Assembly: GCF_049969415.1 (NCBI RefSeq)
Contig: NZ_JBMFOX010000002.1
Span: 1 to 64,000 of the forward strand
Source: Candidatus Hadarchaeum sp.
Lineage (GTDB): Archaea; Hadarchaeota; Hadarchaeia; Hadarchaeales; Hadarchaeaceae
Direction: 5' to 3'
DNA: 64,000 nt
In this document: one piece after another, positions 1 through 64,000 of the stretch
Numbering within the stretch: position 1 is the stretch's first letter
Layout of the letters: every line of letters begins with the position of its first letter
Made by a program: the position numbers and the translations under genes
Notes under the pieces: model-generated
What the model was told of the DNA's origin: nothing
The model's database searches: none
Seen by the model: the letters and a program-made list of their open reading frames with translations, nothing else

Positions 1-30
1 GGATTAAAATGGAAAAGGGTCAGGCGGATC

Positions 31-1181
31 TCCTTCGAAATTTTGACTTCGCCGAGATTTTCACGTTGAAAGAGCCCCTCACCTCACGACCGTCGTGAGA
101 AGTAGACCCCCGATTTCTGTACCCCAAAAACTCGTCTGAGGGGTAGGACAAGCCTCGTGAGATACTCACAGCTAGGGCTGGCGGGCAGCTCTGTGCTATC
201 GCTGGCGCTTACCGTGCGGCGATGGAGATCAAGTCCGCGAGCCTGTCCCTGCCCAGCCCCGGCCAAACGCCGGCCCGGTGGGCTGGAGTTTCCCTGTTTC
301 CGTGGCGCACGAAGTTCACTATCGCCCGGTAAAGGCGGACGAAAGCTTGGGCCGAGCGGAAGCTCTTGAAGCTGCGCATGACCTTGTACCGCTGCTTGAG
401 GTCTCCGTTTCGGCGCTCGATCGGGTTGTTGTTGAACCGAAGGCCGAACTGTTTGCACGCAATCGGCACGCCGTGCACGAGCCTTGCTATCCGGTAGAAA
501 TATCGGTTGAAGGCGCACTTGATCGCGCCCCACTTGTCGCTGACGAAGGTCACGAGCCTTCGTTCCTTGGGCGGCTTTTCGCGCTCGCGCTCGAAAACCC
601 CGCGTATCTGGCCCCCGAGGCGCTTTTTCAGGCGCGCGAAGAACCCGTCGTAGGCTTCAAGGTCCCTCCTCTCCGACAGCACGGCCTCCGGGCAGTAGCC
701 CGTCCGGGAGTCGACCGTGTGTATGACGCAGTGCCTGCGCCCGCGGACCTCGACGAAGACCTCATCCACGTGCATGCGCCCCTTGATCTCAGGCTTCTGC
801 TTGCGCTCGAACCGCTCGATGAGCTCCGAGTACTCCTTCACCCAGCTGAGCATCGCGTGGTCGCTTGGCCGATACCCGAAGTGCTGCCAGAGGAAGTCCC
901 TGATCTTGCTGAGCGACAGCCCCTCCACGTACAGGTGCAGTGCCTGCACGATCACTTCCTTAGGGTAGTGCTTGCCCTCGAAGCCGTCGCGCTCGACGAA
1001 ATACCGATTGCAGTCCTTGCACCGGTATCCCTGGCTGGTTCTGTACTTGCCTTTGTACTTGCCCGCCTTCTTCACCCGCTCCGAACCACAGTCTGGACAC
1101 TTCAATTCGCTTCACTCCTGACCCCCCTCCTCAGTCCAGCCCCGAAGATAATTGGCCCTGTCAGGTCAAAAATTTGAAGGA
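31..1181. repeat. Imperfect 17-bp inverted repeat pair flanking the transposase (31-47 and 1165-1181)
   Basis: TCCTTCGAAATTTTGAC versus reverse complement of GTCAAAAATTTGAAGGA: 15/17 match. No target-site duplication seen. Confidence 0.4.
209..1105 (-). mobile_element. IS6-like (DDE) transposase with N-terminal zinc ribbon
   Basis: CPDC..CKDC zinc ribbon, HTH (GLSLSKIRDFL..WV), DDE motifs HVDE / VSDK / NNPIERRN, and C-terminal RSFKSF..A..F..NF. Visibly GC-richer than the downstream flank. Confidence 0.85.
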
Positions 1182-1213
1182 AAACCTTAAACGGAAAAAA
1201 ATAGCATATTAGT

Positions 1214-1948
1214 ATGTACTATCTCGAAGTGAAAAATTTAACGAAGAAATACGGTAATGTTACAGCGTTATCCAATTTTTCCTTAGAGATAAAAAAAGGC
1301 GAGCTGGTTTGTGTTATAGGACAATCCGGATGTGGTAAGTCCACATTATTAGGGTGTATATCGGGGATAAAAAGTATCGACGGGGGGTCAATAAAATTTG
1401 AGGGCGGACTTAAAAAACCAAAAATAGCGGCCGTGTTTCAAGAGGACCGGTTACTCCCTTGGTACACGGCAGAAAAAAATATTGAGCTGGCTGTGGAACA
1501 GTTTTATACCGACCCTGAAGAAAAAAGGAAGAGAATTGAAAAGGTATTGGATTTGGTGCGTTTGAAGGGCGCCAAACATAAGTATCCTTTGGAGCTATCC
1601 GGTGGTATGAGACAACGTATTTCAATAGCTAGGGCGTTGGCAATAGATCCCGATTTGCTTCTTATGGATGAACCATTTAGTAGTTTGGACGAGATAACCG
1701 CAGAACATCTGAGAATTGAACTCGAAAGGATATGGCGGGAAACCAAGAAGACCATTATCTTCATAACGCATGATATAAGCGAGGCCGTTTGTTTGGGCGA
1801 CAGAATAATCGTAATGACAGGAGCGCCGGGGAGAAACTTCGGTGAAATTAAGGTCAATCTCAGACGTCCCCGCAACAAAACTTCAGAAGCATTTTTCTCG
1901 GTCTTAAAAAAGGCCACGAGGATGCTTGCCGATGCCTCCAAAGCTTAA
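1214..1948 (+). CDS. ABC transporter ATP-binding protein (NitT/TauB/SsuB type)
   Basis: Walker A GQSGCGKST, FQEDRLLPW, LSGGMRQR signature, LLMDEPF, ITHD. Confidence 0.93.
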   Translation: MYYLEVKNLTKKYGNVTALSNFSLEIKKGELVCVIGQSGCGKSTLLGCISGIKSIDGGSIKFEGGLKKPKIAAVFQEDRLLPWYTAEKNIELAVEQFYTDPEEKRKRIEKVLDLVRLKGAKHKYPLELSGGMRQRISIARALAIDPDLLLMDEPFSSLDEITAEHLRIELERIWRETKKTIIFITHDISEAVCLGDRIIVMTGAPGRNFGEIKVNLRRPRNKTSEAFFSVLKKATRMLADASKA

Positions 1949-2678
1949 AGGTACAGAAATTTTTAAGAGGTTGTTAATCGGGCTGGCCATCGTGGTGGCA
2001 GTATGGTACCTACTTTCTTTTTTGAACCCAGTGGTGCCACCACCTCACACTATTTTGAGTTATATGCTTGAAATTGAAAAAATTGGAACTCACTTCTTTA
2101 CCACTCTTTATCGCATAGGATCTGCCTTTGCGCTTTCAGTTTTAATTGGCTTGTTTCTTGGAATGGCTATGGGGAGGTTTAAGACGGTTGAAGCCTTGCT
2201 GGGATCCTTTGTGGGCTTTGTTTTAACAATCCCAGCGACAATCTGGGCTTTTTTAGCTTTTATCTTGTTTGGGGTAACAACGTGGTCGGTGATTTTCGTC
2301 GCCATGATAACCACTTTTCCAATAGTGGCTTTTAGCATTACCGAGGGTATCAAAAGCAGGGACGTGCGCTACGATGAAATGGCCGATGTTTTTGGATTCA
2401 GCAGATGGAAGAAAATCAGGCGGGTCTTTTTGCCCTACCTGTTTCCCTACATCATCGGTTCGGCAAGATCGGCTTTCGGAGTAGGCGTGAAGTTGATCAT
2501 AATCGCGGAATTGATAGGTACAACAGTTGGTGCGGGCCTACAGCTCCTTTATTACTACGGTATGGGAATGTTTGTTTATGTATACAGCTATGCAATACTT
2601 TTGATAGCCATCTACGTTGTTTTCGATTTAGTTATTTTCGGTGCCATTGAACGTTACGCTACGCGATGGAAAAGATAA
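1932..2678 (+). CDS. ABC transporter permease (TauC/SsuC type)
   Basis: Multi-TM; VVPPP motif; EAA-like loop EMADVFG..RRVFLP; IIAE; overlaps the ATPase stop. Confidence 0.9.
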   Translation: MPPKLKGTEIFKRLLIGLAIVVAVWYLLSFLNPVVPPPHTILSYMLEIEKIGTHFFTTLYRIGSAFALSVLIGLFLGMAMGRFKTVEALLGSFVGFVLTIPATIWAFLAFILFGVTTWSVIFVAMITTFPIVAFSITEGIKSRDVRYDEMADVFGFSRWKKIRRVFLPYLFPYIIGSARSAFGVGVKLIIIAELIGTTVGAGLQLLYYYGMGMFVYVYSYAILLIAIYVVFDLVIFGAIERYATRWKR

Positions 2679-2746
2679 GTTTGTGCTACCAATCTTATAT
2701 CCATTAAATGACATCGGCCTGTGGAGCATCAATTGATTTTAAAAGG

Positions 2747-2992
2747 TTAGAGTTTAAGCATCCTTCTAATCGCCTCTCGGTTGAACCCGACGATTATTTC
2801 TCCGTTGATATCCAGCACCGGTACACCCATTTGACCTGATTTCTCCACCATTTCCACCGCAGCGGCTCTGTCGCTAGCGACGTTTTTCTCGATAAATTCA
2901 ACGCCGTGTTCTCGCAGGAAATTTTTGGCCATAGTACAGTAGGGACAGGTCGGAGTGGTATAGATTTTAACCACAGTTTTTTTCTCCACCAT
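2747..2992 (-). CDS. Glutaredoxin / NrdH-like redoxin
   Basis: CPYC motif, GQMGVPV, IVGF. Confidence 0.93.
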   Translation of the reverse strand: MVEKKTVVKIYTTPTCPYCTMAKNFLREHGVEFIEKNVASDRAAAVEMVEKSGQMGVPVLDINGEIIVGFNREAIRRMLKL

Positions 2993-3240
2993 GTTATACC
3001 CCAATATCAAATTTCATTTCAGCTATATTAACACTTTGCAACATCGGAGTTCAGACGGATGCCTCCAACTGTAGGTCAATTGGCGTGCAACCCGAGCCGT
3101 TGATTTTTAGCCGTGCGTTTCAAGTTCTGGTGATTTAAACTAAAATTTGATGGCTTGTTTCGAGATGAGCTTTCTCCGGTGGAATTGGCGGCAGGAAAGG
3201 GTAAAATTATTGGGATAGAAGAATTGAATGGTGACGGTTG

Positions 3241-3483
3241 ATGTCAGCATTAGCGGTTCGCGTGGATCGGGATAGCTGCATTGGTTGTGGTGCATGTTGG
3301 ATCTCTTGTCCGGATGTGTTCGAGCAAAACCAAGAAGACGGTCACAGCCAGATAGTTAAGCAGTATCGAGTGGGAAACCACCTCAGTGAAGGAATAATCC
3401 CCCCTGATTTGGAGGGTTGTGCTAGAAGCGCTGAGGAATCATGTCCCGTGCAGATTATTCACCTGACTCAAAGTGAGCGGTAA
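3241..3483 (+). CDS. Monocluster ferredoxin
   Basis: CIGCGAC..CPDVF and distal CPV. Confidence 0.9.
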   Translation: MSALAVRVDRDSCIGCGACWISCPDVFEQNQEDGHSQIVKQYRVGNHLSEGIIPPDLEGCARSAEESCPVQIIHLTQSER

Positions 3484-3596
3484 AAGAGCAAGAACTCATG
3501 CCCTCTGCTCGGCCGCTGCTCTATTATTCCTAGTAGTAATTATCTAACAGAAAGATATAAATACCAGTAATTATTAATTTCTTTCAATTTAAGGTG

Positions 3597-5108
3597 ATGA
3601 ATCTGGAGAAAACGGTGGTCAGAAAATCGGTGGCGGAAATAAACGAAAAAATCAAGCGTGGTGGTGCCGTTGTAGTGACCGCCGAGGAGATGGTTGAGAT
3701 CGTTAGGGAAAAGGGACCCATCGATGCCGCCAAGGAGGTCGATGTTGTCACTACAGGTACCTTCGGGGCCATGTGCAGTTCAGGCGCTTGGTTGAACTTC
3801 GGCCACTCCGACCCGCCGATAAAAATGCAGCGCGTCTGGATAAACGATGTTGAGGCCTACACGGGCGTCGCTGCCGTTGATGCCTACATCGGGGCCACGC
3901 AGCTGAGTGAGACCAAAGGCATGGACTACGGCGGTGGTCATGTCATTGAGGATTTAGTCCGAGGAAAAGAGGTCGAGGTTAGGGCCACCGCTTACGGCAC
4001 CGACTGCTACCCGCGGACCCAAATCGAGACCCAAGTTACCATAGAGGATTTGAATCAGGCGGTGCTCTGTAACCCCAGAAACGCTTATCAGAAGTACACA
4101 GCTGCCACCAACTCCAGAAGTGAGACCATTTACACCTATATGGGCACGCTTCTCCCGAGATACGGTAATGTTACCTATTCCGGGGCGGGGGAGCTAAGCC
4201 CGCTGAATAAAGATCCCAATTATGAGACCATCGGAATCGGCACGCGTATCTTTCTTTGCGGTGCCCAGGGGTACATTTTCTGGGAAGGCACCCAGCACAA
4301 CCCCACCAAGGCTCTAGGCACGATCATGACGGTTGGTAACCTTAGGGAGATGAACGCGCGCTACCTGCGCGGCGCAAGTATCAACAGATATGGGACCTCC
4401 CTCTACGTGGGGCTTGGCATTCCGATTCCGATAATAAATGAACGCGTGGCTAAAACCGCAGGAACTGGTGACGACGAGATTAAGACCAATATCGTCGATT
4501 ACGGCGTCCCTAGGCGAGACCGCCCCGTGGTCAGGGAAGTTACCTATGCCGAACTGAAATCGGGTAAGGTAAGGATTGGGGATCGAGATGTTCCGGTTAG
4601 CCCGCTGAGCAGCCTCAAGCGCGCGAGGGAAATTGCCAACGTTTTGAAAAAGTGGATTGTCGAGAAGAGATTTTTCCTCTCGGAGCCGGTTGAGAGATTG
4701 TCCACCGACAGGATATTTAAGCCGATGAAACAGTTGGCTGTGGTCTCCTTCGCCAAGGATCTAATGGTGAAAACCGTGGTGACGGCCAAACCCAGCGACA
4801 CAATTGTCAGCGCAGCCAAGTTAATTGCTGAAAGAGGGTTTGATCATCTACCCATAGTTGACGATGAAGGGAAGCTCGTGGGAATAGTGACATCCTGGGA
4901 CATTGCCGTGGCCGTGGCTACAAAGAAAAAGAAACTTTCCGAGATCATGACGACGAAGGTCATCACAGCTAGGGAAGACGAACCCGTAGAGCTAGTGGCC
5001 AGAAAACTGGAGAAGTACGGCATCTCAGGAGTCCCGGTTGTCGGATCAAAGGGTGAGCTTAAAGGGATAATCACCAGCGATGATTTATCCAAGTTGCTGA
5101 GGCGATAG
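3597..5108 (+). CDS. Homocysteine biosynthesis protein, DUF39 + CBS pair (MA1821/MJ0100 family, aspartate-semialdehyde sulfurtransferase)
   Basis: VDVVTTGTFGAMCSSG, YGGGHVIEDL, PRNAYQ motifs; two C-terminal CBS domains. Confidence 0.92.
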   Translation: MNLEKTVVRKSVAEINEKIKRGGAVVVTAEEMVEIVREKGPIDAAKEVDVVTTGTFGAMCSSGAWLNFGHSDPPIKMQRVWINDVEAYTGVAAVDAYIGATQLSETKGMDYGGGHVIEDLVRGKEVEVRATAYGTDCYPRTQIETQVTIEDLNQAVLCNPRNAYQKYTAATNSRSETIYTYMGTLLPRYGNVTYSGAGELSPLNKDPNYETIGIGTRIFLCGAQGYIFWEGTQHNPTKALGTIMTVGNLREMNARYLRGASINRYGTSLYVGLGIPIPIINERVAKTAGTGDDEIKTNIVDYGVPRRDRPVVREVTYAELKSGKVRIGDRDVPVSPLSSLKRAREIANVLKKWIVEKRFFLSEPVERLSTDRIFKPMKQLAVVSFAKDLMVKTVVTAKPSDTIVSAAKLIAERGFDHLPIVDDEGKLVGIVTSWDIAVAVATKKKKLSEIMTTKVITAREDEPVELVARKLEKYGISGVPVVGSKGELKGIITSDDLSKLLRR

Positions 5109-5109
5109 A

Positions 5110-5511
5110 ATGGCGCGAAAAATTTTGTTGAACTATTCGGTGGAAAAAGTCAAGGAGCCGATTTTGTCTGAGGTAATCAGGGAAACAGGTTTGGCCCTTA
5201 ACATCCTTTACGCCGAGTTCGGGGCAAAGGGCGGAGAAATCCTCATTTCCGTCGAGGCTCCGGATCCGGACGTGGAACGGGCCGTTGAACTCTTCAGAAA
5301 GAAGGGTTTGGAAGTAAAGGAGATCAAACGCGCGATTCGCCTCGACCGTGAATCCTGCATCGACTGTGGGGCCTGCTTGTCCCTCTGTCCAAGCGGAGCG
5401 CTCTACCAAGACAAGGACAACACCGTCCTGCTTGATGAGGACAAATGCGTTTACTGCGAACTCTGCGTACCGGCCTGCCCGGTAAGGGCGCTGGAGCTGT
5501 CGAAGTTCTAG
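5110..5511 (+). CDS. NIL domain + 2[4Fe-4S] ferredoxin (MA1822/MJ0099 family)
   Basis: EPI..NILYA NIL domain; two CxxCxxCxxxCP motifs; adjacent to DUF39. Confidence 0.9.
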   Translation: MARKILLNYSVEKVKEPILSEVIRETGLALNILYAEFGAKGGEILISVEAPDPDVERAVELFRKKGLEVKEIKRAIRLDRESCIDCGACLSLCPSGALYQDKDNTVLLDEDKCVYCELCVPACPVRALELSKF

Positions 5512-6291
5512 GTGGTCCTCACGTTTGAACGGACGTGGTCCTTCAAGGAGACCCACCTACGGATAAAGTGTGACTTCGATCAGGCAATAGATGCCGCCAT
5601 TTCCGCCGCGCTCAGGGCCCGCATAGAAATCGAGCGTTTGATTCTGACATGTCCTGAGTTCCGCTGGTCTCTTGAACCCGTGAAACTGGAAGGAAACCAT
5701 CCACGAGTCATCGAGCTGATGTTGCTGGCTAGCGAGTTGGCTAGTGTTGGGCCTTTTGCAGCCGTTGCTGGGGCGATTTCGCAGGTCGCGGCCGAGGCAG
5801 CTCTGGCCGCCGGCGCTAAAAATGTGCTGGTCGACAACGGCGGTGATATCTCGATCTTTGGCGACAAGGAATTTCGCGTCGGGATTTTTGCAGGTGCAGC
5901 GGCCGGGTCGGGAAAGCTGGGTTTTCTGGTCAAAAAAGAGGAGCTGCCTATAGGGATATGCGCCAGTTCCGGCACCGTGGGGCATTCGCTGAGCTTCGGT
6001 TGGGCCGACGTGGCCGTCGCCGTCGCCGATGACGCCGCCTTGGCCGACGCCGCCGCGACCTCGATAGGCAATGCGGTCTGCGGTGACGATGTTGAGCAAT
6101 CCATTAAATCGGGTTTGGAAAGGGCCAAGAATATACCGGAAATTAGGGGATGCTTGATAATTAGGGATAAGCATGTTGGAGCTTGGGGAAAATTGCCCGA
6201 ACTCATAAGCATTGGCGAATCGCGCGAGCTCCTAACCACCCTGCAAAAATACCGGGTTTATAGAAGCGACGTTGAACAGATTGTTGGATGA
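5512..6291 (+). CDS. UPF0280 / ApbE-like protein (COG2122)
   Basis: GPFAAVAGAI, DNGGDI, SSGTVGHSLSFG.AD, LADAAAT.IGN. Confidence 0.9.
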   Translation: MVLTFERTWSFKETHLRIKCDFDQAIDAAISAALRARIEIERLILTCPEFRWSLEPVKLEGNHPRVIELMLLASELASVGPFAAVAGAISQVAAEAALAAGAKNVLVDNGGDISIFGDKEFRVGIFAGAAAGSGKLGFLVKKEELPIGICASSGTVGHSLSFGWADVAVAVADDAALADAAATSIGNAVCGDDVEQSIKSGLERAKNIPEIRGCLIIRDKHVGAWGKLPELISIGESRELLTTLQKYRVYRSDVEQIVG

Positions 6292-6377
6292 AGTTCGGAT
6301 GGTTTAGCTGAATTTAGAAAGAGTTACCAAATGATGGTGAGAAAAAAGTTAGCCTGCATTGGCCTAACCCTTCTTGA

Positions 6378-6974
6378 TTAAACCGGTATAGCCAAACTAT
6401 CTACCAGCTTTAAAAAGTCGGCAAAGGGCAAACCTAGCGCCAGCTCGTTTGGCGAATAACCGGCCAGTTCCCTAGCGCCACCGCAGAGGAGCGTCAGATT
6501 GGGCCTGTGCTCCATAAACGGTATGGCCACGGCCTCTCCAGCAATTGCCCCGCCGTGGCAGGTCATGCTCGCCTCAAGAGGCTTCTTCAGGCTTTTAGTG
6601 AGCGCCTGCACCACCAGCATGGCATGGGCAGGATCGGTTATGACAACAACGACGTCGGGTTCGATTTCGATTTTCTCCAGCGGCGCGACCACGATGGACT
6701 TCGTCTTTGCTGGTTTGACGCGGGGATAAAGATCCACATATTGAGGCTCCCTGTAACCGAGGATTACCCGTGTGCTAAAGTTGCTGAGGTCGTCCGCGCC
6801 AATGACATGGATTTCACCGGTGTAGGCGGTTTTTCTCACCAGTTCACAGAAAAGAGAAGGGACGGAGGGCCTGTTGCCTGCGATCGGCCTTTCCGAGATG
6901 TGTATGGCAACGGGGCTGGTATTGATCTGAAACGCCTCTTTAAAATTCCGGGACAGCGAGGCATAATTCCTCAA
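6378..6974 (-). CDS. DUF169 family protein
   Basis: PVAI..FCELV, PLE..EPDVVV, LLCGGAR..ELALG.P pattern; GAGGTGA SD before TTG. Confidence 0.8.
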   Translation of the reverse strand: MRNYASLSRNFKEAFQINTSPVAIHISERPIAGNRPSVPSLFCELVRKTAYTGEIHVIGADDLSNFSTRVILGYREPQYVDLYPRVKPAKTKSIVVAPLEKIEIEPDVVVVITDPAHAMLVVQALTKSLKKPLEASMTCHGGAIAGEAVAIPFMEHRPNLTLLCGGARELAGYSPNELALGLPFADFLKLVDSLAIPV

Positions 6975-7023
6975 CTTTAATCACCTCACTGATTTTGTTG
7001 GGCGAGCATTTATACAACACCGG

Positions 7024-7060
7024 TTTTGATATCAAAATCTATAAATATAACGATGTTATA
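7024..7060. promoter_or_regulatory. Two palindromes in the divergent DUF169 / tRNA-Cys intergenic region
   Basis: TTTTGATATCAAAA (7024-7037) and TATAAC-gat-GTTATA (7046-7060) in AT-rich TATA-like sequence. Confidence 0.45.
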
Positions 7061-7175
7061 ATAATTTAAAAACCAGCGGTAAAGGTTTACCAGCGAAACG
7101 GCTTCCATGGAAAATCAAAAACCGCTGGACGATGGGCGGTACAGAAAATTGGAAAAGCTTGGCTTGAACCGGCGG

Positions 7176-7249
7176 GCCAGGGTGGCCGATTGGCTAGGCA
7201 GTGGGCTGCAGACCCACCTAAGCAGGTTCAATTCCTGCCCCTGGCTCCA
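7176..7249 (+). tRNA. tRNA-Cys(GCA)
   Basis: Acceptor GCCAGGG/CCCTGGC; anticodon arm GTGGG-CTGCAGA-CCCAC; T arm GCAGG-TTCAATT-CCTGC; U73 discriminator; encoded CCA. Confidence 0.97.
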
Positions 7250-7354
7250 CGAAGTTGGCTGAGCAGGAACAATGCTGATGGGTGAACGTTAATATTTGCT
7301 GAGTTGATATGATAAAGAAGAGCAGGTAGATCAGAGGGATGGTGAAAATAAATT

Positions 7355-8563
7355 ATGCCCAAGATACCAAAGGACCGGCTTGAAATTTACCGGGAGCTGA
7401 AGCGCGATTTCAGCGAGGATAAATTCATCAATTTGCATCCGATTCAGCGCGGCGGCGTGCTGTCTCCGGAGGCCAGAAGAGCCATCATTGAATTTGCCGA
7501 CGGTTATTCCACCTGCGACTGGTGCCCGCCCAAGACGGCGAGGCTCGACATGATTCAGCGGCCGCCGATTGCCCAGTTCATGCAGGATCTCGCCGAATTT
7601 TTGGGAATGGACGTGGCCCGTGTCGTGACCCGGTGCCGCGAGGCGCAGTTCATCGCCTTCACCATGCTCGGCAATCCTGGAGACTATGTGATCTTGGACA
7701 GCCTCGCCCACTATTCCACCTACACCGCCGCCGAGCTGGCGCGGCTCCGGATAAAGGAGGTACCTCACGGTGGTTATCCTGAATTTAGGCTTAAGCTAGA
7801 CGCATATGCGGACAAGATTGAGGAGGTCAGGAGGGAGACAGGGAAGTTGCCGGCGGCAGTTTTGCTCACGCATGTGGATTACCTTTACGGCAACCTCAAT
7901 GATGCCGCGGTGGTCGGAAAAATTTGCAAGGAATATGGCGTCCCCTTCATCCTGAATGCCGCCTACAGCGCCGGAGTGATGAATGTCGACGGGAAAAAGT
8001 TAGGCGCCGACATCATCACCTCCAGCGGACACAAGTCTTGGGCGGCCAGCGCCCCGACGGGAATTCTAGCCGCGACAGAGGAGATGGGCGAGAAACTGTT
8101 CGCCCGCTCCAGAATAGTTGGTGATTGGAGCCAGCGGAAGTTCAGCTTCAAGGAGTACGCGCTGCTTGGCTGCACGGTGATGGGTGCTCCACTGATGACC
8201 CTGATCGCCTCGTTCCCCCACGTGGTCGAGCGCGTGGAGAGGTGGCCCCAAGAGGTGGAGAACACCAGATACTTGGTCGAACAGCTGGAGAGGATCGAGG
8301 GCACCCGCCAGATTGGTGTCAGGCCGAAGGAGCACACGCTGACGCATATGGAGTCGGATGGATTTTACCGGGTTTCACAGACCCACAAGCGGAAGGGCTA
8401 CTTCCTCTATGAGGAGCTCAGACGCCGTGGCATCGTCGGCATCCAGCCCGGTCTGACCAGGCACTTCAAGTTCAACACCTACGGGCTTCCGCGGGAAAAG
8501 GTGGAGAGAGTTGCTCAGGCCTTTCTAGAGATAGCCGAGGAACAGAAACTGAAGGCCAGTTGA
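7355..8563 (+). CDS. pscS: O-phosphoseryl-tRNA:Cys-tRNA synthase (SepCysS)
   Basis: INLHPIQRGG, DGYSTCDWC (CxxC), AHYS, SGHKS (PLP Lys), LGCT. Confidence 0.95.
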   Translation: MPKIPKDRLEIYRELKRDFSEDKFINLHPIQRGGVLSPEARRAIIEFADGYSTCDWCPPKTARLDMIQRPPIAQFMQDLAEFLGMDVARVVTRCREAQFIAFTMLGNPGDYVILDSLAHYSTYTAAELARLRIKEVPHGGYPEFRLKLDAYADKIEEVRRETGKLPAAVLLTHVDYLYGNLNDAAVVGKICKEYGVPFILNAAYSAGVMNVDGKKLGADIITSSGHKSWAASAPTGILAATEEMGEKLFARSRIVGDWSQRKFSFKEYALLGCTVMGAPLMTLIASFPHVVERVERWPQEVENTRYLVEQLERIEGTRQIGVRPKEHTLTHMESDGFYRVSQTHKRKGYFLYEELRRRGIVGIQPGLTRHFKFNTYGLPREKVERVAQAFLEIAEEQKLKAS

Positions 8564-8605
8564 GAACTGGTCTTGAAGGTTAAATATACCCGTCGTGATG
8601 GGTAA

Positions 8606-9493
8606 TTGGTGTCTTGTGTGGAGAAGACCAACCGTGATTCGAAACAGCCCGGTGGAAGAATTTTCTTTGGATTGACGCAGGACCAGCTCGTGCGCTACAG
8701 CCGTCAGCTGATCCTTAAGGAGGTTGGCGGAAAGGGTCAGAAGAAGCTGATGCATTCCAAGGTGCTTATCATCGGCGCCGGTGGTCTGGGGTCCCCAGCT
8801 GCCCTGTACTTGGCCGCGGCTGGTGTGGGCAGGATTGGAATAGTCGATTCCGACAAGGTTGACCTCAGCAACCTGCAGCGACAGATCATCCATTCAAAGG
8901 GTTTCATCGGCAAGCCCAAAGCAGCCTCGGCGAAAAATGCCATTCTCGCGCTGAACCCTGAGGTGGAGGTTGTCACCTTTGAACAGCGCCTTACTCCGGA
9001 AAACGCCCTCGACATCATAGGCGGCTGGGACTTTGTGGTCGACGGCAGCGATAATTTTCCGACCAAGTTCCTCGTCAACGATGCCTGCGTGCTCAAGGGT
9101 GTGCCGTTCTCGCACGCCGGCGTCCTCAGGTTCATCGGGATGACGATGACCGTTCTGCCGCGGAAGGGTCCTTGCTACCGTTGCCTCGTCAAGGAAGCGC
9201 CTCCTCCCGGAGCGGTGCCCACCTGTCAGGAGGCCGGAGTGCTGGGGACGGTGCCGGGCGTCATGGGAACTATTCAGGCGACCGAGGCCATCAAATTCCT
9301 ACTCGGCGTGGGTAGTCTCCTCATCGGCCGGGTTCTCTACTTCGACGCGCTTAGCCTGAGGTTCGACCAATTTGAGCTGAAGAGAAATCCAAAATGCCCG
9401 TCCTGCGGGGACAGACCGCTCATCAGAGACCTATCTCAGGTCGACTACGGAACCGCCTGCAGGGTGAGATCAGATGTCCAAGGTGAAGGTTGA
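8606..9493 (+). CDS. ThiF/MoeB/UbaA family E1-like adenylyltransferase (true start probably near 8672)
   Basis: RYSRQ, GAGGLG, SNLQRQ, DGSDNF, CYRC, catalytic TCQEAG, CPSC; no rhodanese domain. Confidence 0.93.
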   Translation: MVSCVEKTNRDSKQPGGRIFFGLTQDQLVRYSRQLILKEVGGKGQKKLMHSKVLIIGAGGLGSPAALYLAAAGVGRIGIVDSDKVDLSNLQRQIIHSKGFIGKPKAASAKNAILALNPEVEVVTFEQRLTPENALDIIGGWDFVVDGSDNFPTKFLVNDACVLKGVPFSHAGVLRFIGMTMTVLPRKGPCYRCLVKEAPPPGAVPTCQEAGVLGTVPGVMGTIQATEAIKFLLGVGSLLIGRVLYFDALSLRFDQFELKRNPKCPSCGDRPLIRDLSQVDYGTACRVRSDVQGEG

Positions 9494-9719
9494 TCGCACC
9501 ATCGACATCCGGGGTGAGGTCTGCCCCTACACCTTCGTTAAGTCTAAGCTGGCCCTCGAGGAGCTGAATGGTGGGCAGGTGCTGGAGATATTTTTGGATC
9601 ATGATCCTGCGGTGGAGAATGTTCCCCGCAGTTTGGAGTCGGACGGGCACAGGATTCTCGCTGTGGAGAAGATTGAAGGAGGCTGGAGGATTCTGGTCAG
9701 GAAGGTCCAGTCTCGATAA
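9474..9719 (+). CDS. tusA: TusA/SirA sulfur carrier
   Basis: IDIRGEVCPY, GQVLEI..D, ENVP. Confidence 0.9.
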   Translation: MSKVKVDRTIDIRGEVCPYTFVKSKLALEELNGGQVLEIFLDHDPAVENVPRSLESDGHRILAVEKIEGGWRILVRKVQSR

Positions 9720-10128
9720 CCTCTAGCTCAACGTCGCAAACCTTACCTTCCTGCATCGTAAACGCCTTTATCTCCGAGATCGCATCCTTGCTCATTCCTA
9801 TGATTACCCACACTAGGTGGCCCCAGAACTTCATGAACGCAGCGTCCCGGGCGCTGACGTAGGCATGGAGGTTGGGATGGGAGTGATAAACGCCGATGAG
9901 CTGCAGCCCGCGTTTTTCTGCGCCCCTATAGACTTCATAGACAAACTGCGGGTCCGCCTCGAAGGCTACTGGAGAGTCGAGCGTGTTCTTGGCCTTGACC
10001 ACCTCCCTGACATCAAACACCCCCTTTGCCGAAGTCCCGACTAACAGGCCGACGCACTCGTAAGGATAGGCCTCCCGCGCATGGGCCTCGATTTTTTTGA
10101 GATCCGATGATTTTATCTTTAGTTTCAT
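9697..10128 (-). CDS. JAMM/MPN+ (M67) metalloprotease
   Basis: YPYECVG and YHSHP..VS..D JAMM motif; start MKLKIK at 10128. Confidence 0.92.
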   Translation of the reverse strand: MKLKIKSSDLKKIEAHAREAYPYECVGLLVGTSAKGVFDVREVVKAKNTLDSPVAFEADPQFVYEVYRGAEKRGLQLIGVYHSHPNLHAYVSARDAAFMKFWGHLVWVIIGMSKDAISEIKAFTMQEGKVCDVELEVIETGPS

Positions 10129-10132
10129 CGTC

Positions 10133-10768
10133 TCACTCAGAAAGAACCCTGCCCACCTGTTCCAGCCAGAGACACATCTCGCAGTCCTCGCTCCGTGGAG
10201 GTGGCCTTTCCAGTTCCAAAATTTTCCTTGCCTTGGCCAGTACCGGCAGCACCCGGCTGGAATCGGTTTTCGCCGGGACCGCCGTGATTTTAAAAGGGAA
10301 GCAGCTCTCCGAGATATTTCCCGGCTCGGGCGTGAAATAGAGAAGGAAACCACCCATCACCGGCCCGTAGCCGTTGTGCTCGAGCAGATAGGCGTAGCCG
10401 TCGAGCTGCATCTGATAGTAGCGCGGTATCTCTCGCGGGGGTCGGCCGGTCTTGTAGTCGATAATGTGATAACCTTTATCCGGACTCTGCACCAGGGCGT
10501 CCAATTTTCCTCTCAAGGTGATGCCGCTAGCGGGGTCAGTCGCCGTTAGCGTTTTGTTGATATCCAAGAATTTGCCCTTGACCGGAAACCAGTTGGGCAG
10601 ATTGGATTTTCCGATGAACTGCTTCATGAAACCCTTGATCACCGAGTCCATCTGGCTGGTTATGCCGGCGACAATTGCCGGTGCCGGACCGATGCGCTCG
10701 GCCAGCCAGAAGCAGAGGGGGCAGTCGAGCACAGACTGGAGTTCGGTGACGCTGATTTCCGTTCTCAT
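10133..10768 (-). CDS. PD-(D/E)XK nuclease, RecB/Cas4-like
   Basis: GKLD..IIDYKTG..QLDGY; CPLC at N-terminus and CEMC at C-terminus. Confidence 0.85.
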   Translation of the reverse strand: MRTEISVTELQSVLDCPLCFWLAERIGPAPAIVAGITSQMDSVIKGFMKQFIGKSNLPNWFPVKGKFLDINKTLTATDPASGITLRGKLDALVQSPDKGYHIIDYKTGRPPREIPRYYQMQLDGYAYLLEHNGYGPVMGGFLLYFTPEPGNISESCFPFKITAVPAKTDSSRVLPVLAKARKILELERPPPRSEDCEMCLWLEQVGRVLSE

Positions 10769-10893
10769 TAAGATCATAGAACATTTTGGCGGTAGTGCTT
10801 AAAAATAAGGACAAGCCCGGGTTAAAATTGAGAAGTTTCCTTGTTTGAGGGCAGCTTGCCCTTTAAACGGATTTTGATCCATAATTTACTGAA

Positions 10894-11073
10894 GTGCCGA
10901 CATGCTCCGTCTGCGGCCGGAACTTTCCCGAGGAGAAGATGTGTTACTGCAGCGAATGTGGTAGGAGGTATTGTGAGGACTGCGCTGTTGAGGGGCCGTC
11001 GATGTTGGCGCTGGGCGTCTGACCCGACTGTGAGGAGAGCTGGCAGGCAGAAGATGATATGGACGAAGAATGA
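10894..11073 (+). pseudogene. Small Cys-rich RING-like zinc-finger ORF with in-frame TGA (pseudogene or recoded)
   Basis: Manual translation: MPTCSVCGRNFPEEKMCYCSECGRRYCEDCAVEGPSMLALGV*PDCEESWQAEDDMDEE; TGA at 11020-11022. Confidence 0.7.
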
Positions 11074-11269
11074 TTGAATTTTACTCCGAAATTTTTAATT
11101 TTTATTCGTGCATAAAGTGCTTTATTCCTTGATAGTCCTTCGGTAAAATTCTCCGGAAATTTTGGCCAATTAGGTTGTTTAGTTATTTTCTTATTCTGCT
11201 AGGGCGAAATGAGGCTCTGCACGCTTAAAGTTCGGCAGATTTTTGCAGGGCAATAGTATTCTTGACGGG

Positions 11270-12069
11270 TTAACTTCCTGAAGGCCTATCGGGAGGAAAA
11301 TCCCTGACCCGGTAAATTCCCTTCCCCAGGAACTCAATTATGCCTTGATCTCGCAGAATCTGCAACTGTTGACGGATTTTTGGCCGGACGTTTTTGTTGG
11401 CGGGATGAAGCCTGGCTAGCTTTTCCTCGAACGCGTAGATGTCAGCCAAGGTGAAAATCTCACGATTAAGGTTTCTTATTCCGGCGAGCACGTCTGACAG
11501 CCAGCCGCGGGAGCGGACTGGACGGTCCTTCAGAAAGATGAATCTTTTCCAGTTTTCTCTCACGATGATTTTAGGTATTTCAACTCCGTTTTCGATTATA
11601 AAAATTCTGGCGTCTGGAGGCAGGTTGTCCAACAAAATGTTGGAGCCGACCCAGCCGTGTCTTCTTGCCCTAGCGCTAAGGGGTTTTCTCTTTTCGATTA
11701 TTGATTCAGAAATGAAGTGTTTGGGTACAGCGAAGAGGTTGGAAATGACCAAGGCATTGGGATTATAGTGCAGAAATAAGTTCGGGATGGTCCCCGCGTA
11801 GATTGCCTTAATTTTGGGGTCATACGCCGAATTCATTACCCGTTGGCCAAAAGGATGGCTCTGGCTCTTCAGCTGGTAGATTCTTCACAACGGGGACAAA
11901 CAAAATCGATTACTCTTTTTCCCGCCGGTGTGGGTTGTAAATTTTCCGAAGGACAGGCGAGACAATACAGGTTTTCACCCGCCCAACTTTCAGTTAGTAT
12001 TTTAGCGCGTTGTGAGGGGCTTTTGTAACCCTTGACCAGATCAGATCTTAGTTCTAAGTTCAACCCCAT
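11270..12069 (-). pseudogene. DpnI-like (Dam-replacing family) methyl-directed restriction endonuclease, frameshifted
   Basis: YKSPSQRAKILTESW..YC..C..DFVC..C in one frame; YQLKS..RKPLS..ARRHGWVG..KIRQQLQILRD in another; shift near 11879. Confidence 0.88.
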
Positions 12070-12209
12070 CCCAAAATCAGTGAGCCAGCGGGATCTAAAG
12101 ATCTTTCGAGTTAGCTACATTATTATTTTTTTTCAAAATGTGGATTGTTGGGTTTTAATGCGGTTGAATCAGGTTGATATATTTTTTCCAGTCTCCAAAA
12201 TTTAGTTCG

Positions 12210-13877
12210 ATGTTGTTCCTAGCGCTGGCTGAGGTCTGTGAGAAAATTAGCGCCGCCGCCAAGCGCAGCGAGATGATCACACTGGTCACTGATTTCTTGA
12301 AAAGTTTGAGTCTCGCGGAGCTGGAGACGGCCTCCTGTATGCTCTTGGGCCGCCCCTTCCCGAACACGAGCCAGTTGCGATTGGATGTGAGCTGGGCAAC
12401 TCTCGTCGATATCATCCTTCGGATAACAGGTGCTGGCGGCAGCGAGTTAGCCGCTGCTTTCAGCCGGACCGGTGACATCGGTGCCGCGACGGAAATTCTC
12501 TTTGAGTCGCGAACTAAGCGCCAGCAGATCTTTGCGCTGAAACCTCTGCATATCGCGGAAGTGAATGAAGTGTTGAAAAAGGTTGCTAGCTTTAGTGGTC
12601 CCGGAGCGAGGAAGAAGAAGGAGCGGTTGCTCGAGGGGCTCTTGAATCGATGCAACCCGCTTGAGGCCAAGTACCTCGTCAAGATTGTCACGGGTGAGAT
12701 GCGCACCGGTTTTAAGGAGGGACTGATGGAGCTGGCCGTGGCTCGGGCCTTCCGGGTCCCCGTCGGCTTGGTGCGGAGGGCAGTGATGTTTGTGGGCGAT
12801 ATTGCGATCGTCGCCGGAATTGCAGCCAAGTCCGGTGAGGATGGTCTGAAAATAGTTGGCCCAACCCCGATGAGACCCATCAGCCCTATGCTTGCCCAAG
12901 TCGCCCGAGATATCGATGAAGCGATTGAGATACACGGAGGAACCACAATCCTTGAGTACAAGCTCGATGGTGCCAGGGTCCAAGTGCACAAGCGGGAAAA
13001 TGAGGTCAGAATATTCAGCCGCCGCGTGAGCGATGTAACCGGCAGCCTTCCGGAGATAAAAAATCTGGTCCATCGGGAGCTTCAAGCCACCGAGGCAATT
13101 GTGGAAGGAGAGGTCATCGCGGTGGCCAAAGATGGCTATCCACTACCGTTCCAATCGCTGTTGCAACGCTTCAGGCGAGAAAGGGAAGTGGAGAAGATGT
13201 CTAGAGAGATTCCGGTCAGGCTGTATCTTTTTGACTTGCTCTACCTCGACGGACTAAGCTTCGTGGACCAGCCCTGCGAGGAGCGCCGGAGGAGGTTGAG
13301 AGAGATAGCCGGCAACATCGAACTGACCGAGCAGCTGAGAACTTCCAGAGCAGATCTGGGTAAGGATTTCTTGGTGCGGGCCTTGAGGGCAGGGCATGAG
13401 GGGCTGATGGCAAAGAAACCGGGCAGTCAGTATGTCCCCGGCGTTAGGGGAAAGCTCTGGCTCAAGATAAAACCCATTCTTGAACCCCTTGATCTTGTGG
13501 TAGTTGGCGCTGAGTTTGGTTACGGGAGAAGACATCAGTGGCTCTCCGATTACTACTTGGCAGCGCGTGATGAGAACACTGGAAATTTTGAGATCGTTGG
13601 AAAGACCTTCAAAGGTCTGAGCGACGATGAGATCAAGGAAATGACCCGGGAATTGCAGAATCTTGTGGTCAGGCTGGAAGGGAGGAGGGTCTGGGTTCTG
13701 CCGAGGATAGTAGTTGAGATCGCCTACAATGAGATACAGCGCAGCTCCAAGTATCCCTGCGGCATGGCGCTTCGGTTTGCTAGGATAATTAGGCTGCGCC
13801 CTGACAAGTCGCCCATGGAAGCCGACACCATTCAAAGAGTTCAAGAAATTTTTGAGAAGCAGGTCAAGAGAATTTAG
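12210..13877 (+). CDS. lig: ATP-dependent DNA ligase
   Basis: EYKLDG, EGE, FDLLY, EGLMAK, WLKIK, LRFAR..RPDK. Confidence 0.96.
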   Translation: MLFLALAEVCEKISAAAKRSEMITLVTDFLKSLSLAELETASCMLLGRPFPNTSQLRLDVSWATLVDIILRITGAGGSELAAAFSRTGDIGAATEILFESRTKRQQIFALKPLHIAEVNEVLKKVASFSGPGARKKKERLLEGLLNRCNPLEAKYLVKIVTGEMRTGFKEGLMELAVARAFRVPVGLVRRAVMFVGDIAIVAGIAAKSGEDGLKIVGPTPMRPISPMLAQVARDIDEAIEIHGGTTILEYKLDGARVQVHKRENEVRIFSRRVSDVTGSLPEIKNLVHRELQATEAIVEGEVIAVAKDGYPLPFQSLLQRFRREREVEKMSREIPVRLYLFDLLYLDGLSFVDQPCEERRRRLREIAGNIELTEQLRTSRADLGKDFLVRALRAGHEGLMAKKPGSQYVPGVRGKLWLKIKPILEPLDLVVVGAEFGYGRRHQWLSDYYLAARDENTGNFEIVGKTFKGLSDDEIKEMTRELQNLVVRLEGRRVWVLPRIVVEIAYNEIQRSSKYPCGMALRFARIIRLRPDKSPMEADTIQRVQEIFEKQVKRI

Positions 13878-13880
13878 GCC

Positions 13881-14651
13881 TCATGGTTTCTTTTCGTTTT
13901 GTCTTGCCAAGATTTTCACGGCGCCAATGGCAACTTTTATCGCATTCTCGACCGCAGGCAGGGGGCGGACAACTTTTCCCACTGGACCGATTATCGCCAG
14001 CACGCCGCCGCTGCGCCACCCGTTTACTCCGGCTACGGTGAAAATAGTTGCACATTCCATCTCGGTCGCTATCACCCTCGCGCGTCGCCAGAGCCCCCAG
14101 AGCTCCTCCGCTTGTTTGGACAGAGGGACACGACCGGGCTCCTCTGCATAAAATGCGTCCTTGGAGACCACCACCCCTAGGCGATATCTTACCCCCAGTT
14201 CCTTCGCCGAGGCAACCAGAGCGTTGGTGACCTCAAGGTCCGCCACTGCAGGATAGCTGAGAGGTACATACTGCTGAGAAGTCCCCTCCTCCCTGACGGC
14301 GGCTTGGGCGATGACGATATCTCCCACCTTCACATTTTTGCCTAGAGCTCCAGCTGTACCGACCCTGATGAATGTGTCCGCTCCGCATTTAGCCAGTTCT
14401 TCGACGGCGATGGCAGCCGAGGGGCCACCGATTCCCGTCGATGTCACGCTGGTGGGTGTTTCGTCGACTTTGCCGGTGAAGGTGCGGAATTCCCGGTTGT
14501 AGGCAATTTCTTTGGTCTCATCAAAATGCTTTGCAATCAACTCCGCCCTTGCTGGGTCGCCAGGGAGCAGAACGTACCGAGCCACCTCTCCTGGTCCGAC
14601 GCCGATGTGATATTCCTTTCCACTCATCAAGCGTTTCTGCATCTGAACCAC
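13881..14651 (-). CDS. udp: Uridine / nucleoside phosphorylase
   Basis: LPGDPAR, NREF, STGIGGPS, IRVGT, EMEC. Confidence 0.88.
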   Translation of the reverse strand: MVQMQKRLMSGKEYHIGVGPGEVARYVLLPGDPARAELIAKHFDETKEIAYNREFRTFTGKVDETPTSVTSTGIGGPSAAIAVEELAKCGADTFIRVGTAGALGKNVKVGDIVIAQAAVREEGTSQQYVPLSYPAVADLEVTNALVASAKELGVRYRLGVVVSKDAFYAEEPGRVPLSKQAEELWGLWRRARVIATEMECATIFTVAGVNGWRSGGVLAIIGPVGKVVRPLPAVENAIKVAIGAVKILARQNEKKP

Positions 14652-14693
14652 TTTTACATTACTCAGCCAGATTTAAAGCGCCTGATTGTCAGT

Positions 14694-15545
14694 TCAGACG
14701 GCGGCCAGAATCACCCCGAGCAAGACAACTATCATCCCCACGGCGGCCCTGAGATACGGTTTCTCCCCAATGATGAGGATGCTGAGAAGGAAACCAAAAG
14801 GAATGACGGCGGAGGAAAAAGGCGACAGAGAACTCACCTTCTCCACCTCTAAGGCGAACATGAAAAGAAAGGTGGCCAAATGGCTGAAAAAAGTTGAAGC
14901 AAGGGTGAGCGCTAGGATGTTTTTACTTAGTTTCTGGCCTTTCCATGATCTCTTGAGCAGGGAAATTAAGTTGAGTAGCGCCGCCGCTGCAACCACCGAG
15001 ATCCAGATAAACGCGAGGACATTTATCTCCAAGTTGATTGCCATTTTTCTCAGCACGAGGTCCAGACCCCAGAGAATCGCCGATACCATTGATAGCGGCA
15101 CCGCGAAGCGCCACTGGTCGGTCTCCTTTTCCCTCGGCATGAAAAGGAGAGACCCGCCGACGACAAGTGCTAGGGAAAGCGGCAGCAGCGGGTTGATTTC
15201 TTCACCAATTAGGAAAATGGCGAACAGAGCGGTCCAGACCGGGGAGGCGTTGCCGATGGTGATGACCTTGTGCGCCGGAGCGCGCTTCATACAGTAAAAT
15301 AGTATCAGGAGAGCAACCGCAAGCCCAAACAGTCCAGCAGTTACGGCGAGGAGCGTCGGCCAAGTGCCAGCGGTTTTTGGCCTTAGCAGTAAAAAGACAG
15401 GAAGCAGTGCCAACGCCACCGAGGAAAAACGGATGGCGCTGAAGGTTATCGGGTCTAACTCCTTCATGACCAGCTTGCCCAGAACCTGTCCCATCGCCCA
15501 GAAGAAGGCAGCCGCCAACGCCAAGGTGATCGGTATGAGCTCCGT
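14694..15545 (-). CDS. EamA/DMT family transporter (start ACG 15545 or TTG 15524)
   Basis: About 10 TM helices in two repeats, each ending with a GE motif. Confidence 0.85.
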   Translation of the reverse strand, partial: TELIPITLALAAAFFWAMGQVLGKLVMKELDPITFSAIRFSSVALALLPVFLLLRPKTAGTWPTLLAVTAGLFGLAVALLILFYCMKRAPAHKVITIGNASPVWTALFAIFLIGEEINPLLPLSLALVVGGSLLFMPREKETDQWRFAVPLSMVSAILWGLDLVLRKMAINLEINVLAFIWISVVAAAALLNLISLLKRSWKGQKLSKNILALTLASTFFSHLATFLFMFALEVEKVSSLSPFSSAVIPFGFLLSILIIGEKPYLRAAVGMIVVLLGVILAAV

Positions 15546-15756
15546 AGTCCCAACAACCTAGTAGCTGATGAAAGTAAAAAAAGATTATTACAGCCAACGG
15601 GCGTTGTCAACTGTCTTAAATTTCATTTGACAAAAAATCTGCCGGAAATCATTAGCCAGATTTGCGGATGTACGGCTGATTTAGGTTAAAAAGTTTTATT
15701 TTTCCATCGTTTTCCCGTTCAACTCGGCCAGCCTTACCACTATGCCAAGCAACCGT

Positions 15757-16134
15757 TCACTTGCCTTCTTCGGCAAAACGTTCGTACCAGCCAGCGATTA
15801 TTTGCTCGGCAGGTTTCTCCCTCAAACGTATCATCTCAAAGTCTCTATCTTCACTAGCAACCTCAAATTAATAATACCCCTTCGAATCCGTGGTTGCTAG
15901 TAGCCCGGACAGCCCGCCCAACCGAGTAGTGACTTCAGATGGGGTATTACCGGCGCTGTCCTCAATATAACCGATTACTTTTGTTTTTGGGTTGTTGGCG
16001 GTGTGGTCGATGAGGGAGTGGACTGAGTCGGTTGGAAAGGGGTTTGAGTCGGCGAGTTGGAACACAGCCCGACATCAAAAATGGTCAATACCTACAACAA
16101 CAACGATGCCCACAATCGCGAGCGTTAAAACCAT
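15757..16134 (-). pseudogene. Degraded secreted-protein gene, carboxypeptidase-regulatory-like domain remnant
   Basis: One frame reads MVLTLAIVGIVVVVG..*..VIGYIEDSAG..ATTDSKGYY*FEV..*; stops at 16077, 15870 and 15759. Confidence 0.45.
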
Positions 16135-16266
16135 CTTTAAGTTTATCCTTTCACCAGCATCTGATGATCAACTTTTGGCTTTACTCTTTATAAGTCTTGT
16201 TTGAATTTGCTAAAAAGATAAACGTATTTAGCAGGTGTTGGTAATTTTAGCTTGGGTTTGGATTTT

Positions 16267-16674
16267 ATGCCGCAAGAAGCTGGAACACTGCCACCGCCTC
16301 CTCCGGCTTCCGCGCCCTCGAAGAACTTCGTGACCATCGTCATCGGCCTGTCCTTGGTTGCCATTGGCGCCATATTGATCAACCACGGCATGAATGCGGT
16401 GCAGACCGAGATTGCGCTGATAGTTGGTGTGGGGCTGATAGCGGCCGGCGGACTCTTGGTTTTCGCGGGCGCCAGCCGCGTGTGTCAGCGAGCCTGGGTC
16501 AACCTAGGCATGCTCATCGTTGGGATATGCCTTCTGGTCGCTAGCGGGACGCAGCTTTCCTCCAACTGGAGCAAGGCAGTATACGGCATTGTTTTGACCG
16601 TCGTGGGCATCGCCATGATAGTGGCCGGAGTCGAAATCGCGAAAAACGGCTGGGAAAAATACGCGAAAAAGTAG
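16267..16674 (+). CDS. Hypothetical 4-TM membrane protein
   Basis: Pro-rich N-terminus and four hydrophobic segments. Confidence 0.7.
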   Translation: MPQEAGTLPPPPPASAPSKNFVTIVIGLSLVAIGAILINHGMNAVQTEIALIVGVGLIAAGGLLVFAGASRVCQRAWVNLGMLIVGICLLVASGTQLSSNWSKAVYGIVLTVVGIAMIVAGVEIAKNGWEKYAKK

Positions 16675-16762
16675 ATTTGTGGCCTAGTTTGTCCAAAAGT
16701 TGACAATGTTTTTATTATAAAACCTGCGTAGCCTGAATCTTCCAGATAAAAACTTAAATATA

Positions 16763-17974
16763 ATGTTTATACCAAGTAATGAAAAGGTGGTGGGTCTGAA
16801 AATATCCTTTAGAGTGCCGGTGATTTTGGTATCGGCGCTAATTCTTATCCTAGCTTTAAGCTCAACATCCGTTGCTACCTCAGAAGGGGTTAAGATCACA
16901 ACATCTTTCCCTAGGATCGAGGTCAATCCTGGCCAGAACATCCAACTGACGGTGAACGTAAACAATCTCAGCGCTGATTATCAGACGCTCAGCCTGCAGG
17001 TCGCGGCTCCGGAGGGTTGGCAGGCGAACTTGAAGAGTGGCGGTTACTTGGTCAAGATGGTTACATTAGCGCCTTTTGAAAATCAACCCATCTCTCTTAC
17101 GATAACCCAGCCCACAGGGGTGAGCCTTGGTTCCTACACAGTGGTGATTAATGCGTTGGATAGTTCGGGCAACATAATCGATTCGCTGAGCATCGTAGTT
17201 GATGTAGCCGAGGTTTCACCGCTGGGCCTTACCCTCAGCACCACCAGCCCATCTATCGAGGGGCCGGCGGGGAAGAGCTTTCAGTTCTCGGTTGATCTGG
17301 TGAATGAAACCGGGGAGGAGCGGGACATCGACCTCTCCTACATTGCACCGGCCAACTGGACCGTTACCTTTTCTCCTGGGTATGAGTCGACGCTTATACG
17401 CACGATTCACATGAAAGCCGGGGCGAGACAGACCTTGAGGATAACCGTTACTCCGGCGTCGACCGCCGATGCGGGTGAGTATCCAATCACGGTTTTGGCA
17501 ACGTCGGGCGCCTACAGTCAGTCCTTGGATCTAAAGGCGATAATTACCGGAACTTACACCATGGACCTGTCCACCTCTGATGGTCTCTTGAATCTGAGCG
17601 CTCCGCAGGGGGAGGTTAGCACCGTTACCCTAGTGGTCAGCAACACGGGCTCGGGGACGCTGGAGAAGATGGGCTTTAGGTCCAGCGGCCCCAGCGGCTG
17701 GGAGATAAAGTTCGATCCCGATCAGATTTCGTCTATTCTTCCCGGCTCCTCGGCTCAGGTGGTGGTGAGCATAAAGCCTCCCGCTGACGCGATACCTGGT
17801 GACTACAGCCTCCGGATTACCGCATCCACCAGCGGCAGCAACTCGGTCTCCAAAACCATTGAACTCAGGGTCACCGTTTTGGGCTCGATAGTCTGGGGAA
17901 TCGTGGGTTTGGTCATAATCATCATCGTCGTGTTGGGGTTGGTCTTCATATTCTGGCGCTTGGGCAGAAGGTAG
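16763..17974 (+). CDS. NEW3-repeat (COG1470-like) surface protein; probable CTG start at 16796
   Basis: Signal peptide, three Ig-like repeats (P.GW..G.Y.I.V.A), C-terminal TM followed by RR. Confidence 0.85.
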   Translation: MFIPSNEKVVGLKISFRVPVILVSALILILALSSTSVATSEGVKITTSFPRIEVNPGQNIQLTVNVNNLSADYQTLSLQVAAPEGWQANLKSGGYLVKMVTLAPFENQPISLTITQPTGVSLGSYTVVINALDSSGNIIDSLSIVVDVAEVSPLGLTLSTTSPSIEGPAGKSFQFSVDLVNETGEERDIDLSYIAPANWTVTFSPGYESTLIRTIHMKAGARQTLRITVTPASTADAGEYPITVLATSGAYSQSLDLKAIITGTYTMDLSTSDGLLNLSAPQGEVSTVTLVVSNTGSGTLEKMGFRSSGPSGWEIKFDPDQISSILPGSSAQVVVSIKPPADAIPGDYSLRITASTSGSNSVSKTIELRVTVLGSIVWGIVGLVIIIIVVLGLVFIFWRLGRR

Positions 17975-17978
17975 TCAT

Positions 17979-18911
17979 ATGGACCAGACCTTGGCCATAG
18001 AGACCCACGACCTGACCAAGAGGTACAATGACTTTGTCGCGGTTGACCGGTTGAACCTGTCGATTAGAGCAGGTGAACTCTTCGGGCTGTTGGGACCCAA
18101 CGGGGCCGGCAAGACCACAACCGTGCTGATGCTGCTGGGACTCACCGAGCCGTCGGCCGGGACCTGCCGGGTCTTCGCTCACGACCCGTTCAGGGAACCG
18201 CTGAAGGTCAAGAGCATCACTGGTTATCTGGCCGAGAGGACGGGCCTCTACGAGGATTTGACTCCGGAACAGAATCTAAGGTACATCACCAAGCTGAACC
18301 GGATACCGGAGGAGGAAGCGCGCAAGCGCATCCAGGAAGCCTTGACAAGCGTTGGGGCCACCGGTTATGCTGATGTCAAAGTGGGGAAGCTGTCTCGTGG
18401 GATGAGGCAGAGGGTGGGCATCGCGGGGGTGCTGGTCAAGAAACCTAAGGTGGCCATCTTCGACGAGCCGACCCAGGGGCTCGACCCGGAGGGGAAAAAT
18501 GAGTTGCTTGAGTTAATGAAGCGCATCAGCAAGGAGGGGGGGACAACCGTGCTTCTGCTCTCCCACATGCTCGCGGATGTCCAGCACACCTGTGACCGCA
18601 TCGGTATAATGCTTAGAGGCAAAATGTTTGCGCTTGGCACCATCGAGGAGCTGAGGACGATGACTAAGGAGGACTGGGTGATCGACATCGAGGCCGACGA
18701 CATCCCTCCGAAGCTCGTCCACGACCTGTCCTCGCTGCACGGCGTAAAGGGTGTCGATCGGTCTGGCAAGGTTATCACGGTCAGGTCGGAGAAGGACATT
18801 AGGCAGGCCATCATGGAGGTCTTTCTAAGCAACAGGGCTGTTCCCATCAGTCTGCGGGCGCGGGAGAGGTCTCTTGAGGAGATTTATCTGGGTTATCTGG
18901 GGGAGAGATGA
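17979..18911 (+). CDS. ABC transporter ATP-binding protein
   Basis: GPNGAGKTT, LSRGMRQR, FDEPT. Confidence 0.93.
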   Translation: MDQTLAIETHDLTKRYNDFVAVDRLNLSIRAGELFGLLGPNGAGKTTTVLMLLGLTEPSAGTCRVFAHDPFREPLKVKSITGYLAERTGLYEDLTPEQNLRYITKLNRIPEEEARKRIQEALTSVGATGYADVKVGKLSRGMRQRVGIAGVLVKKPKVAIFDEPTQGLDPEGKNELLELMKRISKEGGTTVLLLSHMLADVQHTCDRIGIMLRGKMFALGTIEELRTMTKEDWVIDIEADDIPPKLVHDLSSLHGVKGVDRSGKVITVRSEKDIRQAIMEVFLSNRAVPISLRARERSLEEIYLGYLGER

Positions 18912-19783
18912 TGGTCGGGACCCGCGAGATCTTCATCAAGGAGCTTTCCGATAACCTAGGAAGCAAGAGGTTCTGGTTGCTGTTTTTCATCATCTACGCG
19001 CTGGGTATTTTCATGACCTACGGAGCGGTTCAGAACTTGGGGCTGCAGAGGACCTTGGGTGAAAACGTGTTTCTGCAGCTCTTCGTCATCGGCGCGCAGG
19101 GGCTGCCCTCGTTCCTCTGGGTGGTCATCTACATCGCCCCGCTGTTGGGCTTCATCTTCACTTTCGACACGATTAACCGGGAGATCTCCAGTGGCACGCT
19201 GGGCAATGTCCTTTCCCAGCCCGTGCACCGGGATTCCGTGATCAACGCCAAGTTTCTGGCGGGCGTGGCTACCATCGCCATCACCCTAGTCGGCGTGATC
19301 TTCATTGAGATTGGTTTTGCCATTCGGGCTTGGAGTACCCTGCCGACCTTTGAGGAGATAGGCCGAATCCTGATCTTCCTCCTCGTCAGTGTCGTTTACC
19401 TCTCCATCTGGGTCTCCCTGGGACTACTGTTTTCGGTGATCTTCAGAAGGGAGGGGACCTCGGCGCTGGCTTCGGTTGCCGTCTGGCTTTTCTTCAGCTT
19501 TTTCATCTACATGATCGCCTCCCCGCTCAACAGCCTAACGCTGCTGTACTTTTCACCGAACTACATCTTCCTTGAAGCCGCCTACGTGCTGCTCAGCCCC
19601 ACCGTGAGAATCCTAGGCCCAGTGTCGATTGAGAAGTTGTACGGGATGATCGCCACCCCGCTGCCGTTGGACCAGAGCTTGCTGCTGGTCTGGTCGCACA
19701 TAACGACCCTGGTCGCGGTTACGTTTATCATCTTCGCCTTTTCCTATGTGAAGTTCATGAGGCAGGAGATCAGGGCCATCTAG
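18908..19783 (+). CDS. ABC-2 type permease (NosY/COG1277-like)
   Basis: D.INRE..SGTL..LSQPV.R..AKF; multi-TM. Confidence 0.88.
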   Translation: MMVGTREIFIKELSDNLGSKRFWLLFFIIYALGIFMTYGAVQNLGLQRTLGENVFLQLFVIGAQGLPSFLWVVIYIAPLLGFIFTFDTINREISSGTLGNVLSQPVHRDSVINAKFLAGVATIAITLVGVIFIEIGFAIRAWSTLPTFEEIGRILIFLLVSVVYLSIWVSLGLLFSVIFRREGTSALASVAVWLFFSFFIYMIASPLNSLTLLYFSPNYIFLEAAYVLLSPTVRILGPVSIEKLYGMIATPLPLDQSLLLVWSHITTLVAVTFIIFAFSYVKFMRQEIRAI

Positions 19784-19940
19784 TCGATAATTTTTAAATT
19801 AGATTCCGCCCCGTGCTGAACGATTGAATTTGAGGAATCATGGCTCGAAGAACGTCACCAAAAAAGTTTTTAGGAGGAAGTTATGGTTAAGAAACGGGAG
19901 AAAAGTAAAATTTAGGAGGAAAAATTAAAAAGGTGAAAAT

Positions 19941-22286
19941 TTGGCAACCCGATACTATACTGTAGGCAAACCGTCTATCAGGAAGGACGCGATTCCCAAG
20001 GCCACGGGGCAGGAGAAATTCACCTGTGATGTGGTTGTCCCAGGAATGCTTTATGGCAGAATTCTGAGAAGCCCCTACCCGCATGCTAGGGTGAAGAGGA
20101 TTGACACCAGCAGGGCCGAGGGAATGGGTGCGGTCTGTATCACCTTCGAAGACGTTCCCAAGGTGAAGTACAATGAACGGATTGTGAGCGTTCCATCAGC
20201 AACCTTTAAGGACCGGACAGTGCTCACCAATAAGCCCCTCCACGTGGGCGAGGCAATCGCGGCCGTTGCTGCAGAGACGGAGGAAAAGGCCGAAAAAGCG
20301 CTTAGAGCGATTGAAGTGGAGTATGAGGTTCTGGAGCCTGTGTTTGATCCGATTGCAGCAATGAAACCGGGAAAGCCGAGCTTGCACGATTCGATAATCA
20401 TCCAGGACAAGGTTGTTGAGATAAAGAACAACATCGCCGCGAAAGTGGAAATATCCGAAGGCGACGTTGAGAAGGGTTTCCGTGAGGCGGACATCGTCAT
20501 CGAGGGAACGGCCAAGACCAGCAGGGTTTATCACGCCCAGCTGGAGACTAAGTCGGCCGTCGTTGTTCCGGAGCCAAACGGCGGCGTGACCATCTGGACG
20601 ACAACTCAAACCATCCACAACTGTCGGATACTCATCGGCGAGATATTCGGAATACCGTTGAACAAGGTAAACGTCAAGAAGATATCGCTGGGCGGATCTT
20701 TCGGCTCTAGCATTCAGATGAACTCGGTGCTCCCCATTACTGTGGCCCTAGCCCTGAAGGCCAAGAAACCGATTAAGATGTGCACCACCCGTGAAGAGGA
20801 TATGTACGATCACTGCCGATACCCAATGATTCTAAAGTACAAACTTGGGGCCAAAAAGGACGGCAAGCTCGTGGCCGGAGAGATGGAGGTCATCGTTGAT
20901 ATCGGAGCCCACAACATTCAGGCCTATCCTCTCTTGGGCTGCACCGCTGGATGGCTCGTCTCTCTCTATAAGATGCCGAACCTGAAATTCAGCGGCAAGG
21001 CCGTCTATACCAACAAGGCACCGGCCTGCGCGATGCAAGGCTTTGGAAATCCCCAGGTGAACTTCATCGCACAAACGATGATGAACGAGGTGGCGGAGAA
21101 ACTGGGCTTGGACCCCATCGAAGTTGAGCTCAAGAACTACGTTGGTCTCGGCGATGTCTTCTGGGGACAGGGTCCGACGGTTAGGTCGGTGATTAGAAGT
21201 TGTGGAGTTGAGGAGCTGATCAAAAAAGGGTCTGAAATGATCGGATGGAAAAACCGAGGCAGGCCAGAGGACAAGAAGGGAGACATCGTTAGAGGCATCG
21301 GCATGGCGCGCGGTTTCCACACCTCAAGCGCCGGTGGGCCGATGGCCGGTGAGGCGGTCGACTTTTCCGGTGCAATGATCAAGATAAACGAGGACGGGAC
21401 GGTTGACGTCATTGCCTCGCTTCAGGACATGGGCGGAGGCGCGCTTGAGGCCGGCTTAAAGATAGTGGCCGAGACGCTCGGCGTGCCCTTGGATTGCGTG
21501 GAGCTGGCGCCTACGGACACCTGCACCTCGGTTTATGACGTTTGCCTGCATGCCACCAGAGGAGTCTATGCCGGCGGGGGAGCTTTGAAAAAGGTCGCCG
21601 AACAGGTGAGACAGAAACTGCTGGAATTCGCGTCGAGGATTCTGGAAGTTTACCCCCACGCGTTGAGGATTCGGCCCGATGAAAATATCAAGCAAGGAAT
21701 AGTCTACGCCGAGGGAATCCCTGGAAAGGAGATAACCGTCAAAGAGGTGGCTGCGACCGCCAGAAACAAGAACTGGGGAACGATAGCCGCCGTTGACAGC
21801 CTCAGACAGGGCCAGTGTCCTCCAGCTTACACCGTCTACTTCGTTGAGGTCGAGGTCAACAAGCGGACCGGAGAGGTGAAACCGGTGCGTGCGGTTATAG
21901 GAGCTGACTGCGGGACGGTCATCGATCCGATCTATGCGGTGGCCCAGATTCACGGAAGCTTCTACCGTGGCCTCAGCTATGTGCTCTGTGAGGATACCAA
22001 GTACAACCGGAAGACCGGAGAGCTGACCAATAAGGGCCTCTTATCAGGTTACAACATACTGAAGGCCGAGGACATGCCCAACCCGGACGACATTCAGGTG
22101 TTCTTCGCCCACACCTACGAGGACACGGGACCTTTTGGAGCTAAGGGGATTGGAGAGGCTGCAATAAACCCCGTTCCTGCGGTGGTTGCCAACGCGATTT
22201 ACAACGCAATCGGAGTTTGGATCCGGGAGATGCCGATAACGCCGGAAAAGGTTCTAAAGGCCCTGAGGGAAAAGGGAGGGAATTAG
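19941..22286 (+). CDS. Xanthine dehydrogenase family molybdopterin-binding subunit
   Basis: LRSPYPHA, GGSFG, AMQGFG, QDMGGG, GPFGAKGIGE. Confidence 0.93.
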   Translation: MATRYYTVGKPSIRKDAIPKATGQEKFTCDVVVPGMLYGRILRSPYPHARVKRIDTSRAEGMGAVCITFEDVPKVKYNERIVSVPSATFKDRTVLTNKPLHVGEAIAAVAAETEEKAEKALRAIEVEYEVLEPVFDPIAAMKPGKPSLHDSIIIQDKVVEIKNNIAAKVEISEGDVEKGFREADIVIEGTAKTSRVYHAQLETKSAVVVPEPNGGVTIWTTTQTIHNCRILIGEIFGIPLNKVNVKKISLGGSFGSSIQMNSVLPITVALALKAKKPIKMCTTREEDMYDHCRYPMILKYKLGAKKDGKLVAGEMEVIVDIGAHNIQAYPLLGCTAGWLVSLYKMPNLKFSGKAVYTNKAPACAMQGFGNPQVNFIAQTMMNEVAEKLGLDPIEVELKNYVGLGDVFWGQGPTVRSVIRSCGVEELIKKGSEMIGWKNRGRPEDKKGDIVRGIGMARGFHTSSAGGPMAGEAVDFSGAMIKINEDGTVDVIASLQDMGGGALEAGLKIVAETLGVPLDCVELAPTDTCTSVYDVCLHATRGVYAGGGALKKVAEQVRQKLLEFASRILEVYPHALRIRPDENIKQGIVYAEGIPGKEITVKEVAATARNKNWGTIAAVDSLRQGQCPPAYTVYFVEVEVNKRTGEVKPVRAVIGADCGTVIDPIYAVAQIHGSFYRGLSYVLCEDTKYNRKTGELTNKGLLSGYNILKAEDMPNPDDIQVFFAHTYEDTGPFGAKGIGEAAINPVPAVVANAIYNAIGVWIREMPITPEKVLKALREKGGN

Positions 22287-22287
22287 A

Positions 22288-23124
22288 ATGGTGAACACGA
22301 GAATATTGGTGAATGAATTCGAATACTTTGAGCCAAAGACAGTTGCCGAAGCGGTGGACTTGCTCGCCAGATACGGAAAGGACGCCAAGATACTCGCCGG
22401 CGGCACCAACCTGCTTGTCGACATGAAATTGGAAAAGGTCGGCCCCAAGTACCTGATTTACACGGGTAAAATACCGGAGCTGCGTTCGATAAAAAGGGTC
22501 GGTTCCGAGGTGGTCGTCGGCGCCAACGTCACCTTTTTTGAGATGATGCGGGCACCTGAGCTCAAGGACTGTTTCATGATCCGAGAGGCTTTTGAGAGCG
22601 TGCAGCTTGAAATCAGGAGAATGGGCACAATTGGGGGGAACGTCTGTAACGCGGCCCCCACCGCCAGCGCCGCGCCCCCGCTGCTAGCGCTTGAGGCGAA
22701 GGTGAAGCTCGTCAGCAAGCGGGGCTCTAGGGTGGTGCCGCTGGAAGAGGTTTTCGTCGGTGACAGGAGGACCTCGCTGGCTCCGGATGAGTTGCTCACT
22801 GAGATACACATACCGCTGCCGAACAGCAGTTACGGTGCCGCCTTTGGCGAGATAAAGAGAAAGATAAAGTTCGCTATGGTAATCGGCCGCCAAGGAAACG
22901 TTTGCAATTACAGCAGAATAGCGATGGGTGGGGACATAGAGAAGCCCACAAGGGTGAGAAATGCCGAAAGCCTGCTCGTGGGCAAGAGCTTGGACGGGAA
23001 CACAGTTAAGGCAGCTTGCGCGGCGGCGGTGGCAGAAATCGACCCTGAGAACTGGTACGTCAGGGAAATAGCGGAATACCTGTTTCAGAAGGTGCTTCAG
23101 GAGGCTTGGGCAAGAGCGAGGTGA
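22288..23124 (+). CDS. Xanthine dehydrogenase family FAD-binding subunit
   Basis: LAGGTNL, IRRMGTIGGN. Confidence 0.92.
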   Translation: MVNTRILVNEFEYFEPKTVAEAVDLLARYGKDAKILAGGTNLLVDMKLEKVGPKYLIYTGKIPELRSIKRVGSEVVVGANVTFFEMMRAPELKDCFMIREAFESVQLEIRRMGTIGGNVCNAAPTASAAPPLLALEAKVKLVSKRGSRVVPLEEVFVGDRRTSLAPDELLTEIHIPLPNSSYGAAFGEIKRKIKFAMVIGRQGNVCNYSRIAMGGDIEKPTRVRNAESLLVGKSLDGNTVKAACAAAVAEIDPENWYVREIAEYLFQKVLQEAWARAR

Positions 23125-23129
23125 TTGCT

Positions 23130-23606
23130 GTGGAAGAGAGAAAGATTAAGGTGAAAGTTAACGGAAAGGAATGCGAACTGTCCGTGAGACCGAATGAGCT
23201 GCTTCTCAACGTGTTGAGAAACAAGCTGGGGCTGTGCGGAACTAAATACGGTTGTGGAACTGGAGACTGCGGAGCCTGCACCGTTTTGGTCAACAACGAG
23301 CCGAGACTTTCCTGCCTCACCTTGGCCGTGACTGTGGATGGTGCTGAGATAACCACCATTGAGGGTCTAGCGACGGACGGAAAGCTGCACCCGATTCAAG
23401 AGGCCTTTGTGAAGAACGGTGCTATCCAGTGCGGGTTCTGCATTCCTGGCATAATAATAATGGCTAAAGCCCTGTTGGACGAGAACCCCAACCCCACCGA
23501 CGAGGATATAAAGAAGGCATTGAAGGGACACCTCTGCAGGTGCACGGGATACATCAATATCATCAAGGCGATTAAGGCAGCTGCCCTTGAGATTTCAAAA
23601 GCATAA
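23130..23606 (+). CDS. Xanthine dehydrogenase family [2Fe-2S] subunit
   Basis: GCGTGDCGACTV, QCGFC, CRCTGY. Confidence 0.94.
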   Translation: MEERKIKVKVNGKECELSVRPNELLLNVLRNKLGLCGTKYGCGTGDCGACTVLVNNEPRLSCLTLAVTVDGAEITTIEGLATDGKLHPIQEAFVKNGAIQCGFCIPGIIIMAKALLDENPNPTDEDIKKALKGHLCRCTGYINIIKAIKAAALEISKA

Positions 23607-23611
23607 GAAAT

Positions 23612-23830
23612 ATGAGCAAGATCAAAGTTTTTGAGGGAGGGCACTTAGTTCAGGAGCTGACGATAGAAGAGGCTTTGGAGCTAATAAAACAGAGATTTTT
23701 CGAGGGCCAGTCCGTCATCATTGACGGGGTCTACGTGGACGCCTCTGATATTGAAAAGGTCAAGGAGAAGCTCTCCAAAGCGAAGGAGGGCATCTCCTTT
23801 TTCCCTTTGATCGGCGGCGGAAAATTCTAG
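23612..23830 (+). CDS. Putative ubiquitin-like (MoaD/SAMP-type) protein with C-terminal extension
   Basis: 72 aa; ends ISFFPLIGGG-KF; VIIDG strand resembles the beta-grasp v.vNG motif. Confidence 0.6.
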   Translation: MSKIKVFEGGHLVQELTIEEALELIKQRFFEGQSVIIDGVYVDASDIEKVKEKLSKAKEGISFFPLIGGGKF

Positions 23831-23843
23831 CCGGAATTTTAGC

Positions 23844-24905
23844 TCAAGGCATTACCATTGCCATTACTGCTTTTTGCACATGTAATCTGTTTTCGGCCTC
23901 TTCAAAGTAAAGCGAGCGCTTGTAGGTATCGAGGACTTCGTCGGTGACTTCCTGACCTCGATCGGCCGGACCACAGTGCATGTAGTATGCTTTGTTAGTC
24001 TTGTCCAGCAGTTCCATCGTGGTTATCCAGTTCTTGAACTTAGCTTGATAGGCCGAAGCTCCTTCCTTATCAACAGTATTATTATAGGGCGGTACAAACT
24101 GCTTCGGCGACCAAGCCTTGGGATAGACGAAGTCGGCCCCCTCAAAGGCCTCCTCCATATTATAGCAGATTTCGAAGCTACCACCATATTTTTCCACGTT
24201 TTTCTTGCAGTCCTCGATGACGCTGTCCTCGAGTTCGAAGCCCTTTGGATGTGCCAGCACTACATCCATCCCCATTTGGGTGGCGATTAGGACCTCGTTC
24301 TGGGGGACGGCGAGCGGCTTTAAGCCTCCAGAGTAGGCATAGGACACGACGAACTTCTTGCCCTCCAGTTTCGGCTCTACAGCTCTCGCCGCCTGTATGT
24401 CGGCCAGAGCTTGGAAGGGATGATACATGTCGTCCTCCATGTTCAACACAGGGATGTCTGCCCACTTGGCGAACTCCTGTATCACTCGGTGGCCGCGCCC
24501 GATAATCCACTTGGCAGCGTCGCCGTAGATCCTGATGGCGATGGTGTCACCGTACCGACTCAGAACCCTAGCCACGTCGGATATTGCCTCCGTGGCGTAG
24601 GGGACCATGTCCTCAGGCAATGTGGGAGTGTAAAGGTCCTGAGGGCTGAGGAAATGCGCGTGTCCTCCGAGCTGGTAAATTCCTGCCTCGAATGAGTTGC
24701 GCGTGCGGAGCGATCGGTTGTAGAAAATCATAAAGAGAGTCCTGCCGGGCAGATAGTTCGTAGGGGTCCTTTTTCTGAATTTTTTCTTTAGATCGTCCGC
24801 AGCGTCGAGAATTTTTTTGATTTCCGCCTGCGTGAAATCTTGCGTGTTAATAAAATCCTTTCCCTTCATGGAGCCAACATATTTAGGAACTGGCATTCGA
24901 ATCAC
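23844..24905 (-). CDS. YgeW-like carbamoyltransferase (ATC/OTC superfamily)
   Basis: SLRT, HPFQ, YAYS..KPLAVPQ, ADFVYPKAWSP, HCGPADRG, AENRLH. Confidence 0.82.
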   Translation of the reverse strand: MIRMPVPKYVGSMKGKDFINTQDFTQAEIKKILDAADDLKKKFRKRTPTNYLPGRTLFMIFYNRSLRTRNSFEAGIYQLGGHAHFLSPQDLYTPTLPEDMVPYATEAISDVARVLSRYGDTIAIRIYGDAAKWIIGRGHRVIQEFAKWADIPVLNMEDDMYHPFQALADIQAARAVEPKLEGKKFVVSYAYSGGLKPLAVPQNEVLIATQMGMDVVLAHPKGFELEDSVIEDCKKNVEKYGGSFEICYNMEEAFEGADFVYPKAWSPKQFVPPYNNTVDKEGASAYQAKFKNWITTMELLDKTNKAYYMHCGPADRGQEVTDEVLDTYKRSLYFEEAENRLHVQKAVMAMVMP

Positions 24906-25001
24906 TGAAAATACCAGCTCATTCCATAATTTAAACTTTTTTGGAAAGGCGGGTTTTCTGAAAAGTCTTTATCTCTGGCCTCTCAGATTTCAGTGGTGTC
25001 G

Positions 25002-27431
25002 ATGAGGGGATTGCTGCTGGATATTGACTTTGCCGAGGAAGAGGAGAGACCTAACATAAGACTATTTGTAAAAACCGGGACAGAAACAGTGGTGGCAGTT
25101 GACACCACGTTTGAGGAATATTTTTACGTGGTTTCAGATCATCCGGATAAAACCAGCAAGCTGATTGAAAAAATTGAACTGGAGGAAGATGGTGTACGGG
25201 TACGGCCGAAATATGTCGAGATAGTCAAGCGGACCTTTCTGGGTTGCGAGGTTGAAGCGATAAGGGTTTCTTTTTACCAGCCCAAGGATGCAGCCAAACT
25301 AAGGCACAAAATTCGAGAGTTGCCAGGAGTTAAAGAGATATATGAGTTCGATTTGCCCACGACGAGACGTTATCTGATTGATCGTGGACTAACTCCAATG
25401 GCGGGCATTGAGATAACCGGTACGGTTGAAGTTAAGGACGGCGTTAAGACGATAGAGATGGAAAAGCCACCACGGCCAGCGCAAGTGGAGGAGCCCAAGC
25501 TGAATATAATGAGTTTTGACATTGAGGTTTACAACCCCACCGGCAGCGTCAGGCCCGACAAGGACCCGATAATAATGATTAGCTTAGCCGACAACCGCGG
25601 CTTGAGAAAGGTCATCACTTGGAAAGATTTTGATAACAAACCAGATTACGTTGAGGTGGTCGGCAGTGAGCGTGAGGTGATAAAGAGGTTTGTGGATTTG
25701 GTGAAGGAGCGAGATGTCGACATTCTGCTGGGATATAATACGGACCTTTTTGATCTGCCCTACATTCGCAGCCGGGCCAAGCAGTTGAAGGTGAAGCTGG
25801 ATTTGGGCCGCGATGGTTCCGAGTTGGTTGTGCGCAAACGTAGATTCGCGACCGCCTCCAAGATTCGTGGTCGCATTCATGTTGATGTTTTTGCCATGGT
25901 TGATTTTCTGGCTACCATCGGCTCGATCAAGTTGATCCATTATTCACTGGGTGATGTTTACCGCCACTTTTCCGGCAAGGAAAAGCCGGACTTTGAGTTC
26001 TCCGATATGGTTAATGCTTGGGAGAAAGGAGGTGATGCAGGTCGGAGATTTCTGGAGTACTCCATGTCAGATGCGGACGCCGCGCTGGAGGTCGGCTTGG
26101 AACTGCTGCCGCTTTTCCTCGGTCTGACCCGTGTTGTGGGGCAGACGCTTTTCGATGTCCAGAGAATGACCCCCGGGCAGCTAGTAGAGTGGTTGCTGAT
26201 CGCCGAGGCACACCGAATCGGCGAGCTGGTACCGCCGCGGCCCGTTGGGGAGGAGTTTGAGGAAAGAGTGGAAGAGACGTTTGCGGGAGCATACGTGATG
26301 GAACCGGTGAAAGGGCTTCACGAGGACCTGGTGGTTTTTGATTTTCGGTCCTTGTACCCTTCGATAATTGTAACCCACAATATTGATCCCTCCACACTGA
26401 ACTGTAAGGACTGCCGGCCGGGCGAGCGAGAGCAGGTTCCAAGGCTTGATTACTACTTCTGCAAGCGGAGGAGGGGCTTCATTCCGACCATTCTGCAACG
26501 AATCATCGAAGAGAGAACCAAACTGAAGGCCGAACTTAAAAAAATCGGTCGAGATTCCAAGGAGTATCGGGTCCTTGACGCTCGGCAGTGGGCGATGAAG
26601 ATAGTTGCCAATTCCTTTTATGGCATGCTCGGCTATCCGCGGGCTAGGTGGTATTCCAAGCAGTGCGCGGAAAGCGTGACCAGCTTCGGCAGGTATTATA
26701 TTCAGAGGACGATTGAGATGGCGCGTGAGTTTGGCCTTGAGGTAATCTACGGAGATACCGACAGCCTGCACTGTAAGTTAAAAGGCAAAACGCGGGATGA
26801 GGCCATGCTCTTCCTCAAGAAGGCCAACGAGAGTTTGCCCGGGATCATGGAGCTGGAGTTAGAGGGCTTTTACCCCCGCGGTATTTTCATTACCAAGAAG
26901 CGCTACGCCATGATTGATGATGAGGGCCGCATGGTCGTTAAGGGTCTGGAGTTCGTCCGCAGGGACTGGGCGGCGATAGCCAAGAGAACACAGGAGGAGG
27001 TGTTGAAAGCAATTCTGCTTGATGGTTCGCCCAAGAAGGCGGCGGAGATTATCAGGAAAATCACTCGTGATGTTTATGAAGGCCGTGTTAACATCGAGGA
27101 TTTGATCATCTACACTCAGCTGAAGATGCCCATTGAGAGCTACAAGGCAATCGGTCCGCACGTGGTAGCAGCCAAGCGTCTCAGGAAACTGGGTCATGAG
27201 ATTGAGCCCGGGATGATGATAGCCTACATCGAGGTCAAGGGTCCGGGGAGCATAAGCGATCGCGCGGTTCCGGTTGAGGACTTTAAGGGTAAGGAGTACG
27301 ACCCAGATTACTACGTTGGGCATCAGATTTTACCCGCCGTGATGAGAATTATGGAGGTTCTCGGCTACCGCGAGGAAGATCTTAAGTTTGAGAAGGAGAG
27401 GCAGGTTGGGCTCGACCGGTTTATGAGATGA
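25002..27431 (+). CDS. polB: Family B DNA polymerase, intein-free
   Basis: FDIE, YNTDLFD, DFRSLYPS, KIVANSFYG, YGDTDS, KKRY; C-terminal PIP box QVGLDRF. Confidence 0.97.
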   Translation: MRGLLLDIDFAEEEERPNIRLFVKTGTETVVAVDTTFEEYFYVVSDHPDKTSKLIEKIELEEDGVRVRPKYVEIVKRTFLGCEVEAIRVSFYQPKDAAKLRHKIRELPGVKEIYEFDLPTTRRYLIDRGLTPMAGIEITGTVEVKDGVKTIEMEKPPRPAQVEEPKLNIMSFDIEVYNPTGSVRPDKDPIIMISLADNRGLRKVITWKDFDNKPDYVEVVGSEREVIKRFVDLVKERDVDILLGYNTDLFDLPYIRSRAKQLKVKLDLGRDGSELVVRKRRFATASKIRGRIHVDVFAMVDFLATIGSIKLIHYSLGDVYRHFSGKEKPDFEFSDMVNAWEKGGDAGRRFLEYSMSDADAALEVGLELLPLFLGLTRVVGQTLFDVQRMTPGQLVEWLLIAEAHRIGELVPPRPVGEEFEERVEETFAGAYVMEPVKGLHEDLVVFDFRSLYPSIIVTHNIDPSTLNCKDCRPGEREQVPRLDYYFCKRRRGFIPTILQRIIEERTKLKAELKKIGRDSKEYRVLDARQWAMKIVANSFYGMLGYPRARWYSKQCAESVTSFGRYYIQRTIEMAREFGLEVIYGDTDSLHCKLKGKTRDEAMLFLKKANESLPGIMELELEGFYPRGIFITKKRYAMIDDEGRMVVKGLEFVRRDWAAIAKRTQEEVLKAILLDGSPKKAAEIIRKITRDVYEGRVNIEDLIIYTQLKMPIESYKAIGPHVVAAKRLRKLGHEIEPGMMIAYIEVKGPGSISDRAVPVEDFKGKEYDPDYYVGHQILPAVMRIMEVLGYREEDLKFEKERQVGLDRFMR

Positions 27432-27825
27432 TGAGTTCGCCGTTTGAGGCCAGGGCCACTTCAAAAGCCTTAGTTACCGAGCGGCCGTGGATTTTGTCCC
27501 CAGCCTCTTGCTTTACTCTAGCGATGATTTCGGCGGTGCCAAAACTCACCCTAATCTTGGCGGCATCGGCGGCTTCAAAAATTCTTTTTGGTAGCTGAAG
27601 GATGTCATCGCCTTGATTCACGGTGACGATTACCGGAGCCTTCAATCTTTCAAAAAGTTTTAAGGTCCTTTCTGCCCGCGCGATGTTCTCTTTAGCCCGG
27701 CGCTCGAGGATGCTGACATTAGCCCGGGAGGTGTTAAGCCTGCGGGCTATCTCTGCTTGAGTGAGTCCTCTCAATCTGAGTTCAAGAACCCTCTGCTGGG
27801 CCTCAGTCAGGAAGGTATCCTCCAT
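27421..27825 (-). CDS. tfx: Tfx family DNA-binding protein
   Basis: TFLTE.Q..VL.LR..GLTQ.EIA..L.TSRANVS.LE.RA..NI. Confidence 0.88.
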   Translation of the reverse strand: MEDTFLTEAQQRVLELRLRGLTQAEIARRLNTSRANVSILERRAKENIARAERTLKLFERLKAPVIVTVNQGDDILQLPKRIFEAADAAKIRVSFGTAEIIARVKQEAGDKIHGRSVTKAFEVALASNGELIIS

Positions 27826-27880
27826 GTACCCCAAGTTTTAATTGGTACCGCGCATTAAACAACTTTCGTCTGGTGGTATT

Positions 27881-28774
27881 GTGTTGAATCCAGAGGAGCT
27901 GGAAAAGTATCGAAAGGCGGGAAAGTTGCTAGCTGAAGTTCGCGAACAGGTGCGGCCGCTGGTCAAGCCAGGGGTCAGCCTGCTTGAGATAGCTGAGAAC
28001 GCCGAGAAGCTTATTGTTGAGAGAGGGGCCAAGCCGGCCTTTCCCTGCAACGTTTCGGTTAACGAGATTGCAGCCCACTACAGCCCTCCTGCCGACGATG
28101 AGACGGTGATTAAACCGGGAGACATGGTTAAGGTCGATATCGGAGCTCACGTCGACGGTTACATCGCCGATACCGCCTTCACCGTGGCTACCGGAGAAAA
28201 AGCAGAAATGGTTCAGGTAGTGGAGAAGGCGCTTGAAGCCGCGATCGCCGTGGTTAAACCCGGGATTGATGTTGGAGAAATCGGCAGGGTTGTCGAGGAG
28301 ACGGCAACGGCGGCGGGATTTAAGTCTATTCGTAACCTTACCGGGCACAGCTTGGCCCGGTGGGACCTCCATTCGGGTCTTACCATTCCTAATGTCAAGG
28401 AAACTACTGGAGTGGTTCTAAAAGCGGGCGATGTTCTGGCCATTGAGCCTTTTATCACGGACGGTGCCGGATTTGTTGAGGATAAAAAGAGCCTTTACAT
28501 CTTCAGATATCTGCGTGACGTTCCCACCCGGTTGCGGATGTCTCGTGAGCTATTGAGGGATGTAAAGCGGGATTACAACGGACTTCCCTTTGCCGAAAGG
28601 TGGCTGGCGAAGCGCATGTCAAAGCTCCGTCTAGAGCTGACCCTTAGGGAGTTGGTAGGAAACGGCGCCTTCTGGCCCTATTATGTCTTAGCTGAGCGGG
28701 CCAATGGCAAGGTGGCGCAGGCGGAGCACACGGTAATAGTTACCGAAACCAGCTGCGAAGTGACGACGCGTTGA
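27881..28774 (+). CDS. map: Methionine aminopeptidase type II
   Basis: AFP..AAHYSP, KVDIGAHVDGYIAD, NLTGH, AIEPF, AEHT. Confidence 0.96.
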   Translation: MLNPEELEKYRKAGKLLAEVREQVRPLVKPGVSLLEIAENAEKLIVERGAKPAFPCNVSVNEIAAHYSPPADDETVIKPGDMVKVDIGAHVDGYIADTAFTVATGEKAEMVQVVEKALEAAIAVVKPGIDVGEIGRVVEETATAAGFKSIRNLTGHSLARWDLHSGLTIPNVKETTGVVLKAGDVLAIEPFITDGAGFVEDKKSLYIFRYLRDVPTRLRMSRELLRDVKRDYNGLPFAERWLAKRMSKLRLELTLRELVGNGAFWPYYVLAERANGKVAQAEHTVIVTETSCEVTTR

Positions 28775-28785
28775 GTCCGGGAAGT

Positions 28786-29400
28786 TTACAATATTTCCTC
28801 CAGAGTTTGTAGGGAGAACTTAGTTTCGGCGCAGCCGTTTTTGGTCAGAAACACGGCTTGGGCAGGAAGATCTTTATTTTTAAGAAATTCTTTTGCCTGT
28901 TTCAACTCTTGGCTGCAGGCGATGCCCACCACGCCGTCATAGGGATTTCTTTCCAGTATCTGCGGGATGCAGGTTCCCCCCGGCAAAATGTATACGTCAT
29001 ACCCTTTGTTTTGACCTAATGTCACGGCTTTGTTTATCAGGCAGTCCGGGGAACACCGGGCACAGTAATAAGATGGTATCTCTGCATCAAAACGCGCCTG
29101 GCATCTGCTGTCCATGTATTTTCTGGCACAGTGGGGCAAGAAAAGCGCCCTGTTCCGGCTTTCTTGAAATCTTTCCCTTTCTTGGATATTGTGCAAATGA
29201 ACATCGATCAGATCCTCAATTAACGTGGAAACGTCAGCGATGTTCAGACCTCCTATTTCGGGGACCTTCAGTTCCTCGGCCAAACGCCTGACGGTTCCCG
29301 CAATTCTTCTGTGCAGGTTCTTTTGGTAGGCTATCTTGGCCAGAGTTTCGTAGAAAGCTTGTGGCATCCGGGACAGGTCGAATCTGAAGTGATAAGGCAT
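28786..29400 (-). CDS. DUF116 family protein
   Basis: FLPHC, C..C..DC, YILPGG, GIAC..EL. Confidence 0.85.
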   Translation of the reverse strand: MPYHFRFDLSRMPQAFYETLAKIAYQKNLHRRIAGTVRRLAEELKVPEIGGLNIADVSTLIEDLIDVHLHNIQERERFQESRNRALFLPHCARKYMDSRCQARFDAEIPSYYCARCSPDCLINKAVTLGQNKGYDVYILPGGTCIPQILERNPYDGVVGIACSQELKQAKEFLKNKDLPAQAVFLTKNGCAETKFSLQTLEEIL

Positions 29401-29409
29401 GTCCCCTAT

Positions 29410-30090
29410 TTACCTCCTCAGGATGAACATGGCATGGTCCTTTTCGTAAGGGTCAAGAACCTTGGCGTCGATGATTTCCATTTCCTTCTCCAGTTTTTCC
29501 ATTTCATTCCTGAATATCTCACGAGGTTCCTTGGTCACGTCGATGCTTCGGGCCTTTAGGGACAGCATGGCGTAGCCACCTTTGGGCAGGAAAATTTTGG
29601 CGTTGGCCAGCAGGATTTCGGTTTGGTCCGGTTGAGCGATGTCCTGGTAAATGACATCGACTTTTTTGACAAGTGAGCTGTAGCTTTGAGGCAGCCGGGC
29701 ATCGGCCAGTATGGGCAGCATGTTTTTTCTCTTCGTGCAGACGGCGAGCAGGTCCCTTATCGGCCGTGAGGAGACTTCTACACAATAAACGCAGCCATCT
29801 GACCCCACGATGTCGGAGACGTGTGAGGAGGTCGTTCCACTTGCCGCCCCGAGGTAAAGAACGCGTTTTCCTGGGGTTATTGGGTTGACCTTGATGTTTT
29901 TGAGGATGGCGGCTGCGAGCTTGCTTCGATAGGGATCCCAGAGCCGGTATTCAATTCCATCCAGCTCAATTAACTTTTCCCCGTAGACCTGATTCCGGCG
30001 AGCGAGATTTATCGTAGCTAGCTTGCGGGTGCCGTCGTCCAGCTCTATCCAGTACACCGACTTAAAGCGCTCGTGCTCAACCGCCTTCAT
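29410..30090 (-). CDS. flpA: Fibrillarin-like 2'-O-methyltransferase
   Basis: VYGE, WDPYRSKLAA, LYLGAASGTT.SH, DIAQPDQ, KARSID. Confidence 0.96.
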   Translation of the reverse strand: MKAVEHERFKSVYWIELDDGTRKLATINLARRNQVYGEKLIELDGIEYRLWDPYRSKLAAAILKNIKVNPITPGKRVLYLGAASGTTSSHVSDIVGSDGCVYCVEVSSRPIRDLLAVCTKRKNMLPILADARLPQSYSSLVKKVDVIYQDIAQPDQTEILLANAKIFLPKGGYAMLSLKARSIDVTKEPREIFRNEMEKLEKEMEIIDAKVLDPYEKDHAMFILRR

Positions 30091-31238
30091 AGTTCTTTCC
30101 TTGCCTTTCTCTTGATATCGGAGATTCTGGCTTTAAGTTCGGCATCTAATTTATCACCAACGAATTCACCGGACATCGCGTCTACTCTCGCTGCAATGGC
30201 CACCTTTCCGGCGAGCGCGCGCGCAATCTTACCCCTCAGCTTCTTTGGAGAACCGCGGACCTCAGGATATTGGAAAATTACACCGTGTTTGGGTGGGCTC
30301 CCCTTCCTCTTCAAGGCGCGGAAAAGTGCCTTTTCGGCGCCGAGGACTTGGATGGTGCTGGCCGGCATGCGGGAAAGTTCCTGGAGACCACCGGCGATTG
30401 CTATCAGACGAGCCCCGATGGCGCTACCAACAACGGCACGTAAGTTGGGGGCGATTTGTGCCATCAGACCGTCGATATATTCAGATATCTCGTTCCTTAG
30501 GTCATAGAGTTCGAATATTTCCTTACAGGTCCTCTTTAGTGATTTCAAGTCTGTTTCGTCAAAATGCGCTCCTAGGGACTCCGCCGCGGCCCGGGTTATT
30601 TTTTCAGCTTTTTCCTCCGATATCCCGGTGGCGTTGATGACCGCTTCCTTGGTAAAGTCCTCTCGGAGGCCAATTTTGGTAATCAGCTTGAGGAAGATTT
30701 CGTGGTCCTGAACCAAGCGATCAAGCTCTGGGAAGTGGATGGAATACCACTCCCTGACCCGGACTATCAAGATGTTAGCGAACTTGTCGATGTCATCTAA
30801 TAGACCGATGGACTGAATAATTAAACTGTCTCGCTGAGCCGCTTCGGTGCGGAGCTTGTGTCGGGTGAGGATGAAGTTCACCTCGCGGACAAAATCATCG
30901 AGTTTTTCAAAGCCCAGATCCTCCACTATGTCTTGAAGTTTCTCCCGCAAGATTGACCCTGCCACGTTGGGTATCAATATCTCGAATTTTGCCCTTTTGA
31001 ACTCCTCCTTGAGCCTGCCGGCGAGAGACTTTGATTCCAACGTAAACTCGCGGTGTCCCTTGGTCATCAACTCGGAGATAAGCTGGCGATGTTCTTCAGT
31101 AGGGGTTCCCATCTGAACACTGGCAATTTTTCCCGCGACTTCTATCGGGTCGTGCGGGAATTTTCTAAAGGAGACTAACTTGCCCATATCGTCAAAGGCA
31201 AAGACGCCTAAGACACTTTCAGCAATATGAACCGGCAT
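30087..31238 (-). CDS. nop5: C/D box RNP protein Nop5 (Nop56/58)
   Basis: REWYSIHFPEL, PASTIQVLGAEKALFR, PPKHG. Confidence 0.96.
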   Translation of the reverse strand: MPVHIAESVLGVFAFDDMGKLVSFRKFPHDPIEVAGKIASVQMGTPTEEHRQLISELMTKGHREFTLESKSLAGRLKEEFKRAKFEILIPNVAGSILREKLQDIVEDLGFEKLDDFVREVNFILTRHKLRTEAAQRDSLIIQSIGLLDDIDKFANILIVRVREWYSIHFPELDRLVQDHEIFLKLITKIGLREDFTKEAVINATGISEEKAEKITRAAAESLGAHFDETDLKSLKRTCKEIFELYDLRNEISEYIDGLMAQIAPNLRAVVGSAIGARLIAIAGGLQELSRMPASTIQVLGAEKALFRALKRKGSPPKHGVIFQYPEVRGSPKKLRGKIARALAGKVAIAARVDAMSGEFVGDKLDAELKARISDIKRKARKEL

Positions 31239-31462
31239 ACTCCCCGTTTAAGCTTTATCACCATTCTATAATAGTTTTCAGCTCAGCCGGAAGTGTGGGG
31301 AGTTCTTTCCCAACTCGTTGCTTACTGTTCTCCGGTCAGTCCTTTAGGCCTCAGTTTCTGTTTTAGACCGATTCCTTCCAAATATCTCTCAATTTAGGGC
31401 GTTTGGTTGGGCACATATAACGATGTGTTTAAAGTTTCAAATTTTTCTAGCAACTTATTTAA

Positions 31463-32518
<1,056 letters not shown>

Positions 32519-32571
32519 GCGAAACCCTTATATTTTTAGCTTCAGCGGATAACTGACATATTGGTGATTCT

Positions 32572-33459
32572 GTGGAGATAGTATTCGGCTCTGAGCGGCT
32601 CAAGAGGGGCTTCGCTAAGATGCAAAAAGGCGGGGTTATCATGGACGTTACCACTCCAGAGCAGGCCATCATCGCTGAGGAGGCGGGAGCGGTGGCCGTC
32701 ATGGCGCTTCAGGCGGTTCCGGCAGACATCCGGGCTTCAGGCGGTGTGGCGCGCATGGCTGATCCCGCTATCATCGAGGCCATAATGAATGCGGTGACGA
32801 TTCCCGTGATGGCCAAGTGCCGAATAGGGCATTTTGCCGAAGCTCAAGTGCTCGAGGCGTTGGGCGTGGACATGATCGACGAGAGCGAGGTCCTCACTGT
32901 GGCAGACGAGGAGGCCCACATCGACAAACGCAAGTTCAAGGTCCCGTTCGTCTGCGGCTCTCGCGATCTGGGGGAGGCCCTCCGAAGGATTAACGAGGGG
33001 GCGGCCATGATAAGGACCAAGGGTGAGGCCGGTACCGGGAACATCGTTGAGGCGGTGAGGCACATCAAGGCCACCAAACGCCAAATAGCCGAGCTGGCGG
33101 GATTGAGCCGTGACGAACTCGAGGTGAAGGCCCGTGAATATCGCGTGCCCGTGGAACTGGTTGAGGAAACCGCCAAGCTCCAGCGGCTACCAGTTGTCTG
33201 GTTCTGCGCGGGAGGGATAGCAACCCCGGCTGATGCTTCTTTGGTCATGCAGATGGGTGTCGACGGGATTTTTGTGGGCTCGGGCATCTTCAAGTCAAGC
33301 GATCCACCAAGGATGGCCAGAGCCATAGTCGAGGCGACGAGATACTACGATGATCCGGAGGTCGTTTTGGAAGCCTCCAAGAACCTGCCGCTTCCGATGA
33401 AAGGAATTGACGTCAAGATGCTAAGACCAGAGGAGAGGCTTCAGGTAAGGGGCATCTGA
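32572..33459 (+). CDS. pdxS: PLP synthase subunit PdxS
   Basis: [33 protein letters not shown]. Confidence 0.96.
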
Positions 33460-33477
33460 GGATTTTCTTCGGTGATT

Positions 33478-34752
33478 CTACATCCAGAGCAGCTGGAGCA
33501 ACAGGTGTCCCACTAGGACTGCCGCTATTGTCGGTGCTAAACTGATCTTCAGAAAGTCCTTTATCTTCACCCGATATCCTCGTTTTTCCAGTAGTCCGGC
33601 AGCGAAGACGTTGGCCGTCGCACCCACCGGAGTGATATTCCCACCGATTCCAGTGCCGAGTAGCGTCCCGTACATCAGGGGATAAGCGAGTCCAGCCGAA
33701 CCCAGCGCCAGCGCCGCGTTTTTGGCCACAGGGATCATGAGCACAGAGTAGGGGACGTTGTCGATAAACGAGGAGAGAGCAACCGAGAGCCAGACCAAGA
33801 TTGCCAGGGTGAAGACGGGGTTGTTAGAGCCGAGGCCGCCTATTCCTCGGGCGAGGTCGCTGAGAATTCCAACTCTGTCAACGGCACCGATTACGATGAA
33901 AATTCCGATTACGAAGAAAAACGAGTGCCAGTCGAATTCCTTTATCATCCTTGGTATGTTTCTGAAGCCGATGAGGACCGAAACCACCCCAACAATCAGA
34001 CCTATGAACCCAGGGCCCACCCTCAAATAAGAGTTCAGAGCCAAGGCGAAAATCCCGGCGAGGAAGACCAGCGTCGGCAGGTAATTCGTTTCAATTTTTT
34101 CTTCCTCGATGCTGACTTTTGTTTTCATTTTTCTGAGGTGGCAGAGGTAAAGGGTGATCAAGCCGATGATGGCAGCGATGGCCGAGATTATTCCTAGGCC
34201 CAGCCTGCCTTGGAACCAATAGAAGTCGAGGAAAGACATCCCGGCCTCGGAGGCCAGAATTATCGCCGGCGGATCGGCTATCATTGAAACCGTCGTCACC
34301 ATGTTGGAGCTGATGGCGATTGAGCACAGGTATAAAAAAGGGGAGGATTTGGTCCTCTTGGCTACCTCCATAGCAATTGGGGCCATGATCAGAACCACCC
34401 CCACATTTTCCAGAAAGCTCGAGAGAAAGGCAGTTATGGCGCAAAGGGAGAGCAGGGCCATTCCCTCATTTTTCGTGTGGTGCAACACGTGCCGGGCCAG
34501 ATGTTTCGGAACTCCGCTTTCCGAGAACAAGATGGAGACCATCATAAAGCCCCAGTAAATTCCAAGCACATCCCATCTGATTGCGTTCACAACTTGTTCT
34601 GGAGTCATCGCGTTGGTGGGGAGAAGAATGAGGAGAAGAATAATGGCAGAGGCAATGCTGACGTAGGCCATTTTAACCTTCCGAGATATCGCTAGCCCGT
34701 AGCAGACCACGAAGACCAGCAGCACGATTATTTTCAGCGTTGCTTCGATCAG
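33478..34752 (-). CDS. ArsB/NhaD/SLC13-type ion permease (CTG start 34752 or GTG 34725)
   Basis: SSFIDNVP, GGNITPVGATAN; about 12 TM. Confidence 0.85.
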   Translation of the reverse strand: MIEATLKIIVLLVFVVCYGLAISRKVKMAYVSIASAIILLLILLPTNAMTPEQVVNAIRWDVLGIYWGFMMVSILFSESGVPKHLARHVLHHTKNEGMALLSLCAITAFLSSFLENVGVVLIMAPIAMEVAKRTKSSPFLYLCSIAISSNMVTTVSMIADPPAIILASEAGMSFLDFYWFQGRLGLGIISAIAAIIGLITLYLCHLRKMKTKVSIEEEKIETNYLPTLVFLAGIFALALNSYLRVGPGFIGLIVGVVSVLIGFRNIPRMIKEFDWHSFFFVIGIFIVIGAVDRVGILSDLARGIGGLGSNNPVFTLAILVWLSVALSSFIDNVPYSVLMIPVAKNAALALGSAGLAYPLMYGTLLGTGIGGNITPVGATANVFAAGLLEKRGYRVKIKDFLKISLAPTIAAVLVGHLLLQLLWM

Positions 34753-34824
34753 CGGTACACCCCTTTAAAATATTCTAGCATCGCTTTAAAGCAACGTTTT
34801 TGCAGTTTGAAGATCGGAGTAGGG

Positions 34825-35349
34825 CTAGCCTTCAGGGGTGTCGATTTTTATCAACGAAAATATCTCGTAATTATCTCCGATGGTCTCTCTTCCTCGGAGG
34901 TAACCGAGCTCGATGAGAAATCCGATTCCCACTACCTTGCCGCCGAGCCTTTCCACGAGTTCAATGTTGGCCTTCATCGTACCTCCGGTAGCCAACAGGT
35001 CGTCAACGAGCAGGACGTTCTGTCCGGGCTCTATGGCATCCTCGTGAATTTCGATCACGTCGGCCTCATACTCCTTTTGGTACATGTAGTCCACGCATTT
35101 GGCGGGAAGCTTTCCTTTTTTTCTGATGGGAACGAAGCCCGCGCCGAGTTCGTAGGCCAGAGGGGCAGCGATGATGAAGCCCCGGGCCTCGTTGGAAACC
35201 ACCACGTCAATTTTTCTGTCCTTGAAGTGATCGGCCAAAAGACGGATAGCTTCTCGGAAAGACTCTCGGTCCTTAAGTAAGGGGGTGATGTCCCAGAAGA
35301 CCACGCCCTTGAACTCCGGTATTCTTCTGATTTTAGATTTAAGGTCCAG
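34825..35349 (-). CDS. apt: Adenine phosphoribosyltransferase (probable CTG start)
   Basis: F.DITPLL, EARGF, RKKGKLP, VDDLLATGGT. Confidence 0.95.
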   Translation of the reverse strand: MDLKSKIRRIPEFKGVVFWDITPLLKDRESFREAIRLLADHFKDRKIDVVVSNEARGFIIAAPLAYELGAGFVPIRKKGKLPAKCVDYMYQKEYEADVIEIHEDAIEPGQNVLLVDDLLATGGTMKANIELVERLGGKVVGIGFLIELGYLRGRETIGDNYEIFSLIKIDTPEG

Positions 35350-35362
35350 AGAACCACCTCCA

Positions 35363-36148
35363 TTAAACGAAAGCATTTTTCAGCGCGTTCTTGCATTCAC
35401 AGCTCCTTTCCCGAGGCATGATGGTTACTACTTCTGCGATCAGGCGCTTGACTTTCTCCAGATTTTCCTTCATGGTTCTCAGCACCTCTTCAGTAGTCAC
35501 TGGATGTTCTTTCCACACGTCGTAGTCGGTGACGGTCGCTATTGACGCGTAGCAGATTTCGGCTTCACGGGCTAGGACACATTCTGGTACTAGGGTCATT
35601 CCGATCACATCAGCCCCCCAGCCTTGGAACATCTTGGATTCGGCCTTGGTGGAGAACCTAGGTCCCTCGATGCACACATACGTTCCCCTTGGATGGGCCT
35701 CAAGGCCGATTCTTTTCGCCGCATCCATCAGAGTTTTTCTGATTTCGGGGCACATAGGTTCGGCCACGGAAATGTGACACACCTTGTCTCCCGTGTAGAA
35801 GGATTCCTCTCGCCTAGTGGTTCTGTCGATGAATTGATCCACAAAGACGATGTCTCCGGGCCGGTATTCTTCCTTTAATGATCCCACCGCCGAAGGTGCG
35901 AGGATCCTAGTCACACCGAGCTGCTTCATTGCGAAAATGTTTGCCCGGTAATTTATGTCGGTTGGTCTGATGGTATGTTTTTTTCCGTGCCTGGGGAGAA
36001 AAGCCAACTTTCTACCGTTCAGCTCTCCTAAAGTTATGGAATCGGATGGAGAGCCATATGGTGTTTCAACTTTGACTTCTCCAACATTCTTGAGGATTTT
36101 CGGGTCGTAAAGACCGGTGCCTCCAATTATCCCGATTTCGGCCCTCAT
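35363..36148 (-). CDS. mtnP: 5'-methylthioadenosine phosphorylase
   Basis: GIIGGTG, PRHG..H, EGPRFST.AES, GMT, TDYD. Confidence 0.93.
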   Translation of the reverse strand: MRAEIGIIGGTGLYDPKILKNVGEVKVETPYGSPSDSITLGELNGRKLAFLPRHGKKHTIRPTDINYRANIFAMKQLGVTRILAPSAVGSLKEEYRPGDIVFVDQFIDRTTRREESFYTGDKVCHISVAEPMCPEIRKTLMDAAKRIGLEAHPRGTYVCIEGPRFSTKAESKMFQGWGADVIGMTLVPECVLAREAEICYASIATVTDYDVWKEHPVTTEEVLRTMKENLEKVKRLIAEVVTIMPRERSCECKNALKNAFV

Positions 36149-36330
36149 ACTTACTACATTTTCGGTAGAGACCTATAAAAATAACGAGGCAATTGACGTT
36201 GTGAAAGACCATCTGAGCCGCTGCCAAGTCAGAGGGTCATGCCTAGGTATGTGATTGAGGCGACCTTAGTGAGTTACTAGCCATTGGGAATCGTGATGAG
36301 TCAAAAGCTGGTAGCGAAGACTTATATAGT

Positions 36331-36357
36331 CAAAATTGATATCAACTTTGATATTAA
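36331..36357. promoter_or_regulatory. Probable PadR operator
   Basis: CAAAATTGAT-ATCAACTTTG near-perfect 20-bp palindrome plus a second TTGATATTAA copy, between TATA-like CTTATATA and the AGGTG SD. Confidence 0.55.
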
Positions 36358-36368
36358 GGTGAAAAAAA

Positions 36369-36950
36369 ATGCGAGAAGAATATTGCCCCCCTCCCTTCAG
36401 ACACTGGATGCGGCACATGGCAGCAGTGCCAAAGGGGTTCCTGAGGTACCAGGTGCTGGAGCTACTGAACAAAAGACCGCTCTCAGGGTCTGAAATCATG
36501 GAGGAGGTAAAAAAGATGAGCAACGGATGCTGGCGGCCAAGCCCGGGGTCCGTGTATCCCCTCTTCGCATGGCTGAAGAAAAACGGATATGTAAAAGAAG
36601 TGCGGACGCCTGAGATTGGCATTAAACGTTATGCTCTCACCGAAAGAGGAAAGAAATTACTCGAAGATCAGAGAAGAATCAAGGCTAAGATTGGCTCTGG
36701 AAAGTTCATGCTACCACCTCTTTTTGGTTCCTTTTGGTTCGGGGTACCGCCGGAGAAAACCGGCGAAATCAGAAGGGCGACGAGGCGGCTGATTAAAACA
36801 TTCTTCGACGTTAGTTTGACTTTGGAGGACCGGCACTCTGAAAAGGAAATCGAAGAAGTCGTCGAAATCTTGGACGAAGCTGCAGCCAAACTTGAAGCCG
36901 TGGAAAAAAAGCTGGAGGGAAAGGATGAAAGACGAAGTGATAAAAGCTGA
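36369..36950 (+). CDS. PadR family regulator
   Basis: KG.LR..VL.LL..P..G.EI, PSPGSVYP, Y.LTE.G. Confidence 0.92.
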   Translation: MREEYCPPPFRHWMRHMAAVPKGFLRYQVLELLNKRPLSGSEIMEEVKKMSNGCWRPSPGSVYPLFAWLKKNGYVKEVRTPEIGIKRYALTERGKKLLEDQRRIKAKIGSGKFMLPPLFGSFWFGVPPEKTGEIRRATRRLIKTFFDVSLTLEDRHSEKEIEEVVEILDEAAAKLEAVEKKLEGKDERRSDKS

Positions 36951-37926
36951 GGGTCTGGCAAAGGTTTTCAACAAGGGCTTGGTGGCTGTGGACCATGTGA
37001 GCTTCAGTGTTAAGAAAGGCGAGATATTCGGTTTCTTGGGGCCAAACGGTGCCGGAAAGACGACGACTATTAACATGCTGATAACCATCCTAAAACCGAC
37101 CGAAGGTACAGCTTCAGTGCTGGGGCATGACATTGTCAAAGAGGCCGACATGGTGAGGCGGGTGATAGGTGTCGTGCCCCAGGAGTACACGGCTGATGAG
37201 GATCTCACCGGCTACGAAAACATAATCCTCTGCGCCGATCTGTACGGCATCCCGCGGAAGGTTTCCAAGGAGAGGGCGAACGAACTGCTTAAGCTAGTCG
37301 AGCTAGCGCAGTTCAAGGATAAGAGGGTTGAGACCTACTCCGGAGGGATGAGGCGCAGGCTTGAGCTCGCCTGCGGACTGGTTAACCGCCCGCAGGTGCT
37401 GTTTCTTGACGAGCCCACCCTAGGTCTCGATGTTCAGACGCGGGCAACGATATGGGAGTATATCAGGCGCCTCAAAGAAGAGTTTGGCATGACCCTTTTC
37501 ATGACAACCCACTACTTGGAAGAAGCAGATGCTCTCTGTGACCGTGTGGCAATAATCGACCACGGGAAGATATTGGTCACCGGGGCTCCGGGTGAGCTCA
37601 AGAAGGCGCTGGGCGGGGACGTGATAACACTGAAAATAAAGGAGAACGATGATGTGAGCAAGCTGATAAGGGAAGTGAAGCACGTGAAGGAAGTGAAAAA
37701 GGAGGACGGGAGCTACCGTGTGAAGGCCGAGTTAGGAAGAGTAACCGCACCACTGATAATTGAAAAATTGATGAAAAAGGGTTATACGGTGACCAAGCTA
37801 TCATTGACGGAACCCACGCTGAACGACGTCTATCTGGAGTACACGGGCAGGTCTATGCGGGACGCCGAAGAGTCCCCGGAAACCTTCAAAACACGCAGGC
37901 TAATTATGAGGAGGGCGAGGGCATGA
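36925..37926 (+). CDS. DrrA-like ABC exporter ATPase
   Basis: GPNGAGKTT, YSGGMRRR, LDEPTLGLD. Confidence 0.93.
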   Translation: MKDEVIKAEGLAKVFNKGLVAVDHVSFSVKKGEIFGFLGPNGAGKTTTINMLITILKPTEGTASVLGHDIVKEADMVRRVIGVVPQEYTADEDLTGYENIILCADLYGIPRKVSKERANELLKLVELAQFKDKRVETYSGGMRRRLELACGLVNRPQVLFLDEPTLGLDVQTRATIWEYIRRLKEEFGMTLFMTTHYLEEADALCDRVAIIDHGKILVTGAPGELKKALGGDVITLKIKENDDVSKLIREVKHVKEVKKEDGSYRVKAELGRVTAPLIIEKLMKKGYTVTKLSLTEPTLNDVYLEYTGRSMRDAEESPETFKTRRLIMRRARA

Positions 37927-38753
37927 ACGAGTATCGACCCAGCAGTCTGCGTGGCGTATGGGCCCTTACTACCAGGGAGCTCAAGAAGTGGCTGAAGGAC
38001 CCGATAATTCTTACCATGACCATCATCCAGCCGGTCATCTGGATGGGCCTGCTAGGTAAGGCCATGAACCTCGGTGGAATGCTTTCCGGTCTTCCTCCGG
38101 GAGTAGGTGAACAGATAATGAGAAGCACCTTCGGGACGGCGGACTACTTCTCCTTCATGGCGGTTGGGATAATCTCGTTCACAGTGATGTTTACGACCAT
38201 GTTCAGCGGTATGTCTGTAGTCTGGGACAGGCGCTTGGGCTTCTTGGACAAGGTGCTGAGCACACCGGTTTCTCGGGCAGCGATCGTATTCTCAAAAATA
38301 TTGAACTCGACGCTCAGAGGCATGTTCCAGGCAACCATCATTCTGATTATCGCCGTTCTATTAGGTTTGCAGCTGGATCCAAGCTTCACGCTGCTTAACC
38401 TTCTTGGAATTTATCTCGCGATATTCCTCTTCAGCGCCGGACTTTCATCCTTGTTCATAGCCCTTTCCCTGAGATCAACGAGGCAGGAAACCCAGATGGC
38501 GATAGTGAACCTCGTAAACCTTCCCCTGATGTTCGCCAGCAACATATTTTTCCCGGCTTCAATGATGCCGGAGTGGTTGCAGGTAATAGCCCGCGTAAAC
38601 CCGGTCAGCTATTTGACCGATGCCCTCAGGCAGCTGACGATTTTGCAAATGGATGTCTCGGCCCTGGCGCTTGATTTCGCCTATCTGGGAATTTTCGCAG
38701 CCGTAGTGTTCACGGTTGGCGTCGTGCTGGCTAGGAGATTTCTCACCAAATAG
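37923..38753 (+). CDS. DrrB-like ABC-2 permease
   Basis: DR..GFL..L.TPV.R, MP.WLQ..NP.SY..DALR. Confidence 0.92.
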   Translation: MNEYRPSSLRGVWALTTRELKKWLKDPIILTMTIIQPVIWMGLLGKAMNLGGMLSGLPPGVGEQIMRSTFGTADYFSFMAVGIISFTVMFTTMFSGMSVVWDRRLGFLDKVLSTPVSRAAIVFSKILNSTLRGMFQATIILIIAVLLGLQLDPSFTLLNLLGIYLAIFLFSAGLSSLFIALSLRSTRQETQMAIVNLVNLPLMFASNIFFPASMMPEWLQVIARVNPVSYLTDALRQLTILQMDVSALALDFAYLGIFAAVVFTVGVVLARRFLTK

Positions 38754-38923
38754 ATGGAGATAGTCCGTTCTTCAGAAGTTTAATTAAGAAATCCTTTGTG
38801 TAAACGTACAAATATATGCATTCGACTAGTCGCGAAGGTTGGCTTGCTGGATTTTGTTGGTCTGGTTTGAGTTGTAAAACTTTTGGGACATTTTTGAAAA
38901 GACGGTAAAATCAGCTCGAAGGA

Positions 38924-39000
38924 TGGCGGGCCCGTCGGGATTTGAACCCGAGTCCTAAGCTCCGCAGGCTCATGTCCTATCCAGGCTAGACTACGGGCCC
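38924..39000 (-). tRNA. tRNA-Arg(GCG)
   Basis: Reverse complement: acceptor GGGCCCG/CGGGCCC; anticodon arm TGAGC-CTGCGGA-GCTTA; T arm TCGGG-TTCAAAT-CCCGA; G-CCA end. Confidence 0.96.
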
Positions 39001-39085
39001 ATTACCAATTTATCTTTAACCTTTAATTTGATGAGGTAGGTTTTTAAGAGGGCGTCGGTCACATTATACCAAAGTGGGGTTTTCA

Positions 39086-40012
39086 ATGGTCGGTTCAGCG
39101 ACCTTAGATGCAATCGAGCGTGTCAGCCGAAGCGTGGTCAACATCAGCACCCTTTCTCAGATTCGGGACGTCTTCTTCAGGCCGATTCCGCTGAAGGGCA
39201 TGGGATCTGGGGTTGTCATCAGATCCAGTGGCTACATCCTCACCAACAACCATGTGGTTCAAGGGGCCGACAAAATCACCGTCACCTTTCACGATGGTAG
39301 AGTGATGGAGGGCAGGGTGGTTGGTACATGTCCCAGCTTTGACGTGGCGGTGATCAAGGTGGAAGCTGAGAATTTAGAAGCGGTGGAGATAGGAGACTCC
39401 GATAAGCTCAGGGTCGGACAACCGGTTTTCGCCGTTGGAAATCCTTTCGGCTTGGCGGGAGGCCCCACCGTAACCTCCGGAGTCGTGAGCGCATTGGGAC
39501 GAACGATACAAGCAGAGAGAGGCACGCTGGATAACCTCATTCAGACCGACGCGGCTATAAACCCCGGAAACAGCGGTGGCCCGCTTGTGGATGAGAACGG
39601 CAAGGTAATCGCGATTAGTACTGCGATAATCCCGTTTGCTCAGGGAATAGGCTTTGCCATTCCAATTAAGGTGGCCATTCGTTGTGCCGACGATATAATC
39701 AGGTATGGACGTGTTCGGATACCTTGGCTGGGAATAGACGGCGTGAGCATAAACGAGGCTGTTGCTTATCGATATAACATCCCAAGCGCTGTTGGTGTTC
39801 TCGTCGTTAGGGTCGTCGAGGGAAGCCCGGCCGATGTTGCCGGGATTTCGCCCGGAGACGTGATTTTGGAATTCGGGAAGAAGCCGGTGAGGACAATCGA
39901 GGAGCTGAGGCGGAAGATAATGTCCAGCAACGTCGGTGACGAGGCCCAGATTAAGATAATCCGCGACGGACAGAGTCACCAAGTTAAAATCACCCTCGGG
40001 GCAATGCCTTAG
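39086..40012 (+). CDS. HtrA/DegP-like serine protease with one PDZ domain
   Basis: [36 protein letters not shown]. Confidence 0.94.
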
Positions 40013-40062
40013 GTGAGATGTTAATTTTTATAGATGTTCCAACCAACGGATATGGCGAGACC

Positions 40063-40227
40063 ATGACAAACGTTTGCACCTCTTGTAGTCGGGACATCCC
40101 ACAGGGTGAGATCGTCGTGAAGTTTCCCTGCCCCAGCTGTGGCGAGGTCGAGATCCTGCGCTGCGCCAAGTGCCGGCGCCTCAGTAATCCCTACCGCTGC
40201 CCTAAATGTGGGTTCTCGGGGCCGTGA
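40063..40227 (+). CDS. Small zinc-ribbon protein (DUF1610/HVO_2753-like)
   Basis: CTSC..FPCPSCG..RC.KCR..Y.CPKCGF.GP; conserved position upstream of EF-1beta. Confidence 0.9.
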
Positions 40228-40237
40228 GGTGTTTAAG

Positions 40238-40495
40238 GTGGCCGAGGTCGCCGTTACCTTGCGCGTCATGCCCGAAAGCGCCGAGTTGGACTTGAACCAG
40301 CTCGAGGCTAAGATCCGGGAGCGTGTTAAGGTTCACTCAGTTTCCCGGGAGCCAATTGCCTTTGGACTGGTGGCGTTGAGGGTGGTGGCCATCGTTGAGG
40401 ATGCTGCGGGAGGAACCGAGCCTCTGGAGAACGAAATCTTGGGCATCCCCGGCGTGGGCAACGTTCAGGTAACCGGCATCACGAGGCTTTTGTGA
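40238..40495 (+). CDS. ef1b: Elongation factor 1-beta
   Basis: RVMPES, EPIAFGLVAL, GGTE.LE. Confidence 0.93.
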   Translation: MAEVAVTLRVMPESAELDLNQLEAKIRERVKVHSVSREPIAFGLVALRVVAIVEDAAGGTEPLENEILGIPGVGNVQVTGITRLL

Positions 40496-40583
40496 AATTT
40501 AAGCGGTCTCGAGCGGTTGTTAGGGAAAACAGATTAAGGCAGTAAGGATAATTTAGACTTGAATATGGGGTGGGGCGGAAATC

Positions 40584-41792
40584 TTGACCAAGAGCGTTGA
40601 TGAGGTTAGGGCGGATATACCGTTTTTGCGCACGGGAATTATCTACCTGGACAATGCCGCCACCACACCCACGCCCGAGCCGGTGATTGAGGCAATGTTG
40701 AGTTACTACCACGAGTTCAGCGCAAACGTGGGTCGGGGTTTGCACCGGGCGGCCAAGCGTGCCACTGAAGAATTCGAGGCGGCCCGCGAGAAGGTTGCCC
40801 GCGTCATAGGCGCCAAGCCTGATGAAATAATCTTCACCAAGAACACGACCGAGGCCATAAACCTCGTTGCCCGCGGGCTGGGTCTGAAAAGGGACGACAA
40901 GGTAATAACGTCTTTGTTTGAGCACCACAGCAATCTTTTGCCTTGGCAGCGGCTGGAGAGGGAGCGTGGGGTGAAGCTGGAGGTGGTGGGGAGCTCCCGA
41001 GAGTGTCTGCTTAATCCCGCCGAGTTCGAGGCAGCGATTGACCGGAACACCCGCCTCATAACCACCCACCATGTTTCTAACGCAATCGGCAGCGTACAGC
41101 CGGTTGAGGAAATCGGTAAGTTGGCCCGGGATTATGGGGTCCTTTACTTAGTCGATGCCGCGCAGTCGGTAGGGCATATGCCCGTTGACGTTCGCAAGAT
41201 TGGCTGTGATTTCATGGCGGCGCCCGGGCACAAAGGCCTCCTTGGTCCGCAGGGAACTGGCTTCCTTTACGCCCGTGAGGACAAGATTTCCGCGCTGGAG
41301 CCTCTTTTGACAGGAGGGGGAATCGTGGAGGATGTCGACCTGCACAGCGCCAGGCTTGTCGATCCCCCTCAGATTTTCGACGCCGGGACGCCGAACATTC
41401 CGGGCATCATCGGCTTGGGCAGGGCCTGCGAGTATGTGATGGACATTGGCATTGATAAAATTGCGGAGAGGGAGATGGAGCTTACTAGGCGCATGCTTAA
41501 GATAGCGGAAAACAGCAGAGTTGAAGTCTACGGTCCCAGAGGCTTGGAGCGGCGCGGAGGGGTGGTTAGCTTCAACATCAGCGGGCTCAGCCCTCACGAG
41601 GTGGCCTCCATGCTCGATGAACTGGCCAAGATCGCCGTTCGTTCCGGGCACCACTGCGCCCAGCCCACCTTCAGGCATCTGAGGATCAACGGCACCGCCC
41701 GCGCCTCGGTTCACTATTTCAATCTGGAGAGCGAGGTAGAAAAGTTCGTGGAGCTGGTAGGAGAGATAGCTAAGGAGTTAGGGACTTTATAG
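40584..41792 (+). CDS. Cysteine desulfurase, class II (SufS/Csd-like)
   Basis: YLDNAAT, EHHSN, DAAQ, GHK, RSGHHCA. Confidence 0.93.
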   Translation: MTKSVDEVRADIPFLRTGIIYLDNAATTPTPEPVIEAMLSYYHEFSANVGRGLHRAAKRATEEFEAAREKVARVIGAKPDEIIFTKNTTEAINLVARGLGLKRDDKVITSLFEHHSNLLPWQRLERERGVKLEVVGSSRECLLNPAEFEAAIDRNTRLITTHHVSNAIGSVQPVEEIGKLARDYGVLYLVDAAQSVGHMPVDVRKIGCDFMAAPGHKGLLGPQGTGFLYAREDKISALEPLLTGGGIVEDVDLHSARLVDPPQIFDAGTPNIPGIIGLGRACEYVMDIGIDKIAEREMELTRRMLKIAENSRVEVYGPRGLERRGGVVSFNISGLSPHEVASMLDELAKIAVRSGHHCAQPTFRHLRINGTARASVHYFNLESEVEKFVELVGEIAKELGTL

Positions 41793-42815
41793 CGACCATT
41801 TCTCCGAGAGGGCCATTTTTACCTCATCGATTACTTTCAAATGATTTCTTACTTCCGGAGTAGCGAATTTTTCACCCTGCATTGCTCGAACTACATAGAC
41901 AGCACCGCTGGCGAGGGCTTCTAGATCATATCCACCTTCGAGGAGAAAAACCACCCTTCCCTTACACCACTTCTCCGCTTGGTCAATCACGGTGCTGGAC
42001 AGCCAACCGTAGGCTTGGGTGGATAGATGCAGTCCAGTCAGAGGATCGTCGAAGTGGGCGTCAAATCCCGCTGAAACGGCGAAGAACTCCGGCTTAAATT
42101 TTTCACAGAGCGGGATGAAGATTTCCCTCATTGCCCCCCAGTATTCCGCATCACCGCTGCCTGGCGGCATCGGTACGTTGACCTTTAGCCCACGGCCTTT
42201 GCCCTCACCAATCTCGTCGGGAAATCCGGTACCGGGGTAGAGCGTCAGCGGGTGCTGGTGCAGTGACATGTAGAGCACGCTCGGGTCATCATAAAATATC
42301 TCCTGCGTCCCGTTCCCGTGATGGGCGTCGAAGTCGAGCACAAAAAACCGTTTCAGTTTGAAGTCTCGCTTCAGGCGTTCAATCATTATCGCGACGTTGT
42401 TGAAGTAACAGAAACCTCCGCCGCGGCTTCGGCCAGCGTGGTGGCCCGGTGGCCTCACTAGGGCAAAGGCATTTTTGACCCGGCCTGACATCACGATGGT
42501 GCCGGCATCAATCGCCCCACCGGCGGCGAGCAGCGCCAGCTCAAAGGTATTTTTTTTCGTAGGGGTGTCGCCGTCGATCGGCCTTTCCATTGCACTCATT
42601 TTTTCCACGAGTGAGACGTATTCGGGGTCGTGGACCAGTTTGATGTCTTCGGGCTTGGCGGGGCGAGGCTCGATTACCCCGATTTCCGGCGTCTGCCAGA
42701 GATTGAACCTCTTCAGCCCGTTGACGATTGCCTTCAGACGTTCTGGCCTTTCCGGGTGACCTAGGCCCGGGTTATGTTCCAGATATTTTTCCGAGTAAAC
42801 AAGCGCGGTTCTCAT
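41787..42815 (-). CDS. Histone deacetylase family protein
   Basis: HPERPER, RPPGHHA, GFC.FNN, DFDAHHGNG, SAGFD, EGGY. Confidence 0.94.
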   Translation of the reverse strand: MRTALVYSEKYLEHNPGLGHPERPERLKAIVNGLKRFNLWQTPEIGVIEPRPAKPEDIKLVHDPEYVSLVEKMSAMERPIDGDTPTKKNTFELALLAAGGAIDAGTIVMSGRVKNAFALVRPPGHHAGRSRGGGFCYFNNVAIMIERLKRDFKLKRFFVLDFDAHHGNGTQEIFYDDPSVLYMSLHQHPLTLYPGTGFPDEIGEGKGRGLKVNVPMPPGSGDAEYWGAMREIFIPLCEKFKPEFFAVSAGFDAHFDDPLTGLHLSTQAYGWLSSTVIDQAEKWCKGRVVFLLEGGYDLEALASGAVYVVRAMQGEKFATPEVRNHLKVIDEVKMALSEKWSL

Positions 42816-42818
42816 GGT

Positions 42819-43496
42819 TCACTTCTCCACAAATTTAGCTTCCTTGATAAGTAAATACCCATTGGTCCCCGTCCAGATCTTTTCCACATTTACGGCTTCA
42901 ATTCTTTTTTTAAAAAGAGGCGCGTCTAGAACGAAGCTCTCATATTCCCCGCCCTCGCCGCTAGGATTTATCCCATACTTTTTACTCAACTTCTCCAGGT
43001 CCTCGATGGTCCCCTCGTCGATTCTCCTACCCAGCCAGCTCTGGTCAAATCCTTGGGCGGAGACGCTGGTGATAATGATTTCAAATCCTGTTTTAGTCAT
43101 CTTATAAAGGATTTCAATAGGGTTGGATCCCCAGAGAGGAGAAAGGGAAACTAGGCCCAGCTCTCTGGCGATTAGGTCAATCCTGTTTTTCTGGTACGAG
43201 CTGGAGATGCTTCCGCTGACGATTCCCTCTATCTCTTTCCTCACCCCTTCGATGGCCTCTTTAAGGTCCCTGAGTTCGCTCTCTTTTTCACCGGGCGTCT
43301 GCCGGATAATCTGTTTGATCCCCATGGCCTCAGCTTGTAGCTTGGTGGCTTCGATGTTTACTGAGTGAAACATCCAAGAGTAGGGGTTCTTGGGGAACAT
43401 CGTGATGAGGTATTTCACTTCCAGCCCCCTTTTGAGGGAGAGATAGGTGGCGTAAGTTGAGTCCTTTCCCCCGGTGAAGAGAACGGCGGCTTTCAT
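42819..43496 (-). CDS. dph6: Diphthine-ammonia ligase
   Basis: TGGKDS, S.MFH, PLW, GEGGEYES.V.D.P.F. Confidence 0.9.
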   Translation of the reverse strand: MKAAVLFTGGKDSTYATYLSLKRGLEVKYLITMFPKNPYSWMFHSVNIEATKLQAEAMGIKQIIRQTPGEKESELRDLKEAIEGVRKEIEGIVSGSISSSYQKNRIDLIARELGLVSLSPLWGSNPIEILYKMTKTGFEIIITSVSAQGFDQSWLGRRIDEGTIEDLEKLSKKYGINPSGEGGEYESFVLDAPLFKKRIEAVNVEKIWTGTNGYLLIKEAKFVEK

Positions 43497-43569
43497 CTGA
43501 GCACGACCAATCAGGTGGATTTAATTTCAACTTTAAATAGATAGGTTCAGAATTAATTTCGGTGCCCGG

Positions 43570-43926
43570 GTGAAGAGACCGCTGGTAGCCCTTCTGGTTC
43601 TTGTGGCTGGAGTATTTTTGATGCTGGAAGGCTCAAAACTTTACACCGTTTCATTTTTGACCGATTTAATTCTGCTCATCGGCGGTGCCGTTCTCACCAT
43701 ATCCTACCTACCGCTAATGGGAGACTACCTTACAAAAAAATTCGGCGGAAACTCTGTCATAACTTACCTCCCCGTTCTCGCAGTTTTAGGTGCTGGATTG
43801 ATCTGGCAGTCGGGCTTTAGAATTCTGGCCTTGACGGACAGGATTATTTTTGTCGTTATTGGGGCAATCTTACTGGCCGCTTCTTTGATTTATCTCCGTG
43901 GCATCATGAAATCTGGTTCGAAATGA
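43570..43926 (+). CDS. Hypothetical 4-TM membrane protein
   Basis: Four hydrophobic segments; fills the gap between flanking genes. Confidence 0.7.
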   Translation: MKRPLVALLVLVAGVFLMLEGSKLYTVSFLTDLILLIGGAVLTISYLPLMGDYLTKKFGGNSVITYLPVLAVLGAGLIWQSGFRILALTDRIIFVVIGAILLAASLIYLRGIMKSGSK

Positions 43927-43941
43927 TTCCACCGGCCAGAC

Positions 43942-45852
43942 TTAAATTACTCCCCGGTTAAAGTGTCCCGTTGTATAACCTTTCCTTATTTTGCAGTCGT
44001 CAAATGGTTCGAAGTTCAATATTTTTCGATAGATGCGTATGAACCTATCGACGTCCTTCTCTACGTCGATATAAAAATATTTTATGTCGGCTCGGACGTA
44101 GTCGCGAGCCTTGTTGAACAAACCCAGTTGTTTCCAGTTTAGTATTTCTGTTATGCCGTGGTTGTTTCTGACCCTGAAACGTCTGCCCTGCTCGTCGATG
44201 AGTTCCTTGGCCTTCAACTTCTGCCTACTGTTCATTAATACGATGTCACCGTGGATCATCACGATGAAACGCTTGTTCTTCAGCGAGACCATTTCTCGGA
44301 AATTTAGTTCTGGAGAGATGATGGGGATGCCCGGGTAGCAGCTGAGATCGACGTCGTTGAAACAGTTGAAGGAATAATCCAAGTGGATGTCGATCCCATT
44401 CAAAAATGGCAACAGCCCCCGATTACCGACCAGCACACCTTCGGGGCCTATTTGTTTTATTTCTTCAGCGATTTCAACCAGACGTTGATCCGAGATTATT
44501 CGCGGGGTGTAGACGAAGAATCTAGATTTCTTCACCAAGTTTTTAACTTCCCTGCAATCTTCCTTGAGGACATCGTAGTAAACCACGTCAGCACCAGCTT
44601 CTTCGGCGGCTATCGCCATTTCGCGATTGTAGACCTTAGCAAAGATTTTGACAGCCGAATTGTTTTCAACTGGTTTAAAGCTGGGCAGCGTGATTTTGTT
44701 CGTTTTCAAGGTTGCTTTTACAGGTTTTATTTCATCGCCCAGTTCAAGCCTAATGTCAACAGATGAGGTTTTGTATATCAGGGAGCCGTCATCCGCTCCC
44801 CTAGTGTCTATCTCAACCTCGTCACCGGCAAAAGCCTGTTCCACCTCAACGCCGTCTTTTAAAATTCTGCCTACCTTGTATCCCCGAATTTCCTCGTTGA
44901 TCCAGATGGCCACCCCATCGCCGATTTTCAGGCCGGCCCTTAGTCTCAACTTGCCGCCCTTGATACAGCCAAGAAACAGACCCCGGTTCTTCGGACTTTT
45001 TGAGTCCACGATGTTGTCGTTGAAGGCGAAGCCGGTGGTGAACCCCCTGTTGAAGACGACCATGAGGTCTTCGATGTCCTTTTTATCAACCTTGAAATTC
45101 CCCTGATAATAGGCGTCGATGTATTTGTGATAGATGCGAGCCACCGTGGCTACATAGAGCGGGCCCCTCAGCCGCCCCTCGACCTTCAGGGACTTAACGC
45201 CGGCCTCGATTATCTCGGGAAGCTTTGGCAATAGACAGAGGTCCATGGTACTCAGCGGATACTTGTTGTTGTATTTCTTCCGGCAGGGCTGGGCACACAT
45301 TCCCCTGTTGCCGCTCCTGCCACCGGCGATTGAGGAGAAGAGACATTGCCCGCTGTAGCTAAAACAAAGTGCCCCGTGGACGAAGACTTCCGTGGGGAAT
45401 TTTTGAGACATGGCCTTTACTTCCCCGTAGGATAGCTCCCTAGCGAGAATGACTCGGTCGATGCCCTTAGGTATCGAATAGCTGTTGACCGTTGTTGCCT
45501 GCGTGGAAAGATGGATCTCCAGACCGGGGAAGTTTTGCCTGATCAACGGGATGAGGCAATGGTCTTGGATAATGATGGCGTCAGCTCCAGCAGAATAGGC
45601 CACGTTAATCAGCTTGAAGTAGTCCTCAAGTTCATCATTTTTGACTAGGGTGTTGAATGCCACGTAAACCCTGACTTTTCTTTCGTGACAGTAATTCACG
45701 GCACTGAAGATGTTTTTCTCGTTGAAATTTTCGGCCAACATTCTGGCGTTGAATTTGCTCAGGCCGAGATAGACGGCGTCGGCTCCATTTTTTACCGCGG
45801 CCCTTAGGCACAGCTCATTGCCAGCAGGCAGAACCAGTTCCACTTTCGACAT
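43942..45852 (-). CDS. U32 family protein (RlhA/TrhP-like RNA hydroxylation family)
   Basis: GADAVY, H.STQ, E.FVHGALC.SYSGQC, NRG.CAQPCR, K.EGR, YTTGHF.RG. Confidence 0.9.
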   Translation of the reverse strand: MSKVELVLPAGNELCLRAAVKNGADAVYLGLSKFNARMLAENFNEKNIFSAVNYCHERKVRVYVAFNTLVKNDELEDYFKLINVAYSAGADAIIIQDHCLIPLIRQNFPGLEIHLSTQATTVNSYSIPKGIDRVILARELSYGEVKAMSQKFPTEVFVHGALCFSYSGQCLFSSIAGGRSGNRGMCAQPCRKKYNNKYPLSTMDLCLLPKLPEIIEAGVKSLKVEGRLRGPLYVATVARIYHKYIDAYYQGNFKVDKKDIEDLMVVFNRGFTTGFAFNDNIVDSKSPKNRGLFLGCIKGGKLRLRAGLKIGDGVAIWINEEIRGYKVGRILKDGVEVEQAFAGDEVEIDTRGADDGSLIYKTSSVDIRLELGDEIKPVKATLKTNKITLPSFKPVENNSAVKIFAKVYNREMAIAAEEAGADVVYYDVLKEDCREVKNLVKKSRFFVYTPRIISDQRLVEIAEEIKQIGPEGVLVGNRGLLPFLNGIDIHLDYSFNCFNDVDLSCYPGIPIISPELNFREMVSLKNKRFIVMIHGDIVLMNSRQKLKAKELIDEQGRRFRVRNNHGITEILNWKQLGLFNKARDYVRADIKYFYIDVEKDVDRFIRIYRKILNFEPFDDCKIRKGYTTGHFNRGVI

Positions 45853-45950
45853 CCGAAAAGATAGTTGAACCTCTGTTTGTAAAAGGTTTGAACCAACTTA
45901 ATATCGGCGCGCCGCCACTTATTTTGGAGGTCGAAATCAGGAGGGATCCG

Positions 45951-46808
45951 ATGAACATCTCAGCAGGGGTGCCTTTTGGGTTGGTGGCGATGCTTTCTTG
46001 GGGCATAGCCGATTTCTTTGCGGCCAGAGCGATTAGAAACGTAGGAGTGTTCAAAACGCTTGTCTGGGGGCAAACTATCGGCCTGCTGGTTTTGATTTTC
46101 ACCTCTTTCTTGGTCGGAGTCTTCACCCCCACTATTGACATGATTGGGATTATTTTGCTTGCCGGATTTCTTAACGTGGTCGCCTGTTTGTCTTTTTATC
46201 AGGGACTACAGGTCGGGAAGGTTTCCATAGTCAGTCCCGTTTCAGCTTCCTGGGTCGTAGTTACCGTCATTCTGAGCTTAATTTTCCTCGGAGAAACTCT
46301 TTCCTCATTGCAGGCCGCCGGCGTTGTTCTTACCATTTCTGGAATTTTTCTGATTTCTTTCAGATTGCGGGACCTCTTTGGTCTTAGGTTGAAAAACATC
46401 GCCGCCGGGGTGCAGTTTGCGGCAGTGTCGATGGTGGCCTGGGGAGTGCACTACATTTTCTTCGATATCCTTGTCGCTGGATGTGGCTGGTTCTTGCCTG
46501 TTTTAGCGGTCAAAGCTGTCACCGTGTCCTGCTTGTTGCTGTACGCAGGCTTTGCGAAGAGGGATGTCTCCTATCCGAGGAATGTAGCACCTCTGGTGAT
46601 TATGGTTGGATTTTTAGAGGCCGCGGCTTTCTTGTCCTACGGAGCCGGAGTGTCCTTAGAGTTCACGGCAATCGTGGCTCCAGTTGCGGCAACTTTTCCC
46701 TTGGTGACCATTGTGCTGGCTAGGATATTTTTCAAGGAGATGATGGAGGTTAACCAGAAAATTGGTATCGGCGCGGTATTATTGGGCTTGGTTTTGCTAT
46801 CAGTTTGA
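45951..46808 (+). CDS. EamA/DMT family transporter
   Basis: WG..DF, G.VS.VSP, two repeats, about 10 TM. Confidence 0.88.
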   Translation: MNISAGVPFGLVAMLSWGIADFFAARAIRNVGVFKTLVWGQTIGLLVLIFTSFLVGVFTPTIDMIGIILLAGFLNVVACLSFYQGLQVGKVSIVSPVSASWVVVTVILSLIFLGETLSSLQAAGVVLTISGIFLISFRLRDLFGLRLKNIAAGVQFAAVSMVAWGVHYIFFDILVAGCGWFLPVLAVKAVTVSCLLLYAGFAKRDVSYPRNVAPLVIMVGFLEAAAFLSYGAGVSLEFTAIVAPVAATFPLVTIVLARIFFKEMMEVNQKIGIGAVLLGLVLLSV

Positions 46809-46811
46809 TTT

Positions 46812-47471
46812 TTAGCTTACCAAATTCAGTTTTTTCAATCCTGCCACGATTTGTTCAGTAATCAACTCTGGAGGGGCATCCACGGAGTTGCAGGTGACGG
46901 TTATCACCGGTATCCTTTTCTTGTAATATTCCAGCAGAGGTTCGGTTTGTTTTTCATAAACCCGGAATCTTTCCTCGATGACCGACTCTTTATCGTCGTC
47001 CCTCTGATAAAGAGGTCCGCCGCATTTATCGCAAATTTCATCAACCTTCGGCTTTAGTACAAGGAGGTTGTAGACCGCCCCGCAATTTTTACAGACCCTT
47101 CTCGCCGAAAGCCTTTTCACGATGATCTCCTTAGGTACCGACAAGTTGATGCAGGCGTCTATTTTCACGATCTCATCTAGGGCCCTGGCCTGTTCCAGCG
47201 TTCGGGGAAAGCCGTCAAGGATGAAACCATTTTTACAGTCGGGCTGATTGATCCTTTCCCTTATCACTTCAATCACGATTTTGTCCGGAACCAGCTGACC
47301 GCTGTCCAAATATTTTTTAATTTTTTTGCCCAGCTCCGTACTTTCTTTAATTTCATTCCTGAAGATGTCTCCCGTGGAGATGGCCGGGATGTTAAATATT
47401 GATTTTAGCCTTGAGGTCTGGGTGCCTTTGCCCGATCCCGGTGCTCCCAGCATTATCAGTTTCACCCTCAT
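46812..47471 (-). CDS. adk: Adenylate kinase, bacterial-type with Zn lid
   Basis: GAPGSGKGT, STGD, LDGFPR, CKNC..CDKC, QRDDD. Confidence 0.95.
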   Translation of the reverse strand: MRVKLIMLGAPGSGKGTQTSRLKSIFNIPAISTGDIFRNEIKESTELGKKIKKYLDSGQLVPDKIVIEVIRERINQPDCKNGFILDGFPRTLEQARALDEIVKIDACINLSVPKEIIVKRLSARRVCKNCGAVYNLLVLKPKVDEICDKCGGPLYQRDDDKESVIEERFRVYEKQTEPLLEYYKKRIPVITVTCNSVDAPPELITEQIVAGLKKLNLVS

Positions 47472-47529
47472 CGCCCCGTCAACGTTTTTGGTTCAAGAAT
47501 CTATTTGAGCACCCCTATAATAAACTGTC

Positions 47530-48006
47530 GTGGGAAAGGCTCTTGGAGGTTCAAAACCGTGGTTTATTGAAGGGGGTGAGCAGATCATTGAAGTAATAAT
47601 TTTTATTCTGGGGCTGCTGCTGGGAATCGCCTTGGCTTTCATCTACTTAAGGGGACAGCTGGCGATTCGGTTTGAGCGCTGGAAGTCAGAATTTGAGGAA
47701 AGGATCAGACAGGAGGTCCTCGAGAGAAGCCGCGCCGTGCTCAAGGGAAAGATAGCCGAACAGCTCGCCCCGCTGTTGCCCATGTTCAAGTATGAACCCG
47801 CCGACGCAAGATTTCTGGGTTCCCCTGTGGATTATGTGGTTTTCGAGGGTTACAAGGAGGGAGAACCAAAAGGGGTGGTCTTCGTTGACATCAAGACGGG
47901 CAAGAGCGCCGATCTCACGCCGCTACAGCGGAAATTAAAGCAGGTGATTGAACAGGGAAGGGTGCACTGGGAGACCATTCATCTGGGTGGCTTAGAAAGC
48001 GAATAA
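47530..48006 (+). CDS. Membrane-anchored Holliday-junction-resolvase-like endonuclease (COG4741); start probably near 47584-47587
   Basis: SRAVLKG..EQLAP, RFLGSPVDYVVF.G, DIKTG. Confidence 0.85.
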   Translation: MGKALGGSKPWFIEGGEQIIEVIIFILGLLLGIALAFIYLRGQLAIRFERWKSEFEERIRQEVLERSRAVLKGKIAEQLAPLLPMFKYEPADARFLGSPVDYVVFEGYKEGEPKGVVFVDIKTGKSADLTPLQRKLKQVIEQGRVHWETIHLGGLESE

Positions 48007-48020
48007 TTTTTTGGTGGTGC

Positions 48021-49247
48021 TTAGAGGCCGAGGATGTCCAAAGCGCTGCCTTTTACACCAGCAAAGAAGAGGATGCAGGGTACCATGAGCACTCCCATGG
48101 CGTGGGTCCTTTTGACCTTTGATACGGCGGGCAAAATCCCGATGGCCGTGGCGGTGGCGAGCACCAGAATTCCCATCACTCCGGAGCAGTGAATGGTGAG
48201 TGCGAGTATGAATACCATGACGGTGATACCGAGGCCACGATAGGGAAAACGGTCTATGTATCTTGCGGCAAGCTTCCCCAGCTGGAGCTGCAGGTTTGCT
48301 GCGATTCCTCCAGCAAGTAAAACCGCGCCGATGATTAGTAGCGGGGTGATGGTCCCTGTATCCATGATCTTCTCGACGGCAACCGCGGCCCCGCTTCTGG
48401 CCCTCCCGATGGCGAAGATGGCAACGAAGGAGAAAACTGCCTTGGAGACGTTCACGCTGCTCACTGATATTAGAAATTCTTCGTTGCCTTTGGAACGTAC
48501 AGCCAGCTGGGCCAGCACGGTTCCCTGTGACGGACCGATGCTCGGCACGATTCCGGTCAAAATTCCTGCAGCGGCTCCCGCACACACGGGTTTTAATCCC
48601 GTTTTGATATTCACCGGTTCATCTTCAGTATGCTGTTCCGGAAGAGAGCTGCAGTTGAAGATGCTGGGCAACAGCACGCTAACTCCGAAAAGGCCGGAAA
48701 GCAGGGGCAGCAGAGAGGAGTCTGCAGGCATCAGTCCGGTGTCCAGTGAAAAAAGACCGAGTAATCCAGACATCAAAAAGATCGCCGCGGCCCAGACAAT
48801 TTTCCTCAAGGAGCGCTCTAGAAAAATCATTATTCCGGCGACAGCGAGAAGCAACCAGTGCATCTGGGGCCTGATGGCGGCATAAATCGGTCCGATGACG
48901 GGCATGAGTGGCAAGGCCAGAGCCGCGGACAGCAACACTCCACCTAGGCACCCGGTTGTTGTGAGCCTTATTGCCTGATACCCCCTACCCTCAAGAAGAA
49001 GCCGGTGTGCGGGCAGCACGGACAACTCGTTGCCTTCTTCCGGGGCCGCCAAAAAGGTTGCCGGAATGTAGCTGATGAAAGCGTTCGTGATCGACATGGC
49101 GACTATCAGAGCCGCCATCTCCGCCGAGGCACCGGTGGAAAGAGCGATTAGAATCGGAGCTAGGTTATTGACGTGAAGGCCCGGAATCAGACCGGTCAGG
49201 GTCCCTAGAGCCACACCCGCCAAGACGTGGGCGAGCGTTTCCAGCAT
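48021..49247 (-). CDS. TctA-like (DUF112) membrane protein
   Basis: GLIPGLHVN, P..FL..P, LP.H.L..G.G. Confidence 0.85.
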   Translation of the reverse strand: MLETLAHVLAGVALGTLTGLIPGLHVNNLAPILIALSTGASAEMAALIVAMSITNAFISYIPATFLAAPEEGNELSVLPAHRLLLEGRGYQAIRLTTTGCLGGVLLSAALALPLMPVIGPIYAAIRPQMHWLLLAVAGIMIFLERSLRKIVWAAAIFLMSGLLGLFSLDTGLMPADSSLLPLLSGLFGVSVLLPSIFNCSSLPEQHTEDEPVNIKTGLKPVCAGAAAGILTGIVPSIGPSQGTVLAQLAVRSKGNEEFLISVSSVNVSKAVFSFVAIFAIGRARSGAAVAVEKIMDTGTITPLLIIGAVLLAGGIAANLQLQLGKLAARYIDRFPYRGLGITVMVFILALTIHCSGVMGILVLATATAIGILPAVSKVKRTHAMGVLMVPCILFFAGVKGSALDILGL

Positions 49248-49913
49248 CTAGGCATCCTCGATCACATGCAAATGCGAGGCGCTAGTTAACTTCAGCTCGA
49301 CTTTTCCGTTGTAGAGCTGCACCCAGCCGTCCACTCGGACGGTATCACCGACGTGCACTTCGGGCAAGCCATCTTCGACAATCCAAGACGGAATGAAGAC
49401 CTGTATCAGGTTACCGTCATCTTGTAGCGTCAGCACCAGATTTCCGCTCCCAACGATTTCACGCTTGGAGATTACACCTTGGACCTTGGCTGGAGAGCCG
49501 GCGTTTGCCTCGGTGATTTCGGACAACGCCACCGGCGCTGTATGCACGACTTTGATGTCTTCAGCTTCCTCTGGAATAACTTCAAACTCCCCTTGGTAGA
49601 GGGCGACCTCCCCCGTTATCTCCACGTTGTCCAGCAGCTCAATTAAGTCCTCAAGTTGGGCACGGGTTCGGGAGAAAATCGGCACGTTGACGAGGCTGCC
49701 GGACTTATCCTTCACCTTCAAAAAGAGGTGCCCCGCCTCATGTTCCCGATAGTCGATGACCTGTCCCGACACGGAGACCCTAAGACCGATGAAGCTCTCG
49801 TTCAGGCTAGCGATTGGCGTGATTCTAGGCCTGTTCGAGATCGCGGCCGCATATATGGCGGCCAAGCCCACCAAGGAACATATCAGGCTCAGCTTAGCCA
49901 TGTTTCTTGCCAT
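49248..49913 (-). CDS. Membrane-anchored tandem OB-fold protein
   Basis: N-terminal hydrophobic helix; two repeats V.G.V..L.V.D..G.V..Y.G..E. Confidence 0.8.
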   Translation of the reverse strand: MARNMAKLSLICSLVGLAAIYAAAISNRPRITPIASLNESFIGLRVSVSGQVIDYREHEAGHLFLKVKDKSGSLVNVPIFSRTRAQLEDLIELLDNVEITGEVALYQGEFEVIPEEAEDIKVVHTAPVALSEITEANAGSPAKVQGVISKREIVGSGNLVLTLQDDGNLIQVFIPSWIVEDGLPEVHVGDTVRVDGWVQLYNGKVELKLTSASHLHVIEDA

Positions 49914-50020
49914 GTTTTACCCAGCGGTGCTTTGCGGGATGGTTTTTAATAAGTGAAAAAGCCGAGCAGCGGGGAGACGATAATTATTATAACCTGTGGG
50001 TTTAGTTAATTTTGATCTTC

Positions 50021-50632
50021 ATGTTTGGGTTCACCGGTACCGTAGTTGGTCTGAGATGCAAGGAAGGCATAGCGCTGGCATCGGACACCCGCGGTACTTC
50101 ATATTACCTTGTGGTCAGCAAGAGGGTTCCTAAGTTGTTTAAGCTTGACGATTTCATCGGTGCCGCGATTGCGGGAAATTCTGGAGATATTCAGAGCTTT
50201 GTGAGCCTGCTCCGGGCCGAGGCCAACCTCTATCGGTTGAATCAAGGCCGCCACATCACGACAAAGGGCTTGGTGCAGGTGGCATCGAACCTCCTCTTCG
50301 GCAGGCGGGCTTTTCCCTACATTGTCGCCGGCATTATCTCCGGCATAGACCCAGAGGGACCCAACCTGTATTTCCTTGACCCGGTGGGCGGGAAGATTGA
50401 GGAGGAGAAGTTTGCCAGCGCTGGAACGGGGTCGACGATTGCCTACGGGGTCCTCGAGCAAATGTACCGAGAGGACATGTCGTTGGAGGAATGTGCTAAG
50501 CTGGCGGCGCAGTCGATAAAAACGGCCATCGAGAGAGACGCAGCCACGGGTGAAAAAACAGTGGTGGCGATCATCGATAAAAATGGTTACCGGGAACTCT
50601 CTGACGAGGAGATCGCTAATTTACTCAGATAA
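50021..50632 (+). CDS. psmB: Proteasome beta subunit
   Basis: VG..LASD.R, IAG..D.Q, LDP.GG, GTGS..AYG.LE, RDAATG. Confidence 0.93.
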   Translation: MFGFTGTVVGLRCKEGIALASDTRGTSYYLVVSKRVPKLFKLDDFIGAAIAGNSGDIQSFVSLLRAEANLYRLNQGRHITTKGLVQVASNLLFGRRAFPYIVAGIISGIDPEGPNLYFLDPVGGKIEEEKFASAGTGSTIAYGVLEQMYREDMSLEECAKLAAQSIKTAIERDAATGEKTVVAIIDKNGYRELSDEEIANLLR

Positions 50633-50649
50633 TCAAGATTTTTAGGCAG

Positions 50650-51621
50650 CTAGCCAAAGATGGGGAGCAAGTAGTCAGTTTCCTTGCGGAGAATCTCCTT
50701 ATAATTTATCGCCTGTTCGATGCTTTTGACCTCCGTTTCCACGACGACGGTCTCTGCCCTTTTTATCTTAGCCAGCCTCGCATAGCGCTCGAGGTTGTAA
50801 TGTTTTAGTAACCCCCATTCCAGATGCAATGGCGGTCGTAGGGTCATTTCTCCGGGAACGTAGTCGCTCAAATGAAGCTCCTTGATGTAATCGGGCGGTA
50901 TTGGTTCAAGAGCGCTTTCCGGTTGTGGTGGCGTTTGGTGGGTAAATTCGGCATTGGTCAGCCAATTTCCTATATCGAAGTTGAAGTAGATAGGGAGGTC
51001 CTGTTCCCTGAGCTTTTTCACCAGTTTGAGACATTCATCGATTTCGCTGCAGATGCCTTCAAAGGCAGTGTTGTTCTCCAAGTGAAGGGCCAAACCTAGC
51101 TCCCGGGAAAACTTTCCGAGTTCCACTAGGCTATTGATTAAGGCGTTGTGTACCATCTCTCGATAATTATCAGTCCTGTTTTCTGCAGGGACGTTTCCTG
51201 GACGCAGATTTACGTATTTAGCCTCGACATCGGCGGCCAGTTGGATGTGTTTTTTCTGGATTTCTGTTGCGGCTTCCCTGTCTTCTTCCCGGAGCGAGCC
51301 GATGCCACCGTTGGCGAAAGAGTGGGGCAGGTTTACGGACAAGGTTATTCCGTTTGAGTTGGCGAGTTCTTTGATCCGTTTCCTTTTTTCAGGGTAAAAG
51401 TCCAAGTAGGCGTCGGTGGCGTCAAGTTCGATTTCAAGGTGTGGCATCCCGAGATCGGTGATGATTTTAATCTGCCGTTCAACGTTCAAAGTGGCCTTTT
51501 TAAAAACTTCAGGTTTAATCGATTTTAGGTCTAGGTTCCCCTTTATGAAGGCGAGCCTTTCCCTTTCGTCGAGGTGTTCTATCAGGAGACAGTTCTTGAA
51601 ATTTCGGCCGAGGTTAACCAT
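50650..51621 (-). CDS. Sugar-phosphate isomerase/epimerase (AP endonuclease 2) family TIM barrel
   Basis: HLEN, FDIG, ELHLSD, VVE pattern. Confidence 0.78.
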   Translation of the reverse strand: MVNLGRNFKNCLLIEHLDERERLAFIKGNLDLKSIKPEVFKKATLNVERQIKIITDLGMPHLEIELDATDAYLDFYPEKRKRIKELANSNGITLSVNLPHSFANGGIGSLREEDREAATEIQKKHIQLAADVEAKYVNLRPGNVPAENRTDNYREMVHNALINSLVELGKFSRELGLALHLENNTAFEGICSEIDECLKLVKKLREQDLPIYFNFDIGNWLTNAEFTHQTPPQPESALEPIPPDYIKELHLSDYVPGEMTLRPPLHLEWGLLKHYNLERYARLAKIKRAETVVVETEVKSIEQAINYKEILRKETDYLLPIFG

Positions 51622-51695
51622 TTTTATCCCAGTATAAACTATTGCGTTGCTTTTTACGCTTTACGGGGTTATCAGAAAAGAGTCTATTCCAGCTT

Positions 51696-52277
51696 TTATT
51701 CCAAGGCCTTACGTCCCAGCTCCGTCGGTTTGAGTCGGGAATCCAAGTATTCCAGTATCTGGAGCCTTCTTATCTGGCCCTTGGCAACGATTAGTGGCAT
51801 GCCGGCAGCGGAAGCCGCTCGATCTATCGATGCCCCCTTATCCAGAGCTTTCATTATCGTTCGCCCGGCTTCGCCCACCAGAATTTCGTCGGCTATCCTC
51901 CTCTTCACCGCCGGGTCTATGTTGGGCCTAGCGTCCATTATCCTGGTGAGAAGCTCGAAGCCCTCCACATCGCCGTATTTGCTGCGAAGCACCTTTTGAG
52001 AGATGGTCGAGCCAGCAATGGCTCCCCGAAGGCTCTCCAGGTCCCTGATGAATTGGAAGAGCTCTTGGTAGCGTCTCAGCTTGCCCTCTTCGCTGAGCCC
52101 AAGGGCGTTACGCAACGATTCGTTAGCTTCCCTCAGCACCCTCAGCTCTTCGCGTTGGGCCTCGATTTCCTGTTGTAACTTGCGCTGGCGTGCCCCGCCA
52201 CCGGAGTAAAGTATCCAGCCCAGAAGAATTAGGATGATTGCGACCAGAAATATTTCAATCCAGATATCAACTGTCAT
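51696..52277 (-). CDS. Hypothetical protein: TM helix, coiled coil, C-terminal winged HTH
   Basis: Hydrophobic N-terminus; heptad-rich segment; ASIDRAA..L..LEYLD..PTELGRKAL tail. Confidence 0.7.
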   Translation of the reverse strand: MTVDIWIEIFLVAIILILLGWILYSGGGARQRKLQQEIEAQREELRVLREANESLRNALGLSEEGKLRRYQELFQFIRDLESLRGAIAGSTISQKVLRSKYGDVEGFELLTRIMDARPNIDPAVKRRIADEILVGEAGRTIMKALDKGASIDRAASAAGMPLIVAKGQIRRLQILEYLDSRLKPTELGRKALE

Positions 52278-52367
52278 CCCATCTCCCATACAGGTTTGAG
52301 TGTCGGGGCATTTAAAACTACAGGGCACTTCATTATCTTAGGGTGCAAAGGGGGCGGAGGTGAAATA

Positions 52368-53606
52368 TTGCCCTTTTCAGAGCTCAGATGTCTCCGGTGT
52401 GGAAAGGTGCATCGGCCAGCTAAGAATCTCTACGTCTGCGAGAAGTGCGGCGGGAAGCTTGAGGTGATTTATGATTATCAGGTTATTGCAGAGAGTGTCA
52501 GCAAAAAGGAGCTGGTCAAAAGAAAGGGAGGGGTTTGGAAATATTTTGAGTTGTTGCCTTTGATGAATAGAAAAAACATCGTCTCGCTTGGAGAGGGAGG
52601 CACGCCGCTGATTCTGGCGAAAAATCTGGCAAAGGAGCTGAAGATGAAGCAGCTGTACCTAAAGGATGAGACTAGGAACCCGACCTCCTCGTTCAAGGAT
52701 CGGCCCATGAGTGTGGGGGTGTCGAAGGCGGTGGAGTTTGGTGCCCGCGCGGTGGTCTGCGCTTCAAGCGGCAATGCTGCCATAGCTCTCTCCGCATATG
52801 CGGCCAAGGCGGGGATCAAATGTCACGCCTTTGTTCCCGCTGGTGCCCCGGAGAGCAAAGTGGCCCAGTTGCTGATGCACGGAGCCCACGTCGTCCAGCC
52901 CCAGGCGACCGGAGAAGGGGACCCGACCTATAGACTCATGTGTGAGGCTTGGAGAAAGTTCGGCTGGCATCCGATACCTAGTGGGGGGGCCTTTAACCCC
53001 TACCAACCTGAGGGCTCGAAGACGATTTCCTATGAAGTTTGCGAACAACTGGATTGGCAAGCACCTGACTGGGTAATTGTTCCCACCGGTGCCGGCACGC
53101 TTCTTTCCGGTACTGCTAAGGGCTATTTTGAGTTCGAAGAGATGGGGCTGATAAAAGAAGTGCCTAGGCTCGTCGCGGTTCAGGCAGAAGGCTGTGCACC
53201 CATCGTCAAGGCGTTCAGGGAAGGCACACTGCCTTATGAGATACCTACGTGGCCCAATCCGAAGACAGTTGCGGGCGGGTTGGTCGATCCCTATCCTTGG
53301 GACGCCGACACGGCAATCCCTGCGATTAAGCGTTCAAATGGTACTGCCGAGGCCGTCAGCGACGCAGAAATACTAGAAGCTGTTAAGCGCTTGGCTAGAA
53401 GCGAGGGAATCTTCGCCGAGCCCTCCGGCGCTGCAGGTTTGGCGGGATTGATTAGATTACTGGACAAAGGCGTCATCTCCTCGTCTGACGTGGTCGTGGT
53501 TGAGATCACGGGCGGAGGTCTCAAGGACGTGGCCACAGCATTGAAGGTGGTTGAGAAACCGATAACGATAGAGCCAAAGCTGGAACAGTTGGAAAATCTG
53601 TTGTAA
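52368..53606 (+). CDS. thrC: Threonine synthase
   Basis: N-terminal Zn ribbon, LGEGGTPL, NPTSSFKDR, ASSGN, P.GAG, TGGGLK. Confidence 0.9.
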   Translation: MPFSELRCLRCGKVHRPAKNLYVCEKCGGKLEVIYDYQVIAESVSKKELVKRKGGVWKYFELLPLMNRKNIVSLGEGGTPLILAKNLAKELKMKQLYLKDETRNPTSSFKDRPMSVGVSKAVEFGARAVVCASSGNAAIALSAYAAKAGIKCHAFVPAGAPESKVAQLLMHGAHVVQPQATGEGDPTYRLMCEAWRKFGWHPIPSGGAFNPYQPEGSKTISYEVCEQLDWQAPDWVIVPTGAGTLLSGTAKGYFEFEEMGLIKEVPRLVAVQAEGCAPIVKAFREGTLPYEIPTWPNPKTVAGGLVDPYPWDADTAIPAIKRSNGTAEAVSDAEILEAVKRLARSEGIFAEPSGAAGLAGLIRLLDKGVISSSDVVVVEITGGGLKDVATALKVVEKPITIEPKLEQLENLL

Positions 53607-53727
53607 AAGATTTGGGATTAGACGCAGGATTTGAAATCAGTTCCATATCTTAAGGAGCATGAGACCGCCCTTTCTTTTTCTCGTGTGCGGAGGTGTATCG
53701 TCCTCTTCCGAGTAGCTGAAATGCCGT

Positions 53728-56565
53728 TCAGGCGTCCCAAAAGCGCCTGGTGCGGGAATAAATTCTTTCCGCTTGGAGTATGGCTCGGTAAAATTTTTCA
53801 TCCGATGGGTTGTTGCGGAGAATTCTGGTCGCCGTCTGCGGCCCGATGCCACGGCCGGAGAGAGCGATTATCGCCCGTTTACCATAGGTCAGGACCAAGT
53901 TCGCGGCTTGAAAAGCCTTCTTCAATAGGCGTTCCTCCTCCTTGTTGAGCTTTTTTCCAGCAGCTTGCTTTCTTATTGCCGATAAAACCAAATTGCTCTC
54001 TCTTGGCAGCACGGTGATCAGCTTGGCCCCGCACTTCTTGCAGACGGGCGGATCCTGAACGCGGCCGACGCGGGTGGTAGCAGACCAGCCATTGCAGTTA
54101 AGGCAGTAAAGCCTGACGACCTGCTGGTCCAAGCGACGCATTAGCGCACGGACAATCTCACGTTCCGCTCGCTTGGGTAGGATTAATTCACCACCCGAGA
54201 TTTCGTTCAGAACGGGCCAAGCCAACGGTGTCGGGCTTTCGCCGCTAAACGTGGAAATCCTGATTTTTCCGGATTGCAGCAGCCTGAATATTTCCACTGT
54301 TTTCTCGGCGTCCAATTTCTCGATCATCGTCTCCTTTAGGGCTTCTTCATAAATTGGCGTGCCTTCAAAATGTTTCACTAGACGGCGTAGGTTTATCTGG
54401 CCTAGTTCCGCGTCCCTCTTTATTGCCCCGAATCTCTTCGCTACCTGCACCAGACGCCAGCGGAAAATGGAGCTGTCTTTTAAGGTTATTTTCAGGAGTG
54501 GCAACAGGTAATCCGGTTTCAGTTCCGTGATAATATTCTTAACGAGATTTGGATCGGCTTCAATCGGCAACTTGAAGGCGATTCGGTAGGGGTCAACTTT
54601 AACCGCGACGCTCGCCCCAATTCTAGCCGTCAGCAAGGCCGCAATCACCAGCGCCAGGGTCTGATTGACGAGGCTGCCGAAGCAGGCGTGCAGGACCAAG
54701 AAATTCTCGCTGGTTTCAATAAGTAGCAAATCATGGCAGGGGACCGCTCCTGAGGTGACCTGCTCGCTGACCTGTTCCACCAACCAACCCGCCGCTGGTT
54801 CGTTTACGGGATATTCTCGGCAAAGTGTTGCGACTATCTCTTCGAAGTTTTTACCCTCCTTGAGAAGTTGGGAGATTTTTGATCGGAGCGAACCGACCTC
54901 AAAAGCGACTTCAAATGGAACCGGGATTAGTTCTCCCTCCCAAGCAGGGATGGCTCCGAGAAGGTCGTTGCTGGGCTCAACTAGAACCTGTCTCCGTTCA
55001 TCGTCAATCTCGATTATCCTCCAGACTTCGCCCTTCATTATGAAATTTAAATCCTGAACACCACAGGAGGCGACGAATTCCTCATCTAAGGAACCAACGG
55101 TTTTTCTGGAGGCGATGTCCTTTATAGTGTAGCGCCGGGTGTCCGGTATCATCGACAAATTGGTGAAATAATAAGAAAATCCGGGCCGGCGGAGGCTGAA
55201 GCTATCTTTTTCCAACCGCACCATACCTTCGGAGCCAAGCTGTCTCAGGACAAGTTGGGCGGAATCGACGTCTAGATCTCGGTAAGGCTGAGCTTTCCTT
55301 AACAACGTGACCGTCTCTTCGATATTACTCCTGCCTTGGTCTAAGGAGATCCCAACCAATTGGTGGGCCAGCACGTCCAGCGCCAGAAAGTGGAATTTCT
55401 CCAACTCCAGTTCACCTAACATGGCCTTCTTGCCGATGACCATCGCCTCAGCAATGTCATCCGGGTTGGCTGCAATTACGATTCCCTCGGAAATGGCCTC
55501 CGCACGGTGACCTGAGCGTCCTACCCTCTGGACCAGTCTGACCACCTGTCGCGGTGACATGTACTGTATAACCAAGTCTACCGCCCCGATGTCTATTCCA
55601 AGTTCCATAGAGGAGGTGCAGATGAGACCCTTCAAACGGCCGCTACGGAATCCCTCCTCGGCCTCTATTCTGATATCCCTGGCTAAGGAGCCATGATGGA
55701 TGCCTACCTTCAGCGATGGGTCCAGTAGTTTTAACCGAGATCCTAGCGTTTCCGCCGTCTCCCTCGTGTTGACGAAGATCAGGACTGAACGATATTTGTT
55801 AATTAGTTCATGGAGTCTTCTCAGCCTAGCCGCCATCGTAGGTTCTACATAGAGACGTTCCGCAAGAGCAACGTCATCTTTGGAGGGGATTGGGCTCTCA
55901 ACTTTAATTTTAATCTCCTTCTCCATTGAGGCGTCTATAATCTCTACGTGGCGATTCGAGCCGGCTAAAAACCTTGCTACCTCGTCTTTTGAACCAACAG
56001 TGGCCGAGAGTCCAATGCGCTGGAACTCTCCAGCGATTTTAGCGAGTCGTTCCAGACCTACGGCAAGCTGAACACCTCGTTTGTCCGGGGCCAGCTCGTG
56101 TATTTCATCTACAATTACCCAGCGCACGGCTTTCAGGTGCTTTCCAATAATTTTGCCCGGGATTATGGCTTGAAGAGTTTCCGGCGTCGTGATTAGCATA
56201 TTTGGTGGTTCAATTGTCTGCTGCTGTCGTTCACCAGCCGTTGTATCCCCGTGCCTGACTGCAAGGGTAATCCCTAAATTCTTGCAGAGGCGCATAAGCC
56301 TCTTGAGCATGTCCCTGTTAAGCGCCCGCAGCGGCGCGATGTAGAGTATCTCGATTCCGGCATCTCGTTTCTGTGAGAGGTGGAGGCTGAACACCGGAAA
56401 AATGGCGGCCTCGGTTTTTCCGGTCCCCGTGGGCGCAATTAACAGCACATTTTTTCCGCTTAGAATCGCGGGGATGGCCAGCTCCTGAGGCTTGGTTGGG
56501 CTGTTTATACCCAGTTCCCGGATTGCCAGCCTTACGGGCTCCATCATTTGGGAAAAAACATCCAT
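53728..56565 (-). CDS. lhr: Lhr-family DEAD/H helicase with Cys-rich C-terminus
   Basis: APTGTGKT, DEIH, SAT, HHGSL, QRVGRSGH, IP.WEGE, CLNC..CKKC. Confidence 0.93.
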   Translation of the reverse strand: MDVFSQMMEPVRLAIRELGINSPTKPQELAIPAILSGKNVLLIAPTGTGKTEAAIFPVFSLHLSQKRDAGIEILYIAPLRALNRDMLKRLMRLCKNLGITLAVRHGDTTAGERQQQTIEPPNMLITTPETLQAIIPGKIIGKHLKAVRWVIVDEIHELAPDKRGVQLAVGLERLAKIAGEFQRIGLSATVGSKDEVARFLAGSNRHVEIIDASMEKEIKIKVESPIPSKDDVALAERLYVEPTMAARLRRLHELINKYRSVLIFVNTRETAETLGSRLKLLDPSLKVGIHHGSLARDIRIEAEEGFRSGRLKGLICTSSMELGIDIGAVDLVIQYMSPRQVVRLVQRVGRSGHRAEAISEGIVIAANPDDIAEAMVIGKKAMLGELELEKFHFLALDVLAHQLVGISLDQGRSNIEETVTLLRKAQPYRDLDVDSAQLVLRQLGSEGMVRLEKDSFSLRRPGFSYYFTNLSMIPDTRRYTIKDIASRKTVGSLDEEFVASCGVQDLNFIMKGEVWRIIEIDDERRQVLVEPSNDLLGAIPAWEGELIPVPFEVAFEVGSLRSKISQLLKEGKNFEEIVATLCREYPVNEPAAGWLVEQVSEQVTSGAVPCHDLLLIETSENFLVLHACFGSLVNQTLALVIAALLTARIGASVAVKVDPYRIAFKLPIEADPNLVKNIITELKPDYLLPLLKITLKDSSIFRWRLVQVAKRFGAIKRDAELGQINLRRLVKHFEGTPIYEEALKETMIEKLDAEKTVEIFRLLQSGKIRISTFSGESPTPLAWPVLNEISGGELILPKRAEREIVRALMRRLDQQVVRLYCLNCNGWSATTRVGRVQDPPVCKKCGAKLITVLPRESNLVLSAIRKQAAGKKLNKEEERLLKKAFQAANLVLTYGKRAIIALSGRGIGPQTATRILRNNPSDEKFYRAILQAERIYSRTRRFWDA

Positions 56566-56624
56566 TTTATTCAGCTCAAACGATGTATTTAATTGAAGTT
56601 ATAAATCAAACGATGTTGATCCAG

Positions 56625-57140
56625 ATGTGTGAGAATAAACCGCTGAAGTTGCCCGAAAATTTGCGTCCGAGACTTCAGTCCCCGCTAGGTCGGTTGTTTA
56701 CTCATATTACCGATGTTTTTTACCACATCCAGAAGGTTAGGCCTACCCGGTTGATTACTGTTGGCGACATGGTAACCTCTTGCTTTCTTAGCGCTGGATT
56801 TAAGCCCGACATCGCCGTGGTGGATTTAACCCTAATGAGGTCTCCGGTCAACGAGAAGATCAAATCTCTAATAGATTCTTTTGAGGCCAACGTGGTTAAA
56901 GTCGAAAATCCTGCCGCCACGATAACTCCGGAGCTTTGGCGGGCGCTGGAGTCAGCAAAATCTCCCACCAAGATAATCGTGGTTGGTGAGGAGGATCTCG
57001 CCACCATTCCTGCGGTCCTCACTTCGCCTGATGGGTCGGTTGTGGTATACGGGCAACCTAGACAAGGGGTTGTTTTAGTTGAGGTCGATGAAAAAAAGCG
57101 TCAAGAGTTTCGTGAGATTCTGAGCCATTTTGTGAGGTGA
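56625..57140 (+). CDS. GTP-dependent dephospho-CoA kinase (DUF359)
   Basis: TVGD.V, NPAATIT, GEEDL, YGQP..GVV. Confidence 0.9.
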   Translation: MCENKPLKLPENLRPRLQSPLGRLFTHITDVFYHIQKVRPTRLITVGDMVTSCFLSAGFKPDIAVVDLTLMRSPVNEKIKSLIDSFEANVVKVENPAATITPELWRALESAKSPTKIIVVGEEDLATIPAVLTSPDGSVVVYGQPRQGVVLVEVDEKKRQEFREILSHFVR

Positions 57141-57237
57141 TTAGGACTATCGGCTGGCTCTACTATGGTGCCTCAGGCCAAATAATTTAAAACGTTGAGT
57201 TTATTTTAGTATAGCCTTATTGAAGAAAGGGATGAAA

Positions 57238-57594
57238 ATGAAAGTTGAAGTGATCAAGAGGACAGAAAACCCATTGCTTAAACGGGTCGAGGTTGAGTTT
57301 AGAATAGATCACGCCGGAGCACCGACACCAAGGCGACTTGAGGTCAAGTCGCAGTTAGCCGCCCTGCTGGGAACGTCCGAAGACCTCTTGGTAATCGAGA
57401 GGTTGACCAGCACGCACGGCCGCCAGATGGCAACAGGTGTGGCGCGGGTTTACAACACGCGCGAGCAACTGGAGGCGATGGAGCCCAAGTATTTGTTAAA
57501 GCGCGGATTGCCTAAGGAGGAAAAGGCCGCTGAGGCTAAGCCGGAGAAAAAGGCGCCGCCGGCAAAAAGTGAGTCAGGTAAAGGAGAGGGTTAA
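57238..57594 (+). CDS. rps24e: 30S ribosomal protein S24e
   Basis: NPLLKR.E, TP.R, G.ARVY, EPKY. Confidence 0.94.
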
Positions 57595-57596
57595 CT

Positions 57597-57764
57597 ATGG
57601 GTAAGAAGGTTAAGGCATCGAAATCAAAGCTCTACAAGTTGGATGGAAAATCGGTTAAGCGTCAGAGACCTCAGTGCCCCCGCTGTGGGCCGGGAGTTTT
57701 TATGGCGGACCACAAAAACCGATGGTCCTGCGGCAAATGCGGGTACACGGATTTTAAGAAGTGA
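57597..57764 (+). CDS. rps27ae: 30S ribosomal protein S27ae (not in ORF track)
   Basis: Manual translation: [55 protein letters not shown]. Confidence 0.95.
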
Positions 57765-59046
57765 TTTCTATCTTTGTGCCGAGGAGTTCACCGGCCGATT
57801 TCTGCAGAACATTCTTCTTAGAAACCAGCTCCTCGAGCATATCTCTGATTTTACTTTCGAGCTGTTCAATGGCATGCAGGGATTCCTTTCGCTCCTCTTC
57901 CAGCTTTTCTATCAGGTTTTCAAGTTTAACAACTTCTTCAAATAAGGGATTTTCGGAATCCCTTTTCATATTTTCAGCATTTTCCATCAGCATAGCTAGG
58001 TTCTTCTTGACTTCCTTTAACCTAGAGGGCAGAGAATGTGCTGCGGCTTCTAGGTTTTTCATTTCTCGTTTGTCTAGACCTATCTTACCACAACCGGCGA
58101 GTTCGAGAGTTCTCCGAAGAAGTTTATCAAAAGCGTTTAGGTTATCTTCTGAGGAGATTAGCTCTCCAGGTTCGTTTATGCAAATTTCCAGTATCTTCTC
58201 TAATTCAGGAACCGTCTGAAGTTCACCAGCCTTTAAGCTCTTTTCCAGCTTTCGGAATGGACGGTTTAGCTCGGAAATCAAGCAGACGGTACTTTCCCTC
58301 GCTTTGCTTATTTCGTGCCGTGTTCTCTCAAGTTCACCTGCCAAATCAGTTGCCCTTTTGAATTCCGGGCTTACTTTAATCCGAGCGATTTGAGAAGCAA
58401 TTTCGTTGATTTCGATCTCAAGTTTTTTGACTTTATCTTGCAAATGGGCGATGTTCCCTTTGATCCTTTCCATCTCCATTTGGGTCAGCTTATAGGACGA
58501 AATTTCCGAAATCAGTCCATCTAAAGCGTTTATTTCAACGATTATGTGGTTGAGGGTTGGTTGAGTTTGAATGATTAACTCGTTCAGTTTGCGCAGGTGG
58601 AACTCAAACTCAGCGTATTTTTTTCCAAAAACTGCTCGCACATAGCGTCCATGCGCTTTCATCGCATCGGCGATAATGGAGGTCGCTTTCGAAATTTTTT
58701 CGTTGAATTTAAGGAGAGAATCTGCAGTGAACTCTTGCGGGCACTCCATATTGGCGATGGCCCGCGAAATCTTTTCGTAAAAGAGCTTTCTCGCCTCCGT
58801 TGCCGATTTTACCAATCCGTGATGAACCTCGTCCTCTGGCTCCGATTGATAAAGATCTTTCAGGCTAAGAGAAAGCGGGGTACGTATTTTATTAATCTCT
58901 ACAACCAGTGCGGCCAGTTGCGGCTTATTTTTTTCGATTTTTTCCTCCTTCATCCTTGTGGCACGGTTTCGCAGGGAATCTGGGTCTAGCCTTTCCAGAA
59001 CAGGTTCGGGTGGTTGCGGTTTGCTGAAAATTCTCCTCAAGAACAT
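57754..59046 (-). CDS. Hypothetical long coiled-coil protein
   Basis: 430-aa ORF rich in E/K/L heptads; no NTPase motif seen. Confidence 0.75.
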
Positions 59047-59183
59047 TGATACAAATAGTCCTCCAATGTTTTTTTAGTTTATTGCAGCAGTCGCTCATTT
59101 ATGTCGTTGAACCGCGTAAAACTTTGGTTTTAAATCAATTTAAAAACGAAAAAGTTAAATGTTATGTCTTAAGATGTTTAACT

Positions 59184-59606
59184 ATGCATCTTCTAGTGCC
59201 GAGAAACGTACGCTTTGAGTGCCAGCGATGTGCCAGATGCTGTGGTGACACATCGCACCGTGGTAGAAATTTGCTTCTGACCAAGAGTGAGGTGGAAGAG
59301 ATTTCCGAAAGGACCGGCTTGAACCCACTTTCCTTCGCCACGCCCATTTCAAACAAAGGAATTTACCAATACAGGATGAAAAAGCGCGGGGGCAAGTGTA
59401 TTTTTTTAGATGGTAAAGCATGTCGGATTTATGACATCCGCCCCTTGGTTTGTCGTTTTTATCCCTTTTCGGTTTGTAAAAAAGATGAAAAATACGTTTT
59501 CAATTTTGCTGAGGACTGTCCCGGTATTGGTTTGGGCGATGTGGTGGCGGAGGATGTTTTTGAAGAGTTAGTCACCGAGGCGCAGTTTAAATTAAGGACC
59601 AGCTAA
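59184..59606 (+). CDS. YkgJ/UPF0153 Cys-cluster protein
   Basis: CQRCARCC, CIFL..C.IY..RP..CR.YPF, CPG. Confidence 0.9.
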   Translation: MHLLVPRNVRFECQRCARCCGDTSHRGRNLLLTKSEVEEISERTGLNPLSFATPISNKGIYQYRMKKRGGKCIFLDGKACRIYDIRPLVCRFYPFSVCKKDEKYVFNFAEDCPGIGLGDVVAEDVFEELVTEAQFKLRTS

Positions 59607-59628
59607 ATAATTGTTACTGGTGGTTTGA

Positions 59629-59910
59629 ATGAGGGAGGCCCCGATTTACCTAGAAGAAGATGAAGACGATTTCGAGAGTGAGGAAGATCTTTCCATGGAG
59701 ATCAAGAGAAGCGTTGTCGAGTTTGTCGTTAGGAGATTCGGGCTGTACAGTTCAGCTGACATCGCCAAGGCCCTGAACTGGAAGGTCAGAGAAGTCAATC
59801 GGGTTCTGAAGCATCTGGAGTGTTCGGGAAGAGTTAAGCGCGAAAAGATTGGGAAAACCTTCATTTGGATGCCGGTTGAGGAGCGCCACATCAGCCCCAT
59901 GTACTACTAG
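59629..59910 (+). CDS. Small winged-HTH protein
   Basis: SSADIAKAL..V.R.L..LE..G.V; acidic N-terminus. Confidence 0.7.
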   Translation: MREAPIYLEEDEDDFESEEDLSMEIKRSVVEFVVRRFGLYSSADIAKALNWKVREVNRVLKHLECSGRVKREKIGKTFIWMPVEERHISPMYY

Positions 59911-59994
59911 CGCCACTGGGTCAACAATTTTTTGCCCGATTCTAACACCACCCAAACTTATATTTTGTTTCAGTGATTTCTCTAAAGTGATGAC

Positions 59995-60474
59995 ATGGTT
60001 CGCATGGTCGACATAGGGCATAAGGAGGCAGTACCCAGAATGGCCCGGGCCAGCGGCCTTATCCGACTTAAAGCGGAAACCCTGAAAAAAATAGAGGCTA
60101 GGGAAGTCCCGAAGGGAGATGTTCTTGCGGTCGCACAGACGGCGGCGATAATGGCTGTGAAGCGGACAACCGAACTGATTCCACTTACTCACCCCATTCC
60201 GATAACCGGCGTTGACGTTGACCTTAAAATCGAAGAGAACGGTGTCCGTGCCGAGGTGGAGGTAAGGAGCCTCGGGAAGACCGGAGTTGAGATGGAGGCC
60301 TTGGCCGGAGTGATTGGGGCGCTTCTCAGCGTTTGGGATATGGTAAAGGGTTTGGAGAAGGATGAGGCCGGCCAATATCAGACAACTTGCCTCGAGGATA
60401 TTCGCGTGGTCAAGAAGGTGAAAGGTTGGGTTTCGAAGAGCACAGGAAAAAAGCGCCGAAAAAGCTCAGGATAG
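59995..60474 (+). CDS. moaC: Cyclic pyranopterin monophosphate synthase
   Basis: MVDI..K, KGDV, LIPLTHP, TGVEMEAL, DMVK. Confidence 0.95.
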   Translation: MVRMVDIGHKEAVPRMARASGLIRLKAETLKKIEAREVPKGDVLAVAQTAAIMAVKRTTELIPLTHPIPITGVDVDLKIEENGVRAEVEVRSLGKTGVEMEALAGVIGALLSVWDMVKGLEKDEAGQYQTTCLEDIRVVKKVKGWVSKSTGKKRRKSSG

Positions 60475-60941
60475 CCGTGTTGGTGGTCAGCGACACGAGA
60501 TCGGCGGCAATGGCGAAGGGATTGGATGAGGATATCTCGGGCAAGATCATCGTACAGAAGGCTCGCGAGGCCGGCCACGAGGCGGTGAGGACGATAGTCC
60601 CCGATGAAAAGGTAAAGATTCGCCGGGCCGTGACGGGGTTCGTGTCCGATGCCAGAATTGACGCGATAATAATTACCGGAGGCACGGGAGTCGCGCGGAG
60701 AGACGTAACAATTGAAACAGTGGCTCCGCTCTATGATAAGGAGCTCCCCGGCTTTGGAGAGATTCTTCGCAGGGTCGGCTATGATATGGTGGGAACACCT
60801 GCTTTGCTCACACGGGCCTCCGCAGGCATCATTAAGGGAAAACCAGTATTCTGCCTGCCTGGGGCACCAAACGCGGTTGAGACGGGCATGGGCATAATTC
60901 TTCCTGAACTGGGGCACATCATCAAGCATGCACGTGAGTAA
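60426..60941 (+). CDS. moaB: Molybdopterin adenylyltransferase MoaB/MogA
   Basis: VSD, D.SG, TGGTG..RD.T.E, PGFGE, LPG. Confidence 0.93.
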   Translation: MGFEEHRKKAPKKLRIAVLVVSDTRSAAMAKGLDEDISGKIIVQKAREAGHEAVRTIVPDEKVKIRRAVTGFVSDARIDAIIITGGTGVARRDVTIETVAPLYDKELPGFGEILRRVGYDMVGTPALLTRASAGIIKGKPVFCLPGAPNAVETGMGIILPELGHIIKHARE

Positions 60942-60942
60942 G

Positions 60943-62178
60943 ATGTCAGTCAGGATGCGCGGGTTCTCCCAGTACACTAGGCTTTCGGAGGCGCTCAAGG
61001 TAATACTCTCGAAAGTTCAACCGCTCGATCCGGAAAGCATACCTCTGGAAAAAGGATTAGGAAGCGTTCTAGCCGAGGACATTGTTTCCGAAGTGGATAT
61101 TCCTCCATTTGACCGTTCCGCTGTCGATGGCTACGCAGTCAGGGCGGAGGATACCTTTGGGGCCAGCGCACAAAAGCCAGTAGAACTACGCGTGGTCGGC
61201 TCCGTTGAAATCGGCGTTCCGCCAAAGATTGGTCTGAAAAAAGGCGAGGCAGCGAAAATAATGACCGGCGCCGTGATGCCGCGCGGCTCTGACGCCGCGG
61301 TGATGGTTGAGAATACTAAGTTGGATGGTACTAGGCTTAAGGTTTTCGCGCCTGTAACCCCAGGTAAGAACGTCTCCGCCAGGGGTGAGGATGTCCGCGC
61401 TGGCGAGATCGCTTTGGCAAAGGGGCAGCTGCTCCGCCCGCCAGAGATAGGATTGTTGGCGGCGATGGGCAAGTTAAGGATAAAAGTCGTTAGAAGACCT
61501 GTGGTCGGTGTCTTAGCCACAGGCAGTGAGCTGGTCGAGCCTGGGAAAAAACCGCCCCCAGCTAAGTTGGTCAACGCAAACACCCATTCATTATCTGCAT
61601 GCGTTCAGAGCTGTGGCGCTGTGCCTAAGAGTTTAGGGATTGCTCCAGATGATCCTGAAGTTATCAAGACGATTCTACGCCGAAGCACTGTTTACGATAT
61701 GGTCATCGTTTCTGGTGGCAGTTCCGTGGGGGAGAAGGATCTGGTTCCCGATGCCATAGCCGAAACCGGTGAATTGCTTTTTCACGGAGTGGCAGCTCGA
61801 CCCGGGAGCCCCTCGGGTTTTGGAATCGTTCGGGGAAAACCGGTTTTCGCTCTTTCAGGTTTCCCAGCGGCAGCGCTCGTGGGATTTGAGCTTCTGGTCA
61901 GACCGGCCCTTCTGGCGATGCAGTGTTTGCCGCCGGATTACGGTCGTTGCCGCATCCATGCTAAGCTGGCGCGCAAAGTTAGCTCCACCTTGGGTCGGCT
62001 GGAGGTGGTAAGAGTTAGCTTAAGGAGGGATAAGGGGGCAATTTTGGCCGAACCGATAGCGATAACGGGCTCCAGCGCTTTCAGCTCCCTGACCCGGGCC
62101 GATGGGTATGTCATGGTGCCGGAAAACGTTGAGAGGCTTGAGGCAGGGCAAGAGGTCGAGGTGGTGCTGTACTCTTAG
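60943..62178 (+). CDS. moeA: Molybdopterin molybdotransferase
   Basis: PPFDRSAVDGYA, TGA..P.G.DA, TG.EL, SGGSS.G..D. Confidence 0.95.
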   Translation: MSVRMRGFSQYTRLSEALKVILSKVQPLDPESIPLEKGLGSVLAEDIVSEVDIPPFDRSAVDGYAVRAEDTFGASAQKPVELRVVGSVEIGVPPKIGLKKGEAAKIMTGAVMPRGSDAAVMVENTKLDGTRLKVFAPVTPGKNVSARGEDVRAGEIALAKGQLLRPPEIGLLAAMGKLRIKVVRRPVVGVLATGSELVEPGKKPPPAKLVNANTHSLSACVQSCGAVPKSLGIAPDDPEVIKTILRRSTVYDMVIVSGGSSVGEKDLVPDAIAETGELLFHGVAARPGSPSGFGIVRGKPVFALSGFPAAALVGFELLVRPALLAMQCLPPDYGRCRIHAKLARKVSSTLGRLEVVRVSLRRDKGAILAEPIAITGSSAFSSLTRADGYVMVPENVERLEAGQEVEVVLYS

Positions 62179-62180
62179 GA

Positions 62181-63227
62181 TTAGATAAGCGGCTTGAGTT
62201 CCGGCGAGGATTGGAATACAAATCCCGGCGTGTTTTCCACTTCCCACCATGGAAGCATTTGGTAAAAGATGTTATAGTTACCGAACTGAACTCTCCAAAC
62301 AGGATAGGTTGATACGTTCGTGGTCACTGCGGAGGCTTGGATTTTTGCGTCTGAGGGTATGGCCACGATCAAGTTATCACTGACCTGGCTCCATGTTCTC
62401 GATCTCAGATGTTTGAGCACCGCTTCTGGTGAGTACAGCCAGCCGGTCAGATAAGCGTTGTCTGGTGAGGGACAGGAAATCCAGGAAAAGTTGTCCTTAA
62501 GTTCAACATTTTCCAGAAGTTCCACAACCCACCAGTTTTCGATAGCCCCGACCTTGGTTAGATTTTCCCTGCCTTCGGCGCGATTGATGGTAGTTTCGTC
62601 ACCTTTCCTGATTTTTATCAGAATTGAGTCTGTATTTTCCCACACGTACGATACCACGATGACGTTTTCTCCTGAATGTGATCCCAAGGCGTTGAAGTAG
62701 GCTGCGGCTATGGCAGCGGCCTCTTTGGGAAACTGCTTGGAGAAGTGATAAAATTCGGGGGGCTCGGTGGGGGTGATTTTAACCACTTTTTCCGCCTTGG
62801 CCTCGATCGGTGAGGCGCTGGCGATGATCACATCACCATTGAACATGAAATAGACTTGGCCTCCGGGCGAGAATTTCCCGTCCTCTACAAGAATGGTCGA
62901 GTTAACTACGGCTGAATAAGAGGAACCCGACCTCCTTCCAGCCAAAATGCTCACCACAAAGATGCTGTTTTCCTTTACGCTTATGGAGTAGGTACTGCCC
63001 CCCAAGTACTCGGGTAGATTGATCGAGTGCAGGCCGCCTGATATTGAGGCAAAGGCGGTTTTGGCCAGTTCATCCGCGAGCGATTCAGCCTGCTGGTCAA
63101 CCAAGGCGTTAAGCTGCTGGTCGTAGACAAAAAGGAACAGAGCGGCGAAAAGGATGGCCAGAATTGCGCCGAACAGTATTATCAGAGGAAGGTTGTGAGC
63201 GCCCTTTTCCTCAAGTTTTGCCGACAT
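62181..63227 (-). CDS. Hypothetical membrane/secreted protein with possible class III (pilin-like) signal peptide
   Basis: MSAKLEEKG|AHNLPLIILFG followed by a hydrophobic helix. Confidence 0.6.
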   Translation of the reverse strand: MSAKLEEKGAHNLPLIILFGAILAILFAALFLFVYDQQLNALVDQQAESLADELAKTAFASISGGLHSINLPEYLGGSTYSISVKENSIFVVSILAGRRSGSSYSAVVNSTILVEDGKFSPGGQVYFMFNGDVIIASASPIEAKAEKVVKITPTEPPEFYHFSKQFPKEAAAIAAAYFNALGSHSGENVIVVSYVWENTDSILIKIRKGDETTINRAEGRENLTKVGAIENWWVVELLENVELKDNFSWISCPSPDNAYLTGWLYSPEAVLKHLRSRTWSQVSDNLIVAIPSDAKIQASAVTTNVSTYPVWRVQFGNYNIFYQMLPWWEVENTPGFVFQSSPELKPLI

Positions 63228-63576
63228 ACACCCCCTCCTCAACACGGCGAATGATAAGGTTTAAATTTTGCCCGCTGTAGACCGGCCCGCTAACCGGAAT
63301 GCCTACGGGAAAACTCTTTGCAACACCGCCGATTTTAATCGATACTGCGTTGTCAGAGAAGCTGAGTTCACAGCCAGCCGGAACGAAGATCTGGATATAT
63401 TCAATCGACCCCACGTCCTGAGCCGCCATGGCTTGGATTCTTTCAGCTAGGAGTTGGGCTCGGTACTCAAATTCCCTCTCCGCAGCCCCTTGCTGGTAGC
63501 TGAAATACATGGTGAAGCCAATGCCAATGAAAACGGCAGCGAGAACGGCCATGGCTAGGTAGTCTAGGGCCTCCAT
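63211..63576 (-). CDS. Small pilin-like hypothetical protein
   Basis: N-terminal hydrophobic helix, amphipathic helix, beta-rich tail; overlaps the next gene start. Confidence 0.55.
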   Translation of the reverse strand: MEALDYLAMAVLAAVFIGIGFTMYFSYQQGAAEREFEYRAQLLAERIQAMAAQDVGSIEYIQIFVPAGCELSFSDNAVSIKIGGVAKSFPVGIPVSGPVYSGQNLNLIIRRVEEGVYVGKT

Positions 63577-63805
63577 GCGATCAAAGTTAATCTCGTCAAA
63601 TGTTCTAAAAGGGTTAATGTGATTTCCAATTTTGTCGGCCATTCGGTTTGGTGAAGTTTGGCCAAGACCTAATGAAGCTGTGAAATCATCTTAACTCTAG
63701 GCGAGATGGACCCAGCATGTTGAAAAATAATGTGTAAGAAGAGTTTAGTTCGCCCGACCAGAAATAAAAATAAGATTCAAGAGCTTACTCAAAATTGTGG
63801 TTGGG

Positions 63806-64000
63806 ATGGAAGCCATTGAGGCCATTCGGTTGCGGAGGTCGATCAGGTCGTATGAAAGGAGACCGGTCCCGAGGGATAAAATTGAAAAAATTCTAGAGGC
63901 CGCCCGTTTAGCACCTTCAGCGAAGAATGTTCAGCCTTGGTACTTCGTTGTGGTAACCGATGACGAGAAGAGGGAGAAGATCGCTAAAAGCGGCAGGTTC
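63806..64000 (+). CDS. Nitroreductase family protein (5' part; runs off window)
   Basis: Manual translation: [35 protein letters not shown]. Confidence 0.9.

Follow-up and report, generated by a model that had tools for sequence, protein, structure and literature searches.

Homocysteine is made from aspartate semialdehyde and sulfide in methanogens and Desulfovibrio, a dedicated path with a ubiquitin-like (Ubl) thiocarboxylate as sulfur donor has its precedent in CysO/CysM/Mec, and bacterial IscS is the persulfide source for TusA, MoeB and ThiI. In the passages of Price (2018) on these proteins, DUF39/HcyBio carries out the sulfur-insertion step from aspartate semialdehyde to homocysteine (citing Rauch and Allen), and COG2122 is presented as a factor proposed by Rauch and colleagues to persulfidate both DUF39 and the tRNA-dependent cysteine enzyme SepCysS. 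Here we describe a locus that holds DUF39, COG2122 and SepCysS together with a ThiF-family E1, TusA and a JAMM protease, within a 64,000-nucleotide stretch of DNA (the window) from Candidatus Hadarchaeum, an uncultured archaeon of hot environments. The initial annotation regarded this combination as its strongest candidate for an undescribed system, which is nearly right: our literature search found no paper treating SepCysS together with ThiF or TusA, but a "thiF" is drawn, without comment, at clade VII SepCysS loci in Fig. S2 of Mukai et al. (2017).

Gene content and layout of the locus

Every gene listed by the initial annotation was found in its place, through profile matches or, for the tRNA, ARAGORN. 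The features are as follows.

2747-3010, minus strand: glutaredoxin (PF00462, E 1.1e-19), just outside the start of the region first annotated
3238-3483, plus strand: small single-cluster 4Fe-4S ferredoxin (Fer4_15, E 3.6e-17), upstream of the homocysteine operon
3594-5108, plus strand: DUF39/COG1900 (HcyBio) enzyme with two CBS domains (PF01837, 498 bits; CBS x2)
5110-5511, plus strand: NIL-domain/2x[4Fe-4S] ferredoxin (NIL, E 2.5e-10, plus Fer4 domains)
5512-6291, plus strand: UPF0280/COG2122 (ApbE-like) protein (NCBIfam PRK04334 models, E 9e-70, below the model cut-offs; PDB 2o34, E 4.6e-32)
6378-6974, minus strand: DUF169 (COG2043) protein (PF02596, 99 bits), divergent from tRNA-Cys/SepCysS
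7040-7059, strandless: TATA-like box TATAAATA followed by palindrome ATAACGATGTTAT (7047-7059), in the intergenic region between DUF169 and tRNA-Cys/SepCysS
7176-7249, plus strand: tRNA-Cys (GCA; ARAGORN, with G37 read from the sequence), heading the SepCysS unit
7355-8563, plus strand: SepCysS, O-phosphoseryl-tRNA:Cys-tRNA synthase (TIGR02539, 494.7 bits against a cut-off of 365)
8606-9493, plus strand: UbaA/MoeB-type E1, a Ubl adenylyltransferase (PF00899, 283.7 bits; MoeB subfamily NF004281, 277.9 against 266)
9474-9719, plus strand: TusA-family sulfur carrier (PF01206, 84 bits; Cys-Pro motif)
9697-10128, minus strand: JAMM/MPN+ metalloprotease (Prok-JAB, 67.6 bits; HSHPNLHAYVSARD motif intact)
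10133-10777, minus strand: PD-(D/E)XK (Cas4-like) nuclease (PDDEXK_1, E 3.3e-14), 4 nt upstream of JAMM

The claim of a single contiguous locus thus stands for gene content, but with DUF169 and JAMM encoded on the minus strand there is no single co-directional operon. Three transcription units can be read, which together form a conserved sulfide-assimilation supercluster. Unit 1 (ferredoxin, DUF39-CBS, NIL-ferredoxin, COG2122) is predicted to make homocysteine from aspartate semialdehyde and sulfide. Its NIL-ferredoxin gene lies 1 nt from DUF39, an adjacency kept in relatives, and appears to encode a DUF39 partner of the MA1822 type; the abutting COG2122 gene, which has homologues no more than 3 kb away from SepCysS in 30/80 loci, would encode a sulfide-assimilation helper of the MA1715 type. 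Among the SepCysS loci of relatives, the small ferredoxin has a homologue in the equivalent place only in L069. The glutaredoxin, with homologues within 10 kb of SepCysS in 10/80 loci, is a possible thiol/disulfide partner and a weak candidate for membership of the cluster.

Unit 2 comprises tRNA-Cys, SepCysS, E1 and TusA. SepCysS matches solved SepCysS chains (PDB 3wkr, 5x6b and 2e7i) with E down to 6e-114, and its residues C54, C57, C273 and K227 are invariant across 80 sequences, the invariant persulfide cysteines fitting persulfide loading. SepRS is encoded in the same genome, and contig C22 carries a second tRNA-Cys. The genome has no ThiF-family E1 other than that of unit 2. This E1 carries neither a rhodanese domain nor a fused Ubl, and shares 70% identity with the E1 portion of Ubl::E1 fusions in relatives. 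TusA overlaps it by 20 nt, through which the two genes are predicted to be translationally coupled. No Ubl carrier gene was found within the window; the six ThiS/MoaD-family genes of the genome are all on other contigs, where they adjoin MoaE, NcsA/TtuA and AOR genes. The sole E1 must act on MoaD, on a SAMP2-like carrier and on the carriers linked to AOR. Elsewhere the genome encodes a TusA2-DsrE-class V aminotransferase group as well as SufS-like and other desulfurases.

Unit 3, convergent with unit 2, consists of the PD-(D/E)XK and JAMM genes, which are probably co-transcribed. The 3' ends of JAMM and TusA overlap by 23 nt, and JAMM recurs near SepCysS, E1 and TusA in relatives. The nuclease gene adjoins SepCysS whether JAMM is present or not (L015, L018, L035, L039, L092), and is probably a syntenic neighbour outside the sulfur system.

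DUF169, which is divergent from unit 2, lies directly 3' of type-2 SepCysS in relatives and has two invariant cysteines (C43 and C164, 13 sequences); structure comparison found neither a solved relative nor a fold match for it. The palindrome ATAAC-N3-GTTAT upstream has five exact matches genome-wide where 0.84 would be expected, including three at other sulfur or Fe-S promoters (TusA2-DsrE-desulfurase, PP-loop-Thi4 and a prismane/rubredoxin pair). Its position is conserved in L067, L069 and L070, and 13 sites occur in 1.14 Mb of SepCysS loci. Taken over the window by itself, it does not reach significance (at least one match in 58 of 100 shuffles), and none was found in the SepCysS loci of Methanomethylicia. 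We regard it as a candidate operator of a sulfur/Fe-S regulon.

Linkage of SepCysS and E1 in related genomes

The initial annotation would have been refuted by absence of the linkage from related genomes. A neighbourhood survey, the test it set, instead found E1 linked to SepCysS, whether or not Ubl, TusA and JAMM accompany it, in Hadarchaeales, Methanomethylicia-type genomes, a two-genome phylum labelled "Hydrothermarchaeota" and 2 of 18 Bathyarchaeia loci. Among the 34 Hadarchaeales genomes with both genes, 17 have E1 no more than 1 kb from SepCysS and 23 no more than 4 kb; by simple arithmetic, chance placement on about 1.1 Mb of sequence would give roughly 1%. As a control, SepRS and E1 were compared in 33 genomes, and in none did they lie within 10 kb of each other. 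The linkage is non-random. Across all 80 SepCysS loci E1 occurs within 3 kb in 45 (L052 added by hand to an automatic count of 44), by label Hadarchaeota 25/42, Methanomethylicia 12/12, "Thermoproteota" 2/2, "Nitrososphaerota" 2/2, "Hydrothermarchaeota" 1/1, uncultured 1/3 and Bathyarchaeia 2/18. The two genes are joined in no fewer than six orders:

Order 1: Ubl > E1 > SepCysS
Order 2: SepCysS > E1 > TusA
Order 3: E1 > TusA > SepCysS > DUF169
Order 4: E1 and SepCysS divergent
Order 5: ThrC-like > Ubl::E1 > TusA, divergent from SepCysS > DUF169
Order 6: ThrC-like > Ubl > X > SepCysS > E1

Some relatives extend the first order into DUF39 > NIL-Fdx > COG2122 > Ubl > E1 > SepCysS, with a MoaD-type Ubl, and in Methanomethylicia E1 and SepCysS form a pair alone. 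The L083 operon, of the third order with TusA directly 5' of SepCysS, ends in a thioredoxin-fold gene. E1 is missing from 16 of the 18 Bathyarchaeia loci, as it is from several operons of Hadarchaeota in which COG2122 is followed directly by SepCysS.

In the tree, the SepCysS-linked E1s fall into two deeply split clades, that of the window belonging to the TusA-coupled one, while the type-1 SepCysS of its genus branches within a group of relatives that have the other E1 clade as neighbour, indicating replacement in place. In genome G021 both genes are present twice, and each E1 copy lies close to one of the SepCysS copies. TusA, detected in only 19/41 relatives, always lies directly 3' of the long-type E1, and these E1-linked TusAs form a clade distinct from the desulfurase-linked ones. 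A tree of 65 SepCysS rows needs nine changes of E1 state.

The SepCysS-linked E1 is the sole E1 in the window genome, in the complete Ca. Methanosuratincola genome and in both "Hydrothermarchaeota" genomes. In nine genomes an E1 that is not beside SepCysS is beside MoaE, its known pathway partner, so that E1 has only two homes, MoaE and SepCysS. G015 encodes no MoaD-type Ubl other than that of the operon, and its MoaE has no Ubl neighbour; the Ubl-E1 of this operon is the housekeeping MoaD-MoeB pair. Four of 41 relatives (G016, 95% complete; G034, 92%; G012; G030) hold SepRS and SepCysS with neither E1 nor MoaE, indicating that E1 tracks molybdopterin synthesis and that SepCysS can do without it; E1 and MoaE are both present in 29 genomes, both absent in four and discordant in eight. 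All 34 E1-bearing relatives carry SepCysS and the converse is false. In the control genomes, M. jannaschii has SepCysS and no ThiF-family match, and Haloferax and Sulfolobus have ThiF and no SepCysS above the cut-off. A relay dedicated to SepCysS or the homocysteine enzyme, as first proposed, does not agree with a sole E1 whose possible carriers sit beside MoaE, NcsA/TtuA and AOR genes outside the window, nor with the MoaE-linked E1s and the E1-less SepCysS genomes.

Possible sulfur routes

The reading we tentatively prefer, though we stop short of calling it probable, is that E1 and TusA charge MoaD-type carriers whose sulfur also loads SepCysS. The E1 would adenylate the C-terminal Gly-Gly of MoaD-type carriers encoded elsewhere in the genome, and TusA would pass persulfide sulfur on to form the carrier thiocarboxylate, replacing the rhodanese domain of MoeZ/Uba4-type E1s. 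Carrier-bound sulfur would go to molybdopterin or tungstopterin synthesis and tRNA thiolation, and could also, by a facultative route, place the persulfide on the conserved SepCysS cysteines, and possibly on those of DUF39. JAMM may trim or release carriers, and in relatives probably frees Ubl from the in-frame Ubl::E1 fusions. What the sequences show are the identities and copy numbers of the genes, the conserved linkage in its several architectures, the split of E1 into two clades and the palindrome sites; each of these transfers, chiefly the loading of SepCysS, we infer.

The main rival, possible but rather doubtful, is that E1/TusA, SepCysS and DUF39 are co-regulated parallel consumers, each drawing on sulfide or a shared activator such as COG2122 with no mutual transfer. 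It offers a simpler cause of clustering and agrees with the palindrome, both in its excess at SepCysS/DUF169 and the three other promoters and in its 13 sites among SepCysS loci, with E1 tracking MoaE, and with SepCysS working without E1 in G016, G034 and M. jannaschii, and the persulfidation proposed for COG2122 in the relevant passages of Price (2018) would supply the activator. However, MoaE, NcsA/TtuA, ThiI, Thi4 and desulfurases show no comparable linkage to SepCysS, the Methanomethylicia pair stands alone with no palindrome found, and the in-place swap of E1 clades and the paired duplicates of G021 suggest a specific tie. Neutral synteny, in which the adjacency was inherited or co-transferred without functional meaning, deserves hardly any credence: many genomes in the count are closely related and E1 clade and SepCysS type mostly co-vary, as a block inherited or transferred together would, but the gene orders, the two E1 clades, the nine state changes, the SepRS control and an adjacency spanning labels of three to four phyla argue against it.

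Sulfur might also flow in reverse, from an active-site persulfide of SepCysS to TusA and the E1-bound Ubl adenylate, SepCysS then acting like bacterial IscS. SepCysS matches Aminotran_5, the fold-type I, class V aminotransferase family that includes desulfurases, pairs of desulfurase and acceptor genes are common (the TusA2-DsrE group being one here), TusA directly precedes SepCysS in L083, and all E1-bearing relatives have SepCysS. The last pattern is uninformative since SepCysS is nearly universal in the order; many archaea, as the Haloferax and Sulfolobus controls, have E1 without SepCysS, other desulfurases of the genome could serve, and the E1-linked and desulfurase-linked TusA clades differ, which makes this flow unlikely. 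Very unlikely, in our view, is a dedicated path in which a Ubl thiocarboxylate attacks aminoacrylyl-tRNA in SepCysS and JAMM hydrolyses the Ubl-Cys-tRNA adduct. E1, TusA and JAMM, joined in relatives by a Ubl with a GG end, do lie beside a phosphate-displacing PLP enzyme, with CysO/CysM/Mec and MetM/MetO/Mec for precedents, but the E1 is the only one of the genome, the locus holds no Ubl, JAMM is encoded on the other strand, downstream of a nuclease gene, and the three invariant cysteines would be needless under direct attack. Moreover, JAMM occurs within 3 kb in 0 of 9 operons with a free-standing Ubl and mainly where Ubl is fused to E1 (6/11), which points to fusion processing instead.

Comparison with known thiocarboxylate pathways

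The pairing of SepCysS with an E1 and carrier, kept in several archaeal phyla, offers a concrete candidate for the natural sulfur donor of this enzyme. The E1/TusA/JAMM module of the window is related to the ThrC-like > Ubl::E1 > TusA < JAMM modules of relatives, which in turn resemble the MetM/MetO/MoeZ/Mec thiocarboxylate route to homocysteine. MoeZ/Uba4-type E1s carry a rhodanese domain of their own, whereas the window E1 has none and is encoded alongside TusA.

Gene content of the sulfur cluster

The initial annotation had read 3241..10128 as a single locus joining homocysteine synthesis, tRNA-dependent cysteine synthesis and a ubiquitin-like sulfur relay. Every gene it named was confirmed through ORF listing, ARAGORN, Pfam and NCBIfam, and the picture of the layout had to be redrawn: DUF169 and JAMM lie on the minus strand, and JAMM stands behind a nuclease gene and is convergent with TusA.

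Genes of the cluster (coordinates in the window, strand, identification)
3238-3483, +, ferredoxin
3594-5108, +, DUF39/HcyBio-CBS protein (HcyBio, 498 bits)
5110-5511, +, NIL-ferredoxin (NIL plus Fer4)
5512-6291, +, UPF0280/COG2122-type protein (PRK04334 models, E 9e-70, under their cut-offs)
6378-6974, -, DUF169 protein
7176-7249, +, tRNA-Cys(GCA) (ARAGORN)
7355-8563, +, SepCysS, O-phosphoseryl-tRNA:Cys-tRNA synthase (TIGR02539, 494.7 bits against a cut-off of 365.25)
8606-9493, +, E1, a ThiF/MoeB-type enzyme activating ubiquitin-like carriers, or Ubls (PF00899, NF004281)
9474-9719, +, TusA (PF01206; 20-nt overlap with E1)
9697-10128, -, JAMM protease (Prok-JAB; convergent with TusA)
10133-10777, -, PD-(D/E)XK nuclease (4 nt from JAMM)

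The genome bin is archaeal, 1.47 Mb in size and 95% complete, and its SepCysS is 87-89% identical to those of named Ca. Hadarchaeum records, which share the gene order. DUF39, NIL-ferredoxin and COG2122, the homocysteine pathway genes, are all three present and adjacent, with intergenic gaps of 1 nt and 0 nt. JAMM is probably in one transcript with the PD-(D/E)XK nuclease gene, because it lies 4 nt behind it. Near the nuclease gene are also a gene for a DpnI-like endonuclease of the Dam-replacing family (11270-11836, minus strand) and one for an ATP-dependent DNA ligase (12174-13877, plus strand). At the other end of the cluster, an IS6-family transposase gene (209-1105, minus strand) directly adjoins genes for an ATPase and a permease (1214-2678, plus strand) of an ABC system of the nitrate/sulfonate/taurine type; no binding-protein gene was seen with this pair, and the insertion may have removed it.

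The 7355-8563 gene is assigned to SepCysS by the equivalog cut-off, by solved homologues (PDB 3wkr/5x6b at E 6e-114, 2e7i at E 1e-96), by residues and by a context of tRNA-Cys and SepRS, the pathway partner, which is encoded on contig C3 (561 bits); CysRS is also encoded. K227 (in SGHKSW), which we take to be the PLP lysine, and C54, C57 and C273, presumably the persulfide cysteines, are invariant across 80 sequences. The genome holds two distinct tRNA-Cys(GCA) genes (C2:7176 and C22:1418), both with G37, of which only one is linked to SepCysS.

The E1 matches the ThiF domain with 283.7 bits (PF00899, cut-off 28.1) and the MoeB subfamily with 277.9 (NF004281, cut-off 266); it stays below the equivalog of UbaA, the SAMP-activating E1 (NF047750, 344.4 bits against 450), and is therefore named UbaA/MoeB-like and not UbaA. 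Its translation contains GAGGLG, CYRC, CPSC and PTCQEAGVLG, presumably the nucleotide-binding glycine motif, two CxxC pairs and the conserved cysteine loop. Pfam and NCBIfam gave no match in this 295-aa protein to the C-terminal rhodanese domain of MoeZ/Uba4/MOCS3-type E1s, and TusA is a separate gene overlapping the rhodanese-less E1. TusA (PF01206, 84.2 bits against 28.6; C17-P18 invariant in 16 sequences) scores under the cut-offs of the NCBIfam TusA and YedF equivalogs. JAMM (Prok-JAB, 67.6 bits against 25) has an intact metal-binding motif, HSHPNLHAYVSARD, and reaches 54 against a cut-off of 130 for the desampylase equivalog. The cluster thus contains an E1, a persulfide carrier and a JAMM protease, as in protein-thiocarboxylate pathways. 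A ThiS/MoaD-family search of the genome placed no Ubl carrier ending in Gly-Gly in the window; in relatives the Ubl is free-standing (ending FPPVAGG) or fused to E1.

The window's E1 is the only ThiF-family E1 above cut-off in the genome, which has two TusA genes, two JAMM genes and six ThiS/MoaD-family genes, all six outside the window.

ThiS/MoaD-family carriers of the genome
Carrier 1: directly before MoaE, therefore MoaD
Carrier 2: before an NcsA/TtuA-type PP-loop gene, SAMP2-like
Carriers 3 and 4: beside aldehyde:ferredoxin oxidoreductase genes
Carrier 5: ending GGGK, beside TldD/PmbA
Carrier 6: without Gly-Gly

The relay had been proposed as a dedicated one. Since this sole E1 serves a genome whose carriers have other neighbours, it must be the cell's general carrier-activating enzyme, and that part of the proposal is not supported. 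The second TusA (C2:97721-99531; locus L117), outside the window, has a DsrE-like gene and then a class V aminotransferase behind it, and belongs to another clade (LDCLGLYCP motif) than the E1-linked TusA (DIRGEVCPYTFVKSK). Elsewhere in the window are a SufS-like cysteine desulfurase (40584-41792, 419 bits, under the cut-off of 475) and a second threonine-synthase-like gene (52296-53606), 42% identical to the ThrC-like gene of relatives' Ubl::E1-TusA-JAMM modules (Ubl::E1 being an in-frame fusion) and with no Ubl adjoining; the 105-aa ORF after it (53631-53948), examined as a candidate, is not a Ubl.

Between DUF169 and tRNA-Cys, just after a TATA-like box (stretch 7040-7059), lies the palindrome ATAACGATGTTAT (ATAAC-N3-GTTAT) at 7047-7059. 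A single match in the window alone is not significant; genome-wide there are 5 exact sites, where 0.84 would be expected, and 1.14 Mb of SepCysS loci have 13 against about 0.65 by the same arithmetic. The other sites in the genome (C2:97697, C10:8392, C22:13421, C26:2877) also come just after TATA-like boxes; one stands ahead of TusA2 > DsrE > class V aminotransferase (desulfurase), one ahead of a PP-loop ATPase paired with Thi4, one between the genes for a rubredoxin-flavin reductase and a prismane-family protein, and one ahead of a ferredoxin-like gene. The position beside SepCysS is conserved in three other Hadarchaeum loci. From this excess and conserved place, the SepCysS-E1-TusA unit is probably in a sulfur/Fe-S regulon, with the palindrome as candidate operator. 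A look-up of RNA records across 6900-10300, as evidence of co-transcription, gave none.

Of the uncharacterised partners of SepCysS, DUF169 may be the most specific one. It has no solved relative by sequence; its AF2 model has a mean pLDDT of 67, a Foldseek search of that model gave no match at E <= 0.001, and the best VIA-align Z, 4.3, was within noise. The literature searched mentions DUF169/COG2043 only in passing, and Mukai et al. (2022) have DUF169 occasionally adjoining SepRS. A long DUF169 of about 340 aa, whose extra C-terminal part belongs to no known family, lies directly 3′ of the type-2 SepCysS with a 0-nt gap or an overlap (relatives' loci L076:11195-12211, L083:11151-12182 and L119:8415-9434).

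SepCysS and E1 across archaeal genomes

The linkage of SepCysS with E1, on which the initial annotation had built its relay, is present in related genomes by a neighbourhood survey at two scales. At the level of the order, 41 Hadarchaeales genomes were surveyed, 34 with both genes, and distances were taken from coordinates: E1 and SepCysS lie within 1 kb in 17/34, within 4 kb in 23/34 and within 10 kb in 26/34, and are on other contigs or distant in 8/34. As a control, SepRS is within 10 kb of E1 in 0/33 genomes. One 91% complete genome (G023) has SepRS, MoaE and five Ubl genes, and SepCysS and E1 were both not found in it; the double absence fits the two being adjacent within one unassembled stretch.

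More widely, the sample comprised the 80 best of 300 relatives, each a SepCysS locus of a species-representative genome, and is therefore biased towards query-like sequences. E1 is within 3 kb in 45/80 of these (44 by script, hand-corrected by counting locus L052 by its right SepCysS copy), and among loci of this sample with at least 3 kb of flank on both sides in 29/42, many negatives being short-flanked.

SepCysS loci (best 80 of 300 relatives) with E1 within 3 kb, by record label
Hadarchaeota: 25/42
Methanomethylicia: 12/12
'Thermoproteota': 2/2
'Nitrososphaerota': 2/2
'Hydrothermarchaeota': 1/1
Uncultured: 1/3
Bathyarchaeia: 2/18

Records labelled 'Thermoproteota' and 'Nitrososphaerota' share the Methanomethylicia layout. 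The complete Ca. Methanosuratincola genome has no E1 other than the linked one, and the same is true of both 'Hydrothermarchaeota' genomes; the phylum of L083 consists of two genomes, and the operon is in 2/2.

Arrangements of SepCysS and E1 (arrowheads give gene direction)
Form 1: DUF39 > NIL-ferredoxin > COG2122 > Ubl (MoaD-type, ending GG) > short E1 > SepCysS; tightly packed, commonest in Hadarchaeota, often then a convergent JAMM
Form 2, window genus: SepCysS > long E1 > TusA < JAMM
Form 3: long E1 > TusA > SepCysS > DUF169 > thioredoxin-fold gene; both genomes of a small phylum ('Hydrothermarchaeota')
Form 4, Methanomethylicia: E1 and SepCysS divergent, spaced about 370-430 nt
Form 5: ThrC-like > Ubl::E1 > TusA < JAMM, divergent from a second SepCysS type > DUF169
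Form 6 (L121): ThrC-like > Ubl > about 780 nt > SepCysS > E1

One relative (G021) carries forms 1 and 5 inside 15 kb, so that each of its two E1s adjoins one of its two SepCysS genes, and at L079 Ubl > E1 > TusA is directly followed by DUF39 > NIL-ferredoxin > COG2122. The form 1 operon of G021 ends in a DsrE-like gene directly after SepCysS (L119:14957-15334). At a type-2 Hadarchaeota locus, a further TusA adjoins a sulfite/nitrite-reductase-family gene 3.4 kb from SepCysS-DUF169 (L076:14562-16331). A 71-aa ORF between E1 and SepCysS in L104 was examined as a candidate and is not a Ubl.

A tree of 50 E1 sequences falls into two deep clades (support 100/99): a long, TusA-coupled one with the E1s of the window, of the type-2 Hadarchaeota loci and of the two 'Hydrothermarchaeota' genomes, and a short one with type-1 Hadarchaeota, Methanomethylicia and two Bathyarchaeia. 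In the SepCysS tree (65 rows, fifteen having been omitted as duplicates or for short flanks) the window genus, its own four rows at 99% support, is nested inside the type-1 group, its type-1 neighbours having a short E1 or none; E1 state requires 9 changes on this tree. This nesting, together with the long-clade E1, indicates a replacement in which the window genus appears to have lost Ubl and short E1, and a long E1 with TusA to have taken their place beside SepCysS. The window E1, 70% identical to the E1 part of Ubl::E1 fusions, is without the Ubl domain. A 'PGG' in its N-terminus was considered as a relic of the lost Ubl Gly-Gly; this was dropped, since the three other Hadarchaeum loci do not retain it.

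Both E1 clades include Ubl::E1 fusions (L039, L040, L041, L043, L052, L071, L072, L074, L085-L087; L075-L078, L119, L122). Among short E1s, JAMM is within 3 kb at 6/11 loci with the Ubl fused in frame, at 0/9 with a free-standing Ubl and at 0/22 with no Ubl beside E1. That JAMM tracks the fused state suggests that it frees the Ubl from the fusion, a lead on thin evidence since about two clades account for the fusions. The window holds no such fusion; the carrier ending GGGK in its genome could need trimming.

Possible roles of E1 beside SepCysS

The cluster is real and its families are known; the novelty lies in the conserved tie of the Ubl-activating system with SepCysS. From gene linkage, we tentatively propose that E1/Ubl, with TusA, hands sulfur to SepCysS, in a facultative and not obligatory way. 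This hand-over is favoured because in these archaea E1 has only two genomic homes, beside MoaE, its known partner, or beside SepCysS, and because the tie was re-formed using another E1. In nine genomes (G009, G011, G013, G018, G025, G029, G032, G035 and G039) the E1 is away from SepCysS and adjoins MoaE directly. In a specific form that is conceivable and rather doubtful, the donor of SepCysS in Hadarchaeota, Methanomethylicia and some other archaea would be a MoaD-type Ubl thiocarboxylate from the neighbouring E1, TusA acting as persulfide carrier where present. The SepCysS persulfide might be loaded in a Urm1-like manner, and JAMM might remove carrier conjugates or free the Ubl from Ubl::E1.

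Several observations argue that the E1/Ubl pair is the housekeeping MoaD-MoeB system, and that SepCysS can work without it. Besides the E1-MoaE ties, E1 and MoaE occur together in 29 genomes and are both absent from 4 (E1 without MoaE in 5, MoaE without E1 in 3), and the four with neither (G012, G016, G030 and G034, of which two reach a completeness of 92% or more) keep SepRS and SepCysS. G015 has no MoaD-type Ubl besides the one in the operon, and its MoaE has no such neighbour; M. jannaschii, one of the control genomes, has SepCysS and gave no ThiF-family match; and TusA was found in only 19/41 relatives. That SepCysS and E1 are merely co-regulated as parallel sulfur consumers is the main alternative and somewhat less likely in our judgement, set between the candidate operator on one side and the rebuilt pairing on the other. 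A reverse flow, with SepCysS as the persulfide source for TusA and E1, would draw on its active-site persulfide and is improbable. A co-folding of two SepCysS copies (alignment of 80 rows) with TusA (16 rows), run without controls, scored 0.00, under the mark of 0.32, and is weighed for no reading. A strictly CysO/CysM-like route, where the Ubl thiocarboxylate attacks the SepCysS tRNA intermediate and JAMM cuts the adduct, shares a phosphate-displacing PLP enzyme with its model; the three SepCysS cysteines that such an attack would not need are invariant, JAMM is within 3 kb at none of the short-E1 loci with a free-standing Ubl, and we consider this route very improbable. Neutral synteny, set against the SepRS control, the several gene orders and the two E1 clades, is hardly credible.

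The in vivo sulfur donor of SepCysS has been an open question since the enzyme's discovery: the relevant passage of a 2008 review says that it 'awaits further investigation', and the reviews PMC9499178 and PMC5688128 are silent on it. The pairing, conserved and repeatedly rebuilt, narrows the candidates for in vitro work to E1, a MoaD-type Ubl, TusA and, less certainly, DUF169; the genomes in question are of small size, and one lineage has a complete genome record (Ca. Methanosuratincola). If a Ubl thiocarboxylate is indeed the donor, tRNA-dependent amino-acid synthesis would have its first step that depends on a protein thiocarboxylate, and one E1/Ubl system would supply sulfur for cofactors, tRNA and cysteine alike. 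Should the relay exist, three ancient sulfur-handling systems would be tied, which bears on sulfide entry into protein in early anaerobes; if not, the cluster would still be a sulfur regulon with a simple candidate operator in uncultured archaea.

Comparison with known systems

Our literature search found no paper linking SepCysS with E1/ThiF, TusA, MoeB/UbaA or thiocarboxylate, a label in Fig. S2 of Mukai et al. (2017; mBio, PMC5424206) aside. In the parts of that paper available, tRNA-Cys adjoins clade VII SepCysS with a small number of genes for sulfur metabolism, and Fig. S2 labels 'thiF' and 'DUF169' at loci of Hadesarchaea, MSBL1 and others; the thiF linkage is there drawn and not analysed, with Ubl, TusA, JAMM, Ubl::E1 fusions, copy number and breadth unmentioned, and ThiF, MoeB, TusA and ubiquitin have 0 occurrences each in its main text.

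In M. acetivorans, MA1821 (DUF39/COG1900), MA1822 (NIL-ferredoxin) and MA1715 (COG2122) go with SepCysS (Rauch, Perona and Allen, as excerpted via Price et al., 2018; PMC5764234); as far as these excerpts go, the same four families co-occur, with sulfide as sulfur source and persulfides on DUF39 and SepCysS. Here, however, the genes are joined in one cluster, with E1, TusA and JAMM added (and Ubl in relatives). To our knowledge, the M. acetivorans DUF39/SepCysS papers include no E1, TusA, JAMM or Ubl.

Iyer, Burroughs and Aravind (2006; PMC1779556) describe Ubl/E1/SirA(TusA)/JAB operons, type 4e, with sulfur-assimilation genes; there a rhodanese-less E1 always goes with SirA/TusA and a JAB protease, as it does in the window, and the context is one of assimilating sulfur into an amino acid. 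Those operons serve O-acetylhomoserine sulfhydrylase and come with genes for sulfate reduction, whereas the neighbours here are SepCysS, with its tRNA-bound substrate, and the DUF39 pathway, and the window locus has no Ubl. The Wolinella HcyS/HcyF/HcyD/MetY pathway of Krishnamoorthy and Begley, from 2011, is said to be the studied example of type 4e operons.

For thiocarboxylate-dependent homocysteine synthesis in Streptomyces, Table 2 of GapMind (2026; PMC13759103) lists MetO, MetM, MoeZ and Mec as experimentally supported. A similar set, ThrC-like > Ubl::E1 > TusA < JAMM, adjoins SepCysS in relatives, the ThrC-like protein being a possible counterpart of MetM, and the window E1, TusA and JAMM are orthologous to this module (70%, about 65% and about 50% identity). 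Unlike it, the window no longer has a ThrC-like partner or the Ubl domain, and unlike MoeZ its E1 is without rhodanese.

For UbaA/SAMP/HvJAMM1 of Haloferax and IscS-TusA-MoaD/MoeB of E. coli we know of no link of either to SepCysS. They resemble ours in a single rhodanese-less E1 for several Ubls (Moco, tRNA thiolation) and in TusA feeding Moco synthesis; the window E1 and JAMM differ in lying under the UbaA and desampylase equivalog cut-offs (344.4 against 450; 54 against 130). In CysO/CysM/Mec of M. tuberculosis, with MoeZR, a PLP enzyme swaps the phosphate of O-phosphoserine for protein-thiocarboxylate sulfur. Common to both are the phosphate-displacing PLP enzyme, one E1 for Moco and cysteine synthesis, and a JAMM protease in the system; CysM, however, is of fold-type II and takes free O-phosphoserine, whereas SepCysS belongs to fold-type I, takes Sep-tRNA as its substrate and retains the persulfide cysteines.
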